A stretch of DNA of 64,000 nt from positions 779,812-843,811 of the forward strand of contig CAWGTU010000003.1 of assembly GCA_963825635.1 (NCBI GenBank), written 5' to 3'. Positions within the stretch are counted from its first letter, which is position 1. Each line of letters begins with the position of its first letter. The notes under the pieces are model-generated. The model saw nothing but the letters and a program-made list of their open reading frames with translations, was not told where the DNA came from and did no database searches. Both the position numbers and the translations under genes were made by a program. Shown here in pieces: positions 1 through 64,000 of this stretch. Source of the DNA: an uncultured Actinomycetes bacterium (GTDB taxonomy: Bacteria; Actinomycetota; UBA4738; HRBIN12).

Positions 1-404
1 CCCTCGAGGATCTCGTCGAGTTCCTCGACGCCGAGGTCGGCGAGGGCCAGTGGGCGATGGCGCTCACGGCCGACCACGGCCACCAGTACGACCCGGCGAT
101 CTCCGGAGCGATGCCGATCGGCATCACGGCACTGACGGCGTTCATCGAGGACCGCTTCTCCGATCCCGCCGGACCCAGCGTCGTGCGGCGCGCGCGTCCC
201 ACCCAGATATGGATGGACGAGCAGACCCTCGCCGATGCCGGACACACGCTCGACGAGGTCGCGGCGGCACTCGCATCCGCCACGCGCGAGGAGTTGTCGG
301 GTGGTGCCGAAGTCCCCGGCGACCCCGACGCGCGTGCCTTCTCGGCCGCCTTCCCGACGAGCGACCTCGATGGCCTCGGATGCCTGCCGCCCGATCGATC
401 GTGA
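1..404 (+). CDS. 3' end (partial) of a type I phosphodiesterase/nucleotide pyrophosphatase (NPP, alkaline-phosphatase superfamily) family secreted protein
   Basis: The open frame runs from the window edge. Its C-terminus (WAMALTADHG..., ending ...CLPPDRS) is clearly paralogous to the C-terminus of the 28688..30339 gene (WAMVVTADHAAMPDP..., ending ...CLPEAAR). Family assignment is by that paralogy. Confidence 0.55.
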   Translation, partial: LEDLVEFLDAEVGEGQWAMALTADHGHQYDPAISGAMPIGITALTAFIEDRFSDPAGPSVVRRARPTQIWMDEQTLADAGHTLDEVAAALASATREELSGGAEVPGDPDARAFSAAFPTSDLDGLGCLPPDRS

Positions 405-555
405 CAGACGACCCGTCGGCACCGAGTGCTCGCGCCGCTCGCCCACGAACCTGAGGCTCCGAACGGCCGGAGCGACCCCCACGCAGAGGGACCCCCGGCC
501 CCGCCCGCACCCCTCTCGCCGGGTGTACGCATAGGGGTGAGAAGGAGGTGCGTCA

Positions 556-1193
556 TGGTGGTCTCGACGACGAAGGTGCCCAAGGTGGACTACCGACGCG
601 AGCTCGGCGACCTCTACGACGCTCACGAGGATCCCTCGCTGGTCGACGTGCCGACGATCGACTACCTGATGGTCGATGGCCACGGTGATCCGAACGGATC
701 GAACGTGTTCACACAGGCGGTGGAGGCGCTCTGCGCGGTCGGGTACGCCCTGAAGTTCCGCGTCCGCAAGCTCCCCGATGGCATCGACTTCGCGGTCATG
801 CCGCTCGAAGGACTCTGGTGGATCCCCAACGCCCGGGTCTGGGACTTCGACGACAAATCCGACTGGGATTGGACGCTGATGCTGGCCCAGCCCCCCATCG
901 TCACGCCGGAGCTGGTGGTCGAGACGGTGGCCGCGGTGAGAGCCCGTCGGCAGATGGACTCCCTCGACCTCGTGCGATTCGAACCCTTCAGCGAGGGGGG
1001 CTGCGCGCAGGTGTTGCACAGCGGTCCTTTCTCGGCCGAGCGGCCGGCGCTCGAGCGCCTGTACGAGTTCGTCAAGCGTGAGGGGTGCATGCCCGTTGGC
1101 AAGCACCACGAGATCTACCTGACCGATCCGCAGCGCACCGCCCCCGAGCGCATGCGCACGATCATCCGCCAGCCGGTCACCCCCAGGACCTGA
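556..1193 (+). CDS. GyrI-like small-molecule-binding domain protein
   Basis: N-terminus MVVSTTKVPKVDYRRELGDLYDA is typical of GyrI-like/YdeE-fold proteins. GAAGGAGG RBS lies 5 nt upstream of ATG 556. The longer ORF from 426 lacks an RBS. Confidence 0.6.
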
Positions 1194-1253
1194 CGAACGA
1201 CAACGGCAAGGGCCCCAAGCACGCCGTTCGGTGTGGGGGGTAGGCTCGTCGGC

Positions 1254-1514
1254 ATGGCGGTGGTGCTGCTGCGAGCCCCCCTGTCGCAACGCGCGGGGAA
1301 CACGTCGGATCACGACCTTCCCGGCTCGACCGTGGGCGAGGTCCTCCGCGAGTTGGAACGGCGGCACCCGCCGATCGTGGGCTGGATCCTCGACGAGCAG
1401 GGCCGGGTCCGCCCGCACGTGAACGTGTTCGTGAACGGGGAGCGCACGAGCGAGGGTTCGGCCGTCGGGCCGAGCGACGTCCTGCACGTGCTCCCGTCGA
1501 TCTCGGGAGGGTGA
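1254..1514 (+). CDS. MoaD/ThiS-family ubiquitin-like small protein (C-terminal Gly-Gly)
   Basis: 86 aa and ends ...LPSISGG, the diglycine terminus characteristic of sulfur-carrier/modifier proteins. Its stop TGA at 1512-1514 lies 3 nt before the next gene's ATG (1518), with ATGC at 1514-1516 overlapping the stop. Confidence 0.55.
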   Translation: MAVVLLRAPLSQRAGNTSDHDLPGSTVGEVLRELERRHPPIVGWILDEQGRVRPHVNVFVNGERTSEGSAVGPSDVLHVLPSISGG

Positions 1515-1517
1515 TGC

Positions 1518-2588
1518 ATGACGGAGTTGTTGGTCGGCACCAAGAAGGGGTTGTTCGTGTTGCGGGGTGACCCGCAGGTGGGTGAGCCGTTCGAGATCGT
1601 CACCAGGGCGTTCCCCGGCGACGTGGTGGAGTTCGCGATGCGCGATCCGCGCACGGGACGGTACTTCGCGGCCCATACGTCGGGCTTCTACGGTCCGCGC
1701 CTCATGTACACCGACGATCCGACCGGGGAGTGGACCCAAGCCGAGGGTCCCTCCTTCCCCGAAGGAGGCGACGCGAGCCTCGAGCGTATCTGGATGATCG
1801 GGCCCGGCGAGGCCGACGGCCTGCTGTACGCGGGCGTGGCCCCCGCGGCGCTGTTCACGTCGACCGACGACGGCGAGTCGTGGTCGCTCAACGAGGCGCT
1901 CTGGAAGGAGCACCAGGCCGGTGATTGGCAGCCCGGCGCCGGAGGCCTCGCCCTGCACTCGATCTGTCCCTGGCCCGGCGATCCGCTGCGGCTGGCGGTG
2001 GGCGTGAGCGCGGCCGGCGTCTGGATCACCGACGACGGCGGGCAGACGTGGCGCACCGGGTTCGACGGGCTCGTGCCCGAGTACGTGCCCGAGGAAGCGC
2101 GGGAGGGAACGAGCGCGCTCTGCGTTCACAACATGCACCGGGCCCCGACGCGTCCCGAACGGCTCTTCATGCAGTTCCACGGGAACGTCTACCGCAGCGA
2201 CGACGGGGGCTCGCGCTGGCGGGAGATCAAGGCAGGGCTCCCTAGCGGCTTCGGATTCCCGCTCGTGATCGACCCGGCCGATGCCGACAGTGCCTACGTG
2301 ATCCCGCTGGTCGCCGACATCGACCGCGTGACCCCCGACGCCCGCGTGCGTGTGTTCGAGACGCGCGATGCGGGCTCGACGTGGAGCGCGCACGGCGACG
2401 GCCTGCCGTCGAACGAGGCGTACCTCACCGTGCTGCGCCAGGCGTTCGGCTCGACCGGTCAGGGACCGCAGATGCAGCTGTATTTCGGCGCGACGAGCGG
2501 CGACGTGTTCGGCTCCCCCGACGCCGGGTCGTCGTGGTTCCAGGTGCACGAGCGTCTGGCGCCGGTGACGAGCGTCCGCGTGGCCTGA
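1518..2588 (+). CDS. BNR/Asp-box repeat beta-propeller protein (sialidase-like / Ycf48-like fold)
   Basis: Repeated S/T-x-D-x-G-x-T/S-W motifs (TDDGESWS, TDDGGQTW, SDDGGSRW, RDAGSTWS) are typical of BNR repeats. No signal peptide was obvious. Translationally coupled to the upstream MoaD-like gene. Confidence 0.6.
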   Translation: MTELLVGTKKGLFVLRGDPQVGEPFEIVTRAFPGDVVEFAMRDPRTGRYFAAHTSGFYGPRLMYTDDPTGEWTQAEGPSFPEGGDASLERIWMIGPGEADGLLYAGVAPAALFTSTDDGESWSLNEALWKEHQAGDWQPGAGGLALHSICPWPGDPLRLAVGVSAAGVWITDDGGQTWRTGFDGLVPEYVPEEAREGTSALCVHNMHRAPTRPERLFMQFHGNVYRSDDGGSRWREIKAGLPSGFGFPLVIDPADADSAYVIPLVADIDRVTPDARVRVFETRDAGSTWSAHGDGLPSNEAYLTVLRQAFGSTGQGPQMQLYFGATSGDVFGSPDAGSSWFQVHERLAPVTSVRVA

Positions 2589-2603
2589 AGGATCGGCGCT
2601 CGG

Positions 2604-2801
2604 TCAGTGCTCGCGAGGTTCGCGGCGTTCGATCCACTCGCACGGCCAGGCGATGAGCAAGGGCGAGCGGTCCCACACGACGTGCACGGCGCCGTCACCG
2701 ACCCGTTGGATCACGCCCCGTTCCCCCGGAACCGGTGACTTGAGCACGGCTCCTTGAGGGCCGACGAAGGCCACGTGGTCGGCTGGCCGCATCGCTACCA
2801 T
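2604..2801 (-). CDS. hypothetical small protein (65 aa)
   Basis: The ORF gives a protein-like sequence (VHVVWDRSPLLIAWPCEWIERREP). No family was recognised. Confidence 0.25.
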   Translation of the reverse strand: MVAMRPADHVAFVGPQGAVLKSPVPGERGVIQRVGDGAVHVVWDRSPLLIAWPCEWIERREPREH

Positions 2802-2886
2802 GATTCGGGTATCGGCATCGACCGTCGGCCAGTTGAGCTATCAGCGTGTCCCCCGTTCGGCCGACACGCCCACACGGCTCCCAGCG

Positions 2887-3171
2887 ATGTCAGACCCCCG
2901 AGCTATCGTTCGGGTCATGGCACAGGTCATCTCGCTCGACGACTACCGCACCCGCCGCAAGGGGCCGCTCGCGATCGCGATCGAGCGACTCGACAGAGCC
3001 GTGGCGCGCCTCGATCCGCTGGTGCACGACCGCCGAGGCCCGCTCTCGCCATCGGTCGAGCGGGAGCTCGCATTGATCGCTCGCGACGTGGGTGCCGCCC
3101 GCCCGCTGCAGGCGGCGATCCGGGCCGAGCGACTGGCCGATCTCCTGGAGCACCCCGCCGCGTCGGGCTGA
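2887..3171 (+). CDS. hypothetical protein
   Basis: ORF with a plausible start at ATG 2887 (MSDPRAIVRVMAQVISLDDYR...). No family was recognised. Confidence 0.25.
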   Translation: MSDPRAIVRVMAQVISLDDYRTRRKGPLAIAIERLDRAVARLDPLVHDRRGPLSPSVERELALIARDVGAARPLQAAIRAERLADLLEHPAASG

Positions 3172-3388
3172 CCCGACGTGTGCGAGCCCGAGGCCGGGCA
3201 TAGAGCGAGGGGAGCAGGTATCAAGCGTCTCGTCTGCACGTGCTCGGGCGCCGGCGGCGTGGCCCCCGGGGCCTGAGCATGCCTCCCGCGGCATGACTCG
3301 CGCGTGGGTTCTGCTCCCCTCGCGGGTACCTCTCGGCACCCGACTCGAACGTACACCTCGGCTCTGAACCGCGCAAACGCGAAGTCGG

Positions 3389-4201
3389 TCAACCCTCCGC
3401 TCGGTGCGTCCGGGACCGCAGCACGACCCAGACCAGCACCGCCGCGACCGCCGCCGCTCCGGCCGCTGCCGCGATCGACGGCTTCGGGGGCGGCACCGCC
3501 TGGGCGATGCGCGTGCGCAGCCGAACCGGTCGCCGGAAGTCGCGCACCTGCCACCCACGCTCCTCGGCCTCCCGTCGAAGGTCGCGATCGGGATTCACCG
3601 CGACCGGATGCCCCACGACCGAGAGCATCGGCAGGTCGGTGACCGAGTCGCTGTAGGCGTACGAGGCATCGAGGTCGATGCCGAGTCGTTCCGCGAGCCC
3701 CTCGATCGCCTCGGCCTTCTGCTCCCCGTAGGCGTAGAACGCCAGCTCACCCGTGTACCGGCCGTCCTCGTCGATCTCGGCACGCGTCGCGATCACGCCG
3801 CTGGCACCGAAGTGCTGACTCAGCGGGCGCACGACCTCCTCGGGCGAGCTCGAGACGATGTAGATGCGCCTGCCCTCGCTACGGTGCAGGGCCATGAGGT
3901 CGAGCGCCTCTTGGTACACGTACGGGTCGATCACGTCGAAGATCACCTCGCGTACCAGCGTCTCCACCTGATCCTGGTTCCAGCCCTTCGTGAGCGAGAG
4001 CATGCCCTCCTTGAGCCGCTCCATCTTGTCCTCGTCGGCTCCGACCAGCAGGTAGACGAGCTGGGCGTAGGCGCCCCGGAGCAGCTGGGATCTCGACACC
4101 ATGCCCGCCCGATAGAGGGGACGCGACAGGGCGAGCGACGACGATCGGGAGATGATCGTCTTGTCGAGGTCGAAGAACGCTGCTTCCATCGTGTTTCCCA
4201 T
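3389..4201 (-). CDS. HAD-IB family hydrolase (phosphoserine-phosphatase-like) with C-terminal transmembrane tail
   Basis: HAD motif I FFDLDKTI is near the N-terminus, and the architecture matches HAD-IB. The C-terminus has a hydrophobic stretch (AAAAGAAAVAAVLVWVVL). Start is placed at MGNTMEAAFFDLDKT (ATG 4201). Confidence 0.7.
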   Translation of the reverse strand: MGNTMEAAFFDLDKTIISRSSSLALSRPLYRAGMVSRSQLLRGAYAQLVYLLVGADEDKMERLKEGMLSLTKGWNQDQVETLVREVIFDVIDPYVYQEALDLMALHRSEGRRIYIVSSSPEEVVRPLSQHFGASGVIATRAEIDEDGRYTGELAFYAYGEQKAEAIEGLAERLGIDLDASYAYSDSVTDLPMLSVVGHPVAVNPDRDLRREAEERGWQVRDFRRPVRLRTRIAQAVPPPKPSIAAAAGAAAVAAVLVWVVLRSRTHRAEG

Positions 4202-4245
4202 CGTACGGTCGGTCGCCGACCTGGAGCCGTTCGACCGACGAACCC

Positions 4246-4791
4246 CTAGCGGCGGACCCTCCCGAGCGTCGCGCGATACGTGGTGAGCCACGCGAGCTCG
4301 GCCTCGGCGAACGCTTCCTGCTGGCGGAGCAGGGCCGCGGAGACGGAGCGACCGGGGTCGCGCTCACCGGCGGTGCGGTCGAGCTCGGTGCGCACGGCGT
4401 CGAGCAGGTCGCGGACCGATCGTTCGCGGGCGTCGGCAGCTGCTCTGGCGAGGGAGGCCGGCACCACGTGCGCGAACCCGAGGGCCACGGCGGCCCGTGA
4501 GTCCATCGGCGCGAGCGCGGCGGCCATCTCGGTCACGCCGTCTGCGAGGCGTTCGCGTCCCTGCTTCGTGATGCGGAAGACGCGCCGGTCCGGCCCGTCC
4601 CTGCCCTCCTGCGCCTTGCCGACGATCGATCCGTCGCGTTCGAGCCGCTTGAGCACCTGGTAGGCGGACGCCCGGCTCAGCTCGGTCCAGAACCCCATGC
4701 TGCGAGATCGGAAGCGCTCGAGCAGGTCGTAGCCGTGCATCGGCCCTTCCGCCAGCAACCCCAGCACCACGACCTCCACCTTCGTCGCCAT
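4246..4791 (-). CDS. PadR family transcriptional regulator
   Basis: N-terminal winged-helix region LGLLAEGPMHGYDL...SRASAYQVLKRLERDG matches the PadR signature. Confidence 0.8.
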   Translation of the reverse strand: MATKVEVVVLGLLAEGPMHGYDLLERFRSRSMGFWTELSRASAYQVLKRLERDGSIVGKAQEGRDGPDRRVFRITKQGRERLADGVTEMAAALAPMDSRAAVALGFAHVVPASLARAAADARERSVRDLLDAVRTELDRTAGERDPGRSVSAALLRQQEAFAEAELAWLTTYRATLGRVRR

Positions 4792-4877
4792 CGCCCCTGC
4801 TCCTAGTCTGGATTGGATTAGTTGTCAGTGTACCGCCTCCGTCGGGGACATCTGGCCAGGGCGGGTAGCCTTGTGCC

Positions 4878-4969
4878 GGAGGCGTCAGGGTTCCTGGTGG
4901 GCCCCGCGGTCTTCAAAACCGATGTGGGGGCGCAAGCTCCCAGGCGGGTTCGATTCCCGTCCGCCTCCG
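4878..4969 (+). tRNA. selC: tRNA-Sec (selC), anticodon UCA
   Basis: - Seen in sequence: a 92-nt element GGAGGCG...GGTCTTCAAAACC...GGCGGGTTCGATTCCCGT-CCGCCTCC-G.
- The 5' strand GGAGGCG pairs with the 3' strand CGCCTCC as an acceptor stem.
- T-arm is GCGGG-TTCGATT-CCCGT.
- A 7-nt anticodon loop CTTCAAA (U33, anticodon UCA) is closed by GGT/ACC.
- There is a long GC-rich variable arm (TGGGGG-CGCAAG-CTCCCA) and a G discriminator with no encoded CCA.
- Anticodon loop, variable-arm style and T-loop closely resemble E. coli selC (GGACTTCAAATCC...GGTTCGACTCC).
- The D-arm could not be resolved by eye. Confidence 0.65.
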
Positions 4970-4971
4970 CG

Positions 4972-7692
4972 ATGCACGAGACCGAGGACGAGCGGGGCCG
5001 GTACCCGGCCCATCGAGAGACCGACGTCGTGCTGCGAGACGGCAGCACGGTGCACATCCGTCCCGCTCGGTCCGAGGATCGTGAGCGCGTCGAGGACTAC
5101 CTGATCGGATTGTCGGACGAGTCAAGGCGTCTGCGCTTCTGGGGCATGTCGGTCGACATCACCGACGTGGCTGCCAGGGCGGTCGACGTCGACTACGTCG
5201 ACCACCTGACCCTGCTCGCGTTCGCGGGAGGACGTGAGGGCACGGTCATCGGCGGCGCCCAGTACGTCCGCGAGGGCAGCACGCCGCGGGCGGAGGTGAG
5301 CGTCAGCATCGCCGACGCCCTGCAGGGCCACGGACTCGGATCGATCCTGATCGCCCACCTCGCCCAGGCGGCCGAAGCCAACGGCATCGAGACCTTCGTG
5401 GCGCAGGTGCTGCCGGAGAACCACCGCATGATCGACGTGTTCCGCCGCACCGGGTTCGCGGTGCGCATCCGCGCGGTCCCCGGTGAGGTCGAGGTGGAGT
5501 TCCCCACCGAGATCACGGACGAGGCTGCGGAGCGTTACGAGGAACGGGAGGACGCGGCGGCGGCAGCGGCCGTGCGGCTGCTGCTGGAGCCGACGTCCGT
5601 CGCCGTGATCGGCGCGTCGCGCGACCCTTCGTCGATCGGAGGCCGCCTGCTGCACAACCTGCTGTCGGGTCCGTTCCAGGGAGTCGTGTACCCCGTCAAC
5701 CCCAGTGCGCCGGCGGTGCAGGGCGTGCCCGCCTACCCCTCGGTCGTCGACGTGCCCGGTGACGTCGAGGTCGCGTTCGTCGCGGTGCCCGCCGCGGGGG
5801 TCGTCGACGTCGCCCGCCAGTGCGCCGCCAAGGGCGTACGGGGGCTGATCGTGATCTCGGCGGGATTCGGCGAGACCGGCCCCGAGGGGCTCGCGCGCCA
5901 GCACGATCTGCTCGACGTCTGCCGCGCCAGCGGCATGCGCCTGATCGGTCCGAACTGCATGGGCATCGTGAATACCGACCCCGAGCTCGTGCTGAACGGC
6001 ACGTTCTCCACGGCGTGGCCACCTCTGGGCCGCGTGGGATTCCTGTCCCAGAGCGGCGCTCTGGGCCTCGCGGTGATGGGGCAGGCGGCGGCGCTCGGGC
6101 TCGGCCTGTCGACGTTCGTCTCGGTGGGGAACAAGGCCGACGTCTCGGGCAACGACCTGCTCTGCTACTGGGAGCAGGACGATCGCACCGACCTGGTGAT
6201 GCTCTACCTCGAGAGCTTCGGCAACCCTCGCCGGTTCGGGCGGCTCGCTCGTCGCATCGGCCGCACGAAGCCCGTCGTCGTGGTGAAGTCCGGCCGCAGT
6301 GCGGCAGGGCAGCGCGCGGCGTCCTCGCATACCGGTGCCCTGCTGGCGGCCAGCGACACGACCGTCGACGCGCTCTTCCGACAGCACGGCGTGATCCGCA
6401 CCGACACCCTCGAGGAGATGTTCGACGTCGCGACGCTGCTCGCGAACCAGCCCGTGCCGGCCGGCGCTCGCGTTGCGATCGTCACGAACGCTGGCGGACT
6501 CGGCATCCTCTGCGCCGACACGTGCGAGGCCAACGGCCTGTCGGTGCCCGAGCTCGCCCCCGAGACGGTCGCCTCGCTCGAGTCGTTCCTGCCCGATGAG
6601 GCCTCGCTCTCGAATCCCGTGGACATGATCGCCTCGGCCACCCCCGCGGACTACGGGCAGGCGATCGGCACGGTCGCCGCCGATCCGAACGTCGACGCGA
6701 TGATCGCGATCTACATCCCGCCGCTCGAGTCCGATGCCCCTGCCGTCGCGACCGCGCTCGTGGACGCGATCACCCGGATCGACGGGCGCATCCCCGTCCT
6801 CACCTGCTTCATGTCGTCGCGCGGACTACCCGATGCGTTGCGGGCGCCCGGTCTCCGCATCCCGTCGTTCGCATACCCGGAACAGGCCGCGATCGCCCTC
6901 GCCCACGCGACCGGTCTCGGGGTGTGGCGCGCCAAGCCCGAAGGGACCGTCCCGTCGTTCGAGGTGCGCGAGGACGAGGCGGCGGCGGTGATCGCGGATG
7001 CCCTGACGCGCGGGGAAGGGTGGCTCACCCCTGAGGAGGTCCGGGTCCTCCTCGACTGCTACGGAGTACCCGCCGCACGACAGGCGCGGGCGTCGTCACC
7101 CGAGGAAGCCGCCGAGGCGGCGGCATCGGTCGGTTCGACGATCGCGCTCAAGGCGATCGGCCCCGTCCACAAGACTGAGTCGGGCGCGGTCGTGCTCGAT
7201 CTCTCTCCCGCCGACGTGCTGGAGTCGGCCAGGGCGATGTCCGAGCGCGTGATCGCCGCCGGGGAGCCGTTCGACGGATTCCTCGTGCAGGAGATGGTGG
7301 CTCCCGGCGTGGAGATGCTCGTCGGCGCCGTGGCCGATCCCGTGTTCGGGCCGGTGATCGCGGTGGGAGCGGGCGGGGTGACGGTGGAGCTCACACGCGA
7401 CGTCGCCGTACGGGTCGCGCCGCTCACCGACCTCGACGCCGAGGAGATGGTGCGCTCGCTGGCGACGTTCCCTCTGCTCGACGGGTTCAGGGGCGCCGAG
7501 AAGGCCGACGTGGCAGCGCTCGCCGACGTGGTGCTGCGGCTGGGTGCGATCGCGACGGCCCACGATGCGATCGCGGAGATGGACTGCAACCCTGTCATCG
7601 TGCACACCCACGGCGCCGTCGTCGTCGATGCGCGCATCTCGGTGCAGACGCCGTCGCCCCCAACCCCGTTCGGTGCTCGCTCCCAAGGGTGA
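4972..7692 (+). CDS. Pat-type protein lysine acetyltransferase (N-terminal GNAT fused to NDP-forming acyl-CoA synthetase-like CoA-binding/ATP-grasp domains)
   Basis: N-terminal GNAT region (QGHGLGSILIAHLAQ, ...FVAQVLPENHRMIDVFRRTGF). This is followed by a CoA-binding domain (SVAVIGASRDPSSIGG), succinyl-CoA-synthetase-like domains and an ATP-grasp domain. GNAT-first order matches the Streptomyces-type PatA arrangement. Start set at ATG 4972, immediately after the tRNA; the ORF track's 4822 start would overlap the tRNA. Confidence 0.8.
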   Translation: MHETEDERGRYPAHRETDVVLRDGSTVHIRPARSEDRERVEDYLIGLSDESRRLRFWGMSVDITDVAARAVDVDYVDHLTLLAFAGGREGTVIGGAQYVREGSTPRAEVSVSIADALQGHGLGSILIAHLAQAAEANGIETFVAQVLPENHRMIDVFRRTGFAVRIRAVPGEVEVEFPTEITDEAAERYEEREDAAAAAAVRLLLEPTSVAVIGASRDPSSIGGRLLHNLLSGPFQGVVYPVNPSAPAVQGVPAYPSVVDVPGDVEVAFVAVPAAGVVDVARQCAAKGVRGLIVISAGFGETGPEGLARQHDLLDVCRASGMRLIGPNCMGIVNTDPELVLNGTFSTAWPPLGRVGFLSQSGALGLAVMGQAAALGLGLSTFVSVGNKADVSGNDLLCYWEQDDRTDLVMLYLESFGNPRRFGRLARRIGRTKPVVVVKSGRSAAGQRAASSHTGALLAASDTTVDALFRQHGVIRTDTLEEMFDVATLLANQPVPAGARVAIVTNAGGLGILCADTCEANGLSVPELAPETVASLESFLPDEASLSNPVDMIASATPADYGQAIGTVAADPNVDAMIAIYIPPLESDAPAVATALVDAITRIDGRIPVLTCFMSSRGLPDALRAPGLRIPSFAYPEQAAIALAHATGLGVWRAKPEGTVPSFEVREDEAAAVIADALTRGEGWLTPEEVRVLLDCYGVPAARQARASSPEEAAEAAASVGSTIALKAIGPVHKTESGAVVLDLSPADVLESARAMSERVIAAGEPFDGFLVQEMVAPGVEMLVGAVADPVFGPVIAVGAGGVTVELTRDVAVRVAPLTDLDAEEMVRSLATFPLLDGFRGAEKADVAALADVVLRLGAIATAHDAIAEMDCNPVIVHTHGAVVVDARISVQTPSPPTPFGARSQG

Positions 7693-7759
7693 CCTCGAGG
7701 TGCCCGTCGGCGCGTGACTCGCACCGTCGCTCACCGAAACCCGCGCTACCCTGGATGCC

Positions 7760-8080
7760 ATGAGCAGCGTGGAGCGCATCAAGCACCTCGCCGAGCGGGC
7801 CGACATCGCCGCCGAGGAGCTCTTGGAGTTCCTCGAGTCCCCGTCCGGCCGGCGCATGCGCAACGTGCTCGCCGGAGCCGTGATCGTCTCCGCGCCGCTG
7901 ATCATGCGCGTTCCCGGCCTGAAGCGGTCGCCCCTCGGCAGGCTCGTCGCCATGACCGGCGGCAGCGCGATCCTGATCGGCATCGCCGAGGCGATCCGCG
8001 ACTGGGAGCGCAGCGAGTCGTCGAAGGGACGTCGACGTTCCGTGATCGACGTGCCGCCCCCGAGCCCTGGGAGTGGCTGA
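7760..8080 (+). CDS. hypothetical small membrane protein
   Basis: 106 aa with two hydrophobic segments (AGAVIVSAPLIM, LVAMTGGSAILIGIA). No family was recognised. Confidence 0.4.
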   Translation: MSSVERIKHLAERADIAAEELLEFLESPSGRRMRNVLAGAVIVSAPLIMRVPGLKRSPLGRLVAMTGGSAILIGIAEAIRDWERSESSKGRRRSVIDVPPPSPGSG

Positions 8081-8082
8081 GG

Positions 8083-9402
8083 TTACGGCTCTGCCGGCTC
8101 GACGGGCCCCTCCGGCACCTCGGCCCTCGACGGGACATCCTCGAGATGCAGCTCGTCGTCGATCTGGTCGGGTGCGAGCGTGCCGACCGTGCCTCGGCTG
8201 ATCGCGCGCGCATAGAGGAAGAGCGCCGGTAGACGAAGCAGCCCCGAGACGACCAGGGCCGTCGGCACCGAGACCGAGCGGGCGATCAGCCCGATACCCG
8301 GTCCCCCGGCCGCCTGACCGATCGCATCGGACTGGGAGCCGATCGAGTTGATCGTGGCACGGGTCTTGGCGTCCAGGCCCTGATTGATCCACGCCGTGAA
8401 CACGGGCTCCCGCACGCTTCGCAAGGTTCCCACGAGCCAGAACATCGCGAGGGCGAGCCAGAAGCTCGACGCCAACGCGAACACCACCACCGCGACGACC
8501 AACACGACGTCGACGACCGCCAAGACACGGGCAACCGTGCCGTGTCCCTGCAGATGCACCCGTCGCTTCACGATCGCCAGGGCGCCGATGCCGAGCAGCA
8601 GCGCCCCGCCGTCGAGGATGCCGAACCACACCGGCAGCTCGAGCCCTCCCACGGTCGGCAGCCCGATGTCCTCCAGCAAGTGGAGGTCGCTCAGTCGGTC
8701 GAACCCCTCGGTCGACATACCGTGGAGTGCCGCAGTGCCGAGGATCAGCAGCAGCACGTGGTGGGCACGCACCGCGGCCACGCCCTCGCGGACGGTCGTT
8801 GCGAGCGAGGTGTGCAGCCGTTCGCCCTCTCGGCGTTCGGGCTGGAACCCCTCCTCACGCATCGTGATCGCCATGAAGACCCCGAGCGCGATGAACCCGA
8901 GTCCCGAGACCAGGATCGGTGTTCGGAGGCTCGAGAACGACGCGATCGTCACACCCACCGCGATGCCGAGGAGCGAGCCCCACTGCCACCACTGCTCGCT
9001 GCGCAAGTACATCGGCTGTGCCGCCTCTTCACCGATCTCGTCGGTGAGCCACGCGACGTCGGCGCCGCTCTGGAACGTGGCGAACACCCCCCACAGTGCC
9101 TGAGAGAGCACGGCGATCGCGAACGACTCGGCCGCGCCCAACACCAGGAACGCGACCCCGGTACCGAGCAGGCCGATCACGACCGAGAGACGGCGGCTCG
9201 CGGTGTCGGCGACGATCCCGGTCGGCACCTCCAACAGTAGGTACGTGAGCTCGAGCACCGTGCCGAGCAGCAGCAGCTCGAACGGTCCAAGCTGAAGTTC
9301 CACGATCAGGAAGACGCTGAATAACACCGACATCAGGTGGAAGAAGAAGCCCTCACCCGTCGAGTAGACGAGGTAGACGGTCTCGGGTCGCGGCCGACGC
9401 AT
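8083..9402 (-). CDS. MFS transporter
   Basis: 439 aa with about 12 predicted TM segments. MFS-like loop motif after TM2 (GIVADTASRRLSVVIGLLG). Confidence 0.8.
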   Translation of the reverse strand: MRRPRPETVYLVYSTGEGFFFHLMSVLFSVFLIVELQLGPFELLLLGTVLELTYLLLEVPTGIVADTASRRLSVVIGLLGTGVAFLVLGAAESFAIAVLSQALWGVFATFQSGADVAWLTDEIGEEAAQPMYLRSEQWWQWGSLLGIAVGVTIASFSSLRTPILVSGLGFIALGVFMAITMREEGFQPERREGERLHTSLATTVREGVAAVRAHHVLLLILGTAALHGMSTEGFDRLSDLHLLEDIGLPTVGGLELPVWFGILDGGALLLGIGALAIVKRRVHLQGHGTVARVLAVVDVVLVVAVVVFALASSFWLALAMFWLVGTLRSVREPVFTAWINQGLDAKTRATINSIGSQSDAIGQAAGGPGIGLIARSVSVPTALVVSGLLRLPALFLYARAISRGTVGTLAPDQIDDELHLEDVPSRAEVPEGPVEPAEP

Positions 9403-9468
9403 CGCGTGAGGAGCCTACGCTCCCCGGTGGTCTGGCCGGCCATCGTCGACACTCCCGTGTGTGGGAGC

Positions 9469-11028
9469 ATGCGGAACGTGAGCGTGGTCTTCGACCCTGC
9501 ACCCGACGATCGGCCCTTCGCCGTCGTCGACCTCGGCTCGAACTCCGGACGCATGATCGTGTTCCGGCTCCGCCAGGGGGAGCATCTCGACGTGATCGAG
9601 GACGCGCGGGCACCGCTTCGTCTCGCCCGCGAGCTCCGGGACTCAGACCGACTCGGGCCCGATGCGATCGAGCGCACGCTCGAGGCGCTCCGCGACTTCG
9701 TCGCGGTCGCCAAAGGCGCCGGCGCGTCGCAGATGATCGCCGTGGCGACCTCGGCCGTGCGTGACGCGGCCGACGGGCACGAGCTGATCGAACGGGCGCA
9801 TCGGCTCGGCGTTCCGCTGCAGACGATCGACGGCGAGCACGAGGCGATGCTCGGGTTCTTCGGGGCGGTGCACGACCTGCCGGTGACGAGCGGGTTCACG
9901 TTCGACGTCGGCGGGGGCAGCGCGGAGATCTCGTCGTTCCGCGACCGACGGCTCGTGCGCTCGTGGTCGATGCCGCTCGGGTCGCTCCGCGTGAGCGATG
10001 CCTTCCTCGCATCCGACCCGCCCGCCGATCACGAGATCAGGGCACTGCGCAAGTCGGTGAAGTCGTCGATCGCCGAGGCAGGGATCACCGAACTCCGCTC
10101 GAATGACCAGCTCGTGGGTATCGGCGGCACGGTACGCAACCTCGCGAAGGTCGACCTGCGACGCACCGACTACCCGCTTCCACTCCTGCACGGGTACCGG
10201 CTCGCCGAGCGACGCCTCGCGGCCGTGATCGAGGAGCTCGCCGGGCGTACGATGAAACGACGGGCGCAGGTGCCCGGGCTGAACCCCGACCGATCCGACA
10301 CGATCGTCGGTGGCGCCCTCGTGATCCAGGGCATCGCGAAGCAACTCGGGGCCAGCGAGATCATCGTCTCCAGCCGCGGGCTCCGAGAGGGCCTCGCCCT
10401 GGCGACTGCCGGGGCGACCGCCCCGTCGCCTGAATGGGTTCGGTCGATCTCCGTGGCGACCCTCGCGGCGCGGTTCCGGACATGGAACGCTGCGGCGGCT
10501 GAACGGCGCACCGGTCTCGCGGCCGACCTGATCCAGGCGCTCGACCCCTCCACACCGTCGCGCCAGCGCGAGATGCTGATGCACGCGGCTACCCTGCTCG
10601 ACATCGGACGGGCGATCGACTACTACGACCGTTTCGAGCACGCGGCCAACATCGTGATCGCCGCGGACCTCGCCGGGTTCTCCCACGCCGATCTGGGGGC
10701 GCTCACCGCGATCCTGCGCCAGGCCGACGACGACACGCGACTCGGACCGTACGGCCGGCTCGTGCCCGACGATGACCGGCCGGCGGTGTTGAGAGCGGCG
10801 ACCGCGCTCGCCCTCGCCGACGAACTGAACCGCCGGATCCCCCCGGGTGCGCCGTCACCGATCTCCTGCAACTGGATGCGCGGGGGCTTCGAGGTGGTCG
10901 CTCCCGTGCCGAGCGGGTGGCGTCCGCGCGGCGTGGCCCACCGGTTCCGGACCGTCTTCGATGCCGAACTGCTCGTGGTCGCGAACGAGTCAGCGCCTGG
11001 CCTCGCGCCGGTGCTCGAGCCCGACTGA
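9469..11028 (+). CDS. Ppx/GppA family phosphatase with C-terminal HD domain
   Basis: N-terminal actin-like ATPase fold motif AVVDLGSNSGRMIV and ...GIGGTVRNLAKV. A C-terminal HD-like region is present (LLDIGRAIDYYDRFEHAANIV). Start chosen at ATG 9469 (MRNVSVV). Confidence 0.75.
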   Translation: MRNVSVVFDPAPDDRPFAVVDLGSNSGRMIVFRLRQGEHLDVIEDARAPLRLARELRDSDRLGPDAIERTLEALRDFVAVAKGAGASQMIAVATSAVRDAADGHELIERAHRLGVPLQTIDGEHEAMLGFFGAVHDLPVTSGFTFDVGGGSAEISSFRDRRLVRSWSMPLGSLRVSDAFLASDPPADHEIRALRKSVKSSIAEAGITELRSNDQLVGIGGTVRNLAKVDLRRTDYPLPLLHGYRLAERRLAAVIEELAGRTMKRRAQVPGLNPDRSDTIVGGALVIQGIAKQLGASEIIVSSRGLREGLALATAGATAPSPEWVRSISVATLAARFRTWNAAAAERRTGLAADLIQALDPSTPSRQREMLMHAATLLDIGRAIDYYDRFEHAANIVIAADLAGFSHADLGALTAILRQADDDTRLGPYGRLVPDDDRPAVLRAATALALADELNRRIPPGAPSPISCNWMRGGFEVVAPVPSGWRPRGVAHRFRTVFDAELLVVANESAPGLAPVLEPD

Positions 11029-12138
11029 GCCGCGATCGACCGGACCCCGGTTGCCGGCCCCGTCGGACGGGAGCCAGCACTCCACCGTCGTTCCTGCATC
11101 GGCCTCGCTCGAGATCCGACACCAACCTCCGACCAGCTCAGCCCGCTCGACCATGGTGGCGAGCCCGAGGTGCCCCGGCACGGGGGTCCCCACACCGTCC
11201 GTGTCGAAACCCGTTCCGTCGTCGGCGACCAGGATGGTCACCCCGTCGCCGGCTGTCGTGACGCGTACCGACACGTGCCGCGCATCGGCGTGCTTGCGAG
11301 CGTTGGCGACGGCTTCCTGCACGATGCGATAGAGCGCAGCCCGCAGCTCGGGATCCGGTTCACGGGTGAGCTCGTCGACCACCTGGTGGGTCCACCCGGT
11401 CTCCTTCGCCGCCCGCACGAGGTACTGGTCGATCGCCACGACCAGGCCCTCATGGTCCAAGGCCGCCGGCCGCAGCTCGAACACCAGCGATCGCAGCCGC
11501 TCGATCGATCCGCGCACGGTCGATCGCAGTTCGCCGAGGGCTGCTGTCGTGATCGTCTCGGGCTGCTGCGCCAGCATCGCGAGCCGAAGGTCGACCGCGC
11601 TCATCACCTGGATGGGATCGTCATGGATATCGGCGGCGATCCGGCGGCGCTCCTCCTCCTGCGCCGTCTCGATCTTCTGCGCGAGCTCGCGGCGCTGTTG
11701 GATCGTGCGGCGCAACACCTCGAGGCTCCACCGGAGCTTCTCCTCGGCCTCCTTCTCTGCGGTCACGTCGAGCATGATGCCCCGCCAGTACCTGGGTGCG
11801 CCGTGCTCGTCACGCACGAGGACCGCGTCGTCGCGGACCCACACGGTGCGCCCGTCCTTCGCGACGATGCGATACTCCGCGTGGAACGGCTCGCCGTCGC
11901 TGTTCGAGCGCTCGTTCTCCGCACGGACCGGGTCGACGTCGTCGGGATGCACGATGCGCATCCACAGCTCCGGGTCCCCCCATTCCGCCTGCGTGTAACC
12001 GAGCAACACCTCGGCCTGCGGGCTCGTGTAGAAGTTCGTGGAGAATTCGTCGGGGCGATCGAGATAGAGGATCGCGGGGATCCCCTCCACCAACTCCCGG
12101 TAGTCCTCGAAGAAGGGGCCGCCGGGCTCGTCGTGCAT
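10990..12138 (-). CDS. PAS-domain sensor histidine kinase (HisKA_3/NarL-type), orphan
   Basis: N-terminal PAS region, H-box IAADIHDDPIQ, and an HATPase_c region (ILVADDGTGFD...GLATMVERAELVGG). No adjacent response regulator. The 3' end overlaps the convergent Ppx gene by 39 nt. Confidence 0.8.
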   Translation of the reverse strand: MHDEPGGPFFEDYRELVEGIPAILYLDRPDEFSTNFYTSPQAEVLLGYTQAEWGDPELWMRIVHPDDVDPVRAENERSNSDGEPFHAEYRIVAKDGRTVWVRDDAVLVRDEHGAPRYWRGIMLDVTAEKEAEEKLRWSLEVLRRTIQQRRELAQKIETAQEEERRRIAADIHDDPIQVMSAVDLRLAMLAQQPETITTAALGELRSTVRGSIERLRSLVFELRPAALDHEGLVVAIDQYLVRAAKETGWTHQVVDELTREPDPELRAALYRIVQEAVANARKHADARHVSVRVTTAGDGVTILVADDGTGFDTDGVGTPVPGHLGLATMVERAELVGGWCRISSEADAGTTVECWLPSDGAGNRGPVDRGSVGLEHRREARR

Positions 12139-12145
12139 CGGCTCG

Positions 12146-13306
12146 TCAGACCCTCGAGATCAACCCCGCGAGGAGAGCGACGCGGGGCACCACGCTCGTC
12201 AGGTCGAGCCACTCGGCCGGTGCGTGGTCGTCGCCGCCGACCGGGCCGAGACCGTCGATCGTCGGCGTGCCGGCCGCGCTCGTCGTGTTCGCATCGCTCG
12301 CACCACCCGTCGCGGCATCGCGTAGCTCGAACCCGAGCTCCGAGGCGAGGTCGATCGCCAGCGCCGCGAGACGCGCGCCGCCTTCCCTCTTCTCCATCGG
12401 ACGATGCCATCCGTCACCGTCGACGCGCACGGTCACGCCGCTCACGCCATGGTCGGTGCAGATGCGAGCGATCTCGGCTTCGGCCTCCTCGAGGCTGGCG
12501 AGCTCGGGCGACCGCAGGTCGACCTGGAGCATGCACCGTTCGGGCACGACGTTCGTGCGGGTGCCACCGCGCGCGACCCCGACGTTCACCGTCACCCCGG
12601 GCCATCGGCCGTTCAGCGCCTGCATCGCGACCGTAGCGTTCGCGGCGGCGAGCACCGCGTTCGCGCCTTTCTCGGGCTCGACACCGGCGTGGGCCGCGCG
12701 GCCGACGAACTCGATCGAGTAGTCCGTGATGCCCTTCCTGGCGCTCACGATGTCGCCGTTGGCCCTGGCCCCTTCCAGAACGAACGCCGCATCGTGCGCG
12801 GGAGCGAGCTCACGGATCACCGGCCCCGACATCGGCGAGCCGATCTCCTCGTCGGGATTGCACACGTAGGTGATGCGTCCGAAGCCGTCGAACCCGGCAT
12901 CCTGCAGCACGTCGACCGCGTGGAACCCTGTGAGGAGGCCACCCTTCATGTCCGACACGCCGGGCCCGCGCGCGAGATCTCCCTCGATCCGGAACGGTCG
13001 CTCGGCGACGGTCCCCTCGTCGAACACGGTGTCCATGTGCCCGACGAGCAGCACGTTCGGTCCCCCGCCACCTTCGAGGGAGCCGATCACGAGGTCGCCG
13101 AGCCTGGGTTCGCCGCCCTGCGGCTCGTGCGATCGGCGCTCGACCGACCACCCGCGCGCATCCATCCGCGCCTCGCAGAGATCGGCGATCGCGTTCACTC
13201 CATCGGGCGTGTAGGACCCGCAGTCGACGTTGACCATCTGCCTGAGCTCGGCGACGAACGCCTCGTACCGGGAAGCGGCGAGATCCCGCAACGCATGGAT
13301 GTCCAT
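12146..13306 (-). CDS. M20 family metallopeptidase (ArgE/DapE/CPG2-like)
   Basis: Motifs LLVGHMDTV and ...GVSDMKGG are typical of M20 dimetal peptidases. Start placed at MDIHALRDL (ATG 13306) rather than the longer RBS-less ORF. Confidence 0.75.
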   Translation of the reverse strand: MDIHALRDLAASRYEAFVAELRQMVNVDCGSYTPDGVNAIADLCEARMDARGWSVERRSHEPQGGEPRLGDLVIGSLEGGGGPNVLLVGHMDTVFDEGTVAERPFRIEGDLARGPGVSDMKGGLLTGFHAVDVLQDAGFDGFGRITYVCNPDEEIGSPMSGPVIRELAPAHDAAFVLEGARANGDIVSARKGITDYSIEFVGRAAHAGVEPEKGANAVLAAANATVAMQALNGRWPGVTVNVGVARGGTRTNVVPERCMLQVDLRSPELASLEEAEAEIARICTDHGVSGVTVRVDGDGWHRPMEKREGGARLAALAIDLASELGFELRDAATGGASDANTTSAAGTPTIDGLGPVGGDDHAPAEWLDLTSVVPRVALLAGLISRV

Positions 13307-13351
13307 GCGGCTGACGCTAGCATGGCCGCCTCTCGGCGAGCAGGGGGATCC

Positions 13352-14474
13352 ATGACCAGGGACGGGCTCGGAGCGGTGATCGGTCACCGAGGCGCCGTGA
13401 TCCGGATCGAGCCGATCGTGGTCGACGACCCGGGACCAGGCGAAGTGCTCGTGAGGCTCGCCGCGAGCGGCGTGTGTCACAGCGACGTCTGGGCGATCGA
13501 GAACGGGAACTGGGGCGCCCCCTGGCCGATGCTGCTCGGTCACGAGGGGGCCGGCGTCGTCGAGGCCGTCGGCAACGGGGTCACGTCAGTCGCCGCCGGC
13601 GATCGAGTCGTCCTCACCTGGGCGGTGCCGTGCGGACGGTGCCGACAGTGCCTTCGGGGCGCGCCGCGCCGATGCGGGCACGAACTGCACCAGCCGCCGC
13701 GCATCCATCGCGCCGACAGGGCAGGTGCTCACCGGCGTTCTCCAGTGCGGCACGCTCGCGACCCACACCGTGGTGACGGAACCTCAGGTCGTCCCGATGC
13801 CCGATGCCCTCGCCCTCTCCCGTGCCTGCCTGTTGGGCTGTGGCGTCTCGACCGGCATCGGGGCCGCGGTCCAGACCGCGCGGGTCTGGCCGGGCGCGAC
13901 CGTCGCGGTGATCGGCCTGGGGGGCATCGGCCTCGCGGCCCTGCAGGGGGCACGGATCGCCGGCGCGGCGAGGGTGATCGCGATCGACGTCGTGCCGGCG
14001 AAGCTCGAGTGGGCTGTCGGGTTCGGCGCCACCGACACCGTCGACGCGTCGGCAGGCGACCCCGTCGAGGCGGTTCGCCGGCTGACCGGCGGCGAAGGCG
14101 TCGACGTGGCCATCGAGGCGGTCGGACGCCCCGAGTGCGTGCGACAGGCGGTGGAGATGTTGGGCTTCGCAGGTACCGCCGTCGCGATCGGCGTGCCCCC
14201 CGTGCCGAGCGAGGTCACGCTCGCATGGAACGGCTCGGACCGTGCCGCGTACCCGCACAAGGTGAACCTGCTCGTCACCGACGGCGGCGACCCGATCCCG
14301 CAGGAGGACTTCCCGCGGATGGCGGCGTGGGCGATCGAGGGTTCCCTGGATCTCGATGCGATGGTGACCCGCGAGATCGCCCTGACCGAGGACGACCTGA
14401 ACGACGCGGTGCGGGCGATGCTGAAGGGCGAGGTGATCCGGTCCGTGGTCGTCTTCCCCGGTGTCGACGGCTGA
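13352..14474 (+). pseudogene. Zn-dependent alcohol dehydrogenase (MDR family), apparent +1 frameshift
   Basis: N-terminal part in frame 2 carries the catalytic GHEGAG and structural-Zn CGRCRQC...RRC motifs. The Rossmann/C-terminal part (VIGLGGIGLAALQGA... to the stop at 14474) is in frame 0. The frames meet at a GGG run (about 13676-13678); deleting one G restores C-x2-C-x2-C-x7-C followed by GTNCT... Confidence 0.7.
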
Positions 14475-14530
14475 GCGGCGCGGCCGGGAACCGGACGACT
14501 CGGTAGCATCCGCGCGTGCGCGGGAGCGAG

Positions 14531-15178
14531 ATGAACTGGATCTGGATGATCGGCGCGCCGCTGGTCCGCGCCGTCATGTCGATCGTCTTCAGGATCCGCA
14601 TCGAGGGGATCGAGCACGTCCCTCGAAGCGGCGCCGTGATCCTGGCGCCGAACCACCTCAGCGTGCTCGACGGCCCGGCGGTCTCGGCCGTCACGGGCAC
14701 CCACCGGTGGCGAGCGACCCGCAACCTGATCGCAGCCGAGGTCTTCAGTGGAGCCATCGGGTGGATCCTCGTGCAGGCACGGCAGGTCCCCATCCGGCGT
14801 GGCACCGGGGACACGGGAGCCCTCGACGAAGCGGTGGCCGCCGCCGAGAGCGGCTCATGCGTCGGCATCTTCCCCGAGGGCCGTGTGAACGACGATCCTG
14901 AGGACGGGCTCCAGCGAATCCGCTCGGGGGTCACGCGTATCGCGATCCCGTCCGGTGCACCCGTCGTGCCGGTGGGGATCTGGGGGACGCACGAGGTCTG
15001 GCCGCGGTCCGGACTCGACCGGACGTCGCTCCTCCGGCGCCACACGTTAGCGCTCGTGTACGGCGAGGCGGTCAGAGCCCGCCCCGATGAGTCTCCGGGT
15101 GAGTTCCGCGAGCGCTACCGCGAAGCGCTCGAGGTCGCCGTCTCACGCGCGCGCACGATCGCCGACCGGCGCGCGTGA
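14531..15178 (+). CDS. 1-acyl-sn-glycerol-3-phosphate acyltransferase (PlsC/LPLAT family)
   Basis: Acyltransferase motif I NHLSVLDGP and motif III FPEGRV are present. GGGAG RBS precedes ATG 14531. Confidence 0.75.
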   Translation: MNWIWMIGAPLVRAVMSIVFRIRIEGIEHVPRSGAVILAPNHLSVLDGPAVSAVTGTHRWRATRNLIAAEVFSGAIGWILVQARQVPIRRGTGDTGALDEAVAAAESGSCVGIFPEGRVNDDPEDGLQRIRSGVTRIAIPSGAPVVPVGIWGTHEVWPRSGLDRTSLLRRHTLALVYGEAVRARPDESPGEFRERYREALEVAVSRARTIADRRA

Positions 15179-15190
15179 ACCTCTGCCCGC

Positions 15191-16897
15191 TCAGGCGCGG
15201 GTCGTGATCTCCTCAGGGAGCCAGAACCAGCGGAGGTGCTCGAAGTCCTGACCGACGTCGAGCGGCGCCTCGCCCGAGCCAGGCGACGGGGCCGGAGCCG
15301 GCGACGCGGCGAACGCCGCTCGCGCCTCGTCGAGGTAGCCGGCCAGGGCCGACTCAGATGCCCGGTGGCGGTGGCCGGTGAACGTCATCCGGCCACCTGG
15401 ATACCGGACGTCGTCGAGCGACATCGGAGGTTCGGGCTGGCCGTCCACGTGGCGCCACATGCCCGTCACCGCGTCGAAGCGATATCGGGGGAGCAGCCTC
15501 CAACCGTGTGTCGCCACCATGTCCACCGCGTCGAGCACGTACTCGAACACGGTCTCGGTGATGAAGTAGTTGAAGTTCACCCGCACCCAGCCGGGCTTGA
15601 TGCCCTCGCACCCGCGGGCGATCTCGCGCTCGAACGCATGCGACGTCTCGGGGTCGATGCCGAGCAGCCGGTGGCCATAGGGGCCCGCACATGAACACCC
15701 TCCTCGCGCCTGGACACCGAACAGATCGTTCAGCACCGCGACCACGAAGTTGTGGTGGAGATACCGGTCCTGGTGCCGGACGACGAACGACACGATGGAG
15801 AGGCGTGGGAGGTCGTGGCTCCCGAGGATGTCGATCGCGGGGTTCTGCTCCCATCGATGCATCGCCCGATGGATGAACGACTCTTCGCGCTCCCGGATCA
15901 CCTCGGCCCCGACGGCGCGCTTCAGCTGGAAGACGAGACCCGCGCGGATCGATCCGACGATATCGGGGGTGCCACCCTCCTCCCGCCGTTCGATGTCGTC
16001 GAGGTACACGTGCTCTGTGGGGTTCACATAGGCGACCGTGCCGCCGCCGGGGACGCTCGGCACCCGGTTGCCGAAGAGCTCGCGTCGCGCCACCAGCACC
16101 CCGGGGGTGCCGGGCCCCCCGACGAATTTGTGCGGGGAGACGACGATCGCGTCGAGGGCGGCGAGCGCGTCGCCGCCCGGCGTCATCTCGATCTCGACGT
16201 AGGGCGCGGCGGCGGCATAGTCCCAGCAGGAGAGGGCACCGTGACGGCGCAGCAGGGACGAGAGCGCCCCGACGTCGGAGAGGATGCCGGTCACGTTCGA
16301 GGCTGCGGAGAAGCTCCCGATCTTCAGGGGGCGGTCGGCGTACTGGAGCAGTGAACGCTCGAGCGCCGCGAGGTCGATACGACCGTCGTGGTCCTCGGGC
16401 ACGGTCACGAGATCGGCGATCGACTCCCGCCACGGAAGGTCGTTCGAATGGTGCTCGTACGGTCCGATGAAGACCACCGGTCGTTCCGACGCCGGGATCC
16501 GTTCGAGCAGCGCGTACCGATCATCGAGCCCGGCGGGCAGCCGCAGTCCGAGGCAGTCGATCAGGGTGGCGATCGCTCCGGTCGACCCACTGCCGCAGAA
16601 GATCACGGCGTGGTCGCGCTCGTTCGCGCCGCACGCCTCGCCCACGGTGCGCCGCGCATCCTCACGGAACCGCGTCGTCTGCAGCCCGGTGCCGCTCGAC
16701 TCCGAGTGGGTGTTCGCGTAGAGCGGCAGCACGGTCTCGCGGATGAAATCCTCGATGAACGAGAGCGATCGCCCCGAGGCCGTGTAGTCGGCGTACGTGA
16801 CGCGTCGCACGCCGAAGGGAGTGGCGATCGCCTCGTCTTCCCCGATCACCGCCGACCTGATGGTGTCGATCAACGCGTCGTCACCCACGCGCGGCAT
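15191..16897 (-). CDS. aminotransferase class V-fold PLP-dependent enzyme (cysteine-desulfurase-like)
   Basis: 568 aa. AAT-V-like regions (ANTHSESSGTG, ...SPHKFVGGPGTPGVL) with a PLP-lysine context SPHKF. Confidence 0.7.
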   Translation of the reverse strand: MPRVGDDALIDTIRSAVIGEDEAIATPFGVRRVTYADYTASGRSLSFIEDFIRETVLPLYANTHSESSGTGLQTTRFREDARRTVGEACGANERDHAVIFCGSGSTGAIATLIDCLGLRLPAGLDDRYALLERIPASERPVVFIGPYEHHSNDLPWRESIADLVTVPEDHDGRIDLAALERSLLQYADRPLKIGSFSAASNVTGILSDVGALSSLLRRHGALSCWDYAAAAPYVEIEMTPGGDALAALDAIVVSPHKFVGGPGTPGVLVARRELFGNRVPSVPGGGTVAYVNPTEHVYLDDIERREEGGTPDIVGSIRAGLVFQLKRAVGAEVIREREESFIHRAMHRWEQNPAIDILGSHDLPRLSIVSFVVRHQDRYLHHNFVVAVLNDLFGVQARGGCSCAGPYGHRLLGIDPETSHAFEREIARGCEGIKPGWVRVNFNYFITETVFEYVLDAVDMVATHGWRLLPRYRFDAVTGMWRHVDGQPEPPMSLDDVRYPGGRMTFTGHRHRASESALAGYLDEARAAFAASPAPAPSPGSGEAPLDVGQDFEHLRWFWLPEEITTRA

Positions 16898-16928
16898 CGT
16901 AGCTCGCGGCGCCTGCAGGCCGACGCCC

Positions 16929-17936
16929 TCAGGCGCGCTGCTCGAGGCTGGTCAGCGAGGGCTGCCCCCGCTTGCGCCGGTACATCGACTCGTCGGCCTG
17001 ACGGAGCAGGGTGCGGGCGTCGTCGCCGTCGTACGGGAAGACACTCCAGCCGATGCTGGCCTGCATCCTGACGTCGCCCACGCGCAACCCGAAGGGCTGC
17101 TCGAGGGCCGACTCGATGCGATGCACCACGGCGATGATCGAAGCCTCGACGTTGGCGCCCGCGACACCCGGAGCGATATCGGTGAGGAGCACGATGAACT
17201 CGTCCCCGCTCTGACGCGCCACGAGGTCGGCATCGCGCACGACCGCCTTCAGCCGCACCGCCACCTGCTTGAGCACCTCGTCCCCCGTGTCGTGTCCGTG
17301 CACGTCGTTCACGGGCTTGAACCGGTCGAGGTCGAGGAAGAGGACGGCCACCGCCGAGCCCAGCCGCCTGGCCCTCGCGACGGCGACCACGAGATGCTCC
17401 TCGAGCATCGCCCGGTTCGGCAGGCCGGTGAGGTGGTCGTGGTGCGCCAGATGCTGCATCCGGAGCTCGGCCTCCTTCGTGGGCGTGATATCGAGCATCA
17501 CCCCCTGGATGTACAGCGGCTCGCCCCGTTCGTCGCGGATCGTCGACGATCGGTCGCTGACCCACACGACGCGGCCGTCCGGGCGCACGTACCGGTACTC
17601 ACCGGCCTCCGGTTGGCCGGTGCGCAGGTAGGACTCGTAGTCGAGACGGGAGCGCTCGCGGTCGTCCGGGTGGATCAGGTCGTCCCAGATGCCCTCGTCC
17701 GCGAGGAAGTCCGACGCCGGAACCCCCAGGAGCTCCTCGACGTAGGGGCTCATGTAGTACGTCGGGCCGTCCAGCCTCGGCGAGTACGTGTAGATGGCGG
17801 CGGGGAGCTGCTCGAGCAGTGCAGCGTACCGAGCCTCGGCCTCGTAGACGCGAGCCTCCGCCACGCGCAGACGTCGCTGCACGCCCTCGGTATCGGGCTC
17901 GTGGTGGCGTTCGTCGTCGCGCTGCGGCAACTGCAT
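16929..17936 (-). CDS. PAS domain-containing diguanylate cyclase (GGDEF)
   Basis: PAS region followed by GGDEF-domain motifs (HDHLTGLPNR, ...RQSGDEFIVLL). Confidence 0.8.
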   Translation of the reverse strand: MQLPQRDDERHHEPDTEGVQRRLRVAEARVYEAEARYAALLEQLPAAIYTYSPRLDGPTYYMSPYVEELLGVPASDFLADEGIWDDLIHPDDRERSRLDYESYLRTGQPEAGEYRYVRPDGRVVWVSDRSSTIRDERGEPLYIQGVMLDITPTKEAELRMQHLAHHDHLTGLPNRAMLEEHLVVAVARARRLGSAVAVLFLDLDRFKPVNDVHGHDTGDEVLKQVAVRLKAVVRDADLVARQSGDEFIVLLTDIAPGVAGANVEASIIAVVHRIESALEQPFGLRVGDVRMQASIGWSVFPYDGDDARTLLRQADESMYRRKRGQPSLTSLEQRA

Positions 17937-18009
17937 GGGCGCTCTCCTGGTCGAGGAGTCCTTCCCGTGGCCGGAGTATCGGCACGGCGCACCCGATGCC
18001 TGAGAACGC

Positions 18010-18037
18010 GACGAGCGGCCCCGAAGGGCCGCTCGTC
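18010..18037. terminator. perfect 12-bp inverted repeat hairpin downstream of the sigma-factor gene
   Basis: GACGAGCGGCCC-CGAA-GGGCCGCTCGTC lies between the sigma-factor stop (18060) and the next gene start (17936) on the minus strand. No U-tract, which is common in high-GC actinobacteria. Confidence 0.4.
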
Positions 18038-18059
18038 GGTTCGCAGGTGGGCGGCGGGG

Positions 18060-18992
18060 TTACCCGAGCGCCACCGCGTTGATCAGGTTCGAGTCGCGCA
18101 GCTTGCGCAGCGCCTCACGCTCGATCAGCCGTACACGCTCACCGGAGAGACCGAGCACCTTGCCGGTCTCGCGCAGGCTGAGCGGCTGCCCATTCTCCAG
18201 CCCGTACCGCAGCGCTACGACATGGCGCTCGCGCTCGTCGAGCACGCGATCGACGGCGCCTCCGATCTCCTCGCGGAGCAGGGCGTCCTCGACCTCGTTG
18301 AAAGCGGCGTCGGAGTCGACCTCCTCGATCAGATCGCCGAGCTCGGTGTCCTCGCCCACCGGCGATTGCAGCGACAACGGCTCACGGCGACCCATCTCGG
18401 TGAGGTCGTCGATCTCCTCGACCGTGGTGTCGAGCGCCTTGGCGAGCTCCTCGCGCGAGGGCTCGCGGCCCATCGACTGCGCGAACTGGAACCGCGTGCG
18501 GTTCAGCTTGCGCAGCCGGTCGTGGATGTGCACCGGCAGGCGGATCGAGCGCGAGCGGTCGGCGATCGCACGCGTGATGCCCTGACGGATCCACCACGTG
18601 GCGTAGGTCGAGAACTTGAACCCGCGACGCCAGTCGAACAGCTCGACCGCGCGCATCAGGCCGATGTTCCCTTCCTGGATCAGGTCGAGGAGCGGCAGAC
18701 CCTGTCCCTGGTACTTGCGGGCCACCGACACCACCAACCGCAGGTTGGCCATGATGAATCGCTGGCGCGCGGCCTCGGCCGTGCGCACATCACGGCGGGC
18801 CTTCGCGATGCTCTTCTCGGACCGCAGACGGCCGGCACGCAGGCGCTCTTCGGCCTCCTTGCCAGCCTCGATCGTCATGGCGAGCTCGACCTCTTCCTCT
18901 TTGGTGAGCAGCGGCTCGCGGGCCGCCGCCTCCAGGTAGAGGCGCAGGTCATCGGCGTCATCGGTCCCTAGGGGACGCGCTGGCTCCGGCAC
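18060..18992 (-). CDS. RNA polymerase sigma-70 family factor (group 2-like, SigB/HrdB-related)
   Basis: Region 2 ([16 protein letters not shown]), region 3 and region 4 ([29 protein letters not shown]) are present. A 410-nt leader lies upstream. Confidence 0.85.
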
Positions 18993-19402
18993 TTCGTATC
19001 ACGCTCCTCCTCGAGGCCACTCGATCGCACGGGGCGACGTCGTCGGTCCTCGGGAACTCGGGTTCCTCGGTCGGTCGGGCGGTTCCGGCTGCAGGGGATC
19101 GAGGCGCGCGGAAAGAAACGCCTTGGCAGCCGCTCGTCGGTATGGTAGGGGGTTCGACTCGGGTTTGTAAAGCCGGGCGGGTGTGGAGGTCTCGTGAAGG
19201 CTGCCACGACCGCGTGATCTTGTCTCGGACGTGTCGGCCATCTCTTCCCCCCTCGCCCCGGCTCAGGTACCTGCTTCAACACCGTGAGCTGCGGAAACCT
19301 TCCCGTTCGTCCCGCTCTTCATTGGTCGTTCGACTCGCGAACGCTGCTGGATGTGCTGTTCCCGACACAGAGGCAGATCGCCGACATCGGTAGCCTTCCG
19401 GG

Positions 19403-20293
19403 ATGACGGTCGATCTGCCCGAACTCCGCAGCGCCGACGTCGACGGTCCGATCACCTACCGCGAATGGGCCGGCCCTGGGGAGACGACGTTCGTGCTCGT
19501 CCACGGGCTCGGCGGCTCGCACGTCAACTGGGTGCAGGTGGCTCCGGCCCTCGCGGGCCTCGGTCGCGTGATCGCCCTCGACCTCCCCGGGTTCGGCGCC
19601 TCGCCACGTGCGGGACGCGGCTCCGGCCTGATGGACGAGCGCCGGCTGATCTCGCGGTTCCTGGCGAGCCGTGAGAGCGGACGCGTCGTGCTGGTCGGGA
19701 ACTCGATGGGCGGCGTGATCGGCATCCTGCACGCGGCCGTGGAGCCCGATTCGCTCGCGGGCCTGGTGCTCACGAGCTCGCCGTTCCCGTGGGTTCGAGG
19801 GGCCCTCCCGCATCCGGCGGTGATCGCCGGATTCGCCGCCTACGATGCGCCCGGCCTCGGCCCGCTGGTACGCGAGACCCGCATGCGCCGCCTCGAGGCG
19901 GGGCGGGCGGTTCGCCTCGGTCTGCGGCTCATCACGGCCGATCCGCGTTCGATCCCCGATGAGGTCGTGCAGCTCATGGTCGATCAGATGAAGGAGCGTG
20001 CCCTCGACCCGGACGCGCCCGCAGCGTTCCACGACGCATGGCGGTCGCTCCGACGGCTCGGCCGCCGCCCCGACGTCGCGCGAAGGGCGATGGATGGTGT
20101 CCGGTGCCCGGTGTTCGTGCTTCACGGTCGACGCGACCGATTGGTGCCGGCCGCCCACGCCGAGGCTGCGCTGCGCGAGCACCCAGCGTGGCGCGGACGC
20201 ATCTTCCCCGATCTCGGCCACGTGCCGCAGATGGAAGCCCCGGGCAGATGGCTCGCCGAGGTCGCGGACTGGTACGCCGAGACGTACGCCTGA
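19403..20293 (+). CDS. alpha/beta hydrolase fold protein
   Basis: HGLGGS oxyanion region and nucleophile elbow GNSMGG are present. Confidence 0.75.
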   Translation: MTVDLPELRSADVDGPITYREWAGPGETTFVLVHGLGGSHVNWVQVAPALAGLGRVIALDLPGFGASPRAGRGSGLMDERRLISRFLASRESGRVVLVGNSMGGVIGILHAAVEPDSLAGLVLTSSPFPWVRGALPHPAVIAGFAAYDAPGLGPLVRETRMRRLEAGRAVRLGLRLITADPRSIPDEVVQLMVDQMKERALDPDAPAAFHDAWRSLRRLGRRPDVARRAMDGVRCPVFVLHGRRDRLVPAAHAEAALREHPAWRGRIFPDLGHVPQMEAPGRWLAEVADWYAETYA

Positions 20294-20294
20294 C

Positions 20295-21689
20295 TCAGGT
20301 CCGAGGCGCGGCGGCCGCCGCCTTCTCCAACTCGTCGATCGCGGTCTCGATGCCTCGCGCCAGCACGTCGACGTCGGGGAGCGAGTCCCAGTCGGCGGTG
20401 AGCCCGAACGCCATCGTTCCGGCGAGACTCGTGCACGCGACCGACAGGCCACTGCGCTCCCCGAGGGGCATCGCGGGATAGCTCGCGACGAGCGGCGCGC
20501 CCGCGAGGTACAGCGGCACTTGCGGCGCCGGCACGTTCGACACCACGAGGTTGAACCAGCGACCACGACTGGCGAGGCGCGCCGCCATCGCGTGGAGCGC
20601 TGGCGGCGCATACGCCCCGAGCCCGATGATCGAGTCGGCCCCCACGGCCATCGACGATTCCTTCAGCTGAGCGGTGGCGCGGCGCACTCGTTGCAGCCGC
20701 GTGCGCGCCCGGAGCCGCCCGACCGGCACGTCGACGAAGGCAGGGGCCACGCGGTTGCCCACCTCACCCTGCTCTGCTTTCGAACGGACCGACACCGGCA
20801 CCATGACCCTCAGGGTGTGTCCGCTCGTCTCCTCGCCCCGATGCTCGAGCAGATCATGCAGGCCGCCCGACACCGCCGTCAGCACGACGTCGTTCACGGT
20901 CCCTCCCAGGGCGTGCTTGATCTCACGGATCCGCTCGAACGAAGCCTCGGCCATCGCGAACCGTCTCGCCGGCCCGATCAGCGTGTCGAACGGGCCGGCC
21001 GGCGGGGCGCCCATGTCAACCACGTCGCGCACCCCCGAGAGCGTCTCGGCCACGGCCGCGAGCGTGCGGGCGGGGGCGCCCACGGCGTGGCCGATCGCCT
21101 CGAGGGGGTGCAGCACGAGATCCTGGGCCGCATCGCGCAAGAGATCGTCGCGCGTCGGGGGTGCCTCGGCCGTCCACGGCGTCCCCGGCGGGGTGCCGAT
21201 CTCGGCGTCGGGAGCGAGGTCGAACAGCGCGGAGGCGATCGCCATGCCGGAGATGCCGTCGGCGAGCGCATGATGCAGCTTCATGAGCACAGCCGTGCGG
21301 CGCTCGGCGAGGCCCTCGAAGACGTACAGCTCCCACAACGGCTTGGCGGGATCGAGCGGGCGCGAGAGCACACGTCCGACGGCGCGCTCCAGTTGGAACC
21401 GCCCGCCGGGCGTCGGGATCGCCGAGCGCCGCAGATGGAAGTCGAGGTCGAACCGGTCGTCGTCGACCCAGAGGGGCCGTGCGAGCCCGAACGGCACGCG
21501 CATCACGCGCTGTCGCAGCCTCGGCGCGAGGTGCAGCCGGGCCTCCACGACCCGCTGCACGTCGTCATAGGTCAGCGGCCCGTCGTCGCGAGGGTCGAAC
21601 ACCGAAACGCCCGCCACGTGCATGTGCACGGCCGGCGTCTCCAGGTACAGGAAGCTCGCATCGAGGCTCGTGAGTCGTTCAGGCGCCAT
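20295..21689 (-). CDS. wax ester synthase/diacylglycerol acyltransferase (WS/DGAT)
   Basis: Catalytic HHALADG motif and typical WS/DGAT length (464 aa). Confidence 0.85.
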   Translation of the reverse strand: MAPERLTSLDASFLYLETPAVHMHVAGVSVFDPRDDGPLTYDDVQRVVEARLHLAPRLRQRVMRVPFGLARPLWVDDDRFDLDFHLRRSAIPTPGGRFQLERAVGRVLSRPLDPAKPLWELYVFEGLAERRTAVLMKLHHALADGISGMAIASALFDLAPDAEIGTPPGTPWTAEAPPTRDDLLRDAAQDLVLHPLEAIGHAVGAPARTLAAVAETLSGVRDVVDMGAPPAGPFDTLIGPARRFAMAEASFERIREIKHALGGTVNDVVLTAVSGGLHDLLEHRGEETSGHTLRVMVPVSVRSKAEQGEVGNRVAPAFVDVPVGRLRARTRLQRVRRATAQLKESSMAVGADSIIGLGAYAPPALHAMAARLASRGRWFNLVVSNVPAPQVPLYLAGAPLVASYPAMPLGERSGLSVACTSLAGTMAFGLTADWDSLPDVDVLARGIETAIDELEKAAAAAPRT

Positions 21690-21771
21690 CGCGACGAGGG
21701 TACTCCGCGCCGAGGATGGCCGACGAGGCGTGCGAGCGTTCGGCGCGATGGCCGGTGCCGCGGCTCGGAGG

Positions 21772-22149
21772 CTAGAAGAGGGTCTCGATCGCCCGGGGCA
21801 CCAAGAATCGACCGATCGCGTAGGTCAGCACGAACGCGATCAGCGTGACATCCAGCCACCGGGATCGCAGCGCCTTGAACGCCCGCTCGCTGGGGCAGGC
21901 GTCACGGCGACGGCGCAGGCCGAGCCAGATCGCGACACCGGCGAACACGGCCCCGAGGATGAACGTGACGAACCGATAGCTGCTCATCGCGAGGAGGAAC
22001 GACCCGGCGCTCGCACCCATCGCCACGCCGACGGCCGGACCGATGCAACACACCGCGCCGATCACTCCGCCGGAGATGCCGGCCCAGATCGCGGGACGCG
22101 CCGGAGCACGGGTGTCCGGCGCTGGCTCGGAGGTGCGGTCCGCTTCCAT
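21772..22149 (-). CDS. MerT-like (mercuric transport protein family) small membrane protein, orphan
   Basis: 125 aa. The TM1 motif GAVCCIGPAV resembles the MerT CC(L/I)GP motif, and there are three hydrophobic segments. No merR, merP or merA nearby. The true start (ATG ending 22149) sits inside a longer spurious ORF. Confidence 0.45.
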   Translation of the reverse strand: MEADRTSEPAPDTRAPARPAIWAGISGGVIGAVCCIGPAVGVAMGASAGSFLLAMSSYRFVTFILGAVFAGVAIWLGLRRRRDACPSERAFKALRSRWLDVTLIAFVLTYAIGRFLVPRAIETLF

Positions 22150-22877
22150 CACGGCTGCTCGAGCTGGATGCGGATGCGCTTGTTCGCCTTGCCCTTCGAC
22201 TCCGTCTTCACGACCTTCACGCGTCCGACCTCCCCGCTCGAGGCGACATGCGTGCCCCCGTCCGCCTGCTTGTCGATACCCGTGATGTCGATCACGCGGA
22301 TCGGATCGACCGACGCCGGGATCAGTGAGACCTTCGTCCGGATCAGATCGGGGTCGGCGAGGGCTTCCTTCCGGGGAAGGAAGTGCACGAAGACCGGCAC
22401 GTCTTCCGCGAGACGAGCGTTCAGGCGCTGCTCGACCTCGTGACCGAACTCCTGGCTGATGCCGTCGAGCTCGAAGTCCATGCGCGCGACACCGCCGGAG
22501 TCCATGTTCCCGCCGGTGACCTTCGCGCCGAAGTCGTCGAAGACGACACCCGACAGGGCGTGAAGGGCGGTGTGGGTGCGCATGTGCTGGTAGCGCCGGT
22601 CCCAATCGATCTCGGCCGTGACACGCGAGCCGACCGTCGGTGCAGGGGTCGACGGGCCTACCACGTGCACGATCTCGCCGTCGTCGCGCGACTTCGACGT
22701 GTCGGCCACCGCACACTCGCCGCCGTCCCATCTGAGGGTGCCCGAGTCACCTGGCTGACCCCCACCGCGTGGGTAGAACACGGTGCGGTCGAGGACCACG
22801 CCGTCATCGCGCACGGCGACGACGGTCGCGTCGCAGGTGCGGAGGTACGCGTCGCGGGAGAACAGGTCATCGGTCAT
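22149..22877 (-). CDS. AlaX-like misacylated-tRNA(Ala) editing protein (alanyl/threonyl-tRNA synthetase second additional domain)
   Basis: Zn-binding motifs HTALH and CGGTH are present. The stop overlaps the MerT-like start by 1 nt. Confidence 0.7.
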   Translation of the reverse strand: MTDDLFSRDAYLRTCDATVVAVRDDGVVLDRTVFYPRGGGQPGDSGTLRWDGGECAVADTSKSRDDGEIVHVVGPSTPAPTVGSRVTAEIDWDRRYQHMRTHTALHALSGVVFDDFGAKVTGGNMDSGGVARMDFELDGISQEFGHEVEQRLNARLAEDVPVFVHFLPRKEALADPDLIRTKVSLIPASVDPIRVIDITGIDKQADGGTHVASSGEVGRVKVVKTESKGKANKRIRIQLEQP

Positions 22878-22971
22878 GCAGGGACGCTATCGCAGGTCGG
22901 GCAGTGAGGCTCGGTTGCCGCGCGTCGTCGGCGAACGCGACGACGTCGACGGACGAGCCCGCCGTGCGCCA

Positions 22972-23895
22972 TCAGACGTTCGGCTCCGCCGTTCGAGTCG
23001 TTCGCACGACCGATGCGATCACGGCGCCCACCAGGATCAGCGCACCCCCGGCTGCGACCGTCGCCGTGATCGGCTCGTCGAGGAAGATCGCCGCGAGCAC
23101 GGCGACCGTGAGCGGTTCCATCACGCCGATGATCGCGTTGCGGACGGCACCGACGCGCTGGAGACCTGCGAGCATCGTGGCGAACGCGCCCGCCGACACG
23201 AGCACGATCGCCGCGAGTCGCGCCGGGGTCGCGCCCGCCGGAAGCACGAACGAGCCGAGCACGACCGCGAAGAGGACGTTCGAGGTCGCCGCCCCGGCGC
23301 CCAGCCACCCGGCGGCCGTGACCGGATCCGTGCGGCGAACGTGGCGGTCGGTGCCCACGAGATAGGCGGTGTAGACGATCGACGTCGCAAGCGCGAGCGC
23401 GATGCCGAGCGGCTCGACGTCGGTCTCCCCGCCCCCGCCCAGCACGACGATCGCGCTCCCACCGATCGCGAGCGCGAGGGCGACGAACAACGGTGGAGAC
23501 GGGGCGCGCCGGTCGAGCGCGATCGTCGCCAGCATCACCCAGACCGGATACGTGTAGAAGAGCAATGTGACCGCCGCCGCCGATCCGTGGTTCAAGGCCG
23601 AGAAGTAGAGGGCCGCCTCGGTGCCGTAGCCGAGCGTGCCGGCAAGCACGAGAGCGAGGCGCTCGCCCGGCGCAGGCAGGCCCGGCCGCCGCAGCACCAG
23701 GGCGAGTCCGAGCAGCAGCACCGACTGTCCGCCGAAGCGGATCGCCAGCGTGACGAACGGCGGTCCGCCGGCCTGCACCTTCGAACCGAGGATCACGACC
23801 CCGGCGAAGAGCACCGCCATCGCGACCGACATCGCCGAGCCGATCAGTTCGCCTCGGCGGTCGACCGCACGCCTCGTCGCGGCGACCTCGCTCAT
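22972..23895 (-). CDS. EamA/DMT family transporter
   Basis: About 10 TM segments with two-EamA-repeat topology. Start set at MSEVAATRR (ATG ending 23895) inside a longer Arg/Gly-rich spurious extension. Confidence 0.7.
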   Translation of the reverse strand: MSEVAATRRAVDRRGELIGSAMSVAMAVLFAGVVILGSKVQAGGPPFVTLAIRFGGQSVLLLGLALVLRRPGLPAPGERLALVLAGTLGYGTEAALYFSALNHGSAAAVTLLFYTYPVWVMLATIALDRRAPSPPLFVALALAIGGSAIVVLGGGGETDVEPLGIALALATSIVYTAYLVGTDRHVRRTDPVTAAGWLGAGAATSNVLFAVVLGSFVLPAGATPARLAAIVLVSAGAFATMLAGLQRVGAVRNAIIGVMEPLTVAVLAAIFLDEPITATVAAGGALILVGAVIASVVRTTRTAEPNV

Positions 23896-24752
23896 CCGTC
23901 GCCCTGAAGGAATCTGCTGACACGGTCGACCAGCAACGGGATCGACGTGAGCAGCTCGTCCTCGGATGCCAGCACGATCGCCTCGGCGTGGGGCATCACC
24001 TCTGCCAGGCCCCGGGCCACCGTAGCGGGGTGGATCGAGTCGCCCTCGCGGCCGATCACGAGCGCCGGCGCGCTCAGATCGGCCAGGGCCGAGAACGAGG
24101 GAACGGCGACGTCCCGCACGATCTCCCGGATCGCACGCGCCACGCCGGTCGGGTTCATGTCCTGCCACAAGAGCAGGTCGAACTCACGCAGCCCGGGCTG
24201 CGCCTGGTAGTTCCCGGCGCGTCCCGACTCCCGCAGGATCGCCTCGATCGCCTCGTCGCGCGGCAGCGTCTCGAGGAGCTCTGCGGTGCGCTCGAACAGA
24301 GGCGTCGCTCCGATCGGGCCTTCGAGTGCTGAGGGCAGCAAGAACACCATCCGCTCGAACCGATCGGGCTCTCGCGCGAGCAGGTGCGCGAGTGCCCCGG
24401 CGCCGAGCGACGTGCCCACCGCGCAGGTCGCGTTCGTCTCGCGAGCGACGGCGTCGAGGTCGCGGGCGAAGTCTGCGTATCGATAGGAGCCCGCCTCGGG
24501 TGTGCTCGAGTGCCCATGGCCGCGGAAGCAGAACCGTACCTTCGTTCCGGGAGCCATCGGCGTGAACGCGGCGAGCTCCATGCACGAGTTCGTCAACCCG
24601 TGGGCGAACACCGTGGTGGGCTCGCCCGAACCCTCGATCTCGATGTGGAGCACGGCGTCGCGGGTCCGCAGCTCAGGCACCGATCGGCTCTCGCTCACGC
24701 ATCGGACCCGAGGGTACGATGCGTCTACGATGCACGGCGAAGCAACGGCCAT
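23892..24752 (-). CDS. alpha/beta hydrolase
   Basis: HGLTNS oxyanion region and GTSLGA nucleophile elbow are present. The stop overlaps the EamA start (ATGA). The start is uncertain, between 24698 and 24752. Confidence 0.6.
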   Translation of the reverse strand: MAVASPCIVDASYPRVRCVSESRSVPELRTRDAVLHIEIEGSGEPTTVFAHGLTNSCMELAAFTPMAPGTKVRFCFRGHGHSSTPEAGSYRYADFARDLDAVARETNATCAVGTSLGAGALAHLLAREPDRFERMVFLLPSALEGPIGATPLFERTAELLETLPRDEAIEAILRESGRAGNYQAQPGLREFDLLLWQDMNPTGVARAIREIVRDVAVPSFSALADLSAPALVIGREGDSIHPATVARGLAEVMPHAEAIVLASEDELLTSIPLLVDRVSRFLQGDG

Positions 24753-25029
24753 CGAGATCTCGCGCAGCGACGTCGAGCACGTGCTCTCACGCTTCCGCGT
24801 GCGACTCACCGATGTCGACGGTTCGACGACCGAACACGACGTGACGATGTCGCGGGCCGAATGGGAGCGGTTCGGGACCGGCTACCGGACGCCCGAGGCG
24901 CTGATCGAGGCGTCGTTCCGGTTCCTGCTGGCCCGCGAACCGAAGGAGCAGATCCTCGGCGCGTTCGGCCTCGGGTTGATCCCCCGCTACTTCCCCTCGT
25001 TCGGGCGCGACATCGAACCGCCGGACTGA
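24730..25029 (+). CDS. hypothetical protein (99 aa)
   Basis: ORF from ATG 24730 (MHGEATAIEISRSDVEHV...). No family was recognised. It sits just upstream of the large membrane protein gene on the opposite strand. Confidence 0.3.
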   Translation: MHGEATAIEISRSDVEHVLSRFRVRLTDVDGSTTEHDVTMSRAEWERFGTGYRTPEALIEASFRFLLAREPKEQILGAFGLGLIPRYFPSFGRDIEPPD

Positions 25030-25032
25030 CGC

Positions 25033-28000
25033 TCAGTCGACCTCTGCCGGCACCACGGTCTCGCCGTCGATCTCGATCAGGTCGTCCTGCGGGGCGAACT
25101 GATCGCGGATGCGCCTTGCCCAGGCCGCGACGAGCGCGGTCAGGCCGAGGAACACCACGCCGGAGACGAGCAGGATCGACCGCGTGGTGACCTCGCTGTC
25201 CTCGGTCCAGAGCAGGAAGAGGATCAGCGCCGGCACGATGTACCCGAGGTTGTAGGCGATGTCGAACAACGCGAAGGCCCGGCCTCGGAAGTCGTCGGGC
25301 ATCGTCTGCTGCATGATCGTGTCGGCCGAGATCTTGCCGACGAAGAACGAGAAGAAGCCGATGAACAGCATCGCGGCGAACCCGGCCACCGAGACGAACA
25401 CCCCGCCCACGATCGTGCCGATGCCGAGCAGCACCATCGACATCAGCAACAGGCGCACGGGGGGCACCCGGTCCTTGAACGTCTGGGCCACGACCATGCC
25501 GAGCGCGCCACCGACCAGGCCGCCCATGCCCGAGAGCACCAGCGAGATCGTGTCGGAGTCCCCGCCGGCCACGAGGTTCTTCGCATAGAGACCGAAGACG
25601 AACAACCCGAACCCCCAGAACTGGTAGCGCAACATCTGGAACGACGACAGCCCGAGCGCCGCCGGCGCCCGGCCCGCGACCTCCTTCAGGCCGGCCACGA
25701 TGTTGCGGACCACCTGGGATGCCTCTTGCGTGAACGTCGTCTCGTGCGGGCGGAGCTCGGCGTGCCGCAGCTGCTTCGCCACGAACGCGCCGACCAGCAG
25801 GACGGCGGCGCCGACGACGACGGGCACGAACGGGGGCACGAAGCCGGCGAGCGCGCCCCCGAACACGATGCCGAAGATCTGCGCGAGGGCGCCACCTGCC
25901 TGCGACAGGCCATTGCCTTGCAGCAGGTCCTTCCCCGAGAGCACGTCGGGGACCGCCGCGGACTTCACGGCGAGGGCGATGCGCACGCACGCCTGCACCG
26001 CGAGCAGCCCCACGATCAGCGCCGCGGTCGCGAGGGCGTTGCCCTCGGTCGTGTCGGATCCGAGCGGCACGAGCACCGCGAGCGCCACGATCACGACCAC
26101 GACGGCGGTTGCCACGTCGGCCCACCAGACGACCCGTCGGCGCGGGAAGCGGTCGATGAACACGCCGACGAACGGCGAGATCAGCGTGTAGGGAACGTAG
26201 AGGGCGAGCACGACGGTGAGCAGGTAGTCGGCCGACGGCAGGTTCTGCACGTCGAAGCCTTCCTGTCCGCCGAACGCGAGCGACTTCGCGATCGCGCCCT
26301 GCACGACGCCCTGCCCGGCTTGGGCCAGGTACTGCACGCCCATCAGCACCGAGAAGTCCCGATTCGAGAAGGCAGCGAACATCGCGTTGAAGAAGCCGGC
26401 GAGCGAATCGAGGGGCTTGCGCAGCCACGCGTCGGCCACCCGCAGCGCAGCGCCGATGCCGATCGCGACGGCGACGACCGTCCACCCCTTCGCGACGCTG
26501 AGCGGGCCGCGCCACACCGCGAGCACGGCGATGCCGGCGAGCAGGACGAGCACGACCGACATGCCGGGGATCAGCGCGATCCGATCGACCGTGGTACGGA
26601 TGCCGAGCCAGTTCGACGCGAGCCACCCCGGCACGATCAGGAGCAGGGCGAGCAGGGCGATCACGAGCAGGTTCTGCGGCAGATTCTCGAGCGGGCCAGG
26701 ATGCGCCTCGAACTTGGCGGCTTCCTCGGCGGCCGCGGCCTGGGCGCGCTCGACGACGTCGGCGGGCGGCGCCCAGAGCCCCTCGCCCTCGATCACGTAG
26801 ACGTCGGGTCCGACCTCGACCCCCTGCGACGTGGCCGCCTCGAGGTTCTGCTGCTCGATGTCGGCCGAGCAATCGTCGACGCCGTTGCACAGACCTCCGT
26901 AGTACTGCCCGATCAGGAACACGACCGGCGGCTCGCTGAGCTCCTCGAACCTCGGCTCGAAGTCGTCGGCCAGCTTCTCATCAGGGTCGCAGAGGGCCTT
27001 CTCGCCCCCGAACGCCTCGCACCAATGTGCCGTCGCGGCGTCGGTGTAGCCCTCGCTGCCGACGGTCGAGGTGGTGCGCTCGCCCGCGAGGAAGTTCTCG
27101 AGCGTGCCGAGGTAGGTGACCGAGCGCTCGATCGTCTCCCCCGGCAGTCCCGTGCGGAAGACGTTCGTGTAGGTCTTCGCCCAGCCGTACGCGGTGTTCG
27201 TATCGGTGGCAGGATCGTCGGTGTCGCCGTAGTTCACGACGAGCACGTTCGCCCGCTCGCCGGCCGCATCGACCACCTCGTTGACGGCGGCGAGCGAGGT
27301 GCGCACCTGCTGGTTCGCCCACTGATTCGTCTCACTCACCCAGCGGTTCTCGACGCCGTCGAACAGGACGTACCCCAGCGAGGCGACCACGAGGATCGAG
27401 CCGAGCGCCCCGGCGACCATCGCCGCACCGTGGCGGCCGCGGAGCAGCCACCGGATCGCGACGAACGCGCCGAGACCGACGAGCGCCATCGGGGCAGCGC
27501 TCGCGTTCATGAAGCGGTAGTACGGGAGGGCCGCACCCGTGAACACGGACGCCGCGCCGGCGAACGCCACCAGCCACCAGATCGACACCTGGTCTTCGGT
27601 ACGAGCCGGCTCCCGGGTGCGGCGCGAGAGCAGGATCGTCGAGACGATCGCGATCAGGATGAAAGGCACGATCACGATCGGCTGCAGCGACGTCACCCAT
27701 TCGACGAGTCGATCGGTGAAGAACTCCGCGCTGTAGGGCGGCGGCAAGGCGGCTTCCGCGAGGCTCGCCGGCTTCCCCCAGATGCCGACGACCCACATCG
27801 CGAGACCGGCGATCATGCCGAAACCGACGGACATCAGCATCGGGGCGTCGGCCCGCAGCGCGGCCCCGAAGGAGAACCGACTCGTCAGGAAGTGGAAGCC
27901 GAACACCGCCATCAGCACCGCGCCGAAGATCACGCACGTCGTCGGATGCGTGAACGCCGCGGCGATGCCGATCAGGAACAGCGCCGTCCTCGCGCCCCAC

Positions 28001-28563
28001 GACGTGCGGGCCTCGTGGACGAACGGGATCATCAGCGCCAGCAGGAACAGCACCGTGATGTTGTCGAGGTAGCCCACGTACGGCGTCGTCAGGAAGAGGG
28101 CCACCGTGGCGAGCAGCGTGGTCAGCACCACGAGCGGATCACGGCGGCTCCGGAACAGGGCCGCCCCGAGGGCGAGCCCGGTGAGGATGGGGATGCCGAT
28201 CATCAGGTACGCGCTGAACGTGTATCGGTCGATGCCGACGACCTGTTGCAGCAACGCCCCGGCGAGCGGCACGGTCACGCGGTAGCCGCCGGCGAACAGT
28301 CCGTTCGGGCCCCACTCCTCGGCCACGCGCACCGGGTCGGCCTCGAGGATCACCTGGGCACGCCACGTGTACCAGGCGGGGTCACGCGTCGGCGCGGACA
28401 GGCTCGGGTCGGCGAGGAACTTCCAACCGAGCACCAACAGCATCAGCAGGGCGAACCCGCCGACCATCCACCACGACCCGAGCCAGCGCGGGCCCGAGCC
28501 TGGGCTCGAGTCGGGCAAGGGCGGCTCGCCCGCCGGTGCCTTCACGGTGTCGGTCGCAGCCAT
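25033..28563 (-). CDS. large fusion membrane protein: N-terminal polytopic domain + Cys-containing extracytoplasmic domain + C-terminal MFS transporter domain
   Basis: 1176 aa. Residues ~1-400 contain about 10 TM helices. Residues ~400-640 are a soluble segment with paired cysteines (HWCEAFGGEKALC, LCNGVDDC). Residues ~650-1170 form a 12-14 TM MFS-like domain with a DRFPRRR motif-A-like loop. Domain assignment is from sequence features only. Confidence 0.65.
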   Translation of the reverse strand: MAATDTVKAPAGEPPLPDSSPGSGPRWLGSWWMVGGFALLMLLVLGWKFLADPSLSAPTRDPAWYTWRAQVILEADPVRVAEEWGPNGLFAGGYRVTVPLAGALLQQVVGIDRYTFSAYLMIGIPILTGLALGAALFRSRRDPLVVLTTLLATVALFLTTPYVGYLDNITVLFLLALMIPFVHEARTSWGARTALFLIGIAAAFTHPTTCVIFGAVLMAVFGFHFLTSRFSFGAALRADAPMLMSVGFGMIAGLAMWVVGIWGKPASLAEAALPPPYSAEFFTDRLVEWVTSLQPIVIVPFILIAIVSTILLSRRTREPARTEDQVSIWWLVAFAGAASVFTGAALPYYRFMNASAAPMALVGLGAFVAIRWLLRGRHGAAMVAGALGSILVVASLGYVLFDGVENRWVSETNQWANQQVRTSLAAVNEVVDAAGERANVLVVNYGDTDDPATDTNTAYGWAKTYTNVFRTGLPGETIERSVTYLGTLENFLAGERTTSTVGSEGYTDAATAHWCEAFGGEKALCDPDEKLADDFEPRFEELSEPPVVFLIGQYYGGLCNGVDDCSADIEQQNLEAATSQGVEVGPDVYVIEGEGLWAPPADVVERAQAAAAEEAAKFEAHPGPLENLPQNLLVIALLALLLIVPGWLASNWLGIRTTVDRIALIPGMSVVLVLLAGIAVLAVWRGPLSVAKGWTVVAVAIGIGAALRVADAWLRKPLDSLAGFFNAMFAAFSNRDFSVLMGVQYLAQAGQGVVQGAIAKSLAFGGQEGFDVQNLPSADYLLTVVLALYVPYTLISPFVGVFIDRFPRRRVVWWADVATAVVVVIVALAVLVPLGSDTTEGNALATAALIVGLLAVQACVRIALAVKSAAVPDVLSGKDLLQGNGLSQAGGALAQIFGIVFGGALAGFVPPFVPVVVGAAVLLVGAFVAKQLRHAELRPHETTFTQEASQVVRNIVAGLKEVAGRAPAALGLSSFQMLRYQFWGFGLFVFGLYAKNLVAGGDSDTISLVLSGMGGLVGGALGMVVAQTFKDRVPPVRLLLMSMVLLGIGTIVGGVFVSVAGFAAMLFIGFFSFFVGKISADTIMQQTMPDDFRGRAFALFDIAYNLGYIVPALILFLLWTEDSEVTTRSILLVSGVVFLGLTALVAAWARRIRDQFAPQDDLIEIDGETVVPAEVD

Positions 28564-28687
28564 CGAGCAGATCCCTTCAGATCGTGGGGGAAAGAGTCAT
28601 TCGGGCAGCCCACGACCACGCCGGGGCCATGGGGACCGACACAGGATAGACGAGCCGCACCCCCCTGCCTCGGAAGCGCCGGCCGCC

Positions 28688-30339
28688 TCACCGAGCGGCC
28701 TCGGGCAGGCATGGAAGATCCTGCATCAGCGCCGACGGGAACGCCGCCGTCATGACCGCATCGTCTTCCTGGCCCGGGTTCGGCACCACACCGCCCCCGG
28801 CCGTCTGGGCCTGCGTGAAGGTCATCATGAACCGCGCCACGTCATCGACCGTGTGACCGTTGGCCTCGAGCTCCTCCAGGTTCAGGAACGCCTGCGTGGG
28901 CTGCATCAGCTCGACGATCACCGGTCCGCCGGGGGTCCCGAACCGGTCGTTGATCATCTCCTGCATCGGTCCGGTGGAGATCTGGTACCCCCCGCTCACT
29001 GTGGGGTCGGGCATCGCCGCGTGATCGGCGGTGACCACCATCGCCCACTCGCCCTTGCCCACCTCGCGGTCGAGGAACGTGACGAGATCCTTCATCGCCC
29101 GGTCCTGCGCCGCGACGGCGTCGAGCATCTCGGGGGAGTTCATCGACCACACGTGGCTGACGTAGTCGATCGCCTTGAAGTTCAGGAAAAGCAGGTCGGG
29201 CACGTCGTCGGCCCCGAAGCCCTCACGCCGGATCACCTCTTCGACCACACGCTGCTGGTACGGGGTGCGGGCGGGGGTGTCGAAGCCCTGCAGCAGCTCG
29301 TCGATGTCGTTGTCGCGCCACTTGCCGTCGAGCTGTCCGTCCGCCTGATCGACGGCCTCCTTGTCCTGCTCGAACCCTCCGACGTCGTTCGCGTACCCGG
29401 CCAGCTCATAGTAGGCGGCCTCGCGCTCGGGCAGGTTCCACTCGAACCCTTCGTCGGTGAGCGTCTCCCCGCCGATCACCGACCGGGTGAGCGCGATGTC
29501 GCGGTCACCGCCCGAGAAGAACGAGCCGTGACCCAACATGCCGAAGTGGATGTCCACGGTACCGACGATGCCGGCGAGCGGCTCGTTGCCCAGCGCACGG
29601 TCGTACACGTCGGCGAACGTCGGCTCGATGAAGAACGTCGGGCCCTGGTTCCACGGACCGGTGATCCGACCGGCCACGAGCATGTTGTGCCCGATGATGC
29701 CGTGGTGGCGCGGATAGGCCCCCGTGCCGATCGTCGCGTGGATCTGGGCGGTGCTCGTCGGCGACGATCCGACGGTCGCGTCGGTGTACCAGGTGCCCCT
29801 CGGGATCAGCGACCTCGTGTACGGCCACGCGCCGGGATGCTCCTCGAGCACGTTGATGCCCGCGGCGTCCCACACCATCGTGACCAACAGCTTCGGGATC
29901 TCGCGCTCGGCCTCGGGGAGCAGCGCCTCGGTCATCGGCTGACCGTCGGGAGCCCGGAAGCCATCGAACTTCATGAGCTGCGCCGACGTGGGCGCGATGC
30001 CCGCCACCGTCACGGGACGGCCCACCTCACCCTGCGCCGTCACGAAGCCGGGGCCGTACCAGAACATCGGCACCGTCTGGATGTAGTCCCACGGCCCGAC
30101 GTGCGGCAGACCGGAACCGACGAAGTTCGGCTCCTTCGGCACGAAGGAGAGTTGCGCCCCCCGGTCGGGTCGCCACCCCCTCCAGATGCGCAGCAGCTCA
30201 TCGTGGGGCAGGGAACACGCGGCGGAGACGAGATCTCGCTGACCCGACTGGGCCGCCGCATGGATCGGGGGGCGCACCAGCACGAGTCCGACGAGCACGA
30301 TCGCGAGCGAGAGCGGAACGAGGGATCGGCGGGCCGGCA
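28688..30339 (-). CDS. type I phosphodiesterase/nucleotide pyrophosphatase (NPP, alkaline-phosphatase superfamily), secreted
   Basis: N-terminal signal/TM MPARRSLVPLSLAIVLVGLVLV. The NPP signature TAQIHATIGTGAYPRHHGIIGHNM matches the PF01663 core (SIVTGLYPESHGII). Start at the ATG ending 30339. Confidence 0.75.
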
Positions 30340-30452
30340 TGTCGGCATAGGGAACACGACCCCGGCGGCGCGCGACAACCCGGGAGCGTTGAGAGTCTGT
30401 GACGGCCCGGGAACGATGCGGAGACCCTGGTCGCAGGCGGTAGCGTGGGGGT

Positions 30453-31805
30453 GTGCGGATCGGCCGTCGCCTCTCGACCCTGCTGCTCGTGCTGGCGCTC
30501 GTGGGAGCCCCGGCGGTGGTCCTTCGCATCTTCTGTGTCGGGAGCAGCTGCGACGCGGGCGAGGCGCGAGCGCAGGCCACGGTTCCGTTCTGCCCCCTCC
30601 CAGAGCGACTCCGCCACGAGATCGCGGCCGGCTTCCGCGAGGGACGCTCCCCCGATGTGATGGCGGCGACCGCGGGGCTCGACACCGTCTCGACGCAGGT
30701 CCGGCGGGGCACTCGAGTGCCCTGGCCCGGTACGGAGGATCGCGATGGTGTTCCGGGCCTGCCCGACACCCGGGTGCCGATCGTGTTCTTCGGTTCGGGC
30801 GTGCGCCCGAGAGCGTTGCCGACGGGGACCGCGCTCGACGCGATCGCGCCGACGCTGGAGTCGATCACGGGGTTCCGGCGCGCCCATCCCGAGGTCCGGA
30901 CCGGCGAGGCGGTCGAGGAGGCCACGATCGTGGGACACGACGCGCCCTCGCTCGTCGTGATGATCGCCTGGAAGGGCGTCGGCACTCCCGACCTCGAGCG
31001 GAGCCCGACGGCCTGGCCCTTCCTGCGGCGAGCGATGCGCTCCGGCGCGGGGACCCTCGCGGGCATCACCGGCTCCGTGCCGCTCGACCCCGCCGCCACG
31101 CTCACCACGATCGGCACCGGAGGGCGTCCGTCGAGCCACGGCATCACGGGGACCTCGGTGCGTCAGGACGACGGCGAGGTCGCGGTCGCCTGGTCGGCAC
31201 CAGGAGCGGGCTCGGTGATCGCCACGCTCGCCGACGACCTGGACCACGACTCGGGCGGACGGGCCAGGGTGGCCGCGATCGTCGCGGACCCGGCCGATCG
31301 GGGCATCGTTGGCAACGGGTGGTACCTCGACGCGGTCGACGACGACACGACGATCCGCGCTGACGACCCGGCGCGCTCGGCGACGAAGGCCGCCGCGATC
31401 GTCGACTCCGAGGACCTCGGGGGCGACGAGGTCACCGATGTGCTGGGTGTCGTGCTCGACGGCGAGGTCGGGCGGCTCGACGAAGCGACGTCCGCGATCG
31501 TGTCCTCGATCCGGGATCTCGTGCCGACCACGACGTTCGTCGTGACCGCCACCGGAAGCCTCGCCGGCGGAGGCCGGGGCGAGGACGCTCTCGGCATCGC
31601 CGCGGACGTCGACTCGACCCTCGGCGCCCCGGTCGTCGCCCAGGTCGCCCCGGACGGCCTCTTCCTCGATCGAGACGTGCTCGTGGACCGCTCCCTCACG
31701 GCCCAGCAGGTCGCGGACGCGATGCGAGGCGCCGACGCGGGCGGCCGACCGCTCTTCGACGACGTGTACCCGTCGTTCGCCGTCGCCTTCTCGAGGTACT
31801 GCTGA
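30453..31805 (+). CDS. NPP-family (alkaline-phosphatase superfamily) paralogue, secreted
   Basis: Signal peptide MRIGRRLSTLLLVLALVGAPAVV. A degenerate NPP core TLTTIGTGGRPSSHGITG is present. Transcribed divergently from the 28688..30339 paralogue. Confidence 0.6.
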   Translation: MRIGRRLSTLLLVLALVGAPAVVLRIFCVGSSCDAGEARAQATVPFCPLPERLRHEIAAGFREGRSPDVMAATAGLDTVSTQVRRGTRVPWPGTEDRDGVPGLPDTRVPIVFFGSGVRPRALPTGTALDAIAPTLESITGFRRAHPEVRTGEAVEEATIVGHDAPSLVVMIAWKGVGTPDLERSPTAWPFLRRAMRSGAGTLAGITGSVPLDPAATLTTIGTGGRPSSHGITGTSVRQDDGEVAVAWSAPGAGSVIATLADDLDHDSGGRARVAAIVADPADRGIVGNGWYLDAVDDDTTIRADDPARSATKAAAIVDSEDLGGDEVTDVLGVVLDGEVGRLDEATSAIVSSIRDLVPTTTFVVTATGSLAGGGRGEDALGIAADVDSTLGAPVVAQVAPDGLFLDRDVLVDRSLTAQQVADAMRGADAGGRPLFDDVYPSFAVAFSRYC

Positions 31806-32827
31806 TGGCCGTCGAGCTCGAGCCTCGCGCACCGTCGTCCGATCCGCAGACCCGAGACCGCTCTCGGCCCCCGGTCGCGATCGTGATCGTGGGGCTCCTC
31901 GCCGTCGCCGTGCTCGTGCGCGTCGTCGATCCCTCGAGCCTGCCGTGGCTGCGGAACCTACTGATCGTCTTCGGCTCGCTGCTGGTCGAGGCGATGCCGT
32001 TCATCCTGCTCGGCGCAAGCGTCTCGGCCGCGATCGAGGTGCTCGTGCCTGCCTCGGCGTTCGCGCGCATCGCATTGCTCCCACGCGGCCTGCAGATGCC
32101 GGCCGCTGCCGCGGCCGGCGTGGCGTTCCCTGTCTGCGAGTGCGGCTCGGTGCCCGTGGCCCGGCGGCTCGCCGCGAAAGGCCTCGCACCGAGCGCGGCG
32201 ATCACCTTCATGTTGGCGGCCCCGGTCGTGAACCCGGTCGTCGTGGCGTCCACGTTCGTGGCCTATCGCGGTCGCGACACCCTCTGGATCATGGTGCTCG
32301 GGCGTCTGGCCCTCGGCTTCATCGTGGCGATGACGGTCGGCTGGGTCATGGGGCGGGTGCGCTCGGGCGAGCTGCTGCGGGCGCGGGGGGACCAGGTCGA
32401 GGCCCACGAGGTCGACGAACAGGAGGCGCGGTGGCGCCGCTTCTTCGGGCACCTCACCGGCGACGTGGTGTTCATGGCGCGGTTCTTGATCATGGGCGCC
32501 GCGCTCGCGGCCGCGATCCAGACGTTCGTGCCGCAGTCGATCGTGAACAGCGTGGCGAGTCTGCCCATCCTGAGCCTGATCGCGATGATGGCGCTCGCGT
32601 TCGTGATGTCGCTGTGCTCGGAGTCCGACGCCTTCGTCGCTGCCTCGTTCACGGCGTTCGGCCCCGCGTCCCAGCTCGCGTTCCTCGTCTTCGGCCCGAT
32701 GGTCGACCTGAAGCTCGCGGCGCTGTACGTGGGCACATACCAGCGAGGGTTCCTGCGCACGGTCGTGATCGCGGTCGGCGCCACCACCCTCGTGGCCACA
32801 CTGTGGATCCAGGTGATCTGGGGATGA
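31805..32827 (+). CDS. UPF0718/YraQ-family permease (COG0701)
   Basis: Polytopic membrane protein with the conserved CECGSVP motif. Typically partnered with a TIGR03943 protein. Confidence 0.75.
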   Translation: MAVELEPRAPSSDPQTRDRSRPPVAIVIVGLLAVAVLVRVVDPSSLPWLRNLLIVFGSLLVEAMPFILLGASVSAAIEVLVPASAFARIALLPRGLQMPAAAAAGVAFPVCECGSVPVARRLAAKGLAPSAAITFMLAAPVVNPVVVASTFVAYRGRDTLWIMVLGRLALGFIVAMTVGWVMGRVRSGELLRARGDQVEAHEVDEQEARWRRFFGHLTGDVVFMARFLIMGAALAAAIQTFVPQSIVNSVASLPILSLIAMMALAFVMSLCSESDAFVAASFTAFGPASQLAFLVFGPMVDLKLAALYVGTYQRGFLRTVVIAVGATTLVATLWIQVIWG

Positions 32828-33546
32828 CGAGCATGCGGTCGCGCGAGGACGAACGCCTCCGGTTCAGCGGGCCGCGCGTGGCAGCCGGACTCGCGATCGG
32901 GGCCTGGGCGGCGCTCTTCTGGTTCCTGCTGCTCGCGGGACGCACCTCGCTGTACCTGTCCACACGCACCGCATGGCTCGTGCCGCTCGGCGCCACGCTG
33001 GCCACGATCGCGGCCGTGGGACGGCTCGCGTCCGCCAGGGTGCGCTCCCCGGAGCCGCTCGGCAACCGGGAGACCTGGATGTTCGGCGTGATCGTGCTCC
33101 CGGTCGTCCTGCTCCTCACGCTGCCGCCGGCGACGCTCGACTCGTATGCGGTGAACCGGCGATCGAACTCGACGGCGATCGGATCGAGCGCGCGGATCGT
33201 GAGCGGCCCGATCGACCTCGTCGACGTCGCGGCTGCCAGGGCGGTCGTCGATGCGGAGGCGGTGCTCAAGGCCCGAGCCGGCGAGCGGGTCACGATCGAG
33301 GGGTTCGTGACCGAGGAGCCCGGCGAGGCCGACCGCTTCCAGCTGACGCGGTTCGTGATCACGTGCTGCGTGGCCGACGCCACGATCAGCTACGTCACCG
33401 TCGTCGACGCGCCCCCCGGCAGCTTCGAGACCGACCAGTGGGTCCGTGTCGTGGGTCCGATCTACCCGCTCGGCAGCGACATCCTGGTACAGGCGGAGTC
33501 GGTCGAGCCGATCGACCCGCCGGACGAGCCCTACCTCACGCCCTGA
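32824..33546 (+). CDS. TIGR03943/DUF1980 family protein (partner of YraQ permease)
   Basis: N-terminal 2-TM region, then a soluble domain with the CCV motif (FVITCCVADA). ATG 32824 overlaps the permease stop (ATGA). Confidence 0.7.
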   Translation: MTSMRSREDERLRFSGPRVAAGLAIGAWAALFWFLLLAGRTSLYLSTRTAWLVPLGATLATIAAVGRLASARVRSPEPLGNRETWMFGVIVLPVVLLLTLPPATLDSYAVNRRSNSTAIGSSARIVSGPIDLVDVAAARAVVDAEAVLKARAGERVTIEGFVTEEPGEADRFQLTRFVITCCVADATISYVTVVDAPPGSFETDQWVRVVGPIYPLGSDILVQAESVEPIDPPDEPYLTP

Positions 33547-33549
33547 GGC

Positions 33550-33993
33550 TCACGCGCACGCGCGACAGGTGCCGATCAGGTCGAGGCGGTGGCGCACCTT
33601 CGCGAACCCGCTCCGCTTGGCCAGCCGGTCGACGGCGCGATCCATCGTCGTCTCGAGATCGGGCGGGATCGTGACGTCCTCCACCCTGCCGCAGTTCGAG
33701 CAGATCAGGTGGTGATGATGCTCGGTGAGATCCTCCGCCAGCTCGTACCGCGCGAACTCCCCCTCGGCGATCACCCGGCGCACCACCCCTGCGTGCTCCA
33801 GCACGGCGAGGTTGCGGTAGACGGAACTCTGCGGGCCCGTTCGTGACCGCACGATCTCGGCCGTGGACAGCGGGGTCCGCGCCCGCTCGAGGGCCGCGAC
33901 CAACGCTTCCCGCTGCGGCGTGTATCGCTGACCGACGCCGCGCAACCGCTCCGCGACGGTCGCATGCAGGTCTCGCGCCACGAGCCGCATCAT
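33550..33993 (-). CDS. zur: Fur family transcriptional regulator (Zur-like by context)
   Basis: Fur DNA-binding helix RYTPQREALVAAL, metal site HHHHLICSNCG...CRAC. It is the last gene of a znuA-znuC-znuB-zur operon. Confidence 0.8.
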   Translation of the reverse strand: MMRLVARDLHATVAERLRGVGQRYTPQREALVAALERARTPLSTAEIVRSRTGPQSSVYRNLAVLEHAGVVRRVIAEGEFARYELAEDLTEHHHHLICSNCGRVEDVTIPPDLETTMDRAVDRLAKRSGFAKVRHRLDLIGTCRACA

Positions 33994-34848
33994 ACGTCGG
34001 CTCCAGGCGCGCTCCGGGCCCCGGCGAGGGCACGGGAGGCGACGGCGACGGCGACGAACACGCCCGCCGTGACCAGCACGATCGTGCCCCCCGTGGCGAG
34101 CCCACCGGGGAACACCCTCGACAACGCGAGCCCCGCGACCGATGCTCCGACGCCGATCACGACCGAGATCGCGAGAGCCCCCGAGAACGAGCGCGCGATC
34201 ATCTGCGCGCACGCCACGGGCAACACCATCATCGCCGCGACGAGGAGGATGCCGACGATCTGCATCGCCGCGACCACGGCGACCGCGGTCAGCACGGCGA
34301 GCAAGGCATTCAGGAGGCCGACGGGGAGCCCCGCGACCCGCGACCACTCCTCGTCGGTGACCACCGAGAACATCGCGCGACGCAGCGCGAACACGGCGAG
34401 CACGATGCCGAGACCGAGCAGCACGATCGCCCACACCTCGCTGCCGCTCACCGTGAGCGGTCCGCCGAACAGATACGTGAGCACGTTCGAGGAGAGCCCG
34501 TCCCCTGCCGAGATCAGCACCACACCGAGCGCGATCCCCGAGTAGAAGAGGATCGCGAGCGCGACGTCGCCCGACGTGCGTCGCCGGGCTCGGAACCACT
34601 CGATGCCGAGCGACCCCCCGACCGCGAACGCGAGCGCCGTCCACAGCGGCGCCCATGCCGCAAGCAGCCCCGCACCCACACCGGCGAACGCGACGTGCCC
34701 GATGCCGTCGCCGATCAGGGAGAGCCGCTTCTGCACGAGGAACACGCCGATCGTCGGCGCGAAGGCCCCTACCGCGATGCACGCGATCAGCGCGCGTTGC
34801 ATGAAGGCGAGATCGAACGGGTACGGGAGCGCGATCTCGGCGATCACG
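33990..34848 (-). CDS. znuB: metal (Zn/Mn) ABC transporter permease
   Basis: ZnuB-like polytopic permease. The GTG start at 34848 overlaps the znuC stop (GTGA), and its stop overlaps the zur start (ATGA). Confidence 0.75.
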
Positions 34849-35644
34849 AGAGCTGCTCCAGCCAGATCGGCAGGTCCTCGGCGTGCACGCCGAGGCTCCC
34901 AACCCCTCGCGCGGCCAGGGCGGCCGGCTCGCCGTCGAACAGGACCGTGCGTTTGAGCACGATCACGCGGTCGACATCGTCGGCGACCGCCGAGAGCTCG
35001 TGCGAGACGAGCAAGACGCCGGCGCCGTGATCCCGGATCAGGTGCACGAGCGAGTCGCGGAAGAGTCGCTGCGACGCCGCGTCGACGCCCGCGATCGGTT
35101 CGTCGAGCACCAAGAGCGACGGCTCGCTCGCGAACGCTCTGGCGATGAACGCGCGCTGCTGCTGACCGCCGGAGAGCTCGTTCACCGGACTGGCGGCGAG
35201 GTCGGCGAGTCCGACCGACGCGATCGCGTGTTCCACCTGACGCCGATCGGCTCGAGACATCGGCATCCACCAACGTCCATCGGTCAACCGGCCCGCCGAC
35301 ACGATCTCCCGCACGGTGGCGGGGAGCTCCGAGCTGAGACTGGGTCGTTGCGGCACGTATCCGAGCCGCCCGCGCCGACGCACGGCCCCCGGCGGATGAC
35401 CGAAGAGGCGAGCCTCGCCGCCGTCGGGTTCGAGCGAGCCGAGCAGCAGCCGCAACAGCGTGGACTTGCCCGAACCGTTCGGCCCGACGAGCGCGACGAA
35501 CTCGCCAGCCCGAACCTCGAGGTCGACGTGCTCCAGCACCGGCTCGCGGCCGTACGCGAACGTCAGCCCTCTGGCCGCCAGGAGCTCCTGACGCGCGTCG
35601 CCGTCGCCGGTCACGGGCGAGACGCTAGGTGCAGTCGAGGCCAT
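34844..35644 (-). CDS. znuC: metal ABC transporter ATP-binding protein
   Basis: Walker A GPNGSGKST, ABC signature LSGGQQQR and Walker B LLVLDEP are present. Confidence 0.85.
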   Translation of the reverse strand: MASTAPSVSPVTGDGDARQELLAARGLTFAYGREPVLEHVDLEVRAGEFVALVGPNGSGKSTLLRLLLGSLEPDGGEARLFGHPPGAVRRRGRLGYVPQRPSLSSELPATVREIVSAGRLTDGRWWMPMSRADRRQVEHAIASVGLADLAASPVNELSGGQQQRAFIARAFASEPSLLVLDEPIAGVDAASQRLFRDSLVHLIRDHGAGVLLVSHELSAVADDVDRVIVLKRTVLFDGEPAALAARGVGSLGVHAEDLPIWLEQLS

Positions 35645-36554
35645 CTCGCAACGTCTCCAGGTTGCGTCGCATCACGGACAGGTAGTCGTCGCCGGCCGCT
35701 TCCTGCTCCTCGGTGAGGCCTTCCAGCGGACTCAGGACCGCGGTGCGGATCCCGGCTTCGGCGGCCAGCGTCTCGGCGACGTCGGGAGGCACCAGGTCCT
35801 CGGTGAAGATCGTGGTGACCCCTTCTGCGCTCACCTCGGCGGCGAGCTCAGCGATCCGATCGGGGTCGGGCTCGGACTCGGGTGCGAGCCCCGAGATCGC
35901 GCGCTGCTCGAGATCGTATGCAGCGGCCAGGTAGCCGAACGCCGCATGGCTCGTGATCATCACGCGCGTGCCGCACCGGGCGAGCCCCTCACGGAACTCG
36001 GCGTCGAGCTGCGAGAGCTCGACGCCGAAGTCCTCGGCGTCCACGCCGAAGCGATCGCCGTCCGCGCCACCTCGACCCTCGCCCAGCCCAGCGGCGATGC
36101 GGACGACGATGTCGGAGTAGAGCGCGGGGTCCAGCCACACGTGCGGGTCGGCCGCCCCCTCCTCGGCGTGTTCGCCGCCGGGCGGAACGTCGCGAGGCTC
36201 GATCCCATCGAGCGCATCGACGACGACGCCGGTCGCCTCGGCCTCGACGGCATCCTCGACGGCCGGCTGGAATCCGCCGCCCAGGTACACGACGAGATCC
36301 GCCTCGGCGATCGCCTGGAGATCGTCCGGGGTGAGCTCGAGGTCGTGAGGCTCGACACCGGGGGGGGTGAGGTTCGTGACGGTTACCTGATCGCCGCCGA
36401 TGCGCGCGGCTGCGAAGGCCAAGGGGTAGAAGCTCGCCACGACCTCGACCGCGCCGTCGGAGCCATCGCCCACCTCAGCCCCGCCGGCACACCCCACCGC
36501 GCCGAGCGACAGGGCCGCGAGAAGAACGAGACTGAGAATCGCTCTCATAAGCAT
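35625..36554 (-). CDS. znuA: metal ABC transporter substrate-binding lipoprotein
   Basis: Lipobox LSLGAVGC and a ZnuA/TroA-like fold with a His/acidic-rich loop (DVPPGGEHAEEGAADPHVW). GGGAGG RBS precedes ATG 36554. The real start lies inside a spurious 830-aa ORF. Confidence 0.8.
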   Translation of the reverse strand: MLMRAILSLVLLAALSLGAVGCAGGAEVGDGSDGAVEVVASFYPLAFAAARIGGDQVTVTNLTPPGVEPHDLELTPDDLQAIAEADLVVYLGGGFQPAVEDAVEAEATGVVVDALDGIEPRDVPPGGEHAEEGAADPHVWLDPALYSDIVVRIAAGLGEGRGGADGDRFGVDAEDFGVELSQLDAEFREGLARCGTRVMITSHAAFGYLAAAYDLEQRAISGLAPESEPDPDRIAELAAEVSAEGVTTIFTEDLVPPDVAETLAAEAGIRTAVLSPLEGLTEEQEAAGDDYLSVMRRNLETLRDGLDCT

Positions 36555-36626
36555 CGACGGTACCCTCCCGACGGAGGGGTCGTCAACGGCGGGCGTGCTC
36601 CGCGCCCTCGGTGGTAGCGTCCGCGC

Positions 36627-37670
36627 GTGGCGGTGCGCATCGGCATCGGGCTGTTCACGGGCCAGATCCCGGCCGGGTCGGAGCGTTCCTTCGCGCAGGA
36701 GTACAGGGACACGATCGAGCTCGTGCGGCTCGCGGAGTCCGTCGGGTTCGACTCCGCGTGGGTGAGCGAGCACCACGGGGCCTCCGACGGGTACCTCCCC
36801 TCGCTGCTGGTGATGTGTGCCGCGCTCGCCGCGGCGACCTCGACGATCCGACTGGGCACCGGCGTGATCCTCACGCCGTTCCACGACCCCCTGCGCCTCG
36901 CGGAGGACGCGGCCGTGGTCGACCAGATCGCCGGTGGGCGCCTCACGCTCGGCCTCGGCATCGGGTGGCGGCCCGAGGAGTTCCGGATGTTCGGGGTGGC
37001 GATGAGCGAACGGCTCGCGCGTACGGTCGAGGCCGTGGCGATCCTGCGTCAGGCGTGGACCGGGGAGCGCTTCTCCCACCGTGGCGAGGTGTTCGACCTC
37101 GATCGTGTGCGTGTGACGCCTCCTCCCGCCCAACCGGGGGGACCACCGATCCTGCTCGGCGGCTACGTCGACGCGGCGCTGCGACGAGCCGGAGAGCTGG
37201 GCGACGGTCACATCACCGACGCCGACGATCTCGTCCATGTGCGCAAGGCGGTCTCCCTGATGGAGGAGGGCGCGCGGGACGCGGGGCGCGATCCGGCCGC
37301 GATGCATCTCGCCCTGATGGCGAACGCGTTCGTCGCCGACGAGCACGCGTGGGAGATCGCCGCACCGGGCGTGATGCATCAGCTGGGCGCCTACGAAGCA
37401 TGGGATCGGGGTCACGACACGCCCGAGCACGACTCGCTCGATGCGGTGGTCGGCGACGAGCACGCCGCACGCCGTTCGACCGCGGCCGGCACGACCGACG
37501 ACGTCGCACACGCGCTCGAGCCGATCGTGCGATCGCTCGACGTGAGGGCCGAGGCCGATCTGATCGTGCGGCTCCACTACCCGGGCATGGCGTTCGACGA
37601 CGCCGCCCGAGCCGTCTCGCTCTTCGGTGACCGGGTGATCCCCGCGCTGCGCGACGTCGGCCGGCGCTAG
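36627..37670 (+). CDS. LLM-class (luciferase-like) flavin/F420-dependent oxidoreductase
   Basis: Typical LLM N-terminus (IGIGLFTGQ...) and AWVSEHHG motif. Confidence 0.8.
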   Translation: MAVRIGIGLFTGQIPAGSERSFAQEYRDTIELVRLAESVGFDSAWVSEHHGASDGYLPSLLVMCAALAAATSTIRLGTGVILTPFHDPLRLAEDAAVVDQIAGGRLTLGLGIGWRPEEFRMFGVAMSERLARTVEAVAILRQAWTGERFSHRGEVFDLDRVRVTPPPAQPGGPPILLGGYVDAALRRAGELGDGHITDADDLVHVRKAVSLMEEGARDAGRDPAAMHLALMANAFVADEHAWEIAAPGVMHQLGAYEAWDRGHDTPEHDSLDAVVGDEHAARRSTAAGTTDDVAHALEPIVRSLDVRAEADLIVRLHYPGMAFDDAARAVSLFGDRVIPALRDVGRR

Positions 37671-38611
37671 CCGGGCAACGAGACCCGGCCGCGGTCGCGG
37701 CCTTCGAGGGCACCGGCCGAGGCGGTGACGACGCCGTCTCGATGCAGTCCGCGCACGGCATCGACCAGGCGCTCGGGAGACGTGCCGGTCGCACGGGAGA
37801 GACCGCCGAACGTGCGGGGCGAGCGCTCCCGTAGGGCCGCGAGCGTCGCCCCTCGGACCTGCCGCAACGACCCCTCGAACCTGGGTTGGCGCCGACTCGC
37901 CGGCCGGCCGACGCGCCCCGAGGCGGCGAACGCGCACACGGCGCGCAGCGGACAGACGTCGCAGCGGGGCGTCGGCCGACACACCTCGCGACCGAGATCC
38001 ATCACCGCCTGGTTCCACGCCGACGGGCGGCGGCGATCCAGCCATGCCGAGGCGGCCTCGCCGAGGACCCGAGCCGATACCTCGTCGGCTTCCGCAGCGA
38101 GGTCGACCCGCGCCCACACGCGGCGGACGTTCGTGTCGATCGCGGCCACCGGCTCTCCGAACGCCAGGCTCGCAACCGCGGCCGCCGTGTAGTCACCGAT
38201 CCCCGGCAGGGTGCGCAGCACGGAGGGATCGCGCGGCACCACGCCGTCATGCACCCGGACGATCTCGGCCGCGGCGCGGTGGAGCGCGACGGCACGCCGC
38301 GGATACCCCAGCCGGCCCCAGGCTCGCAGCACTTCGGCCGTCGGCGCGTCCGCCAGGGAGCCCACGTCGGGAAACCTCCGCATGAACCCCTCGAACGCCG
38401 GCTGGGCCCGTGCGACCTGGGTCTGCTGCAGCATGACCTCGCTCACGAGCACCGCGAACGGATCGGGGAACCGCGCCCCCCGCCGGGCGGGAGTCCTCCA
38501 GGGATACGCACGTCGCCGAGGCCGGTACCAGGCGAGCAGGGCTTCCCGCACCTGGTCGCGCGGACTAGGCTGCTGATGAGCGGTAGCCGAGGTTCCCGAA
38601 GGGCCAGTCAT
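37667..38611 (-). CDS. mutY: A/G-specific adenine DNA glycosylase (MutY-like; HhH-GPD + 4Fe-4S), non-NUDIX C-terminus
   Basis: HhH-GPD motif LPGIGDYTAAAV, catalytic DTNVRRV, and Fe-S cluster loop CRPTPRCDVCPLRAVC. The C-terminal ~80 aa do not look NUDIX-like. The start ATG ending 38611 overlaps the divergent CBS gene start by 2 nt. Confidence 0.7.
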   Translation of the reverse strand: MTGPSGTSATAHQQPSPRDQVREALLAWYRPRRRAYPWRTPARRGARFPDPFAVLVSEVMLQQTQVARAQPAFEGFMRRFPDVGSLADAPTAEVLRAWGRLGYPRRAVALHRAAAEIVRVHDGVVPRDPSVLRTLPGIGDYTAAAVASLAFGEPVAAIDTNVRRVWARVDLAAEADEVSARVLGEAASAWLDRRRPSAWNQAVMDLGREVCRPTPRCDVCPLRAVCAFAASGRVGRPASRRQPRFEGSLRQVRGATLAALRERSPRTFGGLSRATGTSPERLVDAVRGLHRDGVVTASAGALEGRDRGRVSLPG

Positions 38612-38975
38612 GACTGTGATCCGTGACGTGATGAGCACCGACCTCACGATCGTGCCGCCGAACACCACGATCGCTGATGCCGCGACGACGATGAGCACCC
38701 ATCAGGTGGGCAGCGCGCTCGTGCTCGATGGCGACCGCCTCGTCGGCATCTTCACCGAGCGCGACGTGCTGCGTGCCGTGGGCTCGGACTTCGACGCCGA
38801 GCATCATGCGGTGAGCGAGTTCATGACGAAGGACCCGAAGACGATCGGGCCACAGGTCGATGCGCACGAGGCGCTCGAATCGATGTTCGCGTTCGGGTTC
38901 CGCCATCTGCCGGTCGTCGACGAGGGGCGGGTGGTGGGCATCGTCTCGATGCGCGACGTCACCAGGCGGGCCTGA
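38610..38975 (+). CDS. CBS domain pair protein
   Basis: Two CBS motifs (VMSTDLTIVPPNTTIADAA..., ...VSEFMTKDPKTIGP...LPVVDEGRVVGIVSMRDV). The start may be at a downstream GTG/ATG (38628/38631). Confidence 0.7.
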   Translation: MTVIRDVMSTDLTIVPPNTTIADAATTMSTHQVGSALVLDGDRLVGIFTERDVLRAVGSDFDAEHHAVSEFMTKDPKTIGPQVDAHEALESMFAFGFRHLPVVDEGRVVGIVSMRDVTRRA

Positions 38976-39009
38976 ACGGGTCGAACACCGTCGACGGTGC
39001 CTGCGTTCC

Positions 39010-39201
39010 TCAGAACCCGGCCTTCGAGTCCTTGCTCGGCATCTCGTCGGCTATCTCCTTCAGTGCCTCGTGTACCGAGCGGAAGACCTCCGCCACGAAC
39101 GACGCCTGCTGTCCTTCGTTGCCGGTCATCGTTCCTCGCACCGCCGAAGCGGTGATCTCGCAGGCCTTCTCGAACACAGCCCAGTCGCTCTCGCGGGACA
39201 T
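39010..39201 (-). CDS. hypothetical small protein (63 aa)
   Basis: ORF from MSRESDWAVFEKACEITASAVRG... No family was recognised. Confidence 0.3.
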   Translation of the reverse strand: MSRESDWAVFEKACEITASAVRGTMTGNEGQQASFVAEVFRSVHEALKEIADEMPSKDSKAGF

Positions 39202-39287
39202 GCGGTCTCCTCCGTGTGGTCGTGATGGTGATAGGCGCGGTGGCGATGTCACCGGCGCCGACCTGACCTCAGGCTACCTGAGGGTGA

Positions 39288-40463
39288 TCACTCGAACGCC
39301 CGCGAGCCGGTCAGGGCCGCCCCGACGATCAGCGTGTGGATCTCCTCGGTGCCCTCGTAGGTGATCACCGACTCGAGGTTGTTCATGTGCCGGATCACCG
39401 GCGCGTCGAACGTGATGCCGGTGGCCCCCAGGAGCGAGCGGGCGTCCCGCGCGATCGCCAGGGCCGCTCGGGCGTTGTGCAGCTTCGTCATGCTGACCTG
39501 CTCGAACGTGACCCGACCGGCGTCCTTCAGCCGCCCGAGCTGCAGCGCCATCAACGACCCCGCGTTCACCGCGATCGCCATCTCGACCAGCTTGCGTTGC
39601 ACCAGCTGGAAGGCGCCGATCGGCTTGCCGAACTGCACGCGGCTCGTCGCGTGGTCGAGCGCCGCCTCGTAGCAGGCGCGCGCCGCCCCCATCGCCCCCC
39701 AGGCGATGCCGAACCTCGCCTCCGTGAGGCACGAGAGCGGCCCCTTGATGCCCTCGATCCCGGGCAGCACCGCCTCGGCCGGCAGACGCACGTCGCGCAG
39801 CGAGAGCTCCGAACGCGCCGCGGCCCGCAACGACCACGCGTGTTCGAGCGGCGAGAACTCGACGCCGGGCGCGTCGCTCGGCACCACGAACCCCCGGATC
39901 ACGTCACGCTCGTCCTTGGCCCACACGATCGCGACGTCGCTCACCCATCCGTTCGTGTTCCACTTCTTGTGCCCGGCGAGCACCCAGTCCGAGCCGTCAC
40001 GCACGGCCCTGGTCGTCATGCTCGACGGGTCCGAGCCCGACCCCGGCTCGGTGAGCGCGAAGCACCCGATCGCGTCGCCGCGTGCCATGCGCGGCAGCCA
40101 CTCCTCGCGCTGCGCCTCGCTGCCGTAGGTGCGGATCGGGAACATCGCCAGCGACCCCTGCACGCTCACGAACGATCGCAGGCCCGAGTCCCCGTACTCG
40201 ACCTCGCGGTTGGCGACCCCGTACTCCACGGCGCTCGCGCCGGCACACCCGTACCCGTCGAGATGCATGCCGAGGATGCCGAGTTCGCCGTAGCCGCGGG
40301 CGAGCTCCACCGGGAACTCGCCACGCTCGAACCACCCCTCGATGAACGGCAGCACGTGCTCGGCCGTGAAGGCGCGCACCCGATCGCGCACGGCTGCCTC
40401 CCCCGCTGTGAGCAGGCCGTCGACGTCGAGGAAGTCCAACGGGTCGCGCGGCGTCGTGGGCAT
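39288..40463 (-). CDS. acyl-CoA dehydrogenase (glutaryl-CoA dehydrogenase-like)
   Basis: ACAD N-terminal/middle domains (CFALTEPGSGSD, YEGTEEIH). Paralogue of the 62489..63661 gene. Confidence 0.85.
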   Translation of the reverse strand: MPTTPRDPLDFLDVDGLLTAGEAAVRDRVRAFTAEHVLPFIEGWFERGEFPVELARGYGELGILGMHLDGYGCAGASAVEYGVANREVEYGDSGLRSFVSVQGSLAMFPIRTYGSEAQREEWLPRMARGDAIGCFALTEPGSGSDPSSMTTRAVRDGSDWVLAGHKKWNTNGWVSDVAIVWAKDERDVIRGFVVPSDAPGVEFSPLEHAWSLRAAARSELSLRDVRLPAEAVLPGIEGIKGPLSCLTEARFGIAWGAMGAARACYEAALDHATSRVQFGKPIGAFQLVQRKLVEMAIAVNAGSLMALQLGRLKDAGRVTFEQVSMTKLHNARAALAIARDARSLLGATGITFDAPVIRHMNNLESVITYEGTEEIHTLIVGAALTGSRAFE

Positions 40464-40581
40464 GGCCCAAGCCTACGGGTGCGTCGGGTGGGCAACTTCG
40501 GGCAGGATGTCGAGGACGGGACCGTCGCGTTCGTCGTATCGGTGAGCGCGACGGAAGGCCGTCGCGAGAGGAGGAGCGTCG

Positions 40582-40947
40582 ATGCAGTACATGCTGTTGA
40601 TCTACGGCGACATGAGCGCCTATCCGGAGATGAACGACGCGGAGCAGGCCGCCGAGATGAAGCGGTGGTACGACTACTCCGACTGGCTCGCCCAGAAGGG
40701 GTGGATGAAGGCCGGCGACGCCCTCGTCGGGGTCGAGCACGCGACGAGCGTGCGGGTGCGCGACGGGGAGCGCATCGTGACCGACGGCCCGTTCGCGGAG
40801 ACGAAGGAGACGCTCGGCGGCTACTACCTGCTCGAGGTCGACAACCTCGACGACGCGATCGAGGCCGCTGCCGAGTGCCCCGGCGCGCCGTACGGCACGA
40901 TCGAGCTGCGCCCGGTCATGGGACTACCGGAGCTGCCGCAGGCGTGA
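40582..40947 (+). CDS. YciI family protein (DGPF domain)
   Basis: MQYMLLIYGD...DGPFAETKE... is the canonical YciI-like protein. It lies directly upstream of, and translationally coupled to, the ECF sigma gene. Confidence 0.8.
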   Translation: MQYMLLIYGDMSAYPEMNDAEQAAEMKRWYDYSDWLAQKGWMKAGDALVGVEHATSVRVRDGERIVTDGPFAETKETLGGYYLLEVDNLDDAIEAAAECPGAPYGTIELRPVMGLPELPQA

Positions 40948-42167
40948 CCACGACCGCCGACGAGGTCGTCGATCGTCTGTTCCGGCGTGAGTCGGGGCGC
41001 GCGATCGCGACGTTGATCCGCACGGTCGGGAGCTTCGACCTCGCGGAAGACGCGGTCCAGGATGCCTTCGCGGTCGCGCTCGACCGATGGCCGCGCGACG
41101 GCGTCCCCGACAACCCGGGCGCGTGGATCACCACCACCGCCCGCAACCGGGCGATCGACCGCATCCGGCGCGAGCAGGTCGGCAGGACGAAGGCCGAGGC
41201 CGCGGAGCAGCTTCGGGCGCTGGAGGACTTGGACACCGACGAGATGCAGGAGATCCCCGACGAACGCCTGCGGCTGATCTTCACGTGCTGCCACCCGGCG
41301 CTGCCGATGGAATCGCGGGTGGCCCTGACGCTGCGCACCGTGGGGGGCCTCTCGACCCGCGAGATCGCCCGCGCATTCCTCTCCCCCGAGCCGACCGTCG
41401 CGCAACGGCTCGTGCGGGCGAAGCGGAAGATCCGCGAGGCGGGCATCCCCTACCGCGTGCCGCCTCGCGACCTGCTGGAGGAGCGTCTCGATGGGGTGCT
41501 CGCCGTGCTCTACCTCGTCTTCAACGAGGGGTACAGCGCCACGAGCGGCGACCTCGTGCGGATCGATCTCTGCGACGAGGCGATCTGGCTCGTTCGCATG
41601 GTCGACCGCCTGCTCCCGGACCGGCCCGAGGTGCAGGGGCTGCTGGCGCTCATGTTGCTGCAGCACTCTCGCCGCGACGCCAGGACCGACGCGGCCGGCG
41701 ATCTCGTGCTGCTCGAGGACCAGGATCGGGCGCGGTGGGACCACGACATGATCGACGAGGGCGTGGCCGTGCTCGACCGAGCGATCGCGCATCGTGCGCC
41801 CGGTCCGTACCAGCTGCAGGCGGCGATCGCGGCGCTGCACGCGCAGGCGCCGCGCCCCGATGACACCGACTGGCCCCAGATCGCCGGCCTCTACGGGGCG
41901 CTGGCGTCGACGACGCCCAGTCCCGTGGTCGAGCTGAACCGCGCCGTCGCCGTCGCGATGGCCGACGGTGCGGCGGCCGGCATGCCGCTGCTCGATGCGC
42001 TCGCCCCGGAGCTCGACGGATACCACCTGTTCCATGCCGCCCGCGCCGACCTGCTCCGGCGCCTGGACAGAGGCGCGGAGTCGACCGCGGCCTACCGGCG
42101 CGCGCTCGAGCTGGCGACGAACCCGGCGGAGCGCTCGTTCCTCGAACGGCGACTCGCACAGCTCTGA
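40944..42167 (+). CDS. RNA polymerase ECF sigma factor with long C-terminal extension (YciI-associated type)
   Basis: Sigma-70 region 2 (ITTTARNRAIDRIR), region 4 (TLRTVGGLSTREIARAF...VAQRLVRAKRKI) and a ~250-aa C-terminal extension. The GTG start overlaps the YciI stop (GTGA). Confidence 0.75.
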   Translation: MTTTADEVVDRLFRRESGRAIATLIRTVGSFDLAEDAVQDAFAVALDRWPRDGVPDNPGAWITTTARNRAIDRIRREQVGRTKAEAAEQLRALEDLDTDEMQEIPDERLRLIFTCCHPALPMESRVALTLRTVGGLSTREIARAFLSPEPTVAQRLVRAKRKIREAGIPYRVPPRDLLEERLDGVLAVLYLVFNEGYSATSGDLVRIDLCDEAIWLVRMVDRLLPDRPEVQGLLALMLLQHSRRDARTDAAGDLVLLEDQDRARWDHDMIDEGVAVLDRAIAHRAPGPYQLQAAIAALHAQAPRPDDTDWPQIAGLYGALASTTPSPVVELNRAVAVAMADGAAAGMPLLDALAPELDGYHLFHAARADLLRRLDRGAESTAAYRRALELATNPAERSFLERRLAQL

Positions 42168-42208
42168 GGACCGGAGCGCCCGGCCACGTGCGCTAGGGTT
42201 CTGCGTCG

Positions 42209-43624
42209 ATGCTCTTCCCCACGATCGACTTCGCGGTCTTCTTCGCCCTGGTGTTCCTGGGGCACTGGCTGCTGAACCCGAAACCGTTGCCCTGGAAGCT
42301 GTTCATGATCGGGGCGAGCTACGTCTTCTACGCCTGGTGGGACGTGCACTTCATCTGGCTGCTCGCCGGCGTGTCGGCGATCTCACAGCTGGGCGCGATC
42401 GCCGTGGCCCGCCAACCCGACGAGCGACGCAAGCGCGTCGCGATGGTCGCCGGCGTCACGCTCACCCTGCTGCCGCTGCTCTACTTCAAGTACTACGGAT
42501 TCTTCTCGCTGAACCTGACGAACGCGGCCGCAGAGCTCGGGCTCGAGAACCTCGGCCTGCCCCTCGTGCAGCTCATCTTGCCGGTCGGGATCTCCTTCTT
42601 CACGTTCATGGCGATCAGCTACATCGTCGATGTCTACCGCGGGCACACACGCGTCGCGAGCTGGATCGACGCGTTCCTGTACCTGTCGTTCTTCCCGCAC
42701 CTGGTGGCGGGGCCGATCGTGCGACCCGACGAGCTGATCCCCCAGCTCGACGTGCGGCGCGACCCCCGCCACATCGACGTCGCGGGGGCCTCGTGGCTGA
42801 TCGTCGGCGGACTCTTCAAGAAGGTCGTCGTCTCGAGCTTCCTCGCGACCACGATGGTCGACCCGGTGTTCGGCGATCCCGCGAGCCACTCGGCGATCGA
42901 CGCGCTCTTCGGCATCCTGGCGTACGCGATCGTGATCTATGCCGACTTCAGCGGGTACACCGACATCGCGATCGGCGTGGCGAAGCTGCTCGGGTTCCAG
43001 TTCCCGCAGAACTTCGATCGCCCGTACTCCGCGCGATCGCTGCAGGACTTCTGGCGCCGCTGGCACATCACCCTGTCGCGCTGGCTGCGCGACTACCTCT
43101 ACATCCCGCTCGGCGGGTCGAAGAAGGGAGAGATCCGCACCTACGTGAACATCGTGGTCACGATGGTGCTTGGCGGCCTGTGGCACGGCGCCGCCTGGAC
43201 GTTCGTCTTCTGGGGGCTCTACCACGGCATCGGCCAGGCGATCGGCGCATGGAAGCGAGCCCACCTGCCCGCGCGGACCGAGACCCCGCTGCTGCTGTGG
43301 GGCCAGCGGCTGTCGACGTTCGCGCTCGTCTGCGTGGGATGGGTCTTCTTCCGCGCCGACTCGATGGCCACGGCGTTCTCGCTGCTCGGCCGGCTCGTCA
43401 CGGGATGGACGACCCCGACCGAGCTCGTGACCCCCCTGGTGATCGGCACGATCGCGCTGATGCTGGCGTTGCAGTACGCACCGAGGGAGCCGGGCATGCT
43501 GCTGCAGGAGCGCATCTCACGGTGGCGCCCGGTGCCCATGGGGCTCGCCGGAGCCGCGGCCTTGTTCGTGATCACCACGCTCGGGCCGCAGGGCGTGGCA
43601 CCCTTCATCTACTTCCAGTTCTGA
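42209..43624 (+). CDS. MBOAT family O-acyltransferase (AlgI/DltB/PatA-like)
   Basis: 471 aa multi-TM protein with the conserved MBOAT His (DFWRRWHITLSRWLRDYLYIPLGG). Confidence 0.85.
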   Translation: MLFPTIDFAVFFALVFLGHWLLNPKPLPWKLFMIGASYVFYAWWDVHFIWLLAGVSAISQLGAIAVARQPDERRKRVAMVAGVTLTLLPLLYFKYYGFFSLNLTNAAAELGLENLGLPLVQLILPVGISFFTFMAISYIVDVYRGHTRVASWIDAFLYLSFFPHLVAGPIVRPDELIPQLDVRRDPRHIDVAGASWLIVGGLFKKVVVSSFLATTMVDPVFGDPASHSAIDALFGILAYAIVIYADFSGYTDIAIGVAKLLGFQFPQNFDRPYSARSLQDFWRRWHITLSRWLRDYLYIPLGGSKKGEIRTYVNIVVTMVLGGLWHGAAWTFVFWGLYHGIGQAIGAWKRAHLPARTETPLLLWGQRLSTFALVCVGWVFFRADSMATAFSLLGRLVTGWTTPTELVTPLVIGTIALMLALQYAPREPGMLLQERISRWRPVPMGLAGAAALFVITTLGPQGVAPFIYFQF

Positions 43625-43631
43625 GGACCAG

Positions 43632-44726
43632 ATGCCCGATACCCCGCACGAGAGGATGCCGACGCTGGAGCGGTTCGACCGCTTCGGCGAGGACGCCCGC
43701 ACACCGGTTCCTCGCGGACGCGTCACGATGCCGGCGGGACGGGTCCTGATCGTGCTGCTCGTCGCGCTGCTCGTGTGGGGGGCCTCGTACGCTCCGAGCC
43801 TCAAGCGCGCCTCCGAGGCACAGCCGCTCGGCACGCGGCGCACGGTCTCGCTGTGGGTGCTCCGGCCCGTCGCCGCGATCAGCGACTTCGTGCAGCTCAC
43901 CGCGCTGACGGATGGCGCGATCCGGGCGCTCGGCCGCGACCCGGACGAGGAGCCGGGAGGCGCGGTCGACGTGCCCGAGCCGGAGGATCTGCCGACGCTC
44001 GATCCCGACGTCTCGGTCTCACCCAAGCCCGACGAGCCGGTGGTGAAGAACACGAAGATCCGTCGACCGACCCCCAAGGACGAGCTGCGGGTCGCCGTGG
44101 TCGGGGACTCCCTCGCGGCGGGCCTCGGCGTCTACCTCGAGCGCGAGTTCCGGCCGGCGCTCGTGCGTCTGACCCGACAGGGCCGCATCTCGACGGGGCT
44201 GTCCCGCCTCGACTACTTCGACTGGATGACAGCGATGCGCCAGATCGAGAAGGGCTTCTCACCCGACCTCGTCGTCGTGATGATCGGCGACAACGACAAC
44301 CAGAGCCTGCAGACTCCGGGTGGCCAGGTGGTCGCCGAGATCGGTTCGTTCGAGTGGCCCAGGGGCTACGAGAAGCGCGTCGAGGAGTTCACGAGGATCG
44401 CCGTCGACGGCGGCGCCCACGTCGCGTGGGTAGGACTGCCGATCGTGCAGCGCAAGGAGCGCTGGGACGTGATGCAGCGTCAGAACGCGATCTACGAACG
44501 CGTGGTCGACGCGGCCCCGAACGCCATCTACGTCGACACGTGGGACCGGTTCGCCACCCGCGACGGCCAGTACACCCCGTTCTACTGGGAGGGCGGCAAG
44601 GCCGAGCTGGTCCGCGCTCCCGACGGGCTGCACTTCACCCCACGCGGCTACGAGCTACTCGCCCACGCGGTCACCGACGCCGTGGTCGAGTCCTTCCGCC
44701 TGATGCCGAACGCCCTCAACGACTGA
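43632..44726 (+). CDS. SGNH/GDSL-fold hydrolase family protein (DUF459/AlgX-AlgJ-like partner of MBOAT)
   Basis: N-terminal TM anchor and SGNH block I (VAVVGDSLAAG). DxxH near the C-terminus (APDGLHFT). Immediately downstream of the MBOAT gene. Confidence 0.7.
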   Translation: MPDTPHERMPTLERFDRFGEDARTPVPRGRVTMPAGRVLIVLLVALLVWGASYAPSLKRASEAQPLGTRRTVSLWVLRPVAAISDFVQLTALTDGAIRALGRDPDEEPGGAVDVPEPEDLPTLDPDVSVSPKPDEPVVKNTKIRRPTPKDELRVAVVGDSLAAGLGVYLEREFRPALVRLTRQGRISTGLSRLDYFDWMTAMRQIEKGFSPDLVVVMIGDNDNQSLQTPGGQVVAEIGSFEWPRGYEKRVEEFTRIAVDGGAHVAWVGLPIVQRKERWDVMQRQNAIYERVVDAAPNAIYVDTWDRFATRDGQYTPFYWEGGKAELVRAPDGLHFTPRGYELLAHAVTDAVVESFRLMPNALND

Positions 44727-44740
44727 GCCCGTCCGCGGCC

Positions 44741-46128
44741 TCAAACCTGGATCGGCACCTCGGGGAGGTTCGCGAGCGCAGCGTCCTCGTCGGCGGCGTC
44801 GAACTCGAGGTCGGGCAGCTTGCCGGCGAGGTAGTCGTCGTAGGCCTGCATGTCGAAGTGTCCGTGCCCGCAGAGATTGAACAGGATCACGCGCTCTTCA
44901 CCGGCTTCCTTCGCTGCCACGGCCTCGTCGATCGCGCCCTTGACCGCGTGGTTCGCCTCGGGCGCCGGCAGGATGCCCTGCGTCTTCGCGAACAGCAGCC
45001 CCGCCTCGAACGTCTCGTTCTGCGTGTACGCCACCGCGTCCATGTGCCCGTGCTTGACCAGCAACGACAACGAGGGCGAGTCGCCGTGGTACCGCAGCCC
45101 GCCGGCGTGAACCGGCGCCGGCACGAAGTCGTGGCCCAGCGTGTACATCGGCACGATCGGTGAGATCTGCGCCGTGTCGCCGTAGTCGTAGGCGAACCGC
45201 CCCTTCGTCAGCGTGGGACACGCCGCGGGCTCGGTCGCGAGGAAGCGCATGTCGGGCGTCTCGCCGCGTAGCTTCCCGGCCATGAAGGGGTAGGAGATGC
45301 CGGCGTAGTTCGAGCCGCCGCCGACGCAGCCCACCACGACGTCGGGGCGCTCGCCCGCCATCTCCATCTGCTGCTGCGCTTCGAGGCCGATCACGCTCTG
45401 GTGCAGCAGCACGTGGCCGAGCACGCTGCCGAGCGCGTAGTTCGTGTCGTCGTGGGTCGCGGCGTCCTCGACGGCCTCGCTGATCGCGATGCCGAGGGAA
45501 CCCGTCGAGTCGGGATGCGCCTCGCGGATCGCGCGGCCGCTGTTCGTCTTGTCGCTCGGCGACGCGACGACGCTGGCTCCGAACGTCTCCATGAACACCC
45601 GCCGGTATGGCTTCTGGTCGTAGGACGCCTTCACCATGTACACGTCGCACTCGAGGCCGAACATCTGGCAGGCGAGCGCCATGGCCGAGCCCCACTGCCC
45701 CGCGCCCGTCTCGGTCGCGATGCGCCGGATGCCGGCTTCCTTGTTGAAGTACGCCTGCGGCACAGCCGTGTTCGGCTTGTGGCTGCCCGCCGGCGAGACG
45801 CCCTCGTACTTGAAGTAGATGTGGGCGGGTGTGTCGAGTGCCTGCTCGAGCCGGGTCGCGCGGAACAACGGCGACGGCCTCCAGAGCCGGTAGACGTCGA
45901 TCACCTCGCCCGGGATGTCGATCCACTCGTCGGTGGAGACCTCCTGGCCGATCAGCGACATCGGGAACAGCGGCGCGAGGTCGTCGGGGCCGATCGGCTG
46001 CTTCGTCTGCGGGCTCAGCGGGGGCAGCGGCTCGATGCCCGACTTCACGATGTCGGGCATGATGTTGAACCACGCCGTCGGGATCTGATCGGGCTGCAGG
46101 TCGAATCGGGTCCGGACGTCGCTCATCG
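44741..46128 (-). CDS. TrpB-like PLP-dependent enzyme (tryptophan synthase beta-like, TrpB2 type)
   Basis: PLP-Lys region [10 protein letters not shown] and the GGGSN loop are present. GAGGAGG RBS precedes the ATG ending 46128. Confidence 0.8.
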
Positions 46129-46166
46129 TGGTGCCTCCTCGCGCGGGTGTGAACCGGGCCGCGAGC

Positions 46167-46493
46167 CTACCCCTCACCCGGACGCGTCGCCACCTCGACC
46201 CAGCCCTCGACCTCGCGGGCCCGGAAGATCGGCAGCGGGTCGGCGGCGGGGCCCTCGATCGGCTCGCCGTTCTCCACGTCGAACACGCTGCCGTGGCACG
46301 GGCACTCGACCGTCGCGGCGCGGTCGTCGAACTCGCCTTCGGCGAGCGAGCACCCCTGGTGCGTGCACTCGTCGCCGAACGCGTAGAGGTTCGCCTCGAT
46401 GTGGGCCACGGTGACCCGTCCGGCGGGGGTGTCGTAGGCCCGCATCTCGCCCTCGGGGATCTCGCCGAGCGCCCCCACCCTCACGTACTCCAT
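46167..46493 (-). CDS. Rieske (2Fe-2S) domain protein
   Basis: CTHQGC...CPCHGS Rieske motifs. Start at MEYVRVGAL. Confidence 0.7.
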
Positions 46494-46512
46494 CGACGTG
46501 CTCCCTTTCCGG

Positions 46513-47172
46513 TCAGGCCCGCGATAGCGCGGTGAATCCACGCTGCACCACCGTGAACACCCCCAGCGTCGCGAGCACGATCAGCGCCGGGAACATCATG
46601 CCGGGGATCAGCAGCCCGATCATGAGCGCGAGCATCCGCTCGAGGCGTTGGAACAGCCCTTCGCTGAGGCTGATGCCGACGGCCTCGGCCTCGGCGCGGA
46701 TCTGACTCACCCCGAGGCTGACGATCAGCGTGAGCAGCGCGAGCCCCGCCTGCACCATCTCGCCCTGCGCGGCCAGGTTCCAGAACAGGCACGAGAACAG
46801 GATCATGTCCGAGACGCGGTCGAGCACCGAGTCCATGAACGCGCCCGACCGCTTCTCCTCGCCTCGGTGACGTGCCACCGAGCCGTCGAAGACGTCGAGC
46901 AGGCTCCCGACGATCAGCAGGAAGCCGGCCACGAGCCAGTTCCCGACCACGATCTGCCACCCTGCGAGCACGATGAAGACCGGGGACAGCAGCGTGAGCT
47001 GCCACGGCCGCACCCCGGTCCAGATCAAGAACGCGAGGATCGCCCGGTAGGGCCAGGCGAGCAGGCGCTGCATCGCGCCGCCGGCGGCGCTCTCGTTCTT
47101 GCGGGGCGGCGGCATGTCCCGCACCCGAGGTGCCTCCCGCTCGGATCGGTCCGCGTGCTCCTCGTTCGTCAC
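46513..47172 (-). CDS. CDP-alcohol phosphatidyltransferase family protein
   Basis: Signature D-G-x2-AR-x8-G-x3-D-x3-D is present (DVFDGSVARHRGEEKRSGAFMDSVLDRVSD). Confidence 0.7.
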   Translation of the reverse strand: MTNEEHADRSEREAPRVRDMPPPRKNESAAGGAMQRLLAWPYRAILAFLIWTGVRPWQLTLLSPVFIVLAGWQIVVGNWLVAGFLLIVGSLLDVFDGSVARHRGEEKRSGAFMDSVLDRVSDMILFSCLFWNLAAQGEMVQAGLALLTLIVSLGVSQIRAEAEAVGISLSEGLFQRLERMLALMIGLLIPGMMFPALIVLATLGVFTVVQRGFTALSRA

Positions 47173-47199
47173 TAGTCCATTCCAGACTAGTTCGCAGGT

Positions 47200-47739
47200 C
47201 TACCCCGCGAACGGTTCGAAGCTCACGACCACGTACCGCACGGTCCCCGCGGGGGCCTCGTAGGCGACCTCCTGCTTCGCGGCGGCGCCCACCAACGCCG
47301 CCCCGAGCGGAGACGTCGTGGTCACGGTGCGCGCCCCGGGGGCCTTCTCCTCGGCGTGCTCGGCGAGCAGGTACGTCTCCTCGTCGTCGTCGTCGTCGTC
47401 CACGGGCCGGAGCGTGACGAGCATGCCGGGTCCGATCTCGTCGGCGTGCTCGGGGGTCTCCACGATCTCGGGGTCGCGCAGCATGTGCTGCAGCTTGCGG
47501 ATCTTCGACTCCATCAGGCCCTGCTCGTCCTTCGCGGCGTGGTACTCGGCGTTCTCCTTGAGGTCGCCGTGCTCGCGCGCGACCTTGATCTTCTCGGTGA
47601 TGCGCTCCCGGCCGTGCGTCGTCATCTCCTCGAGCTCGGCCTTGATGCGCAGGTACGCGTCGAGGGTGAGGGTGGCGGTGGGCTCCTGTCCGGCCGCGCG
47701 GGCGGGACGGTTCTTCAGCTCCTCGGGCAGCTCAGGCAT
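47200..47739 (-). CDS. greA: GreA/GreB family transcription elongation factor
   Basis: N-terminal coiled-coil with the acidic tip (HGDLKENAEYHAAKDEQ) and a C-terminal FKBP-like domain. Confidence 0.8.
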   Translation of the reverse strand: MPELPEELKNRPARAAGQEPTATLTLDAYLRIKAELEEMTTHGRERITEKIKVAREHGDLKENAEYHAAKDEQGLMESKIRKLQHMLRDPEIVETPEHADEIGPGMLVTLRPVDDDDDDEETYLLAEHAEEKAPGARTVTTTSPLGAALVGAAAKQEVAYEAPAGTVRYVVVSFEPFAG

Positions 47740-47758
47740 GTCGCGAGTGTACCGATGG

Positions 47759-49188
47759 TCAATCCTGCGAGAAGTAGATGTTCTTCACCTCCGTGTAGAG
47801 CTGCACGGCCGCCATGCCCATCTCGCGTCCGATGCCGCTGCGCTTGAACCCCCCGAACGGGGCCTCGGTGTGCACGCTCGAGGCCGAGTTCACGCTGAGG
47901 TTCCCGGTGCGGATGCCCTTGGCGACCCGGATCGCCCGGCCGAGGTCACGCGTCCAGATGGTGCCCGACAGGCCAAACGGCGAGTCGTTCGCGAGCCGGA
48001 TCGCCTCGTCCTCGGTGTCGAACGGGATCACGCAGACGACCGGGCCGAAGATCTCCTCCTGGGCGACCCGCCAGGCGTTGTCGACGTCGGCGAGCACGGC
48101 CGGGCGCATGAAGAAGCCGTCGCCGTCGGGCACGTCGCCGCCGGTGACGTGTCGCGCCCCCTCGTCGATGCCGATCGACAGGTAGTCGAGCGAGGTCTGC
48201 CGCTGCCCCGACGAGATCAGCGGCCCCATCTCGGTCGCGTCGTCGAGCGGCTGACCGACGGTGATCGCCTCGGTCCGTGCGACGAAACGCTCGAGGTACT
48301 CGTCGTAGACACCCCGCTGCACGAACTGGCGCGAGCGAGCGCAGCAGTCCTGCCCCGCGTTGTCGAAGACCGACCAGAGGGACTTCTCGACGCAGACGTC
48401 GAGGTCGGCGTCGTCGAAGACGACGTTGGCCGACTTGCCGCCGAGCTCGAGCGAGACGCGCGTGATGTTCGTCGCGGCAGTCTGCATCACCGACGTGCCG
48501 ACCTCGGTCGATCCCGTGAACGAGACCTTCGCGACGCGCGGATCGGCGATCAACGCGCTCGCCGTGCTGGATCCGGGCCCGGGCAGCACGCTCAGGGTGC
48601 CCTCGGGAAGCCCTGCCTCGTAGAGGATGTCGGCGAGCGCCAGCGCGGTGAGCGGGGTCTGCGATGCGGGCTTCACGACCGCGGTGTTGCCGCACGCGAG
48701 CGCGGGGGCGATCTTCCAGCTCGCGATCACCGCCGGGAAGTTCCACGGGGTGATCAGCGCACAGACGCCCACCGGCTCGCGCAGGGTGACGTCGAGCCCG
48801 GGCGGCACGATCGGGATCGTCTCGCCGGTGATCTTGTTCGCGGCCCCGCCCCAGTACTCGAAGACGTTGGCGACGATGTCGATCTCGCCGCGGGCCGCCG
48901 AGATCGGCTTGCCCCCGTTGCGGGCCTCGAGCTCCGCGAGCCTCTCCTGGTGCTCCCGGACCAGGAAGGAGGCCTTCGTCAGCACCCGACCACGCTCGCG
49001 GGCCGACAGCCGGGGCCACGCGCCCTCCTCGAAGGCCCGGGTCGCGACGTCGACGGCCCGGGTCGCATCCTGCGCGGCCCCCGTGGCCACCTCCGCCATC
49101 GGCGCCCCGCTCGCCGGCTCGACCACGTGGACGGTCGCCCCATCGAGGGCCTCCACGCGCTCGCCGCCCAACACGATCAGCTCGCTCA
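47759..49188 (-). CDS. NAD(P)-dependent aldehyde dehydrogenase
   Basis: Catalytic motifs ELGGKS and ...GQDCCA... are present. GGGAGG RBS. The real start is inside a spurious 812-aa ORF. Confidence 0.85.
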
Positions 49189-49273
49189 TCGGGTCGCCTC
49201 CCTCGCACTCGACGCGCGCATCGTAGACCCAGGGCGTACCCTTCGGCCGTTCGGAACGACGGGAGGCTGTGCG

Positions 49274-50041
49274 ATGCGACTCGACGGCAAGGTGGCCCTG
49301 ATCACCGGGGGCGGCAGCGGGATGGGCAAGGTGGCGGCCGAGCTGTTCGCGAGCGAGGGCGCGAACGTCGTGCTCACCGACGTGAACGACGAGGCCGGTG
49401 AGGCCACGGCGGCGGCGATCGGCGATCGGGCGCTCTACGTGCACGCCGACGTCTCGAAGGAGACCGACGCCGAGTCGATGGTCGGCGCCGCGGTCGAGCG
49501 GTTCGGCCGGCTCGACGTGCTCTACAACAACGCCGGCATCATGCCGCTCGACGACGGGTCGGTGACCGACGCCGACGGGTCGATCTGGGACACCGTGCTC
49601 GCGGTGAACGTGAAGGGCGTGATGTTCGGCTGCAAGTTCGGCATCCCCGCGATGCTCGAGACCGGCGGCGGCTCGATCATCAACGTGGCGTCGTTCGTCG
49701 CGTGGCTCGGCGCGGCGACGTCGCAGACCGCCTACACCGCGTCGAAGGGCGCCGTGCTTGCGATGACCCGCGAGATCGCGGTCGAGTACGCGCGCAAGGG
49801 CATCCGCTGCAACGCGCTCTGCCCCGGTCCGATCGAGACGCCGCTGCTGCTCGCCCTGCTGTCGGACGAGGCGAAGAAGCAGCGCCGCTTCGTGCACATC
49901 CCCATGGGGCGGCTCGGGCACGCCGAGGAGCTCGCGAAGGCGGCGCTGTTCCTCGCGAGCGACGACTCGAGCTACATGACGGGCTCGAGCCTGATCGTCG
50001 ACGGCGGCATCACCGCGGCCTACGTCACCCCCGAGGACTGA
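49274..50041 (+). CDS. SDR family oxidoreductase
   Basis: TGGGSGMG cofactor motif, NNAG, and catalytic Y-x3-K (YTASK). GGGAGG RBS. Confidence 0.85.
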   Translation: MRLDGKVALITGGGSGMGKVAAELFASEGANVVLTDVNDEAGEATAAAIGDRALYVHADVSKETDAESMVGAAVERFGRLDVLYNNAGIMPLDDGSVTDADGSIWDTVLAVNVKGVMFGCKFGIPAMLETGGGSIINVASFVAWLGAATSQTAYTASKGAVLAMTREIAVEYARKGIRCNALCPGPIETPLLLALLSDEAKKQRRFVHIPMGRLGHAEELAKAALFLASDDSSYMTGSSLIVDGGITAAYVTPED

Positions 50042-50048
50042 GCCAGGC

Positions 50049-51569
50049 TCAGGTGCCGAAGACCGGGCGCAGGGCTCCGTACACCGCACGGTAGCGCCCG
50101 TAGGCATCGTCGTACGCCTCGCGGTTGACGTCGTCGGGCTCGTGCACGTCGGGACGGAACCGGACGAACGCTTCGACCGCGTCGGACACGTTCGCATGCA
50201 CGCCGGCGCCGACCGCGGCGAGGATCGCCGCTCCGGTCGCCGTCGTCTCGACCGACTCGGGCACGCGCACCGGCAGCCCCGTCACATCGGCCTTGATCTG
50301 TCGCCACAACGGACCCTTCGCGCCGCCGCCGACGATCACGAGCCGGCGCACGTCGAGGCCTGCGTTGCGCATCGCGTCGAGGATGTCGCGCAGCGCGAAC
50401 GCGCTGCCCTCGAGGATGGCGCGGGTCATGTGGTCGCGCGTGTGTGCGAGCGTGAGTCCGTAGAAGACGCCGCGGGCGGCTCCGTTCCATTCCGGGGCCA
50501 TCGCGCCCTGCATGCACGGCAGGAACACGAGCCCCTCGGCGCCGGGATCGACGTGGCCCGCTTCCACCGACAGGAAGTCGTACGCGTCGCCGAGGCCCAC
50601 GGCCTCCGCGTCGCGCTCGACCTGCGCGAACTGGTCGCGCCACCACCGCAGGTTGCCGCCCGACACGAACCCCGGGTTCTCGAGCAGCCACGCGTCGGGA
50701 TCGGCGTGCGGATGACACTCGACCAACATCGTCGGGTCCTCGCGAGGCTCGTCGCTCGCGGCGCAGACGGGTTCGGCGGTGCCGACGACGTCGCACACGT
50801 CGCCGGGCGCGTACACGCCGGCACCGAGCGTGGCGGCCATCTCGTCGCCGCAGCCGAGCGCCACGATGGTCGCGGGGTCGAGCCCGCTGGCCTCTGCGAA
50901 CGAAGCGGTGATCGGACCGACCGCCTGGGTCCCGGCGCCGAGCTCGGGCAGCATCGCCGCGTCGATCCCGGTGGCGGCGAGCGCACGATCGGACCATGCA
51001 CGCGTGCGCGGGTCCAGGAGCGCCAAGGACGACGCGTTCGAGTAGTCGACGGCCAGGGTCCCCGTCGCATGCCGGAGCACGTAGCTGCCGGGCGGCATGA
51101 TGTGGGCTGCCCGGCTCCACGCATCGGGACGCTCGTCGCGGACCCACATCGCCTTGAACACCGCGTGCGACGAGTCGAGGTTCGCGCCGACGGCAGCGTA
51201 GAAGTCCGCCGGTGAGATCTCCTCGGCGAGGGCCGCAGCCTGCGCCTCGGCGCGCCGGTCCATCCAGATCATGGCCGGGTACAGCGGCGCCCCAGACCCG
51301 TCGACGACGACCATGCCGTCGAGCTGCGAGCCGAAGGAGAGCCCGCGGATCGCGCCGGCACCGTCAGGACACTCGGCCACCAGGCGCCGGCACGCGCGCT
51401 CGACGGCGGCGTTCCAGTCGTCGGGGTCTTGCTCGGCCCATCCCGGCGATGGGTACGACAGGTCATAGGTCTCGTAGGCGCTGGCGATCAACTCGCCGTC
51501 GTCGCGGTAGAGCGCCGCGTTCGTCCCCTGGCTGCCGACGTCACAGCCGATCACGTAGGACGCGGTCAC
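50049..51569 (-). CDS. FGGY family carbohydrate kinase (xylulokinase/rhamnulokinase-like)
   Basis: FGGY N- and C-domains (VIGCDVGSQGTNAAL, ...VIVGGGAKGPLW). The GTG start overlaps the upstream dehydrogenase stop (GTGA). Confidence 0.8.
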   Translation of the reverse strand: MTASYVIGCDVGSQGTNAALYRDDGELIASAYETYDLSYPSPGWAEQDPDDWNAAVERACRRLVAECPDGAGAIRGLSFGSQLDGMVVVDGSGAPLYPAMIWMDRRAEAQAAALAEEISPADFYAAVGANLDSSHAVFKAMWVRDERPDAWSRAAHIMPPGSYVLRHATGTLAVDYSNASSLALLDPRTRAWSDRALAATGIDAAMLPELGAGTQAVGPITASFAEASGLDPATIVALGCGDEMAATLGAGVYAPGDVCDVVGTAEPVCAASDEPREDPTMLVECHPHADPDAWLLENPGFVSGGNLRWWRDQFAQVERDAEAVGLGDAYDFLSVEAGHVDPGAEGLVFLPCMQGAMAPEWNGAARGVFYGLTLAHTRDHMTRAILEGSAFALRDILDAMRNAGLDVRRLVIVGGGAKGPLWRQIKADVTGLPVRVPESVETTATGAAILAAVGAGVHANVSDAVEAFVRFRPDVHEPDDVNREAYDDAYGRYRAVYGALRPVFGT

Positions 51570-52621
51570 GGCACGATCACCATCTTCAGGCCGCTGCCGG
51601 AGCGGATCGTCTCGAACGCCTCGGCGATCTGCTCCAAGGGCCACCGGTGCGTGACGACCGCGGCGAGCAGCTCCTGCTTGCGGTCGAGGTAGTCCATCGT
51701 GATGCGGTACTGACGATGAGTGGCGCCGTACGCGCCACGGATGTCGAGCTCCTTGTAGTGCAGCTCGTTCATGTCGAGCGGGCTGACCGGATCGTGCTTG
51801 GGCAGCCCGGCGAAGTAGACGACCTTGGCGCGCTTCGCGGCCATCTCGAGCGCGGCCTGCTGGGCGGGTTTGGCGGGAGCCGCGACGCTCACCCGCTCGG
51901 CGCCGTGCCCGCCGGTGCGGGAGAGCACCTCCTCGACGCCGTTGTCGTCGCCGGCGACCCACGAGTCGTCGACCACATGCCCGACGGCGTCGAGCGCGAT
52001 CTTCAGCCGATCGCCCGAGACGTCGGTGAGGTAGACCCGCGACGCGCCTCGGTCTCGGGCCATCACCGCCTGCCAGCATCCGATCGGGCCCGTGCCGAGG
52101 ATCACGACCGTGTCGCCCAGTCGCACGTCGAGCTGCTCGACGCCGTTCAGCGCGCACGCGAACGGGTCGGCAACGGTGGCGAGGTCGCTCGGCAGCTCGG
52201 GCGGCAACGGGATCAGGTTCTTCATCGCGATCGGCGGCACGGCCGCCACCTCGGCATAGGCCCCCGGATACGGGTCGTAGCCGTACAGCAGGTGGTGTTC
52301 GCACAGGTTCTGGAAGCCCTCGAGGCACCAGCGGCACTCCCCGCACGTGAGGATCGACCCGAGGAACACCCGGTCGCCCTGCGCGACGCCGGGCGGCAGG
52401 TCGGCCTGGGGGCCGACCTGTTCCAGCACGCCGACCGGCTCGTGGCCGAGCTGCCACGGTGACGGCGCCTTCGGGTCGCCGTTGAAGAACGTGCGGGCGT
52501 CGGTGCCGCAGATGCCGCACGCCTCGACCCGCAGGAGCGCCCCGGCAGGATCGAGCTCGGGCTCGGCCGCGTCGTCACGCACCTCGACCGCGTTGACGTC
52601 GGTCATGAACGCCGCGCGCAT
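51566..52621 (-). CDS. Zn-dependent MDR dehydrogenase (sorbitol/threonine dehydrogenase-like)
   Basis: Catalytic Zn site CGICGTD...GHE, structural Zn site C-x2-C-x2-C-x7-C (CGECRWCLEGFQNLC), and Rossmann GTGPIG. The start may be the internal ATG at 52606. Confidence 0.8.
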   Translation of the reverse strand: MRAAFMTDVNAVEVRDDAAEPELDPAGALLRVEACGICGTDARTFFNGDPKAPSPWQLGHEPVGVLEQVGPQADLPPGVAQGDRVFLGSILTCGECRWCLEGFQNLCEHHLLYGYDPYPGAYAEVAAVPPIAMKNLIPLPPELPSDLATVADPFACALNGVEQLDVRLGDTVVILGTGPIGCWQAVMARDRGASRVYLTDVSGDRLKIALDAVGHVVDDSWVAGDDNGVEEVLSRTGGHGAERVSVAAPAKPAQQAALEMAAKRAKVVYFAGLPKHDPVSPLDMNELHYKELDIRGAYGATHRQYRITMDYLDRKQELLAAVVTHRWPLEQIAEAFETIRSGSGLKMVIVP

Positions 52622-53449
52622 CTACGCCGTCTCCTGCCGCAGCGCGTCCAGCGCCTTCTCGGCCGTCCATCGGTCGCGGATCACGCGTGAGAGCGCCCGC
52701 GTGATCGCCTCGGGGTTCGCGTGCATGAAGATGTTCCGCCCGACCGAGCAGCCGATCGCCCCGGCGGCCATCGCCTGTTCCATGCGGGTGAGCAGCTCGT
52801 CGTCCCCGAGGCGAGAGCCGCCGGCGAGCACGACGGGGATGCCGTTGGCCGCCTCGACGCACTTGCCGAACGAATCCTGATCGCCTGGCCAGTTCGTCTT
52901 CACGATGTCGGCGCCGAGCTCGGCACACAGACGCACGTTGCGCCGCAGGTACTCGAACCCGTACTGCTGCTTCAGCTCCTCGACGGTCGCGTACGTCGTC
53001 GGGAACTCGGCCTCGGCGATGAACGGCATGCCGAGGATCGCGCATTCTCGACCCACCGCCGACAGGATGTCGATCATGCCGGCCTCGGTGTCGCCGCCGA
53101 GGGCGGTGAACAGCACCACGGCATCGGCACCCAGCGTCAGGGCCTCTTCGACCTCGGCGATCTGCACGATCTCGGGCCGGTCGCCGTCGGGCGAGGCGCT
53201 CGCCGAGAGGAGCAACGCGAGCGACGTGGTCGGGGAGAATCCCTCGGCCGCGATCCGGATCATGCCCTTGCTCATCATGATCACGTTCGAGCCACCGGCG
53301 ACCGCTTCGCGCGTGCGTTGCGTGATGTCGGCCAGCGGTTCGAGGAACGTCGGCGAGGTCATCCCGTGATCGAGAGCACAGATCACGGAGACGCCCTCGC
53401 GGTCGATCACGCGCTTGAGCCGCATCGCCTTGCCGACGTCGGTCATCAT
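52622..53449 (-). CDS. class I aldolase, DhnA/FbaB family (fructose-bisphosphate-aldolase-like)
   Basis: DhnA-type TIM-barrel aldolase length and motifs (ICALDHG, ...DIVKTNWPGD). Confidence 0.75.
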   Translation of the reverse strand: MMTDVGKAMRLKRVIDREGVSVICALDHGMTSPTFLEPLADITQRTREAVAGGSNVIMMSKGMIRIAAEGFSPTTSLALLLSASASPDGDRPEIVQIAEVEEALTLGADAVVLFTALGGDTEAGMIDILSAVGRECAILGMPFIAEAEFPTTYATVEELKQQYGFEYLRRNVRLCAELGADIVKTNWPGDQDSFGKCVEAANGIPVVLAGGSRLGDDELLTRMEQAMAAGAIGCSVGRNIFMHANPEAITRALSRVIRDRWTAEKALDALRQETA

Positions 53450-54180
53450 CAGGATCTCCTCCCCGGCCCGCGTCGGACCACGGTGAACTCGAATGCCTCC
53501 GCGAGGTGGTGCTCGTGGGAGAGCAGGAGCGGCTCGCCCTCGCGCCCGTAGTCGATCTGGCGCAGGTACAGCAACGAGGCACCGCTCTTCACGCCGAGCC
53601 GCTTGGCCAGGCCACGATCGGCACGCGCCGGCTCGACGGTCACGACGCCGTGTTCGACCGGCGTGCCGTGGCGCTCGAACAGTTCATAGACGGAGCCATC
53701 GAGCGGCATCGACGAGAGCTCGGTGGCCGCGACCCGCACGGCCGACACCACGTCCACGGAGAGCACGACCGGATCGCCGTCCGCCGTGCGCACCCGTTCC
53801 AGCCGCACGACCGGATCGCCGGGATGCAGGTCGAGGCTCGCCGCCTCGTCGTCGGTGGCGCCGTCGGTGTACACGGCCCCCTGGCTCGTCCCGGGCTCCA
53901 TGCCGGCGGCGCGGATCGCCTCGGTCACACCGAAGTTCACGTCGAGGTTGTTCCGCAGTCTCGGCCGGTGGGTCGCGTACGTGCCCGCACCACGGGTCCG
54001 CGTGACGAACCCGTCCTCCTCGAGCGAGCGGAGCGCTTCACGCAGGGTCGGGCGAGAGACCCCCATCTCCTCGGCGAGCTCCGGCTCGGGAGGAAACTTC
54101 GATCCGGGCGGGATCCTTCCGGTCGCGATACGCGACAAGAGGTCGTCTCGTACCCGGAACGACAACCGCTTCCTCGCCAC
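53449..54180 (-). CDS. GntR family transcriptional regulator (HutC/FadR-like with UTRA/effector domain)
   Basis: N-terminal wHTH (LAEEMGVSRPTLREALRSLEEDGFV). GTG start at 54180. The stop overlaps the aldolase start (ATGA). Confidence 0.75.
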   Translation of the reverse strand: MARKRLSFRVRDDLLSRIATGRIPPGSKFPPEPELAEEMGVSRPTLREALRSLEEDGFVTRTRGAGTYATHRPRLRNNLDVNFGVTEAIRAAGMEPGTSQGAVYTDGATDDEAASLDLHPGDPVVRLERVRTADGDPVVLSVDVVSAVRVAATELSSMPLDGSVYELFERHGTPVEHGVVTVEPARADRGLAKRLGVKSGASLLYLRQIDYGREGEPLLLSHEHHLAEAFEFTVVRRGPGRRS

Positions 54181-54210
54181 ATCAGCCCCCTCGTCGTGAT
54201 CGCAGATTAG

Positions 54211-54235
54211 TTTGTCTGACAAAGATCTGTCAAAA
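54211..54235. promoter_or_regulatory. palindromic putative GntR operator TTTGTCTGACAAA followed by half-site GATCTGTCAAAA
   Basis: TTTGTC-T-GACAAA (a 6-1-6 inverted repeat, 54211..54223) is followed by the half-site TGTCAAA (54228..54234). It lies directly upstream of the gntR start and in the divergent promoter region of the small membrane protein gene. Confidence 0.35.
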
Positions 54236-54259
54236 TGCGGTTCGCCGTAGCATGGGCGG

Positions 54260-54544
54260 ATGGACGTGCTCAGCGTCGGCGTGCCGGTGGTCACGGGTCC
54301 CGCCCAGGGCTGGAACTTCTGGCCGATCCTCGGGATCCCGCTGGCCCTGCTCGTTTCCCTGCGATGGCTGCGGCTCCGCGCCAGCGTGTGGGTCGTGGTC
54401 GGATCGATCCTCGTTGGATTGCTCTTGGCCGACGCGGTGGCCTGGTGGGGGGTCGTCCCGGCCATCGCACTCGCCGCGGTGGCGATCCTGGTCGCGGCGA
54501 TCGCACGCCGTTGGAACGGACGAAGACCGGTCTCGGACGTTTGA
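54260..54544 (+). CDS. hypothetical small membrane protein (94 aa, 3 TM)
   Basis: Hydrophobic ORF between two copies of the TTGTCTG(A/T)CAA motif. Confidence 0.45.
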   Translation: MDVLSVGVPVVTGPAQGWNFWPILGIPLALLVSLRWLRLRASVWVVVGSILVGLLLADAVAWWGVVPAIALAAVAILVAAIARRWNGRRPVSDV

Positions 54545-54553
54545 CAGACAAAC
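54541..54553. promoter_or_regulatory. second copy of the GntR-type operator motif (TTGACAGACAA = reverse complement TTGTCTGTCAA)
   Basis: One mismatch relative to the 54211 site. It sits upstream of the Eat permease gene. Confidence 0.3.
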
Positions 54554-54616
54554 CCCTTTTATGTCTCCATACCGACTGTCCGCGCGACGGGGGGTCGCCG
54601 GGAGGGAGGGTGACGC

Positions 54617-56224
54617 ATGTCCGAGCGTAAGGTCGGATCGGTCACGTACCGAGAGGTCGGCGAGGGCTACTTCGAGGAACGAGGGCTCCGGCGCCACGCC
54701 GGCGTGTGGTCCCTCTGGGCACTCGGGGTCGGCGCCGTCATCTCGGGCGACTACTACGGATGGAACTTCGGTCTATCCGTCGGAGGCTTCGGGGGACTGC
54801 TGATCGCGACGATCATCATCGCGGTCATGTACTACGGGCTCTGCTACAGCATCGCGGAGATGTCCCCGGCACTCCCGCATACCGGAGGCGCGTACTCGTT
54901 CGCGCGTTCGGCCATGGGTCCATGGGGTGGGTTCCTCACGGGCCTCGCCGAGAACGCCGAGTACGTGATCACGACCGCCGTGGTCGGCGGGGCGATCGCG
55001 CTGCTGGCGCAATCGACGATCGCGGACCTGTTCAACATCGTCGGCGATCCATTCTGGAACAGCGAGCCGTTCTGGTGGGCGGTCTTCTACGTCGTGTTCC
55101 TCGCGATCAACATCAGCGGCGTCGAGGCCACGTTCCGCTTCACGGTCGGCATCACGGTCGTCGCGATGGGCATCCTGATCGTGTTCTACGTCGCGGCGCT
55201 CGTGAGCGGAGAGTTCAGCCCGGATCTCTGGTTCAACATCGCCGAGGGAGGCGGAGAGGCGCCGGCCGGCGACGGCTCGTTCCTGCCGTTCGGCGTCAGC
55301 GGCATCTTCAAAGCTTTGCCGTTCGCGATCTGGTTCTACCTCGCGATCGAGGAGGTGCCGCTCGCGGCCGAGGAGTCCATGGACCCCCGGCGCGACGTGC
55401 CCAAGGGCACGATCCGCGGCATGCACACGCTGCTGCTGCTCAGCATCGGCACCCTGCTCCTCAACTCGGGCGTGGGTGGCGGCGCGCTCGCGATCGGCGA
55501 GTCGGGCACCCCGCTGTTCGACGGCTTCAAGGCGATCTTCGGCGACAACACCGGCGCCGTGCTGCTCGGCATGATGGGGCTGATCGGCCTGATCGCGAGC
55601 TTCTTCACGATCATGTACGCGTACGGGAGGAACACCTACTCGCTGTCGCGAGCCGGGTACTTCCCGAAGTTCCTGTCGGTGACGCACAAGACGCGGAAGA
55701 CACCGCACGTCGCGCTGATCGCCGGCGCGATCGTCGGCTACGCCGTGCTGTGGGTCGTCTGGTACCTCGGCAGGCAGGAGGGAGACCTCGGCGCGCAGGT
55801 CGTGGCCGCGGTGCTGAACATGGCCGTCTTCGCCGCGGTGCTCGCCTACACGCTGCAGGCGATCTCGTTCGTGCTGCTTCGGCGCAATCTGCCGAACATC
55901 GACCGGCCGTACGTCAGCCCGTGGGGTCAGGCGGGAGCGATGCTGGCAGGCGTGATCGCGGTGATCGCGTTGGTGTCGATCTTCCTCAACGAGGACTACC
56001 GGCCCGGCGTGTACGGCGTCGCCGTCTACTTCGTTCTGGGAATCCTCTACTTCGCGATCGCGGGCAGGCACCGCCTGGTGCTCTCCCCCGAAGAGGAGTT
56101 CGCCCTGACGCAGGGTGAGAAGGGCGTGCCCGAGGAAGCCGGGTTCAGCACCTCGGCGTCAGAGCAGGAGGCGATCCTGCGCGGGGGTGACGGCGGGTCG
56201 TCGACACCGCCGCCGTCCGGCTAG
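54617..56224 (+). CDS. eat: APC-family amino-acid/ethanolamine permease (Eat/EutP-type)
   Basis: N-terminal YFEERGLRRHAGVWSLWALGVGAVISGDYYGWNFG is typical of ethanolamine permeases. 12 TM APC fold. Confidence 0.75.
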   Translation: MSERKVGSVTYREVGEGYFEERGLRRHAGVWSLWALGVGAVISGDYYGWNFGLSVGGFGGLLIATIIIAVMYYGLCYSIAEMSPALPHTGGAYSFARSAMGPWGGFLTGLAENAEYVITTAVVGGAIALLAQSTIADLFNIVGDPFWNSEPFWWAVFYVVFLAINISGVEATFRFTVGITVVAMGILIVFYVAALVSGEFSPDLWFNIAEGGGEAPAGDGSFLPFGVSGIFKALPFAIWFYLAIEEVPLAAEESMDPRRDVPKGTIRGMHTLLLLSIGTLLLNSGVGGGALAIGESGTPLFDGFKAIFGDNTGAVLLGMMGLIGLIASFFTIMYAYGRNTYSLSRAGYFPKFLSVTHKTRKTPHVALIAGAIVGYAVLWVVWYLGRQEGDLGAQVVAAVLNMAVFAAVLAYTLQAISFVLLRRNLPNIDRPYVSPWGQAGAMLAGVIAVIALVSIFLNEDYRPGVYGVAVYFVLGILYFAIAGRHRLVLSPEEEFALTQGEKGVPEEAGFSTSASEQEAILRGGDGGSSTPPPSG

Positions 56225-56297
56225 ACGAAAAGAACGGCTGGATCGAGGACGCGGCGGCCGGCAACGGCCGCCGCGTCCGTGTCGGCAGTGAGGAGGG

Positions 56298-57684
56298 GTG
56301 ATGGAGCAGCAAGGCTTGCTCGACGCGGAAGAGCTCGAAGGACGCGCGAACGCCGGCGAGATCGACACCGTCCTGTGCATGTTCACCGACCTGCAGGGCC
56401 GGTTCATGGGCAAGAGGCGTGCTGCCCGACTTCTTCCTGCACGAGATCCTGGGCGAGGAAGGCCTGCACGCCTGCCTCTACCTGCTCGCGATCGACATGG
56501 AGATGGAGCCGCTCCCCGGCTACGAGTACGCGAGCTGGGAGACCGGGTACGGCGACTTCCGCATGGTGCCCGACATGTCGACCCTGCGGTGGTGCCCATG
56601 GCTCGAGAAGACCGTGATGGTGATCTGCGACATCGCCGACGAGGAGACCGGGGAACCGGTCGAGGTCGCGCCGCGCACGATCCTCAAGCGACAGATCGAG
56701 CGAGCGGCGAAGGCCGGCTACACGATCAAGACGGGGTCCGAGCTCGAGTTCTACCTGTTCAAGGACGGCTACGACGAGCTCGCGGAGCGCGGCTACCGCG
56801 ACCCCAGGCCGTCGTCGAGCTACATCATGGACTACCACATGCTCCAGACCACCAAGGACGAGTGGATCATCCGCCAGATCCGCAACGGCATGCGGGGGGC
56901 GGGCATCCCGGTGGAGTTCTCGAAGGGCGAGTTCGGCAAGGGTCAGCACGAGATCAACATCACCTACGCCGACGCGCTCACGACGGCCGACTATCACGTG
57001 CTCTACAAGCACGGGGTCAAGGAGATCTGCGCCGCCAACGGCGTGGCCGCCACGTTCATGGCGAAGTGGACGATGGACGAGGCGGGCTCCTCGTGCCACA
57101 TGCATTCGAGCGTGTGGAACGCGAAGGGCACGAAGTCGCTGATGTACGACGAGAAGGGCGAGCACCACCTCTCCGAGACCTACCGCCACTACATGGGCGG
57201 TCTCATGGCAACCGCGCGCGAGATGTCGTTCATGTTCGCGCCGTTCGTGAACTCGTACAAGCGCTACCAGCTCGGCTCGTGGGCGCCGACGGCCATCGTG
57301 TGGAGCCGCGACAACCGCACGTGCGGGTTCCGCACCGTCGGCGAGCACACCGGCGCGCGTGTGGAGAACCGCATCCCTGGTGGCGACGTGAACCCCTACC
57401 TCGCGTACGCGGCGACGATCGCCGGAGGGATGTACGGCCTCGAGAACGAGATCGAGCCGCCCGCGATGTTCAAGGGCAACGCGTACGAGGCCAAGCGGGT
57501 GCCGAGGGTGCCGACGAGTCTTCACGAGGCGATCGACGTGTTCCGCAGGAGCAAGGTCGCCAAGGAAGCGTTCGGCGACTTCGTGTTCGGGCACCTGCTG
57601 AACACGGCCGTGCAGGAGCAGGCGATCTTCGACAACCTCTGCATCACCGACTGGGAGATGACCAGGTACTTCGAACGCGGCTGA
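56298..57684 (+). pseudogene. glutamine synthetase family protein (GlnA3/GlnA4/PuuA-like gamma-glutamyl ligase), apparent +1 frameshift
   Basis: The first 39 codons (MMEQQGLLDAEELEGRANAGEIDTVLCMFTDLQGRFMGKR) are in frame 0, and the remainder (VLPDFFLHEILGEEGLHAC... to the stop at 57684) is in frame 1. The junction is at about 56415-56419; deleting 1 nt in aagaggCgtg gives ...GRFMGKRVLPDFF... The GS catalytic domain is intact downstream (EFGKGQHEINI, GSSCHMHSSVW). GAGGAGG RBS. Confidence 0.7.
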
Positions 57685-57694
57685 ACGCGTCCCG

Positions 57695-58261
57695 TCACCA
57701 GAGCCGATCGATCGAGCCCGGGAAGAGCTCGACCCGACATCCCACGATGTCGTCAACCGCCGCCCGCGCGGGCTGTGTGAAGAACGCTCCGAGCGCAACC
57801 TTGTCGAGATCGTCGCTCGGGAAGGGATCGTCCGGCGTCCCGCCGACCAGCACGGTCCCCGCCAGGAGCTGCCACCCGGCCCGCTCATAGAACCCCTGCA
57901 ACGTGCGATCGGACGTGAAGAGGCCGAGGTCGTCACCTCGCGACCGGATCAGCTCGCGACCGGCACTCACGATCGCGTGACCATATCCGCGGCCCCTCAG
58001 GGCGGCGTCGGTCACCACCGTGGAGAGACCGCTCGCGACGAGGCAGCGACCACCGGGGCGGACCTCCTTCGTGAGCACGTCCAGCGCCGCTACCACCCGC
58101 TCGTCGTCGAGCAGCAAAACCGACACGGGCTGCAGCTCGGGGTCGTGCCACGGATGCGTTCCCGAAGGCTCCATCCCCGGCCACGCCTGCTCCTGCAGCG
58201 AGACTTGCTGGACACGCCACTTCCTCGGAACATCCGCCTCAGGGAACGAGACGAGCTTCAC
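57695..58261 (-). CDS. GNAT family N-acetyltransferase
   Basis: GNAT acetyl-CoA-binding motif (RGRGYGHAIVSAGRELIRSRG). Confidence 0.7.
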   Translation of the reverse strand: MKLVSFPEADVPRKWRVQQVSLQEQAWPGMEPSGTHPWHDPELQPVSVLLLDDERVVAALDVLTKEVRPGGRCLVASGLSTVVTDAALRGRGYGHAIVSAGRELIRSRGDDLGLFTSDRTLQGFYERAGWQLLAGTVLVGGTPDDPFPSDDLDKVALGAFFTQPARAAVDDIVGCRVELFPGSIDRLW

Positions 58262-58741
58262 GAGTCCGCGCCATGACGGGTGCCGACGAGCACGACGTCG
58301 ACGCCGGTCTGCACGACCTCGCCGCGCTGGTTCACCACACGCACGTCCATCGTGACGATGCCGCGGTCGGGCTTCGATCGCGATCGTCGTACGTCCGTGA
58401 CGGTCGATCGGGTTCGGATCGCATCGCCGGCGTACACCGGCGCGACGAATCGCCGTGACTCCTCGAGGTAGATCCCGAGTGCCCAGTCGTCGGCCGGGGT
58501 CGGCTGACCGCTCGAGATCGAGGTGACCAGCAGGCCGTGCACGATGGGCGCGACGTACGGCGAGCCATCGGCGACGGCCGTCGGGTCGCTATGCAGCGGG
58601 TTGTGGTCGTGGGTAAGCTCGGCGAACGAGGCGACGTCGGCCGCCGTGATCGTGCGAGGTTCGCTCGCGAGTGCAAGGCCGACCTCGATGTCTTCCAGGA
58701 AGATCGGTTCTCGACGTATCGCCATCTGCATCGCGAGCCTA
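58258..58741 (-). CDS. MaoC-like (R)-specific enoyl-CoA hydratase/dehydratase
   Basis: Hot-dog fold with the HDHNPLH motif. The stop overlaps the GNAT start. Confidence 0.7.
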
Positions 58742-58761
58742 GCAACGGCTAGCATCGGCCC

Positions 58762-59529
58762 GTGAACATCGCGGTGCTCGTGAAATGGGTCCCCGAGCCC
58801 CAGGGCACGCCCACGCTCGGCCCCGACCATCTGCTCGTGCGAGAAGGTGCCGATGGCTCGCTCGACCCCGGCGACGAGTACGGGCTCGAGCGAGCCCTGC
58901 AACTGGTGGAGCGTGACGCCGGTGAGGTCATCGCGATCTCGATGGGCCCCGAGGTCGCGGCCGCGGCCGTGCAACGCGCCCTCGCGATGGGAGCCGCGCG
59001 CGGGATGCTCGTGACCGACGATGCCCTGCGCGGCGCCGACACCCTCGTCACCGCCAGGGTGCTCGCCGCAGCGATCCGCTCGGTCGATGCCGATCTCGTT
59101 GTCGCGGCGGTGGAGTCGACCGACGGGTACACGGGGACCCTTCCGATCACCGTCGCCGAGCTGCTCGGCTTGCCGAGCGTAACGTTCGTCACCTCCCTCG
59201 ACGTCGTCGGGTCCGAGCTCCGCGCCGAGCGACAGACCGCCGCAGGAGCCGAGGTCGTCGAGAGCCCGCTGCCCGCGCTGGTCACTGTGACGACCGGCGT
59301 GGCGGAGCCGCGGTATCCGAGCCTCAAGGGCGTGATGGCCGCGAAATCGAAGCCTCTGGACCGCCCCTCGCTCGCAGACCTCGGTCTGACCGGCGACGAT
59401 GTGAGTCCGTCGCAGACGGTCGCCTCGGTCGAGGCCGCACCGGAGAAGGCGGGGGGGCGGGTGACCGAGGCCGGACCCGAGACGGCGGCCGAGATCGCCG
59501 ACCTGCTGGCCGAGGCGCGGGTGATCTGA
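58762..59529 (+). CDS. etfB: electron transfer flavoprotein subunit beta
   Basis: MNIAVLVKWVPEP... is the canonical EtfB N-terminus. Length 255 aa. Confidence 0.9.
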   Translation: MNIAVLVKWVPEPQGTPTLGPDHLLVREGADGSLDPGDEYGLERALQLVERDAGEVIAISMGPEVAAAAVQRALAMGAARGMLVTDDALRGADTLVTARVLAAAIRSVDADLVVAAVESTDGYTGTLPITVAELLGLPSVTFVTSLDVVGSELRAERQTAAGAEVVESPLPALVTVTTGVAEPRYPSLKGVMAAKSKPLDRPSLADLGLTGDDVSPSQTVASVEAAPEKAGGRVTEAGPETAAEIADLLAEARVI

Positions 59530-59530
59530 G

Positions 59531-60493
59531 ATGGCGAGCGTGTGGATCTGGGCCGACGTAGCGCTCGACGGTGTGGCCTCGTCCGCGCTCGAGCTGCTCG
59601 CGAAGGCCCGAGCCCTCGGTGACGACGTGTGCGCGGTGGCGCTGGGACCGGGCGCGACGGGAGCAGCAGTGACATTGGGCGAGCACGGCGCCGCTCGCGT
59701 CTACGCCTGCGACGACGAGCGCCTCGCCGAGCCGACCTCGCGCGTGGCCGCTCACACGCTCGCCGCGCTCGTCGTCGAGCACTCCCCCGACCTCGTGCTG
59801 CTCCCCTCGTCCTACCGAGGACGTGACGTCGCCGGACGTCTCCAGGCGATCACCGGCTCCACGCTCATGGCCAACGCCGTCGACCTCCCGTCGACCGACC
59901 GAGCACGCGCGGAGACCCTCGGCGGCACCACGGTCGTCGACGTCGACCTGGGCGGTCCTGCACCCCGGCTCGTGCTGATGCGGCCTCGGTCGTTCGAGCC
60001 GTCGGCGGTGGGTGACTCGGCCGAGGTCGTCGAGGTCGATGTGGTCGAGCCGGACGGGTTCGTCTCGACGCGCGTGCTCGAACGAACCGACACCGTCTCT
60101 GCCGGACCGAGCCTGGAGGAGGCGCGGGTCGTGCTCGCAGGAGGACGTGGGCTCGGGGGGCCCGACGGGTTCCGCGTGCTCGAGGAACTCGCCGAGGCGA
60201 TCGGCGGCGCCGCGATCGGCGCCTCGCGGGCCGCGGTCGACGCCGGCTGGATGCCCTACGCATCACAGATCGGGCAGACGGGCGCCACCGTCAAGCCAGA
60301 GGTCTACCTCGCGGCGGGCATCAGCGGGGCGCTGCAGCATGCCGTCGGCATGAAGGGCTCGCGGCGCATCGTCGCGATCACGAAGGACCCTGAGGCGCCG
60401 ATCCTCGAGCTGGCGGACCTCGGCGTGGTCGGCGACCTCTTCCAGGTGCTGCCGGCGCTCACGGAGGAGATCCGCCGACGGACCGGGCGCTGA
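59531..60493 (+). CDS. etfA: electron transfer flavoprotein subunit alpha
   Basis: C-terminal FAD-binding region ([42 protein letters not shown]). Confidence 0.9.
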
Positions 60494-60678
60494 GCGCGGC
60501 GCTGCTCGCCGTCGCGGTCGCCGCCGCGGCGGTCCTCGCCTGGCGCCGGGCGGCCCCGCGGCTGGCCACCCTCCGCGCCGCGCGGCCCGACGAGCCGGAG
60601 CGGGCGGGTCCCGCCGGCGATCGCGCACGACGTGAGCTCATCGAGGTCGCCGGGCAACGCAAGCTCTTCCAGCGGCTC

Positions 60679-62472
60679 GTGCCGGGTCTGATGCACGCCG
60701 CGATCTTCTGGGGCTTCATCGTGCTGCTGCCCACGATCGTGGAGGCGGCGATCGCGATCGTGGACCGCGACGGCCATCTTCCCCTGGTCGGCGACACGGC
60801 CTGGTTCGCATGGATCGTCGACGTGTTCGCCCTCGGGGTGCTCGCCGGTGTCACGGTCGCGGTGTGGATCCGCAAGGTCCAGCGTCCCGATCGCTTCCGC
60901 GGCTCGCACCTCGAGGAGGCGGACCGCATCCTGCTGATGATCACGGCGATCGTCGTCTCGTTGCTGCTGTGGCAGGCGACCCGGGTCGCGCTCGGACTCG
61001 TCGGCGTCGAGGGTCCCGTCTCCGGATGGCTCGCCGGCTCGATCGACGGCATGTCGGCCGGTTCCCTCGAGGCGGCCGAGCGCATCCTGGTCTGGCTGCA
61101 CCTGCTGCTCGTGCTCGCGTTCCTCGTCTACCTGCCGGGGTCCAAGCACCTACACATCGTGACGGCCGCCCCCAACGTGTGGCTCGCGAAGACCGCCCCG
61201 AGCGGTCACCTGACGCCGTTGCGCATCGATCTCGACGCCCCCGAGGAAGACCTGCGGTTCGGGGCCGCCGTCGCCACCGACCTCACGAGGAAGCAGACCC
61301 TCGACCTGTTCTCGTGCACCGAGTGTGGCCGCTGTCAGGACGTCTGTCCCGCCTGGGCCACGGGGAAGCCGCTCAGCCCGAAGCTGCTGATCATGGGACT
61401 GCGCGATCACGTGACCGCCGTGCCGCCGACCGGCGAGGTCGAGCTGCAGCCGCTCGTGCCGAACGCGGTGACCGACGAGGTCGTGTGGGACTGCGTCACG
61501 TGCGGCGCGTGCGTGCGGGAGTGCCCGGTCGACATCGAGCACGTCGACACGATCGTCGATCTGCGACGTCACCTCGTGATGGCCGAGTCGCGGTTCCCCT
61601 CGGAGGCGGGGGCACTGCTCCGCGGGGTCGAGGGCCCGGGAGAGAACCCGTGGGGCCAGCCGGCGAGCGCCCGCCTGGACTGGGCGGAAGGACTCGACGT
61701 GCGCGTGCTCGCGCCGGGCGACCCCGCGCCCGAGGTGCTCTTCTGGGTCGGATGCGCAGGCGCGTTCGACGAGCGGGCGCGCGAGGCGACCCGCTCGACC
61801 GCGCGTCTCCTGCAGGCCGCCGGCGTCGACGTCGCCGTGCTCGGCACGCGCGAGTCGTGCACGGGCGACCCCGCCCGGCGCATGGGCCACGAGTTCCTCT
61901 TCCAGACGCTCGCCGAGCGCAACGTCTCGACGCTGAACGAGGCCGGCGTGACGACGATCGTCGCGAGCTGCGCGCACTGCTTCAACACGCTCGCGAACGA
62001 GTACCCCGACTACGGCGGCACCTACGAGGTCGTGCACCACTCCGAGCTGCTGGCGAGGCTCGTGCGTGAGGGCCGGCTGCACCCTTCGCGCGACTCGGTC
62101 GCGGTGACCTACCACGACGCGTGCTACCTCGGTCGCCACAACGACCGGTACGACGCACCGCGCGACGTGCTCGGCGCCGTCGCCGGCGGGGTCGAGGAGA
62201 TGCCACGCACCCGCGAGCGCTCGTTCTGCTGCGGCGCCGGCGGCGCGCGCTTCTGGATGGAGGAGGGAGGCGACGCTCGCGTCAACGAGACGCGCTACGC
62301 GGAAGCCGCGGGCACCGGCGCCGAGGTCGTCGCGACGGCCTGTCCCTTCTGCCTCGTGATGCTGGACGACGCGGCGAACGCAGCGGGCAGCGGCCCCGAG
62401 GTCGCCGACATCGCGACCCTGCTCGCCCGCTCCGCGCTCACCGAGGGGAACGCGGGCCCAGCGTCGTCGTGA
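60679..62472 (+). CDS. EtfD-like membrane-bound Fe-S oxidoreductase (N-terminal TM domain + two 4Fe-4S ferredoxin motifs + CCG domains; heterodisulfide-reductase-D/GlpC-like)
   Basis: Ferredoxin motifs [12 protein letters not shown] and [15 protein letters not shown]-domain cysteines ([39 protein letters not shown]). N-terminal TM helices. Lies immediately downstream of etfBA. The first canonical start is GTG 60679, but protein-like sequence in the same frame extends upstream to about 60496 with no ATG/GTG (see findings). Confidence 0.75.
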
Positions 62473-62488
62473 GGGCTCACGCCGCGCC

Positions 62489-63661
62489 TCAGACGAACGC
62501 GCGGTGGCCGGTGAGCAGGCCGCCGATCACGAGGGTGTGGACCTCCTCGGTGCCCTCATACGTGATCACGGACTCCAGGTTCGTCATGTGGCGCATGATC
62601 GGATACTCGAGCGTGATGCCGTTCGCGCCGAGGATGCCCCGCGAGCTCCGGGCGATCTTCAGCGCCTCGCGCGTGTTGTTCAGCTTCCCGATCGAGACGT
62701 GCTCGGGCCGGAGCCTCCCCTCGTCCTTCATGCGGCCGAGGTGGTAGGCGAGGAGGGTGCCCTTCTCGATCTCGAGGGCCATGTCGGCGAGCTTCTTCTG
62801 CGTTAGCTGGAACGCACCGATCGGCTTGCCGAACTGCACGCGCTCCTTCGCGTAGTTCAGCGCCGACTCGAAACACGCCCGGGCCGCCCCCATCACACCC
62901 CAGACGATGCCGTAGCGCGCCTCGTTGAGGCACGACAGCGGGCCCTTCAATCCCTCGACACCCGGAAGCACCGCCCCCGCCGGCAGCCGCACGTCGTCCA
63001 TCACCAGCTCGCTGGTGACGCTCGCCCGCAGCGACATCTTCTTGTGGATATCGGGCGCGCTGAAGCCGGGCGCGTCACACGGGACCACGAACCCGCGCAC
63101 GCCGTCCTCGGTGTTCGCCCACACGATGGCCACGTCGCTCACGCTGCCATTGGTGATCCACATCTTCGTGCCGTTCAGCACCCAGTCGTCGCCGTCGCGC
63201 CGAGCGAACGTACGCATCGATCCCGGGTCGCTGCCCGAGTCGGGCTCGCTGAGCCCGAAGCATCCGATCGCGTCGCCACTCGTCATCCGCCCGAGCCACT
63301 CCGCCCGCTGCTCGTCGCTGCCGTAGGTGAGGATCGCGAACATCGCGAGCGCGCTCTGTACGGACACGAACGACCGCAGACCCGAGTCGCCGGCCTCCAG
63401 CTCGAGCTCGACCAGGCCGTAGGCCACCGCGTTCAGGCCGAGCATGCCCTCGCCCCGCAGCTGCATGCCGAGGAACCCCATCTCTCCGAGCTCCTTCGCG
63501 AGGTCGCGCGCCGGGAACTCGCCGGCCTCGTACCAATCCTCGACCTCGGGCAGGATGCGGCCGCGCACCCACTCCCTGGCGGTATCGCGGGCCGCCCGTT
63601 CGTCGTCGCTCAGCAGGTGGTCGATGTCGAGCATGTCGTGAGGGTCGATCGGAGCGCTCAT
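62489..63661 (-). CDS. acyl-CoA dehydrogenase (glutaryl-CoA dehydrogenase-like), paralogue of 39288..40463
   Basis: Long runs identical to the 39288 gene product (GDSGLRSFVSVQ, SVITYEGTEE, FGKPIGAFQL). Confidence 0.85.
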   Translation of the reverse strand: MSAPIDPHDMLDIDHLLSDDERAARDTAREWVRGRILPEVEDWYEAGEFPARDLAKELGEMGFLGMQLRGEGMLGLNAVAYGLVELELEAGDSGLRSFVSVQSALAMFAILTYGSDEQRAEWLGRMTSGDAIGCFGLSEPDSGSDPGSMRTFARRDGDDWVLNGTKMWITNGSVSDVAIVWANTEDGVRGFVVPCDAPGFSAPDIHKKMSLRASVTSELVMDDVRLPAGAVLPGVEGLKGPLSCLNEARYGIVWGVMGAARACFESALNYAKERVQFGKPIGAFQLTQKKLADMALEIEKGTLLAYHLGRMKDEGRLRPEHVSIGKLNNTREALKIARSSRGILGANGITLEYPIMRHMTNLESVITYEGTEEVHTLVIGGLLTGHRAFV

Positions 63662-63691
63662 GGAGCGACGCTAGCACCTAGACTCGACCCC

Positions 63692-64000
63692 ATGGCTGCC
63701 ATCCTGCTCGTGCGCTGTGACCCGGAGGAGACGTTCGGCATCGCCACCGACACGCTCGCATCCGCGGGCGCTTCGACCGCCGTCTGGGACGCGATCGACG
63801 GCGAACCCCGCCCGACGCTCGACGACATCGACGGGGTGGCGCTGTTCGGCAGCTCGTACAACGTCGAGCATGCTGACGAGCGACCATTCATCAAGGAAGC
63901 CCGCGAGCTGACGCTCGAAGCGATCGACCGTGGCGTGCCGTACCTGGGCATCTGTTTCGGGGCACAGCTGCTCGCGTGGTCCCTCGACTCCGACGTCGTG
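63692..64000 (+). CDS. class I glutamine amidotransferase-like protein, 5' partial (runs off window)
   Basis: ATG 63692 opens a frame reading MAAILLVRCDPEE...GVPYLGICFGAQLLAWSLDSDV. The GICFGAQLL nucleophile-elbow motif is characteristic of GATase1. Not in the ORF track because there is no stop within the window. Confidence 0.55.
   Translation, partial: MAAILLVRCDPEETFGIATDTLASAGASTAVWDAIDGEPRPTLDDIDGVALFGSSYNVEHADERPFIKEARELTLEAIDRGVPYLGICFGAQLLAWSLDSDVV

Follow-up and report, generated by a model that had tools for sequence, protein, structure and literature searches.

Selenocysteine tRNA gene at the junction of padR and pat

The window, by which we mean the whole 64,000-nucleotide stretch of DNA that was analysed, carries a gene for a selenocysteine tRNA, selC (4878..4969, + strand, 92 nt including the discriminator G4969), between two protein-coding genes. 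Divergent from it lies a gene for a padR-family regulator (4246..4791, - strand), assigned by Pfam (PF03551) and synteny and a conserved neighbour of selC in the clade. Downstream, across a spacer of two nucleotides, CG (4970..4971, +), begins pat (4972..7692, +), which encodes a Pat-like protein acetyltransferase of 906 aa, as judged from Pfam and from the lengths and N-termini of its homologues. Its Pfam domains are, from the N-terminus onwards, GNAT, CoA-binding, succinyl-CoA-ligase-like and ATP-grasp, the C-terminal region resembling an NDP-forming acyl-CoA synthetase.

selC is the sole tRNA reported by ARAGORN in the 64 kb (tRNA-SeC, anticodon tca, 4878..4970, +) and the sole Rfam cmscan match above the gathering score in the window (RF01852, tRNA-Sec, 4878..4968), the alignment covering model positions 1-91 of 91 and scoring 76.4 bits, where the threshold is 47 (E=6.4e-14). 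Folded alone, it forms a full cloverleaf of -48.6 kcal/mol (z=-3.0), a value equalled by 2 of 200 shuffled sequences. All its arms lie on the + strand. The acceptor, seen in the sequence and in the minimum free energy (MFE) fold, has 7 bp (GGAGGCG, 4878-4884, with CGCCTCC, 4962-4968); the D-arm (4888-4905) has six Watson-Crick or GU pairs broken by an internal U.C and a 4-nt loop, UGGU; the anticodon arm (4907-4921) presents TCA (4913-4915) in the 7-nt loop CTTCAAA; the variable arm (4925-4942) has 7 bp and a GCAA loop; and the T-arm (4943-4961) has 6 bp, namely GCGGG-TTCGATT-CCCGT plus an extra G:C pair, around the loop TTCGATT. Acceptor and T-stem together make a helix of 13 bp (7 + 6), both in the MFE fold and in the family consensus. 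The gene encodes no CCA after G4969, the next bases being CGA.

Several features of a tRNA-Sec are recognized by the proteins that act on it. The 13-bp acceptor/T helix of tRNA-Sec is required for SelB and acts against EF-Tu, a long variable arm and G73 are identity elements for seryl-tRNA synthetase (SerRS), and a 6-bp D-stem with a 4-nt loop, of which the window gene has the loop and an interrupted stem, is a feature recognized by SelA. A preliminary description of this DNA had placed a selC gene with anticodon UCA at 4878-4969, listing the acceptor, the T-arm, the CTTCAAA loop and the G discriminator; each of these is present in the sequence, and the identification is borne out by Rfam, by covariation in the family and by the tRNA-predictor check that had been proposed, in which ARAGORN folded the element as tRNA-Sec with anticodon tca.

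An actinobacterial tRNA-Sec family

A pattern made of the T-arm and the 3' acceptor strand, run against one genome per prokaryotic species, returned at least 120 loci, nearly all from Actinomycetota and nearly all called tRNA-Sec(tca) by ARAGORN; among the loci listed are representatives of Streptomyces, Mycobacterium, Pseudonocardia, Nocardioidaceae, Geodermatophilaceae and Acidimicrobiia. The RNAalifold consensus of the 103 unique sequences among the matches listed has an acceptor of 7 bp, a T-stem of 6 bp and a variable arm of 7 bp, as well as the D-stem and the anticodon stem. Compensatory double changes occur at 15 of its 29 pairs, and at most variable-arm pairs both sides are altered in 38-61 of the 103 sequences; for the acceptor and T-stem the covariation is uninformative, their 3' strands being fixed by the search pattern.

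The canonical bacterial division of the 13-bp helix is 8/5, which the window selC does not have, its eighth acceptor pair being a would-be U.C. The same mismatch (A.C in a few) stands at this position in all 113 actinobacterial copies among the matches listed, so the family as a whole is of the 7/6 form. Such a 7/6 variant was published for Mycobacterium in July 2026 (Behra, Ramesh, Pettersson and Kirsebom, RNA Biol, PMC13449736), and since the window gene shares it, positions 4878-4969 hold a genuine selC of ordinary actinobacterial type. The tRNA itself thus belongs to a known, recently described type that extends across the phylum.

Departure from the 8/5 form could also point to a tRNA-Sec-like molecule of another identity, for example an allo-tRNA or a UGA suppressor carrying serine or cysteine. 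This we regard as very improbable, given that the helix has 13 bp whereas allo-tRNAs have 12 bp (PMC5389517), that dozens of Actinomycetota, mycobacteria included, have the identical acceptor/T sequence between their selD and selA genes, and that in mycobacteria genes for the Sec machinery and for selenoprotein formate dehydrogenase (FDH) are present and, by RNA-seq, transcribed (PMC13449736).

Set beside the mycobacterial genes (PMC13449736), the window selC, an ordinary tRNA-Sec gene in our reading, has the same 5' acceptor strand, GGAGGCG, and an identical T-arm and 3' acceptor (GGCGGGTTCGATTCCCGTCCGCCTCCG), and both have the 7-bp acceptor and 6-bp T-stem, G73, the long variable arm and UCA. 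Overall identity with a mycobacterial-type copy (L085; loci are numbered L001 onwards) is 68%, and the two kinds differ in that the D-arm of the window gene is 1 nt longer, in that CCA is encoded in most mycobacteria (PMC13449736) but not here, and in that selD adjoins the mycobacterial-type selC but not the window gene.

The element had also been described as strikingly similar to E. coli selC. This applies to the generic hallmarks: both have the loop CUUCAAA with UCA, D-loop GGUG, T-loop UUCGAxU, G73, a long variable arm and a 13-bp acceptor/T helix, and both fall in the same Rfam family. It does not extend to the sequence as a whole, which is 59% identical to that of K-12 (b3658) and finds no blastn match in any complete E. 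coli genome, nor to the acceptor/T split, which is 8/5 in E. coli and 7/6 here. The E. coli form is attributed to off-register RNase P cleavage by Burkard and Soll 1988, as cited in PMC13449736. Furthermore, E. coli selC encodes CCA, which the window gene does not, and has no protein gene directly 3', the next annotated feature being the pseudogene yicT, 108 nt downstream.

Two side observations came from the family scan. In Geodermatophilus, Blastococcus, Modestobacter and Trujillonella the selC anticodon is CUA, not UCA, and ARAGORN labels these genes 'Pyl' (L050, L053, L056, L078, L079, L090, L113, L119); this is consistent with the recoding of Sec to UAG reported in that family, the Geodermatophilaceae. 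Typical actinobacterial selC genes were also found on contigs binned as Gemmatimonadota, Acidobacteriota, Oscillatoria and Planctomycetaceae (L038, L047, L065, L066), one of which (L065) carries actinobacterial selA and selD as well; mis-binning is likelier than gene transfer for these contigs.

The start of pat and a recurrent annotation error

In the list of open reading frames pat is preceded by an in-frame extension: the ORF runs from a TTG at 4822 to 7692 and passes through selC. As the preliminary description had noted, the ORF caller in this way masks the tRNA, and the stretch 4822..4971 (+), which takes in the predicted selC promoter as well as the tRNA, is a spurious, non-coding N-terminal extension. 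ATG 4972, 2 nt past the tRNA end, is the sole start codon that lies after the tRNA and before the conserved motif YPxH..D(V/L)VLRDG, and it yields an N-terminus of the length seen in homologues, which typically have 899-908 aa; the start that had been proposed there is supported. The error recurs in public data, where three Pat entries (P0001, P0006 and P0015, of 939, 954 and 937 aa) open with '...EASGFLVGPAVFKTDVGAHAPRRVRFPSASAM', which is translated tRNA, and such false N-termini map to L001 10001-10099, L004 10001-10144 and L007 10001-10096.

Could the ORF from TTG 4822 nonetheless supply the real N-terminus of Pat, with peptides matching 'GFLVGPAVFKTDVG...', and the tRNA-like fold be coincidental? 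The frame is uninterrupted through the tRNA and three public annotations use an equivalent extension. Yet most of the 120 Pat homologues listed begin 10-23 residues before the conserved motif and have no extension, throughout the phylum the same 92 nt stand before unrelated genes, among them selA and ppx, and covariation tracks the RNA helices, with an Rfam E-value of 6e-14. A coding extension is on these grounds scarcely credible, and the region beneath it is conserved as RNA and not as codons. Where the tRNA is missed, Pat thus acquires a false N-terminus of 30-50 residues, an error that affects at least three public protein clusters.

Predicted transcription from the mature 5' end of the tRNA

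Immediately upstream of selC lies a hexamer resembling a -10 element, TAGCCT (4866..4871, +), which is of the form TANNNT and whose promoter function is predicted; it ends 6 nt before tRNA base 1, so that C4877 would stand at -1 and G4878 at +1. In Mycobacterium smegmatis, mapped promoters have ANNNT between -6 and -13, with TANNNT preferred, and start sites have G or A at +1 with C enriched at -1 (PMC6448022). We used this actinobacterial TANNNT rule because the consensus of a generic sigma-70 promoter and terminator scan, which returned nothing between 4200 and 8200, is of E. coli type and too strict for a genome of 70% GC. With TANNNT at 6 nt, a purine at +1 and a pyrimidine at -1, the window selC fits the sequence rule of a leaderless transcription unit, as a prediction.

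The arrangement is shared by much of the family. Of the 112 unique actinobacterial upstream regions among the matches listed, 74 have a TANNNT whose end lies 6-8 nt before selC (6 nt in 14, 7 nt in 56 and 8 nt in 4), compared with about 0.5 expected by chance per position over these 112 loci, and almost none are found at other positions. In the 69 listed loci where the hexamer stands at 6 or 7 nt, the base preceding the tRNA is always C or T; it is G or A in 27 of the 39 listed loci that lack the hexamer. Mycobacterial-type loci differ from the window in this respect, having no such box and mostly G at -1 where the window has the box at 6 nt and C. From the position of the hexamer, selC is predicted to be transcribed from the mature 5' end of the tRNA or within 1 nt of it, and the same is predicted for about two thirds of the actinobacterial selC genes listed; a start at or within 1 nt of G4878 would leave little or no trimming for RNase P.

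A probable shared transcript and a predicted near-leaderless pat mRNA

The junction between selC and pat is conserved. Tracing locus contexts through Pat homologues, we found the succession of tRNA, 2 nt and ATG kept in six lineages (the window, L001, L003, L004, L132 and L007); the junction reads CG-ATG in L001, L003, L007 and L130-L132 as in the window, and CC-ATG in L004, where G73-CC-ATG makes an apparent CCA overlap the start codon. Two of these contigs, L130 (Ga0075304_1000294) and L131 (Ga0208781_1000694), come from JGI soil metagenomes and represent the same organism as the window, the first 200 residues of Pat being 100% identical and the selC junction the same.

The 94 nt upstream of the pat ATG (4878-4971) contain no TA dinucleotide, and hence no internal -10 box for pat, and the scan of 4200-8200 gave no terminator-like site. 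Where pat is detached from selC its promoter takes a recognizable form: TANNNT stands 6-7 nt before a homology-fitting pat start in 27 of 36 metagenome loci and in L005, L006, L008 and L095, which, at that distance from ATG or GTG, makes pat a leaderless gene. In this the pat homologues are like actinobacterial leaderless mRNAs generally, with TANNNT 6-7 nt before ATG or GTG and no room for a Shine-Dalgarno sequence. Taken with the -10 box at selC, the leaderless state of pat elsewhere suggests that selC and pat are probably transcribed as one unit.

The predicted course of events can be set out as follows. A SigA-type -10 box, TAGCCT at 4866-4871, would start transcription at or within 1 nt of G4878, and RNA polymerase, meeting neither terminator nor promoter between the tRNA and pat, would read on into pat to give a single transcript, ppp-tRNA-Sec-CG-AUG-pat. 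A cut after G4969 (G73) would free the tRNA, to which CCA would then be added enzymatically, as it is not encoded. The pat mRNA that remains would have the spacer CG as its entire 5' leader and would be leaderless by the criterion of a leader of at most 5 nt (Martini 2019, PMC6448022, citing Cortes 2013 and Shell 2015). Processing at the tRNA 3' end would in this way generate a near-leaderless pat mRNA whose 5' end, predicted to be a monophosphate, differs from the triphosphate that initiation leaves on ordinary leaderless mRNAs; a 2-nt leader may also be less well translated than a true 5'-terminal AUG.

Protein genes downstream of tRNAs are familiar from the E. coli thrU-tyrU-glyT-thrT-tufB operon, where a single promoter serves both the tRNAs and a protein gene and the tRNAs are cut from the 5' part of the transcript. 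In that operon an ordinary leader and a ribosome-binding site precede tufB, in contrast to the pat start 2 nt past the tRNA end in the window, and the overlap of the pat start codon with an encoded CCA in L004 likewise departs from the tufB arrangement. Mycobacterial selC is co-transcribed with selA-selB, as paired-end RNA-seq has established, with gaps of 11-75 nt (PMC13449736). What follows selC thus differs, being pat at 2 nt in the window and selA at 11-75 nt in mycobacteria, and the selC-pat gap is smaller than any selC gap reported there.

Alternatively, selC and pat might be expressed independently: an unrecognised promoter within the tRNA gene, or overlapping it, would drive pat, and the close packing would reflect only genome compaction. 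About 21% of mapped M. smegmatis promoters have no ANNNT -10 motif (PMC6448022), so a pat promoter could exist here despite the absence of TANNNT, and in L006, L095 and L139 pat does have its own -10 box in a spacer of 47-57 nt after selC, from which it follows that read-through from selC is not obligatory in the family. We nevertheless consider independent expression unlikely in the window, where not even a TA occurs in the 94 nt before the ATG; detached pat genes regain a canonical TANNNT at 6-7 nt, which is their usual promoter type, and six lineages keep the junction to the nucleotide.

Returning to the shared transcript, we regard as highly probable the combined reading in which a functional actinobacterial selC has its promoter at the tRNA 5' end, read-through and processing lead to pat, and the gene caller has missed the tRNA. 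The stricter proposal, that in this clade tRNA-Sec serves as the whole, removable leader of pat, with a start on base 1, RNase P bypassed and 3' maturation yielding a leaderless pat mRNA, is more tentative and in our estimate falls a little short of an even chance. If it holds, one promoter and one cleavage would tie the making of a protein acetyltransferase to the supply of tRNA-Sec. The literature searched contained neither transcription of selC from the mature 5' end nor a tRNA acting as the leader of a leaderless mRNA; both predictions bear on the interplay between tRNA processing and leaderless translation.

Selenocysteine decoding

If the established bacterial pathway applies here, SerRS would charge the tRNA with serine, SelA would convert the product to Sec-tRNA using selenophosphate made by SelD, and SelB would bring it to those UGA codons that have a SECIS hairpin after them; on this scheme selA, selB and selD would have to sit outside the 64-kb window. 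Within it, Pfam finds no SelA, SelB, SelD or molybdopterin formate dehydrogenase domain among about 50 genes, and tblastn with Pfam-confirmed SelA and SelD probes from L085 gave no match in the window or in the clade loci. Likewise, no selA, selB, selD, formate dehydrogenase or selenoprotein candidate occurs in the stretches of about 22 kb that surround selC in seven relatives. Among the other actinobacterial loci listed, selA lies within 8 kb of selC in 59 of 113 by tblastn, and the same count applies to selD.

A scan of the 64-kb window for TGA codons flanked on either side by coding signal gave no selenoprotein candidate. The TGA at 1512 is the stop of a ThiS-like gene ending in GG, and that at 57522 is an antisense artefact. 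Four high-GC3 ORFs separated by TGA in the same frame at 3-2588, at first sight a candidate for a selenoprotein read through its UGA codons, are separate genes with their own starts, identified by translation and Pfam as GyrI-like, ThiS ending in GG, and BNR. The same holds for the ORF pairs at 16929-18998 and 46513-47784.

The tRNA could, then, be an orphan or relic whose Sec machinery has been lost and which is kept as a promoter-proximal leader of pat or as an attachment site. Its isolation fits: in the window and in all clade relatives selC lies away from any sel gene, unlike in most Actinomycetota, there is no selenoprotein candidate in 64 kb, and the neighbourhood is fluid, with one relative (L009) having ppx directly after selC and no pat. 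Against this stands the pattern of conservation. Between lineages the tRNA is 95-98% identical, pat 74-91% and the upstream 60 nt 48-73%, that is, near-random, and the excess over pat places the tRNA under strong purifying selection. No clade member has lost the anticodon loop, G73, the D-arm or any helix, and an intact anticodon arm would be needless in a mere leader. The few substitutions fall in loops or preserve pairing: the outermost pair of the anticodon stem varies among G.A, U:A and G:U, and a C to T change turns a D-stem pair into G:U. In addition, the SelW-like protein encoded by the sister-lineage genome L008 has UGA at its CxxU motif. We therefore think a relic decidedly unlikely, and that this organism decodes selenocysteine is plausible, with indirect support from the constraint on its tRNA and from the UGA gene of L008.

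The SelW-like gene (Rdx family) of L008 lies at 8492-8737 (+), with an in-frame TGA in the motif C-V-P-U (MAKRHHVRIEYCVP-U-G...) and a hairpin, GCCGCC-GGTCT-GGCGGC, just downstream; the public gene call has 54 aa only and starts past the TGA. From these features it is probably a genuine selenoprotein gene in a related genome, the Pat of L008 being 69% identical to that of the window; used as a tblastn probe, the protein found no homologue in the window. Recognition of selC means that UGA-containing genes in these uncultured soil Actinomycetota, the L008 gene being one example, need to be re-inspected.

About 10 kb from selC we also observed a conserved gene for an unusually long protein, of 560-625 aa, with the class-V aminotransferase fold (cysteine desulfurase/selenocysteine lyase superfamily), at 15191-16897 (-) in the window, 20704-22581 in L001 and 18336-20018 in L005.

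selC as a site of insertion and rearrangement

The locus is arranged in several ways among relatives. In the first, padR is followed by selC abutting pat (the window, L130/L131, L001, L003, L004, L132); in the second, padR again precedes selC, and 1.8-4.8 kb of unrelated genes separate selC from pat (L005, L135, L137); in the third, 7-9 kb separate padR from a joined selC-pat (L006, L007); and in the fourth, found in L008 and most of the more distant loci, pat stands without selC. In L009, already mentioned, pat has been lost.

Genomic islands of enteric bacteria such as LEE and SHI-2 target selC, and the preliminary description had pointed to the gene as an integration hotspot. For the relatives this is upheld. 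About 15 reference-genome loci among the matches listed carry just the 3' half of selC or its last 27 nt (partial copies in L012, L013, L025, L035, L045, L059, L072, L077, L086, L088, L106, L109 and L120), and a full selC is accompanied by a 27-nt repeat in L096 (repeat at 1304-1330) and L104 (repeat at 4797-4823), with 0.77 kb inserted between the two in L104. L012 has two tyrosine recombinase genes 3.4-6 kb from its partial selC; the ORFs beside the partial copies in L045, L104 and L027 have no Pfam domains, integrases being found only in L012. To judge by their sequence, the partial copies look like attachment-site remnants of integrated elements, and together with the inserts they show selC to be a place where DNA in this phylum is inserted and rearranged. 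As at the LEE and SHI-2 sites, the DNA 3' of selC varies among relatives and 3' fragments of selC are duplicated.

The window itself does not share in this. Unlike the LEE and SHI-2 islands it has no insert, repeat or integrase: no partial selC repeat longer than 13 nt is present in it or in L005-L007, and none of its roughly 50 proteins has an integrase domain in Pfam. The combination that marks a genomic island, a direct repeat of the tRNA 3' end and an integrase flanking foreign DNA, is accordingly absent from the window; signs of it are found in the relatives L012 (partial copy and recombinase genes), L096 and L104 (repeats), and inserts in L005, L135 and L137. The window is a compact, unoccupied selC site, and with no att-type repeat above 13 nt the insert in L005 is not demonstrable as a classical integrated element.

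A further stretch of 27 nt, contained in ...GCGAAGGGAACACTGTAAGAACCCC..., is identical 3' of selC on the unrelated contigs L005 (5197-5223) and L031 (144-170), with similar copies in L080 and L106; it could mark the border of a shared mobile element or belong to a conserved RNA.

The padR side of the locus

An exact look-up of the window PadR in the assembly collection gave no record. Next to the padR start lies an imperfect palindrome, CTAGTCTGGATTGGATTAG (4803..4821), recognized by sequence comparison. It is perfect, CTAGTC-N7-GACTAG, in L003, L005, L006 and L007, some 11-14 nt from the padR start codon, and one arm is degenerate in the window, where a repeat search at 4785-4880 accordingly returned only a trivial GGCCAG palindrome. 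Since the element travels with padR when selC is elsewhere, it is probably a PadR operator, serving autoregulation.

Upstream of padR is a conserved trio of genes, GyrI-like, ThiS/MoaD-like (1194-1514, ending in GG) and BNR/Sortilin-repeat (1515-2588), the last beginning 1 nt after the TGA of the ThiS/MoaD-like gene; the trio is also conserved in L001 and L003-L005.

Follow-up and report, generated by a model that had tools for sequence, protein, structure and literature searches.

On balance, the locus described here is read as a conserved module with which uncultured soil Actinomycetota modify extracytoplasmic glycoconjugates, and in which an MFS transporter would translocate the lipid-linked substrate of the GT-C glycosyltransferase to which it is fused. 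The GT-C-MFS fusion itself is a conserved, previously unannotated architecture. Its gene occupies 25033..28563 on the minus strand of the window (the whole 64,000-nucleotide stretch of DNA that was analysed) and encodes 1176 amino acids in the ORF list, in agreement with the giant polytopic and MFS fusion proposed in the first-pass annotation. The ORF is genuine and is kept across hundreds of genomes from uncultured Actinomycetota. Its homologues number more than 500; the best 120 listed are 58-100% identical and all match PF07690, and full-length homologues retained M1 and the N-terminal region. GTDB genomes yielded 367 relatives; the 80 loci listed were all from uncultured MAGs, nearly all labelled Actinomycetota. 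The full-length AF2 model had a pLDDT of 79.8 and a pTM of 0.75. Database labels of the protein were limited to 'MFS transporter' or 'hypothetical protein'. The architecture had been thought to match no described family; the fusion is indeed unannotated, but the N-terminal polytopic domain is modelled as a GT-C fold. GT-C is a well-characterised family, but no GT-C-MFS fusion was found described in the literature searched.

The C-terminal half (residues ~730-1155, 25099..26376, minus strand) is a complete MFS domain, as originally annotated. Pfam MFS_1 matched residues 763-1110 at 71 bits, above the gathering score of 33, and the domain has a 12-TM MFS fold with motif A (GVFIDRFPRRR, residues 800-810) between TM2 and TM3. 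Fold matching was generic. The top match, by a small margin, was ferroportin, which is not a lipid flippase; LtaA was within the top five and scored no better than unrelated MFS transporters, and LplT-Aas models were matched below threshold. A second MFS gene in the window (8083..9414) was compared with the fused MFS and rejected as its paralogue.

The N-terminal half (residues 1-722, 26398..28563, minus strand) is a sequence orphan. Residues 1-720 gave no Pfam, NCBIfam or PDB sequence match in single-sequence and profile searches against PDB, and a per-member Pfam scan of 53 members at E-values up to 10 returned only sporadic, sub-threshold matches (DUF6541 in five members, PTPS_related in two and YfhO in one). 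Structure prediction nevertheless assigns it to the GT-C glycosyltransferases: the fold, including the GT-C transmembrane core, was recovered by two independent methods from a model with a pLDDT of 92, and the best structural neighbours were the oligosaccharyltransferases STT3, PglB and AglB. In the AF2 models 11 TM helices precede a soluble alpha/beta domain of about 220 residues (407-627) and three (TM12-14) follow it, in place of the ~10 TM helices and ~240-residue segment first estimated. The soluble segment was correctly placed outside the cytoplasm, since this follows from the GT-C topology and from its acidic, Cys-rich composition (K+R 12, D+E 40). Both annotated cysteine pairs, Cys515/525 and Cys559/565, are present, with C559 at least 90% conserved and C515, C525 and C565 in the family consensus; the pairs may form disulfides.

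Two acidic residues, D61 (PTRDPAWYTWR) and D167 (GYLDN), were invariant across the family in alignments of 53 and 36 sequences. D61 lies 10 residues past TM1 (31-51), where the first loop helix of the AF2 model begins. From the modelled helices and the charged loops, we place D61 in the first external loop, where a conserved acidic residue is expected after TM1 of a GT-C enzyme, and D167 in the second; Asp61 would be the catalytic-type residue. Membership of the STT3/PglB/AglB family (GT66) was rejected: the WWDXG motif of oligosaccharyltransferases is absent, with no WWD anywhere in the fusion protein, and PDB and Pfam sequence matches are lacking. Compared with the GT-C_A enzymes STT3/PglB/AglB, ArnT (GT83), AftA (GT85) and PMT (GT39), the domain is only 7-15% identical, and HMM comparison relates it to none of the Pfam or PDB families. 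Their soluble domain is C-terminal, whereas here it is inserted between TM11 and TM12, and fusion to an MFS transporter is a feature of the present protein.

The gene 124 bp upstream of the fusion start, and co-directional with it as annotated, encodes NPP1 (28688..30340, minus strand, 550 amino acids; the end was corrected from 30339). NPP1 is predicted to be a catalytically active, secreted Zn-type phosphoesterase. It matched Pfam Phosphodiest at 82 bits (cutoff 23) and the PafA structure 5tj3 in PDB with an E-value of 3e-17. D158, T197, D392, H396, D439, H440 and H80 were invariant in 68 copies and are all seven PafA-type catalytic residues. NPP1 has its Thr nucleophile and the full set of six metal ligands in common with the PafA/NPP branch of the alkaline-phosphatase superfamily. 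It differs from PafA in its score against the NCBIfam equivalog NF042991 (94 bits, below the 650-bit cutoff), which places it among PafA-like proteins but not among PafA orthologues, and apparently in being circularly permuted: residues 43-140 align with the PafA C-terminus, and the segment with the last His ligand is N-terminal. The gene is often found in two to four tandem copies.

A further difference from PafA is the accompanying paralogue NPP2 (30453..31805, plus strand), which had been annotated as divergently transcribed and diverged, with a degenerate active site. It is 28% identical to NPP1, matches Phosphodiest weakly, and has Pro at the nucleophile position in all 38 orthologues and Lys or Arg in place of a metal-binding Asp in 35 of them. 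Judged by these substitutions NPP2 is a conserved, catalytically dead pseudoenzyme. The 3' end of a third NPP1-like gene, also seen earlier, was confirmed at the window start (3..404, plus strand, frame-3 translation; NCBIfam PafA E-value 4e-5); it shares ~41% identity with NPP1 orthologues at their C-terminus.

The first-pass annotation saw LtaS/EptA/MprF-like logic in this arrangement. An envelope function is a sensible reading of the locus. Headgroup transfer did not hold up: because the N-terminal domain has a GT-C fold in the models, the logic would be that of lipid-linked-sugar glycosyl transfer. Synthesis of an LTA-like or phospho-headgroup polymer, with the MFS flipping a glycolipid anchor like LtaA, an NPP transferring phospho-headgroups like LtaS or EptA and the GT-C glycosylating the polymer like YfhO, is very improbable. 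The three components do mirror LtaA, LtaS and YfhO in pairing an MFS transporter with an extracytoplasmic alkaline-phosphatase-superfamily enzyme with a Thr nucleophile and a GT-C, and LtaA is among the top fold matches, but that match is equalled by unrelated transporters. NPP1, moreover, is a soluble protein with no membrane anchor, has a Phosphodiest rather than a Sulfatase (PF00884) domain, and its N-terminus is a single hydrophobic signal segment instead of the multi-TM domain of LtaS and EptA; it was rejected as an LtaS/EptA-type transferase, and PafA-type enzymes are hydrolases. LplT-Aas and MprF also fuse a membrane translocator to an enzyme that modifies the translocated lipid. The likeness is an analogy only, as their enzyme partner is a cytoplasmic acyltransferase or aminoacyl-PG synthase, whereas here it is an outward-facing GT-C.

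NPP2 is the first gene of a putative NPP2-ArsP-DUF1980 operon, and its stop codon overlaps the start of the ArsP gene at 31805. The YraQ permease annotated after NPP2 is ArsP_1 (31805..32827, plus strand; COG0701/YraQ-type, PF03773, E-value 9e-51), which in NCBIfam also weakly matches the SO_0444 Cu/Zn efflux family. It overlaps by ATGA with a DUF1980/TIGR03943 permease subunit gene (32824..33546, plus strand; 105 bits, cutoff 88.8), which was absent from the earlier annotation and for which nothing relevant was found in the literature. zur and znuBCA follow at 33550..36554 on the minus strand. On the other side, the fusion gene is followed by an alpha/beta hydrolase (23892..24680, minus strand; Pfam matches) and an EamA/DMT transporter (22972..23895, minus strand; named from the annotation of orthologous genes). 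The two genes are translationally coupled, and the order fusion-hydrolase-EamA is retained in most of the 80 listed genome loci, and also in most of the NPP-less loci among them. Neither the 20 window ORFs outside the cluster that were scanned with Pfam nor the genes annotated within 10 kb on either side of fusion orthologues included a GT2 or UbiA-type synthase of a polyprenyl-phosphate sugar.

Zinc-responsive control, suggested earlier from the proximity of zur-znu, was not supported. The actinobacterial Zur consensus TGAAAATNATTTTCA had no match with up to three mismatches anywhere in the window. A GC-adapted TGAGA-N5-TCTCA palindrome occurred once in the window, at the znuA start, and no such palindrome lay near the NPP1, NPP2 or fusion promoters; the NPP block is also missing in about a quarter of the genomes. 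Footprinting of the NPP1/NPP2 divergent region over 31 loci gave the conserved blocks CCACGCTACC, GGTTGTCG and GTGTTCCCTAT, which we read as promoter-like elements that are neither Zur nor clear PHO boxes. A promoter and terminator scan of 24600..30600 turned up neither a terminator in the gap from NPP1 to the fusion gene nor a sigma-70 consensus, and any operon structure of the locus is putative.

Linkage of the NPP genes to the fusion was borne out in relatives, in lineages down to ~30% identity. An NPP1-like gene was directly upstream of GT-C in 46 of 65 genome loci and in 22 of 26 metagenome loci (the metagenome scan was built on a 17-sequence subset alignment), and the neighbourhood is therefore conserved and no coincidence. 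In sister lineages the GT-C has a gene of its own, apart from that of the orthologous MFS, and the gene order is ArsP-DUF1980-NPP-MFS-NPP-GT-C, with ArsP co-directional with the NPP-MFS-NPP-GT-C block. The separate MFS proteins are 38-43% identical to fusion residues 732-1151 and the separate GT-C proteins ~31% identical to the fusion. Thirteen metagenome loci had both separate genes in one cluster, and seven others had them fused. As GT-C and MFS are fused here and neighbouring separate genes elsewhere, they provide Rosetta-stone evidence that an MFS can serve a GT-C.

About 17 of the 65 fusion loci lack an NPP gene within 8 kb, and in these the fusion gene adjoins znuABC. The locus could in principle be a phosphorus-scavenging or metal island, in which the NPPs would be secreted enzymes that hydrolyse organophosphates to acquire phosphate, ArsP/DUF1980 would serve NPP metallation or zinc homeostasis beside zur-znu, the MFS would import or export a small solute or metal, and GT-C-MFS would be linked by position or co-regulation only. 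The PafA-like character and tandem expansion of NPP1, the NPP-less loci beside znuABC, the ferroportin match and the weak Cu/Zn efflux match of ArsP speak for such an island. We regard it as rather unlikely, since the contiguous NPP-MFS-NPP-GT-C order persists at ~30% identity where the genes are split and away from znu, the fact that MFS and GT-C are physically joined speaks for a substrate common to both, and no Zur box was found.

Split clusters often contained an additional Wzx/MATE-like gene. In other lineages, some standalone GT-C genes adjoined Wzx-like, Wzy_C-like and sulfotransferase genes, and others PF04185 phosphoesterase, epimerase and GT2 genes (the last two in one family member). 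A Wzy_C-Polysacc_synt fusion was found in the same cluster type; enzyme-flippase fusion therefore occurs in the same clade as a parallel case. The Wzx-like and Wzy_C genes next to standalone GT-C genes, the structural similarity to STT3, PglB and AglB and the pyrophosphatase/phosphodiesterase nature of the NPP family would suit a carrier-lipid module. An OST- or ligase-like GT-C would take a glycan from Wzx-flipped undecaprenyl (or decaprenyl) diphosphate, NPP1 would hydrolyse the polyprenyl diphosphate set free in this step, or else a different pyrophosphate or phosphodiester, and the MFS would return polyprenyl phosphate to the inner leaflet. This scheme seems distinctly improbable to us, because the WWDXG motif is missing, a housekeeping pyrophosphatase would not be expected in tandem copies, NPP1 resembles a cleaved secreted protein and not a membrane enzyme, and the annotated surroundings of fused orthologues contain no Wzx gene.

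GT-C enzymes use polyprenyl-phosphate-linked sugars as donors at the external face of the membrane. Because GT-C enzymes use lipid-linked sugars and the two proteins are neighbouring separate genes in sister lineages, we consider a flippase for the GT-C substrate the most likely role of the MFS. The gene neighbours of standalone GT-Cs in other lineages, the parallel Wzy_C-Polysacc_synt fusion and the variable flippase type of three-component GT-C systems also favour this reading. The MFS half would carry a lipid-linked donor across the membrane, or possibly a spent carrier or lipid acceptor, and the fused GT-C half would then transfer the glycosyl unit onto an extracytoplasmic acceptor. NPP1 may process a phosphate ester of the same pathway, whether substrate, product or carrier. 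The non-catalytic NPP2 would be made together with the ArsP and DUF1980 permeases, a pair that may provide the exo-enzymes with metal or serve them otherwise. Against the flippase reading, a Wzx/MATE-like protein (in split clusters) or EamA/DMT (two genes downstream in the fused lineage) could be the real donor flippase, with the MFS in another role. The lack of a donor-synthase gene in the regions covered, the NPP-less fusion loci and the generic MFS fold match, topped by ferroportin, also count against the module as proposed. A stronger version, in which the MFS is a dedicated flippase of a polyprenyl-phosphate-linked glycan or sugar hard-wired to the GT-C and the NPP catalyses an obligatory extracytoplasmic phosphoester step of an envelope glycosylation pathway of a kind not known before, is put forward only tentatively.

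The module resembles three-component GT-C systems (GtrA/B/V, ArnC/ArnEF/ArnT, CsbB/GtcA/YfhO and PPPRS/MATE/GT136; PMC11127046) in combining a GT-C with a dedicated membrane translocator, and one standalone family member adjoins an epimerase and a GT2. The flippase of those systems varies in type (GtrA, SMR or MATE; PMC11127046), whereas the translocator here would be an MFS, covalently fused. The GT-C is present, but a lipid-sugar synthase is absent in cis within the window; the fused MFS and the downstream EamA are the candidate translocators. Secreted phosphoesterases are not part of three-component systems but are constant companions here.

Major envelope polymers and modifications are built or decorated by GT-C enzymes, including arabinogalactan/LAM, lipid A modification, teichoic acid glycosylation and protein glycosylation. 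Which transporters bring them their lipid-linked donors is poorly defined and has mostly been deduced from gene context. With transporter and transferase on one polypeptide chain, the fusion allows translocation and transfer to be tested jointly. It also defines what is, on the models, a GT-C family undetected by sequence methods and tied to PafA-like phosphoesterases that are secreted, to a conserved pseudo-phosphoesterase and to an uncharacterised ArsP/DUF1980 permease pair. The cell envelopes of its hosts, which are abundant but uncultured soil Actinomycetota, are essentially uncharacterised. If the MFS is a dedicated flippase, this would be the first natural flippase-GT-C fusion and would give a handle on the long-sought class of lipid-linked monosaccharide flippases.

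The fusion gene was located at 25033..28563 (-) as an ORF of 1176 aa, in a window with a G+C content of 70%. NPP1 (28688..30340, -; 550 aa; Pfam Phosphodiest, 82 bits) lies on the same strand with its 3' end 124 bp upstream of the fusion gene start, and a sequence scan found no terminator between the two. The divergent paralogue NPP2 (30453..31805, +) is weakly Phosphodiest-like. Next come the genes for the permease ArsP_1 and the subunit DUF1980/TIGR03943 (31805-33546), and overlapping stop and start codons join all three genes. Beyond this pair lie zur and znuBCA (-), and the 3' end of a third NPP copy occupies 3..404. ORFs, domains and neighbours were rechecked and agreed with the first-pass annotation, in which the start of NPP1 was one base off. 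An MFS gene unrelated to the fused one shares bases with the start of a Ppx/GppA exopolyphosphatase gene (8083-11028) and lies a few kb away from the third copy of NPP, a possible phosphate-metabolism theme. A small antisense ORF (24502-25029, +; 105-175 aa) between the fusion gene and a hydrolase gene has coding-like GC3 and is kept in many loci at 40-92% identity; it gave no family match. Further away (42197-44726), an MBOAT gene precedes a DUF459/SGNH (GDSL) gene, a pairing typical of extracytoplasmic glycan O-acylation, and an MBOAT gene is also found upstream of the fusion gene at another locus (L040).

For residues 1-722 of the fusion protein, neither the single sequence nor a 53-sequence profile gave a match among Pfam models, NCBIfam models or PDB sequences. 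A permissive per-member Pfam scan of this N-terminal family gave only sporadic sub-threshold matches (DUF6541, PTPS_related, YfhO). Using phmmer against 1.84 billion cluster representatives, only 297 relatives were retrieved, all unnamed or 'hypothetical' and almost always from uncultured Actinomycetota. These were of two kinds, full-length fusions (~1120-1210 aa) and standalone proteins (~650-740 aa, 27-37% identity). With the 53-sequence alignment as input, AlphaFold2 gave a confident model of residues 1-722 (pLDDT 92.3, pTM 0.92). Its structural neighbours were ArnT, AglB, AftA and PglB (listed figures 18.7, 18.6, 17.5 and 17.3, respectively), followed by ALG12, Pmt4, Pmt2, ALG9, AftD, PIG-M, DPY19, AftB, ALG3, PimE, ALG6 and EmbA; the non-catalytic GPI-transamidase subunits GAB1 and PIG-U were also among them.

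Residues D61, W67, P77, R95, D167, W262, G263, G365, G486, P645 and G646 are invariant family-wide. An N-in topology is suggested by the helix boundaries in the model and by short loops rich in Arg/Lys, with D61 in the first external loop directly after TM1, D167 at the outer end of TM3/TM4, and an acidic soluble domain (407-627) with four Cys on the outside. In GT-C enzymes the catalytic acid sits in the first external loop, after TM1. The domain has a GT-C fold, and on this reading of the topology its conserved acidic residues would face outwards. Residues 628-721 are predicted to form three further TM helices that bring the chain back to the cytoplasmic side; the MFS half would then begin N-in, as MFS proteins do. 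An alternative is an oligosaccharyltransferase-like enzyme, with NPP and MFS serving carrier recycling. Oligosaccharyltransferases (GT66) carry the hallmark WWDXG, whereas this motif was not found in the fusion protein. Together with the lack of any sequence-model match, this places the domain in GT-C by fold, outside GT66 and any sequence-recognisable family.

The MFS half is intact. MFS_1 (residues 763-1110) was the sole Pfam match of the whole protein, and NCBIfam matches were sub-threshold and of MFS type only (TIGR00900, LplT-Aas models, Mef). The search of GTDB genomes yielded 367 relatives; the best 80 loci all belonged to MAGs of uncultured soil bacteria, and almost every one carried the label Actinomycetota. 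A sister lineage encodes the GT-C protein alone (e.g. P0154, P0298, P0310), in the order ArsP-DUF1980-NPP-MFS-NPP-GT-C, preceded by a divergent DUF1980-ArsP-NPP2-like group. The separate proteins align with the fusion over residues 732-1151 (MFS, 38% identity) and 9-717 (GT-C, 31% identity), and the cluster's NPP genes and dead paralogue share 33-34% and 45% identity with NPP1 and NPP2, respectively. A metagenome scan seeded with the standalone GT-C family yielded 47 loci, with the MFS orthologue separate and upstream in 13 and fused in frame after GT-C in 7. The fused and split forms are a Rosetta stone for one GT-C/MFS pair.

Genes for Wzx-like, Wzy_C, sulfotransferase and sulfatase proteins often lie 3' of the sister-lineage cluster. 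At one such locus (L089, 12034-15453) the gene directly after the standalone GT-C encodes 1139 aa with Wzy_C (O-antigen ligase/polymerase-like) and Polysacc_synt (Wzx-like flippase) domains, a further enzyme-flippase fusion in this cluster type, with sulfotransferase and sulfatase genes nearby. The split clusters (L087-L093) have the ArsP_1/DUF1980 (TIGR03943) pair duplicated, one copy co-directional with NPP-MFS-NPP-GT-C and the second after the pseudo-NPP. One standalone GT-C gene adjoins a PF04185 phosphoesterase, an epimerase/dehydratase and a GT2; another has an NPP1-like gene ~4.6 kb upstream and is flanked by sulfotransferase and Wzx-like genes.

At 46 of the 65 genome loci with enough flank, the 3' end of an NPP1-like gene lies <600 bp upstream of the fusion gene, and some of these loci carry 2-4 tandem copies. 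In the metagenome set such a gene is upstream in 22/26 and anywhere in the locus in 24/26. The persistent neighbours of GT-C/MFS are secreted phosphoesterases predicted to be active, a pseudo-phosphoesterase and the ArsP/DUF1980 pair, which might export metal for secreted Zn enzymes as a putative role. Alternatively, these genes could be a phosphate- or metal-acquisition island linked to GT-C/MFS by position only. NPP, ArsP and DUF1980 were absent within 8 kb at ~17/65 fusion loci, which argues against obligatory linkage, and znu ABC genes adjoin the fusion gene in three of the four such loci examined. At most loci, including most NPP-less ones, the fusion gene is followed by alpha/beta hydrolase, EamA and AlaX-like genes in this order. 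The hydrolase and EamA/DMT genes (22972-24680), 3' of the fusion gene, are translationally coupled through an ATGA overlap. Since the undecaprenyl-phosphate-Ara4N flippase subunits ArnE/ArnF are EamA-type, this EamA protein, and not the MFS half, could be the donor flippase.

The score of NPP1 lies far under the PafA equivalog cutoff. By its alignment to PafA (5tj3; E 3e-17), it keeps the nucleophile T197 and metal ligands D158, D392, H396, D439, H440 and H80, and all seven catalytic residues are invariant in 68 copies. The C-terminal segment of PafA (chain residues 435-533), where the last of the His metal ligands sits, aligns to residues 43-140 at the N-terminus of NPP1 and to 99-156 of NPP2, in both preceding the rest of the catalytic core; this suggests that both are circularly permuted relative to PafA/NPP. 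All 38 of 38 NPP2 orthologues have Pro at the nucleophile position, and 35/38 have Lys/Arg in place of the first metal Asp; on these replacements NPP2 is classed as a conserved pseudoenzyme. The N-terminus of NPP1 has one hydrophobic segment and then an Ala-rich stretch, and the protein reads as a secreted enzyme, unlike LtaS and EptA, which are membrane transferases. The LtaS/EptA-like logic proposed earlier is not supported, and an LTA-like scheme is the least supported alternative because NPP1 does not have LtaS/EptA family features.

Zinc-responsive control had also been proposed. No match to the Zur-box consensus with ≤3 mismatches was found in the 64-kb window. The sole GC-adapted palindrome found, TGAGAATCGCTCTCA, is perfect, lies at 36533-36547 overlapping the znuA start codon and has no second copy in the window; no other 20-mer in 22-38 kb is AT-enriched. 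Zinc-responsive control is therefore not supported, although a divergent Zur operator could still underlie it; TGAGAATCGCTCTCA is a candidate that may be a GC-adapted Zur operator. In the NPP1/NPP2 intergenic region, blocks kept across 31 loci resemble promoter elements.

It is established that GT-C enzymes work on the outer membrane face and that polyprenyl-phosphate carriers supply the sugars they transfer. GT-C enzymes need a separate translocator of variable family, GtrA, SMR or MATE (PMC11127046). Given this donor and translocator use, the GT-C fold, the fused and split pair and NPP adjacency, the best-supported mechanism, on balance narrowly probable, is that the MFS half would translocate the lipid-linked substrate that the fused GT-C half uses, with the NPP enzymes acting on a phosphate ester of the same extracytoplasmic pathway. 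Both GT-C enzymes and extracytoplasmic glycosylation by several components are well known. The searchable literature yielded no account of this cluster or of any fusion between GT-C and MFS. The hosts are all uncultured. What is new is a sequence-orphan GT-C family, a new type of translocator fused to GT-C, and phosphoesterase partners without precedent.
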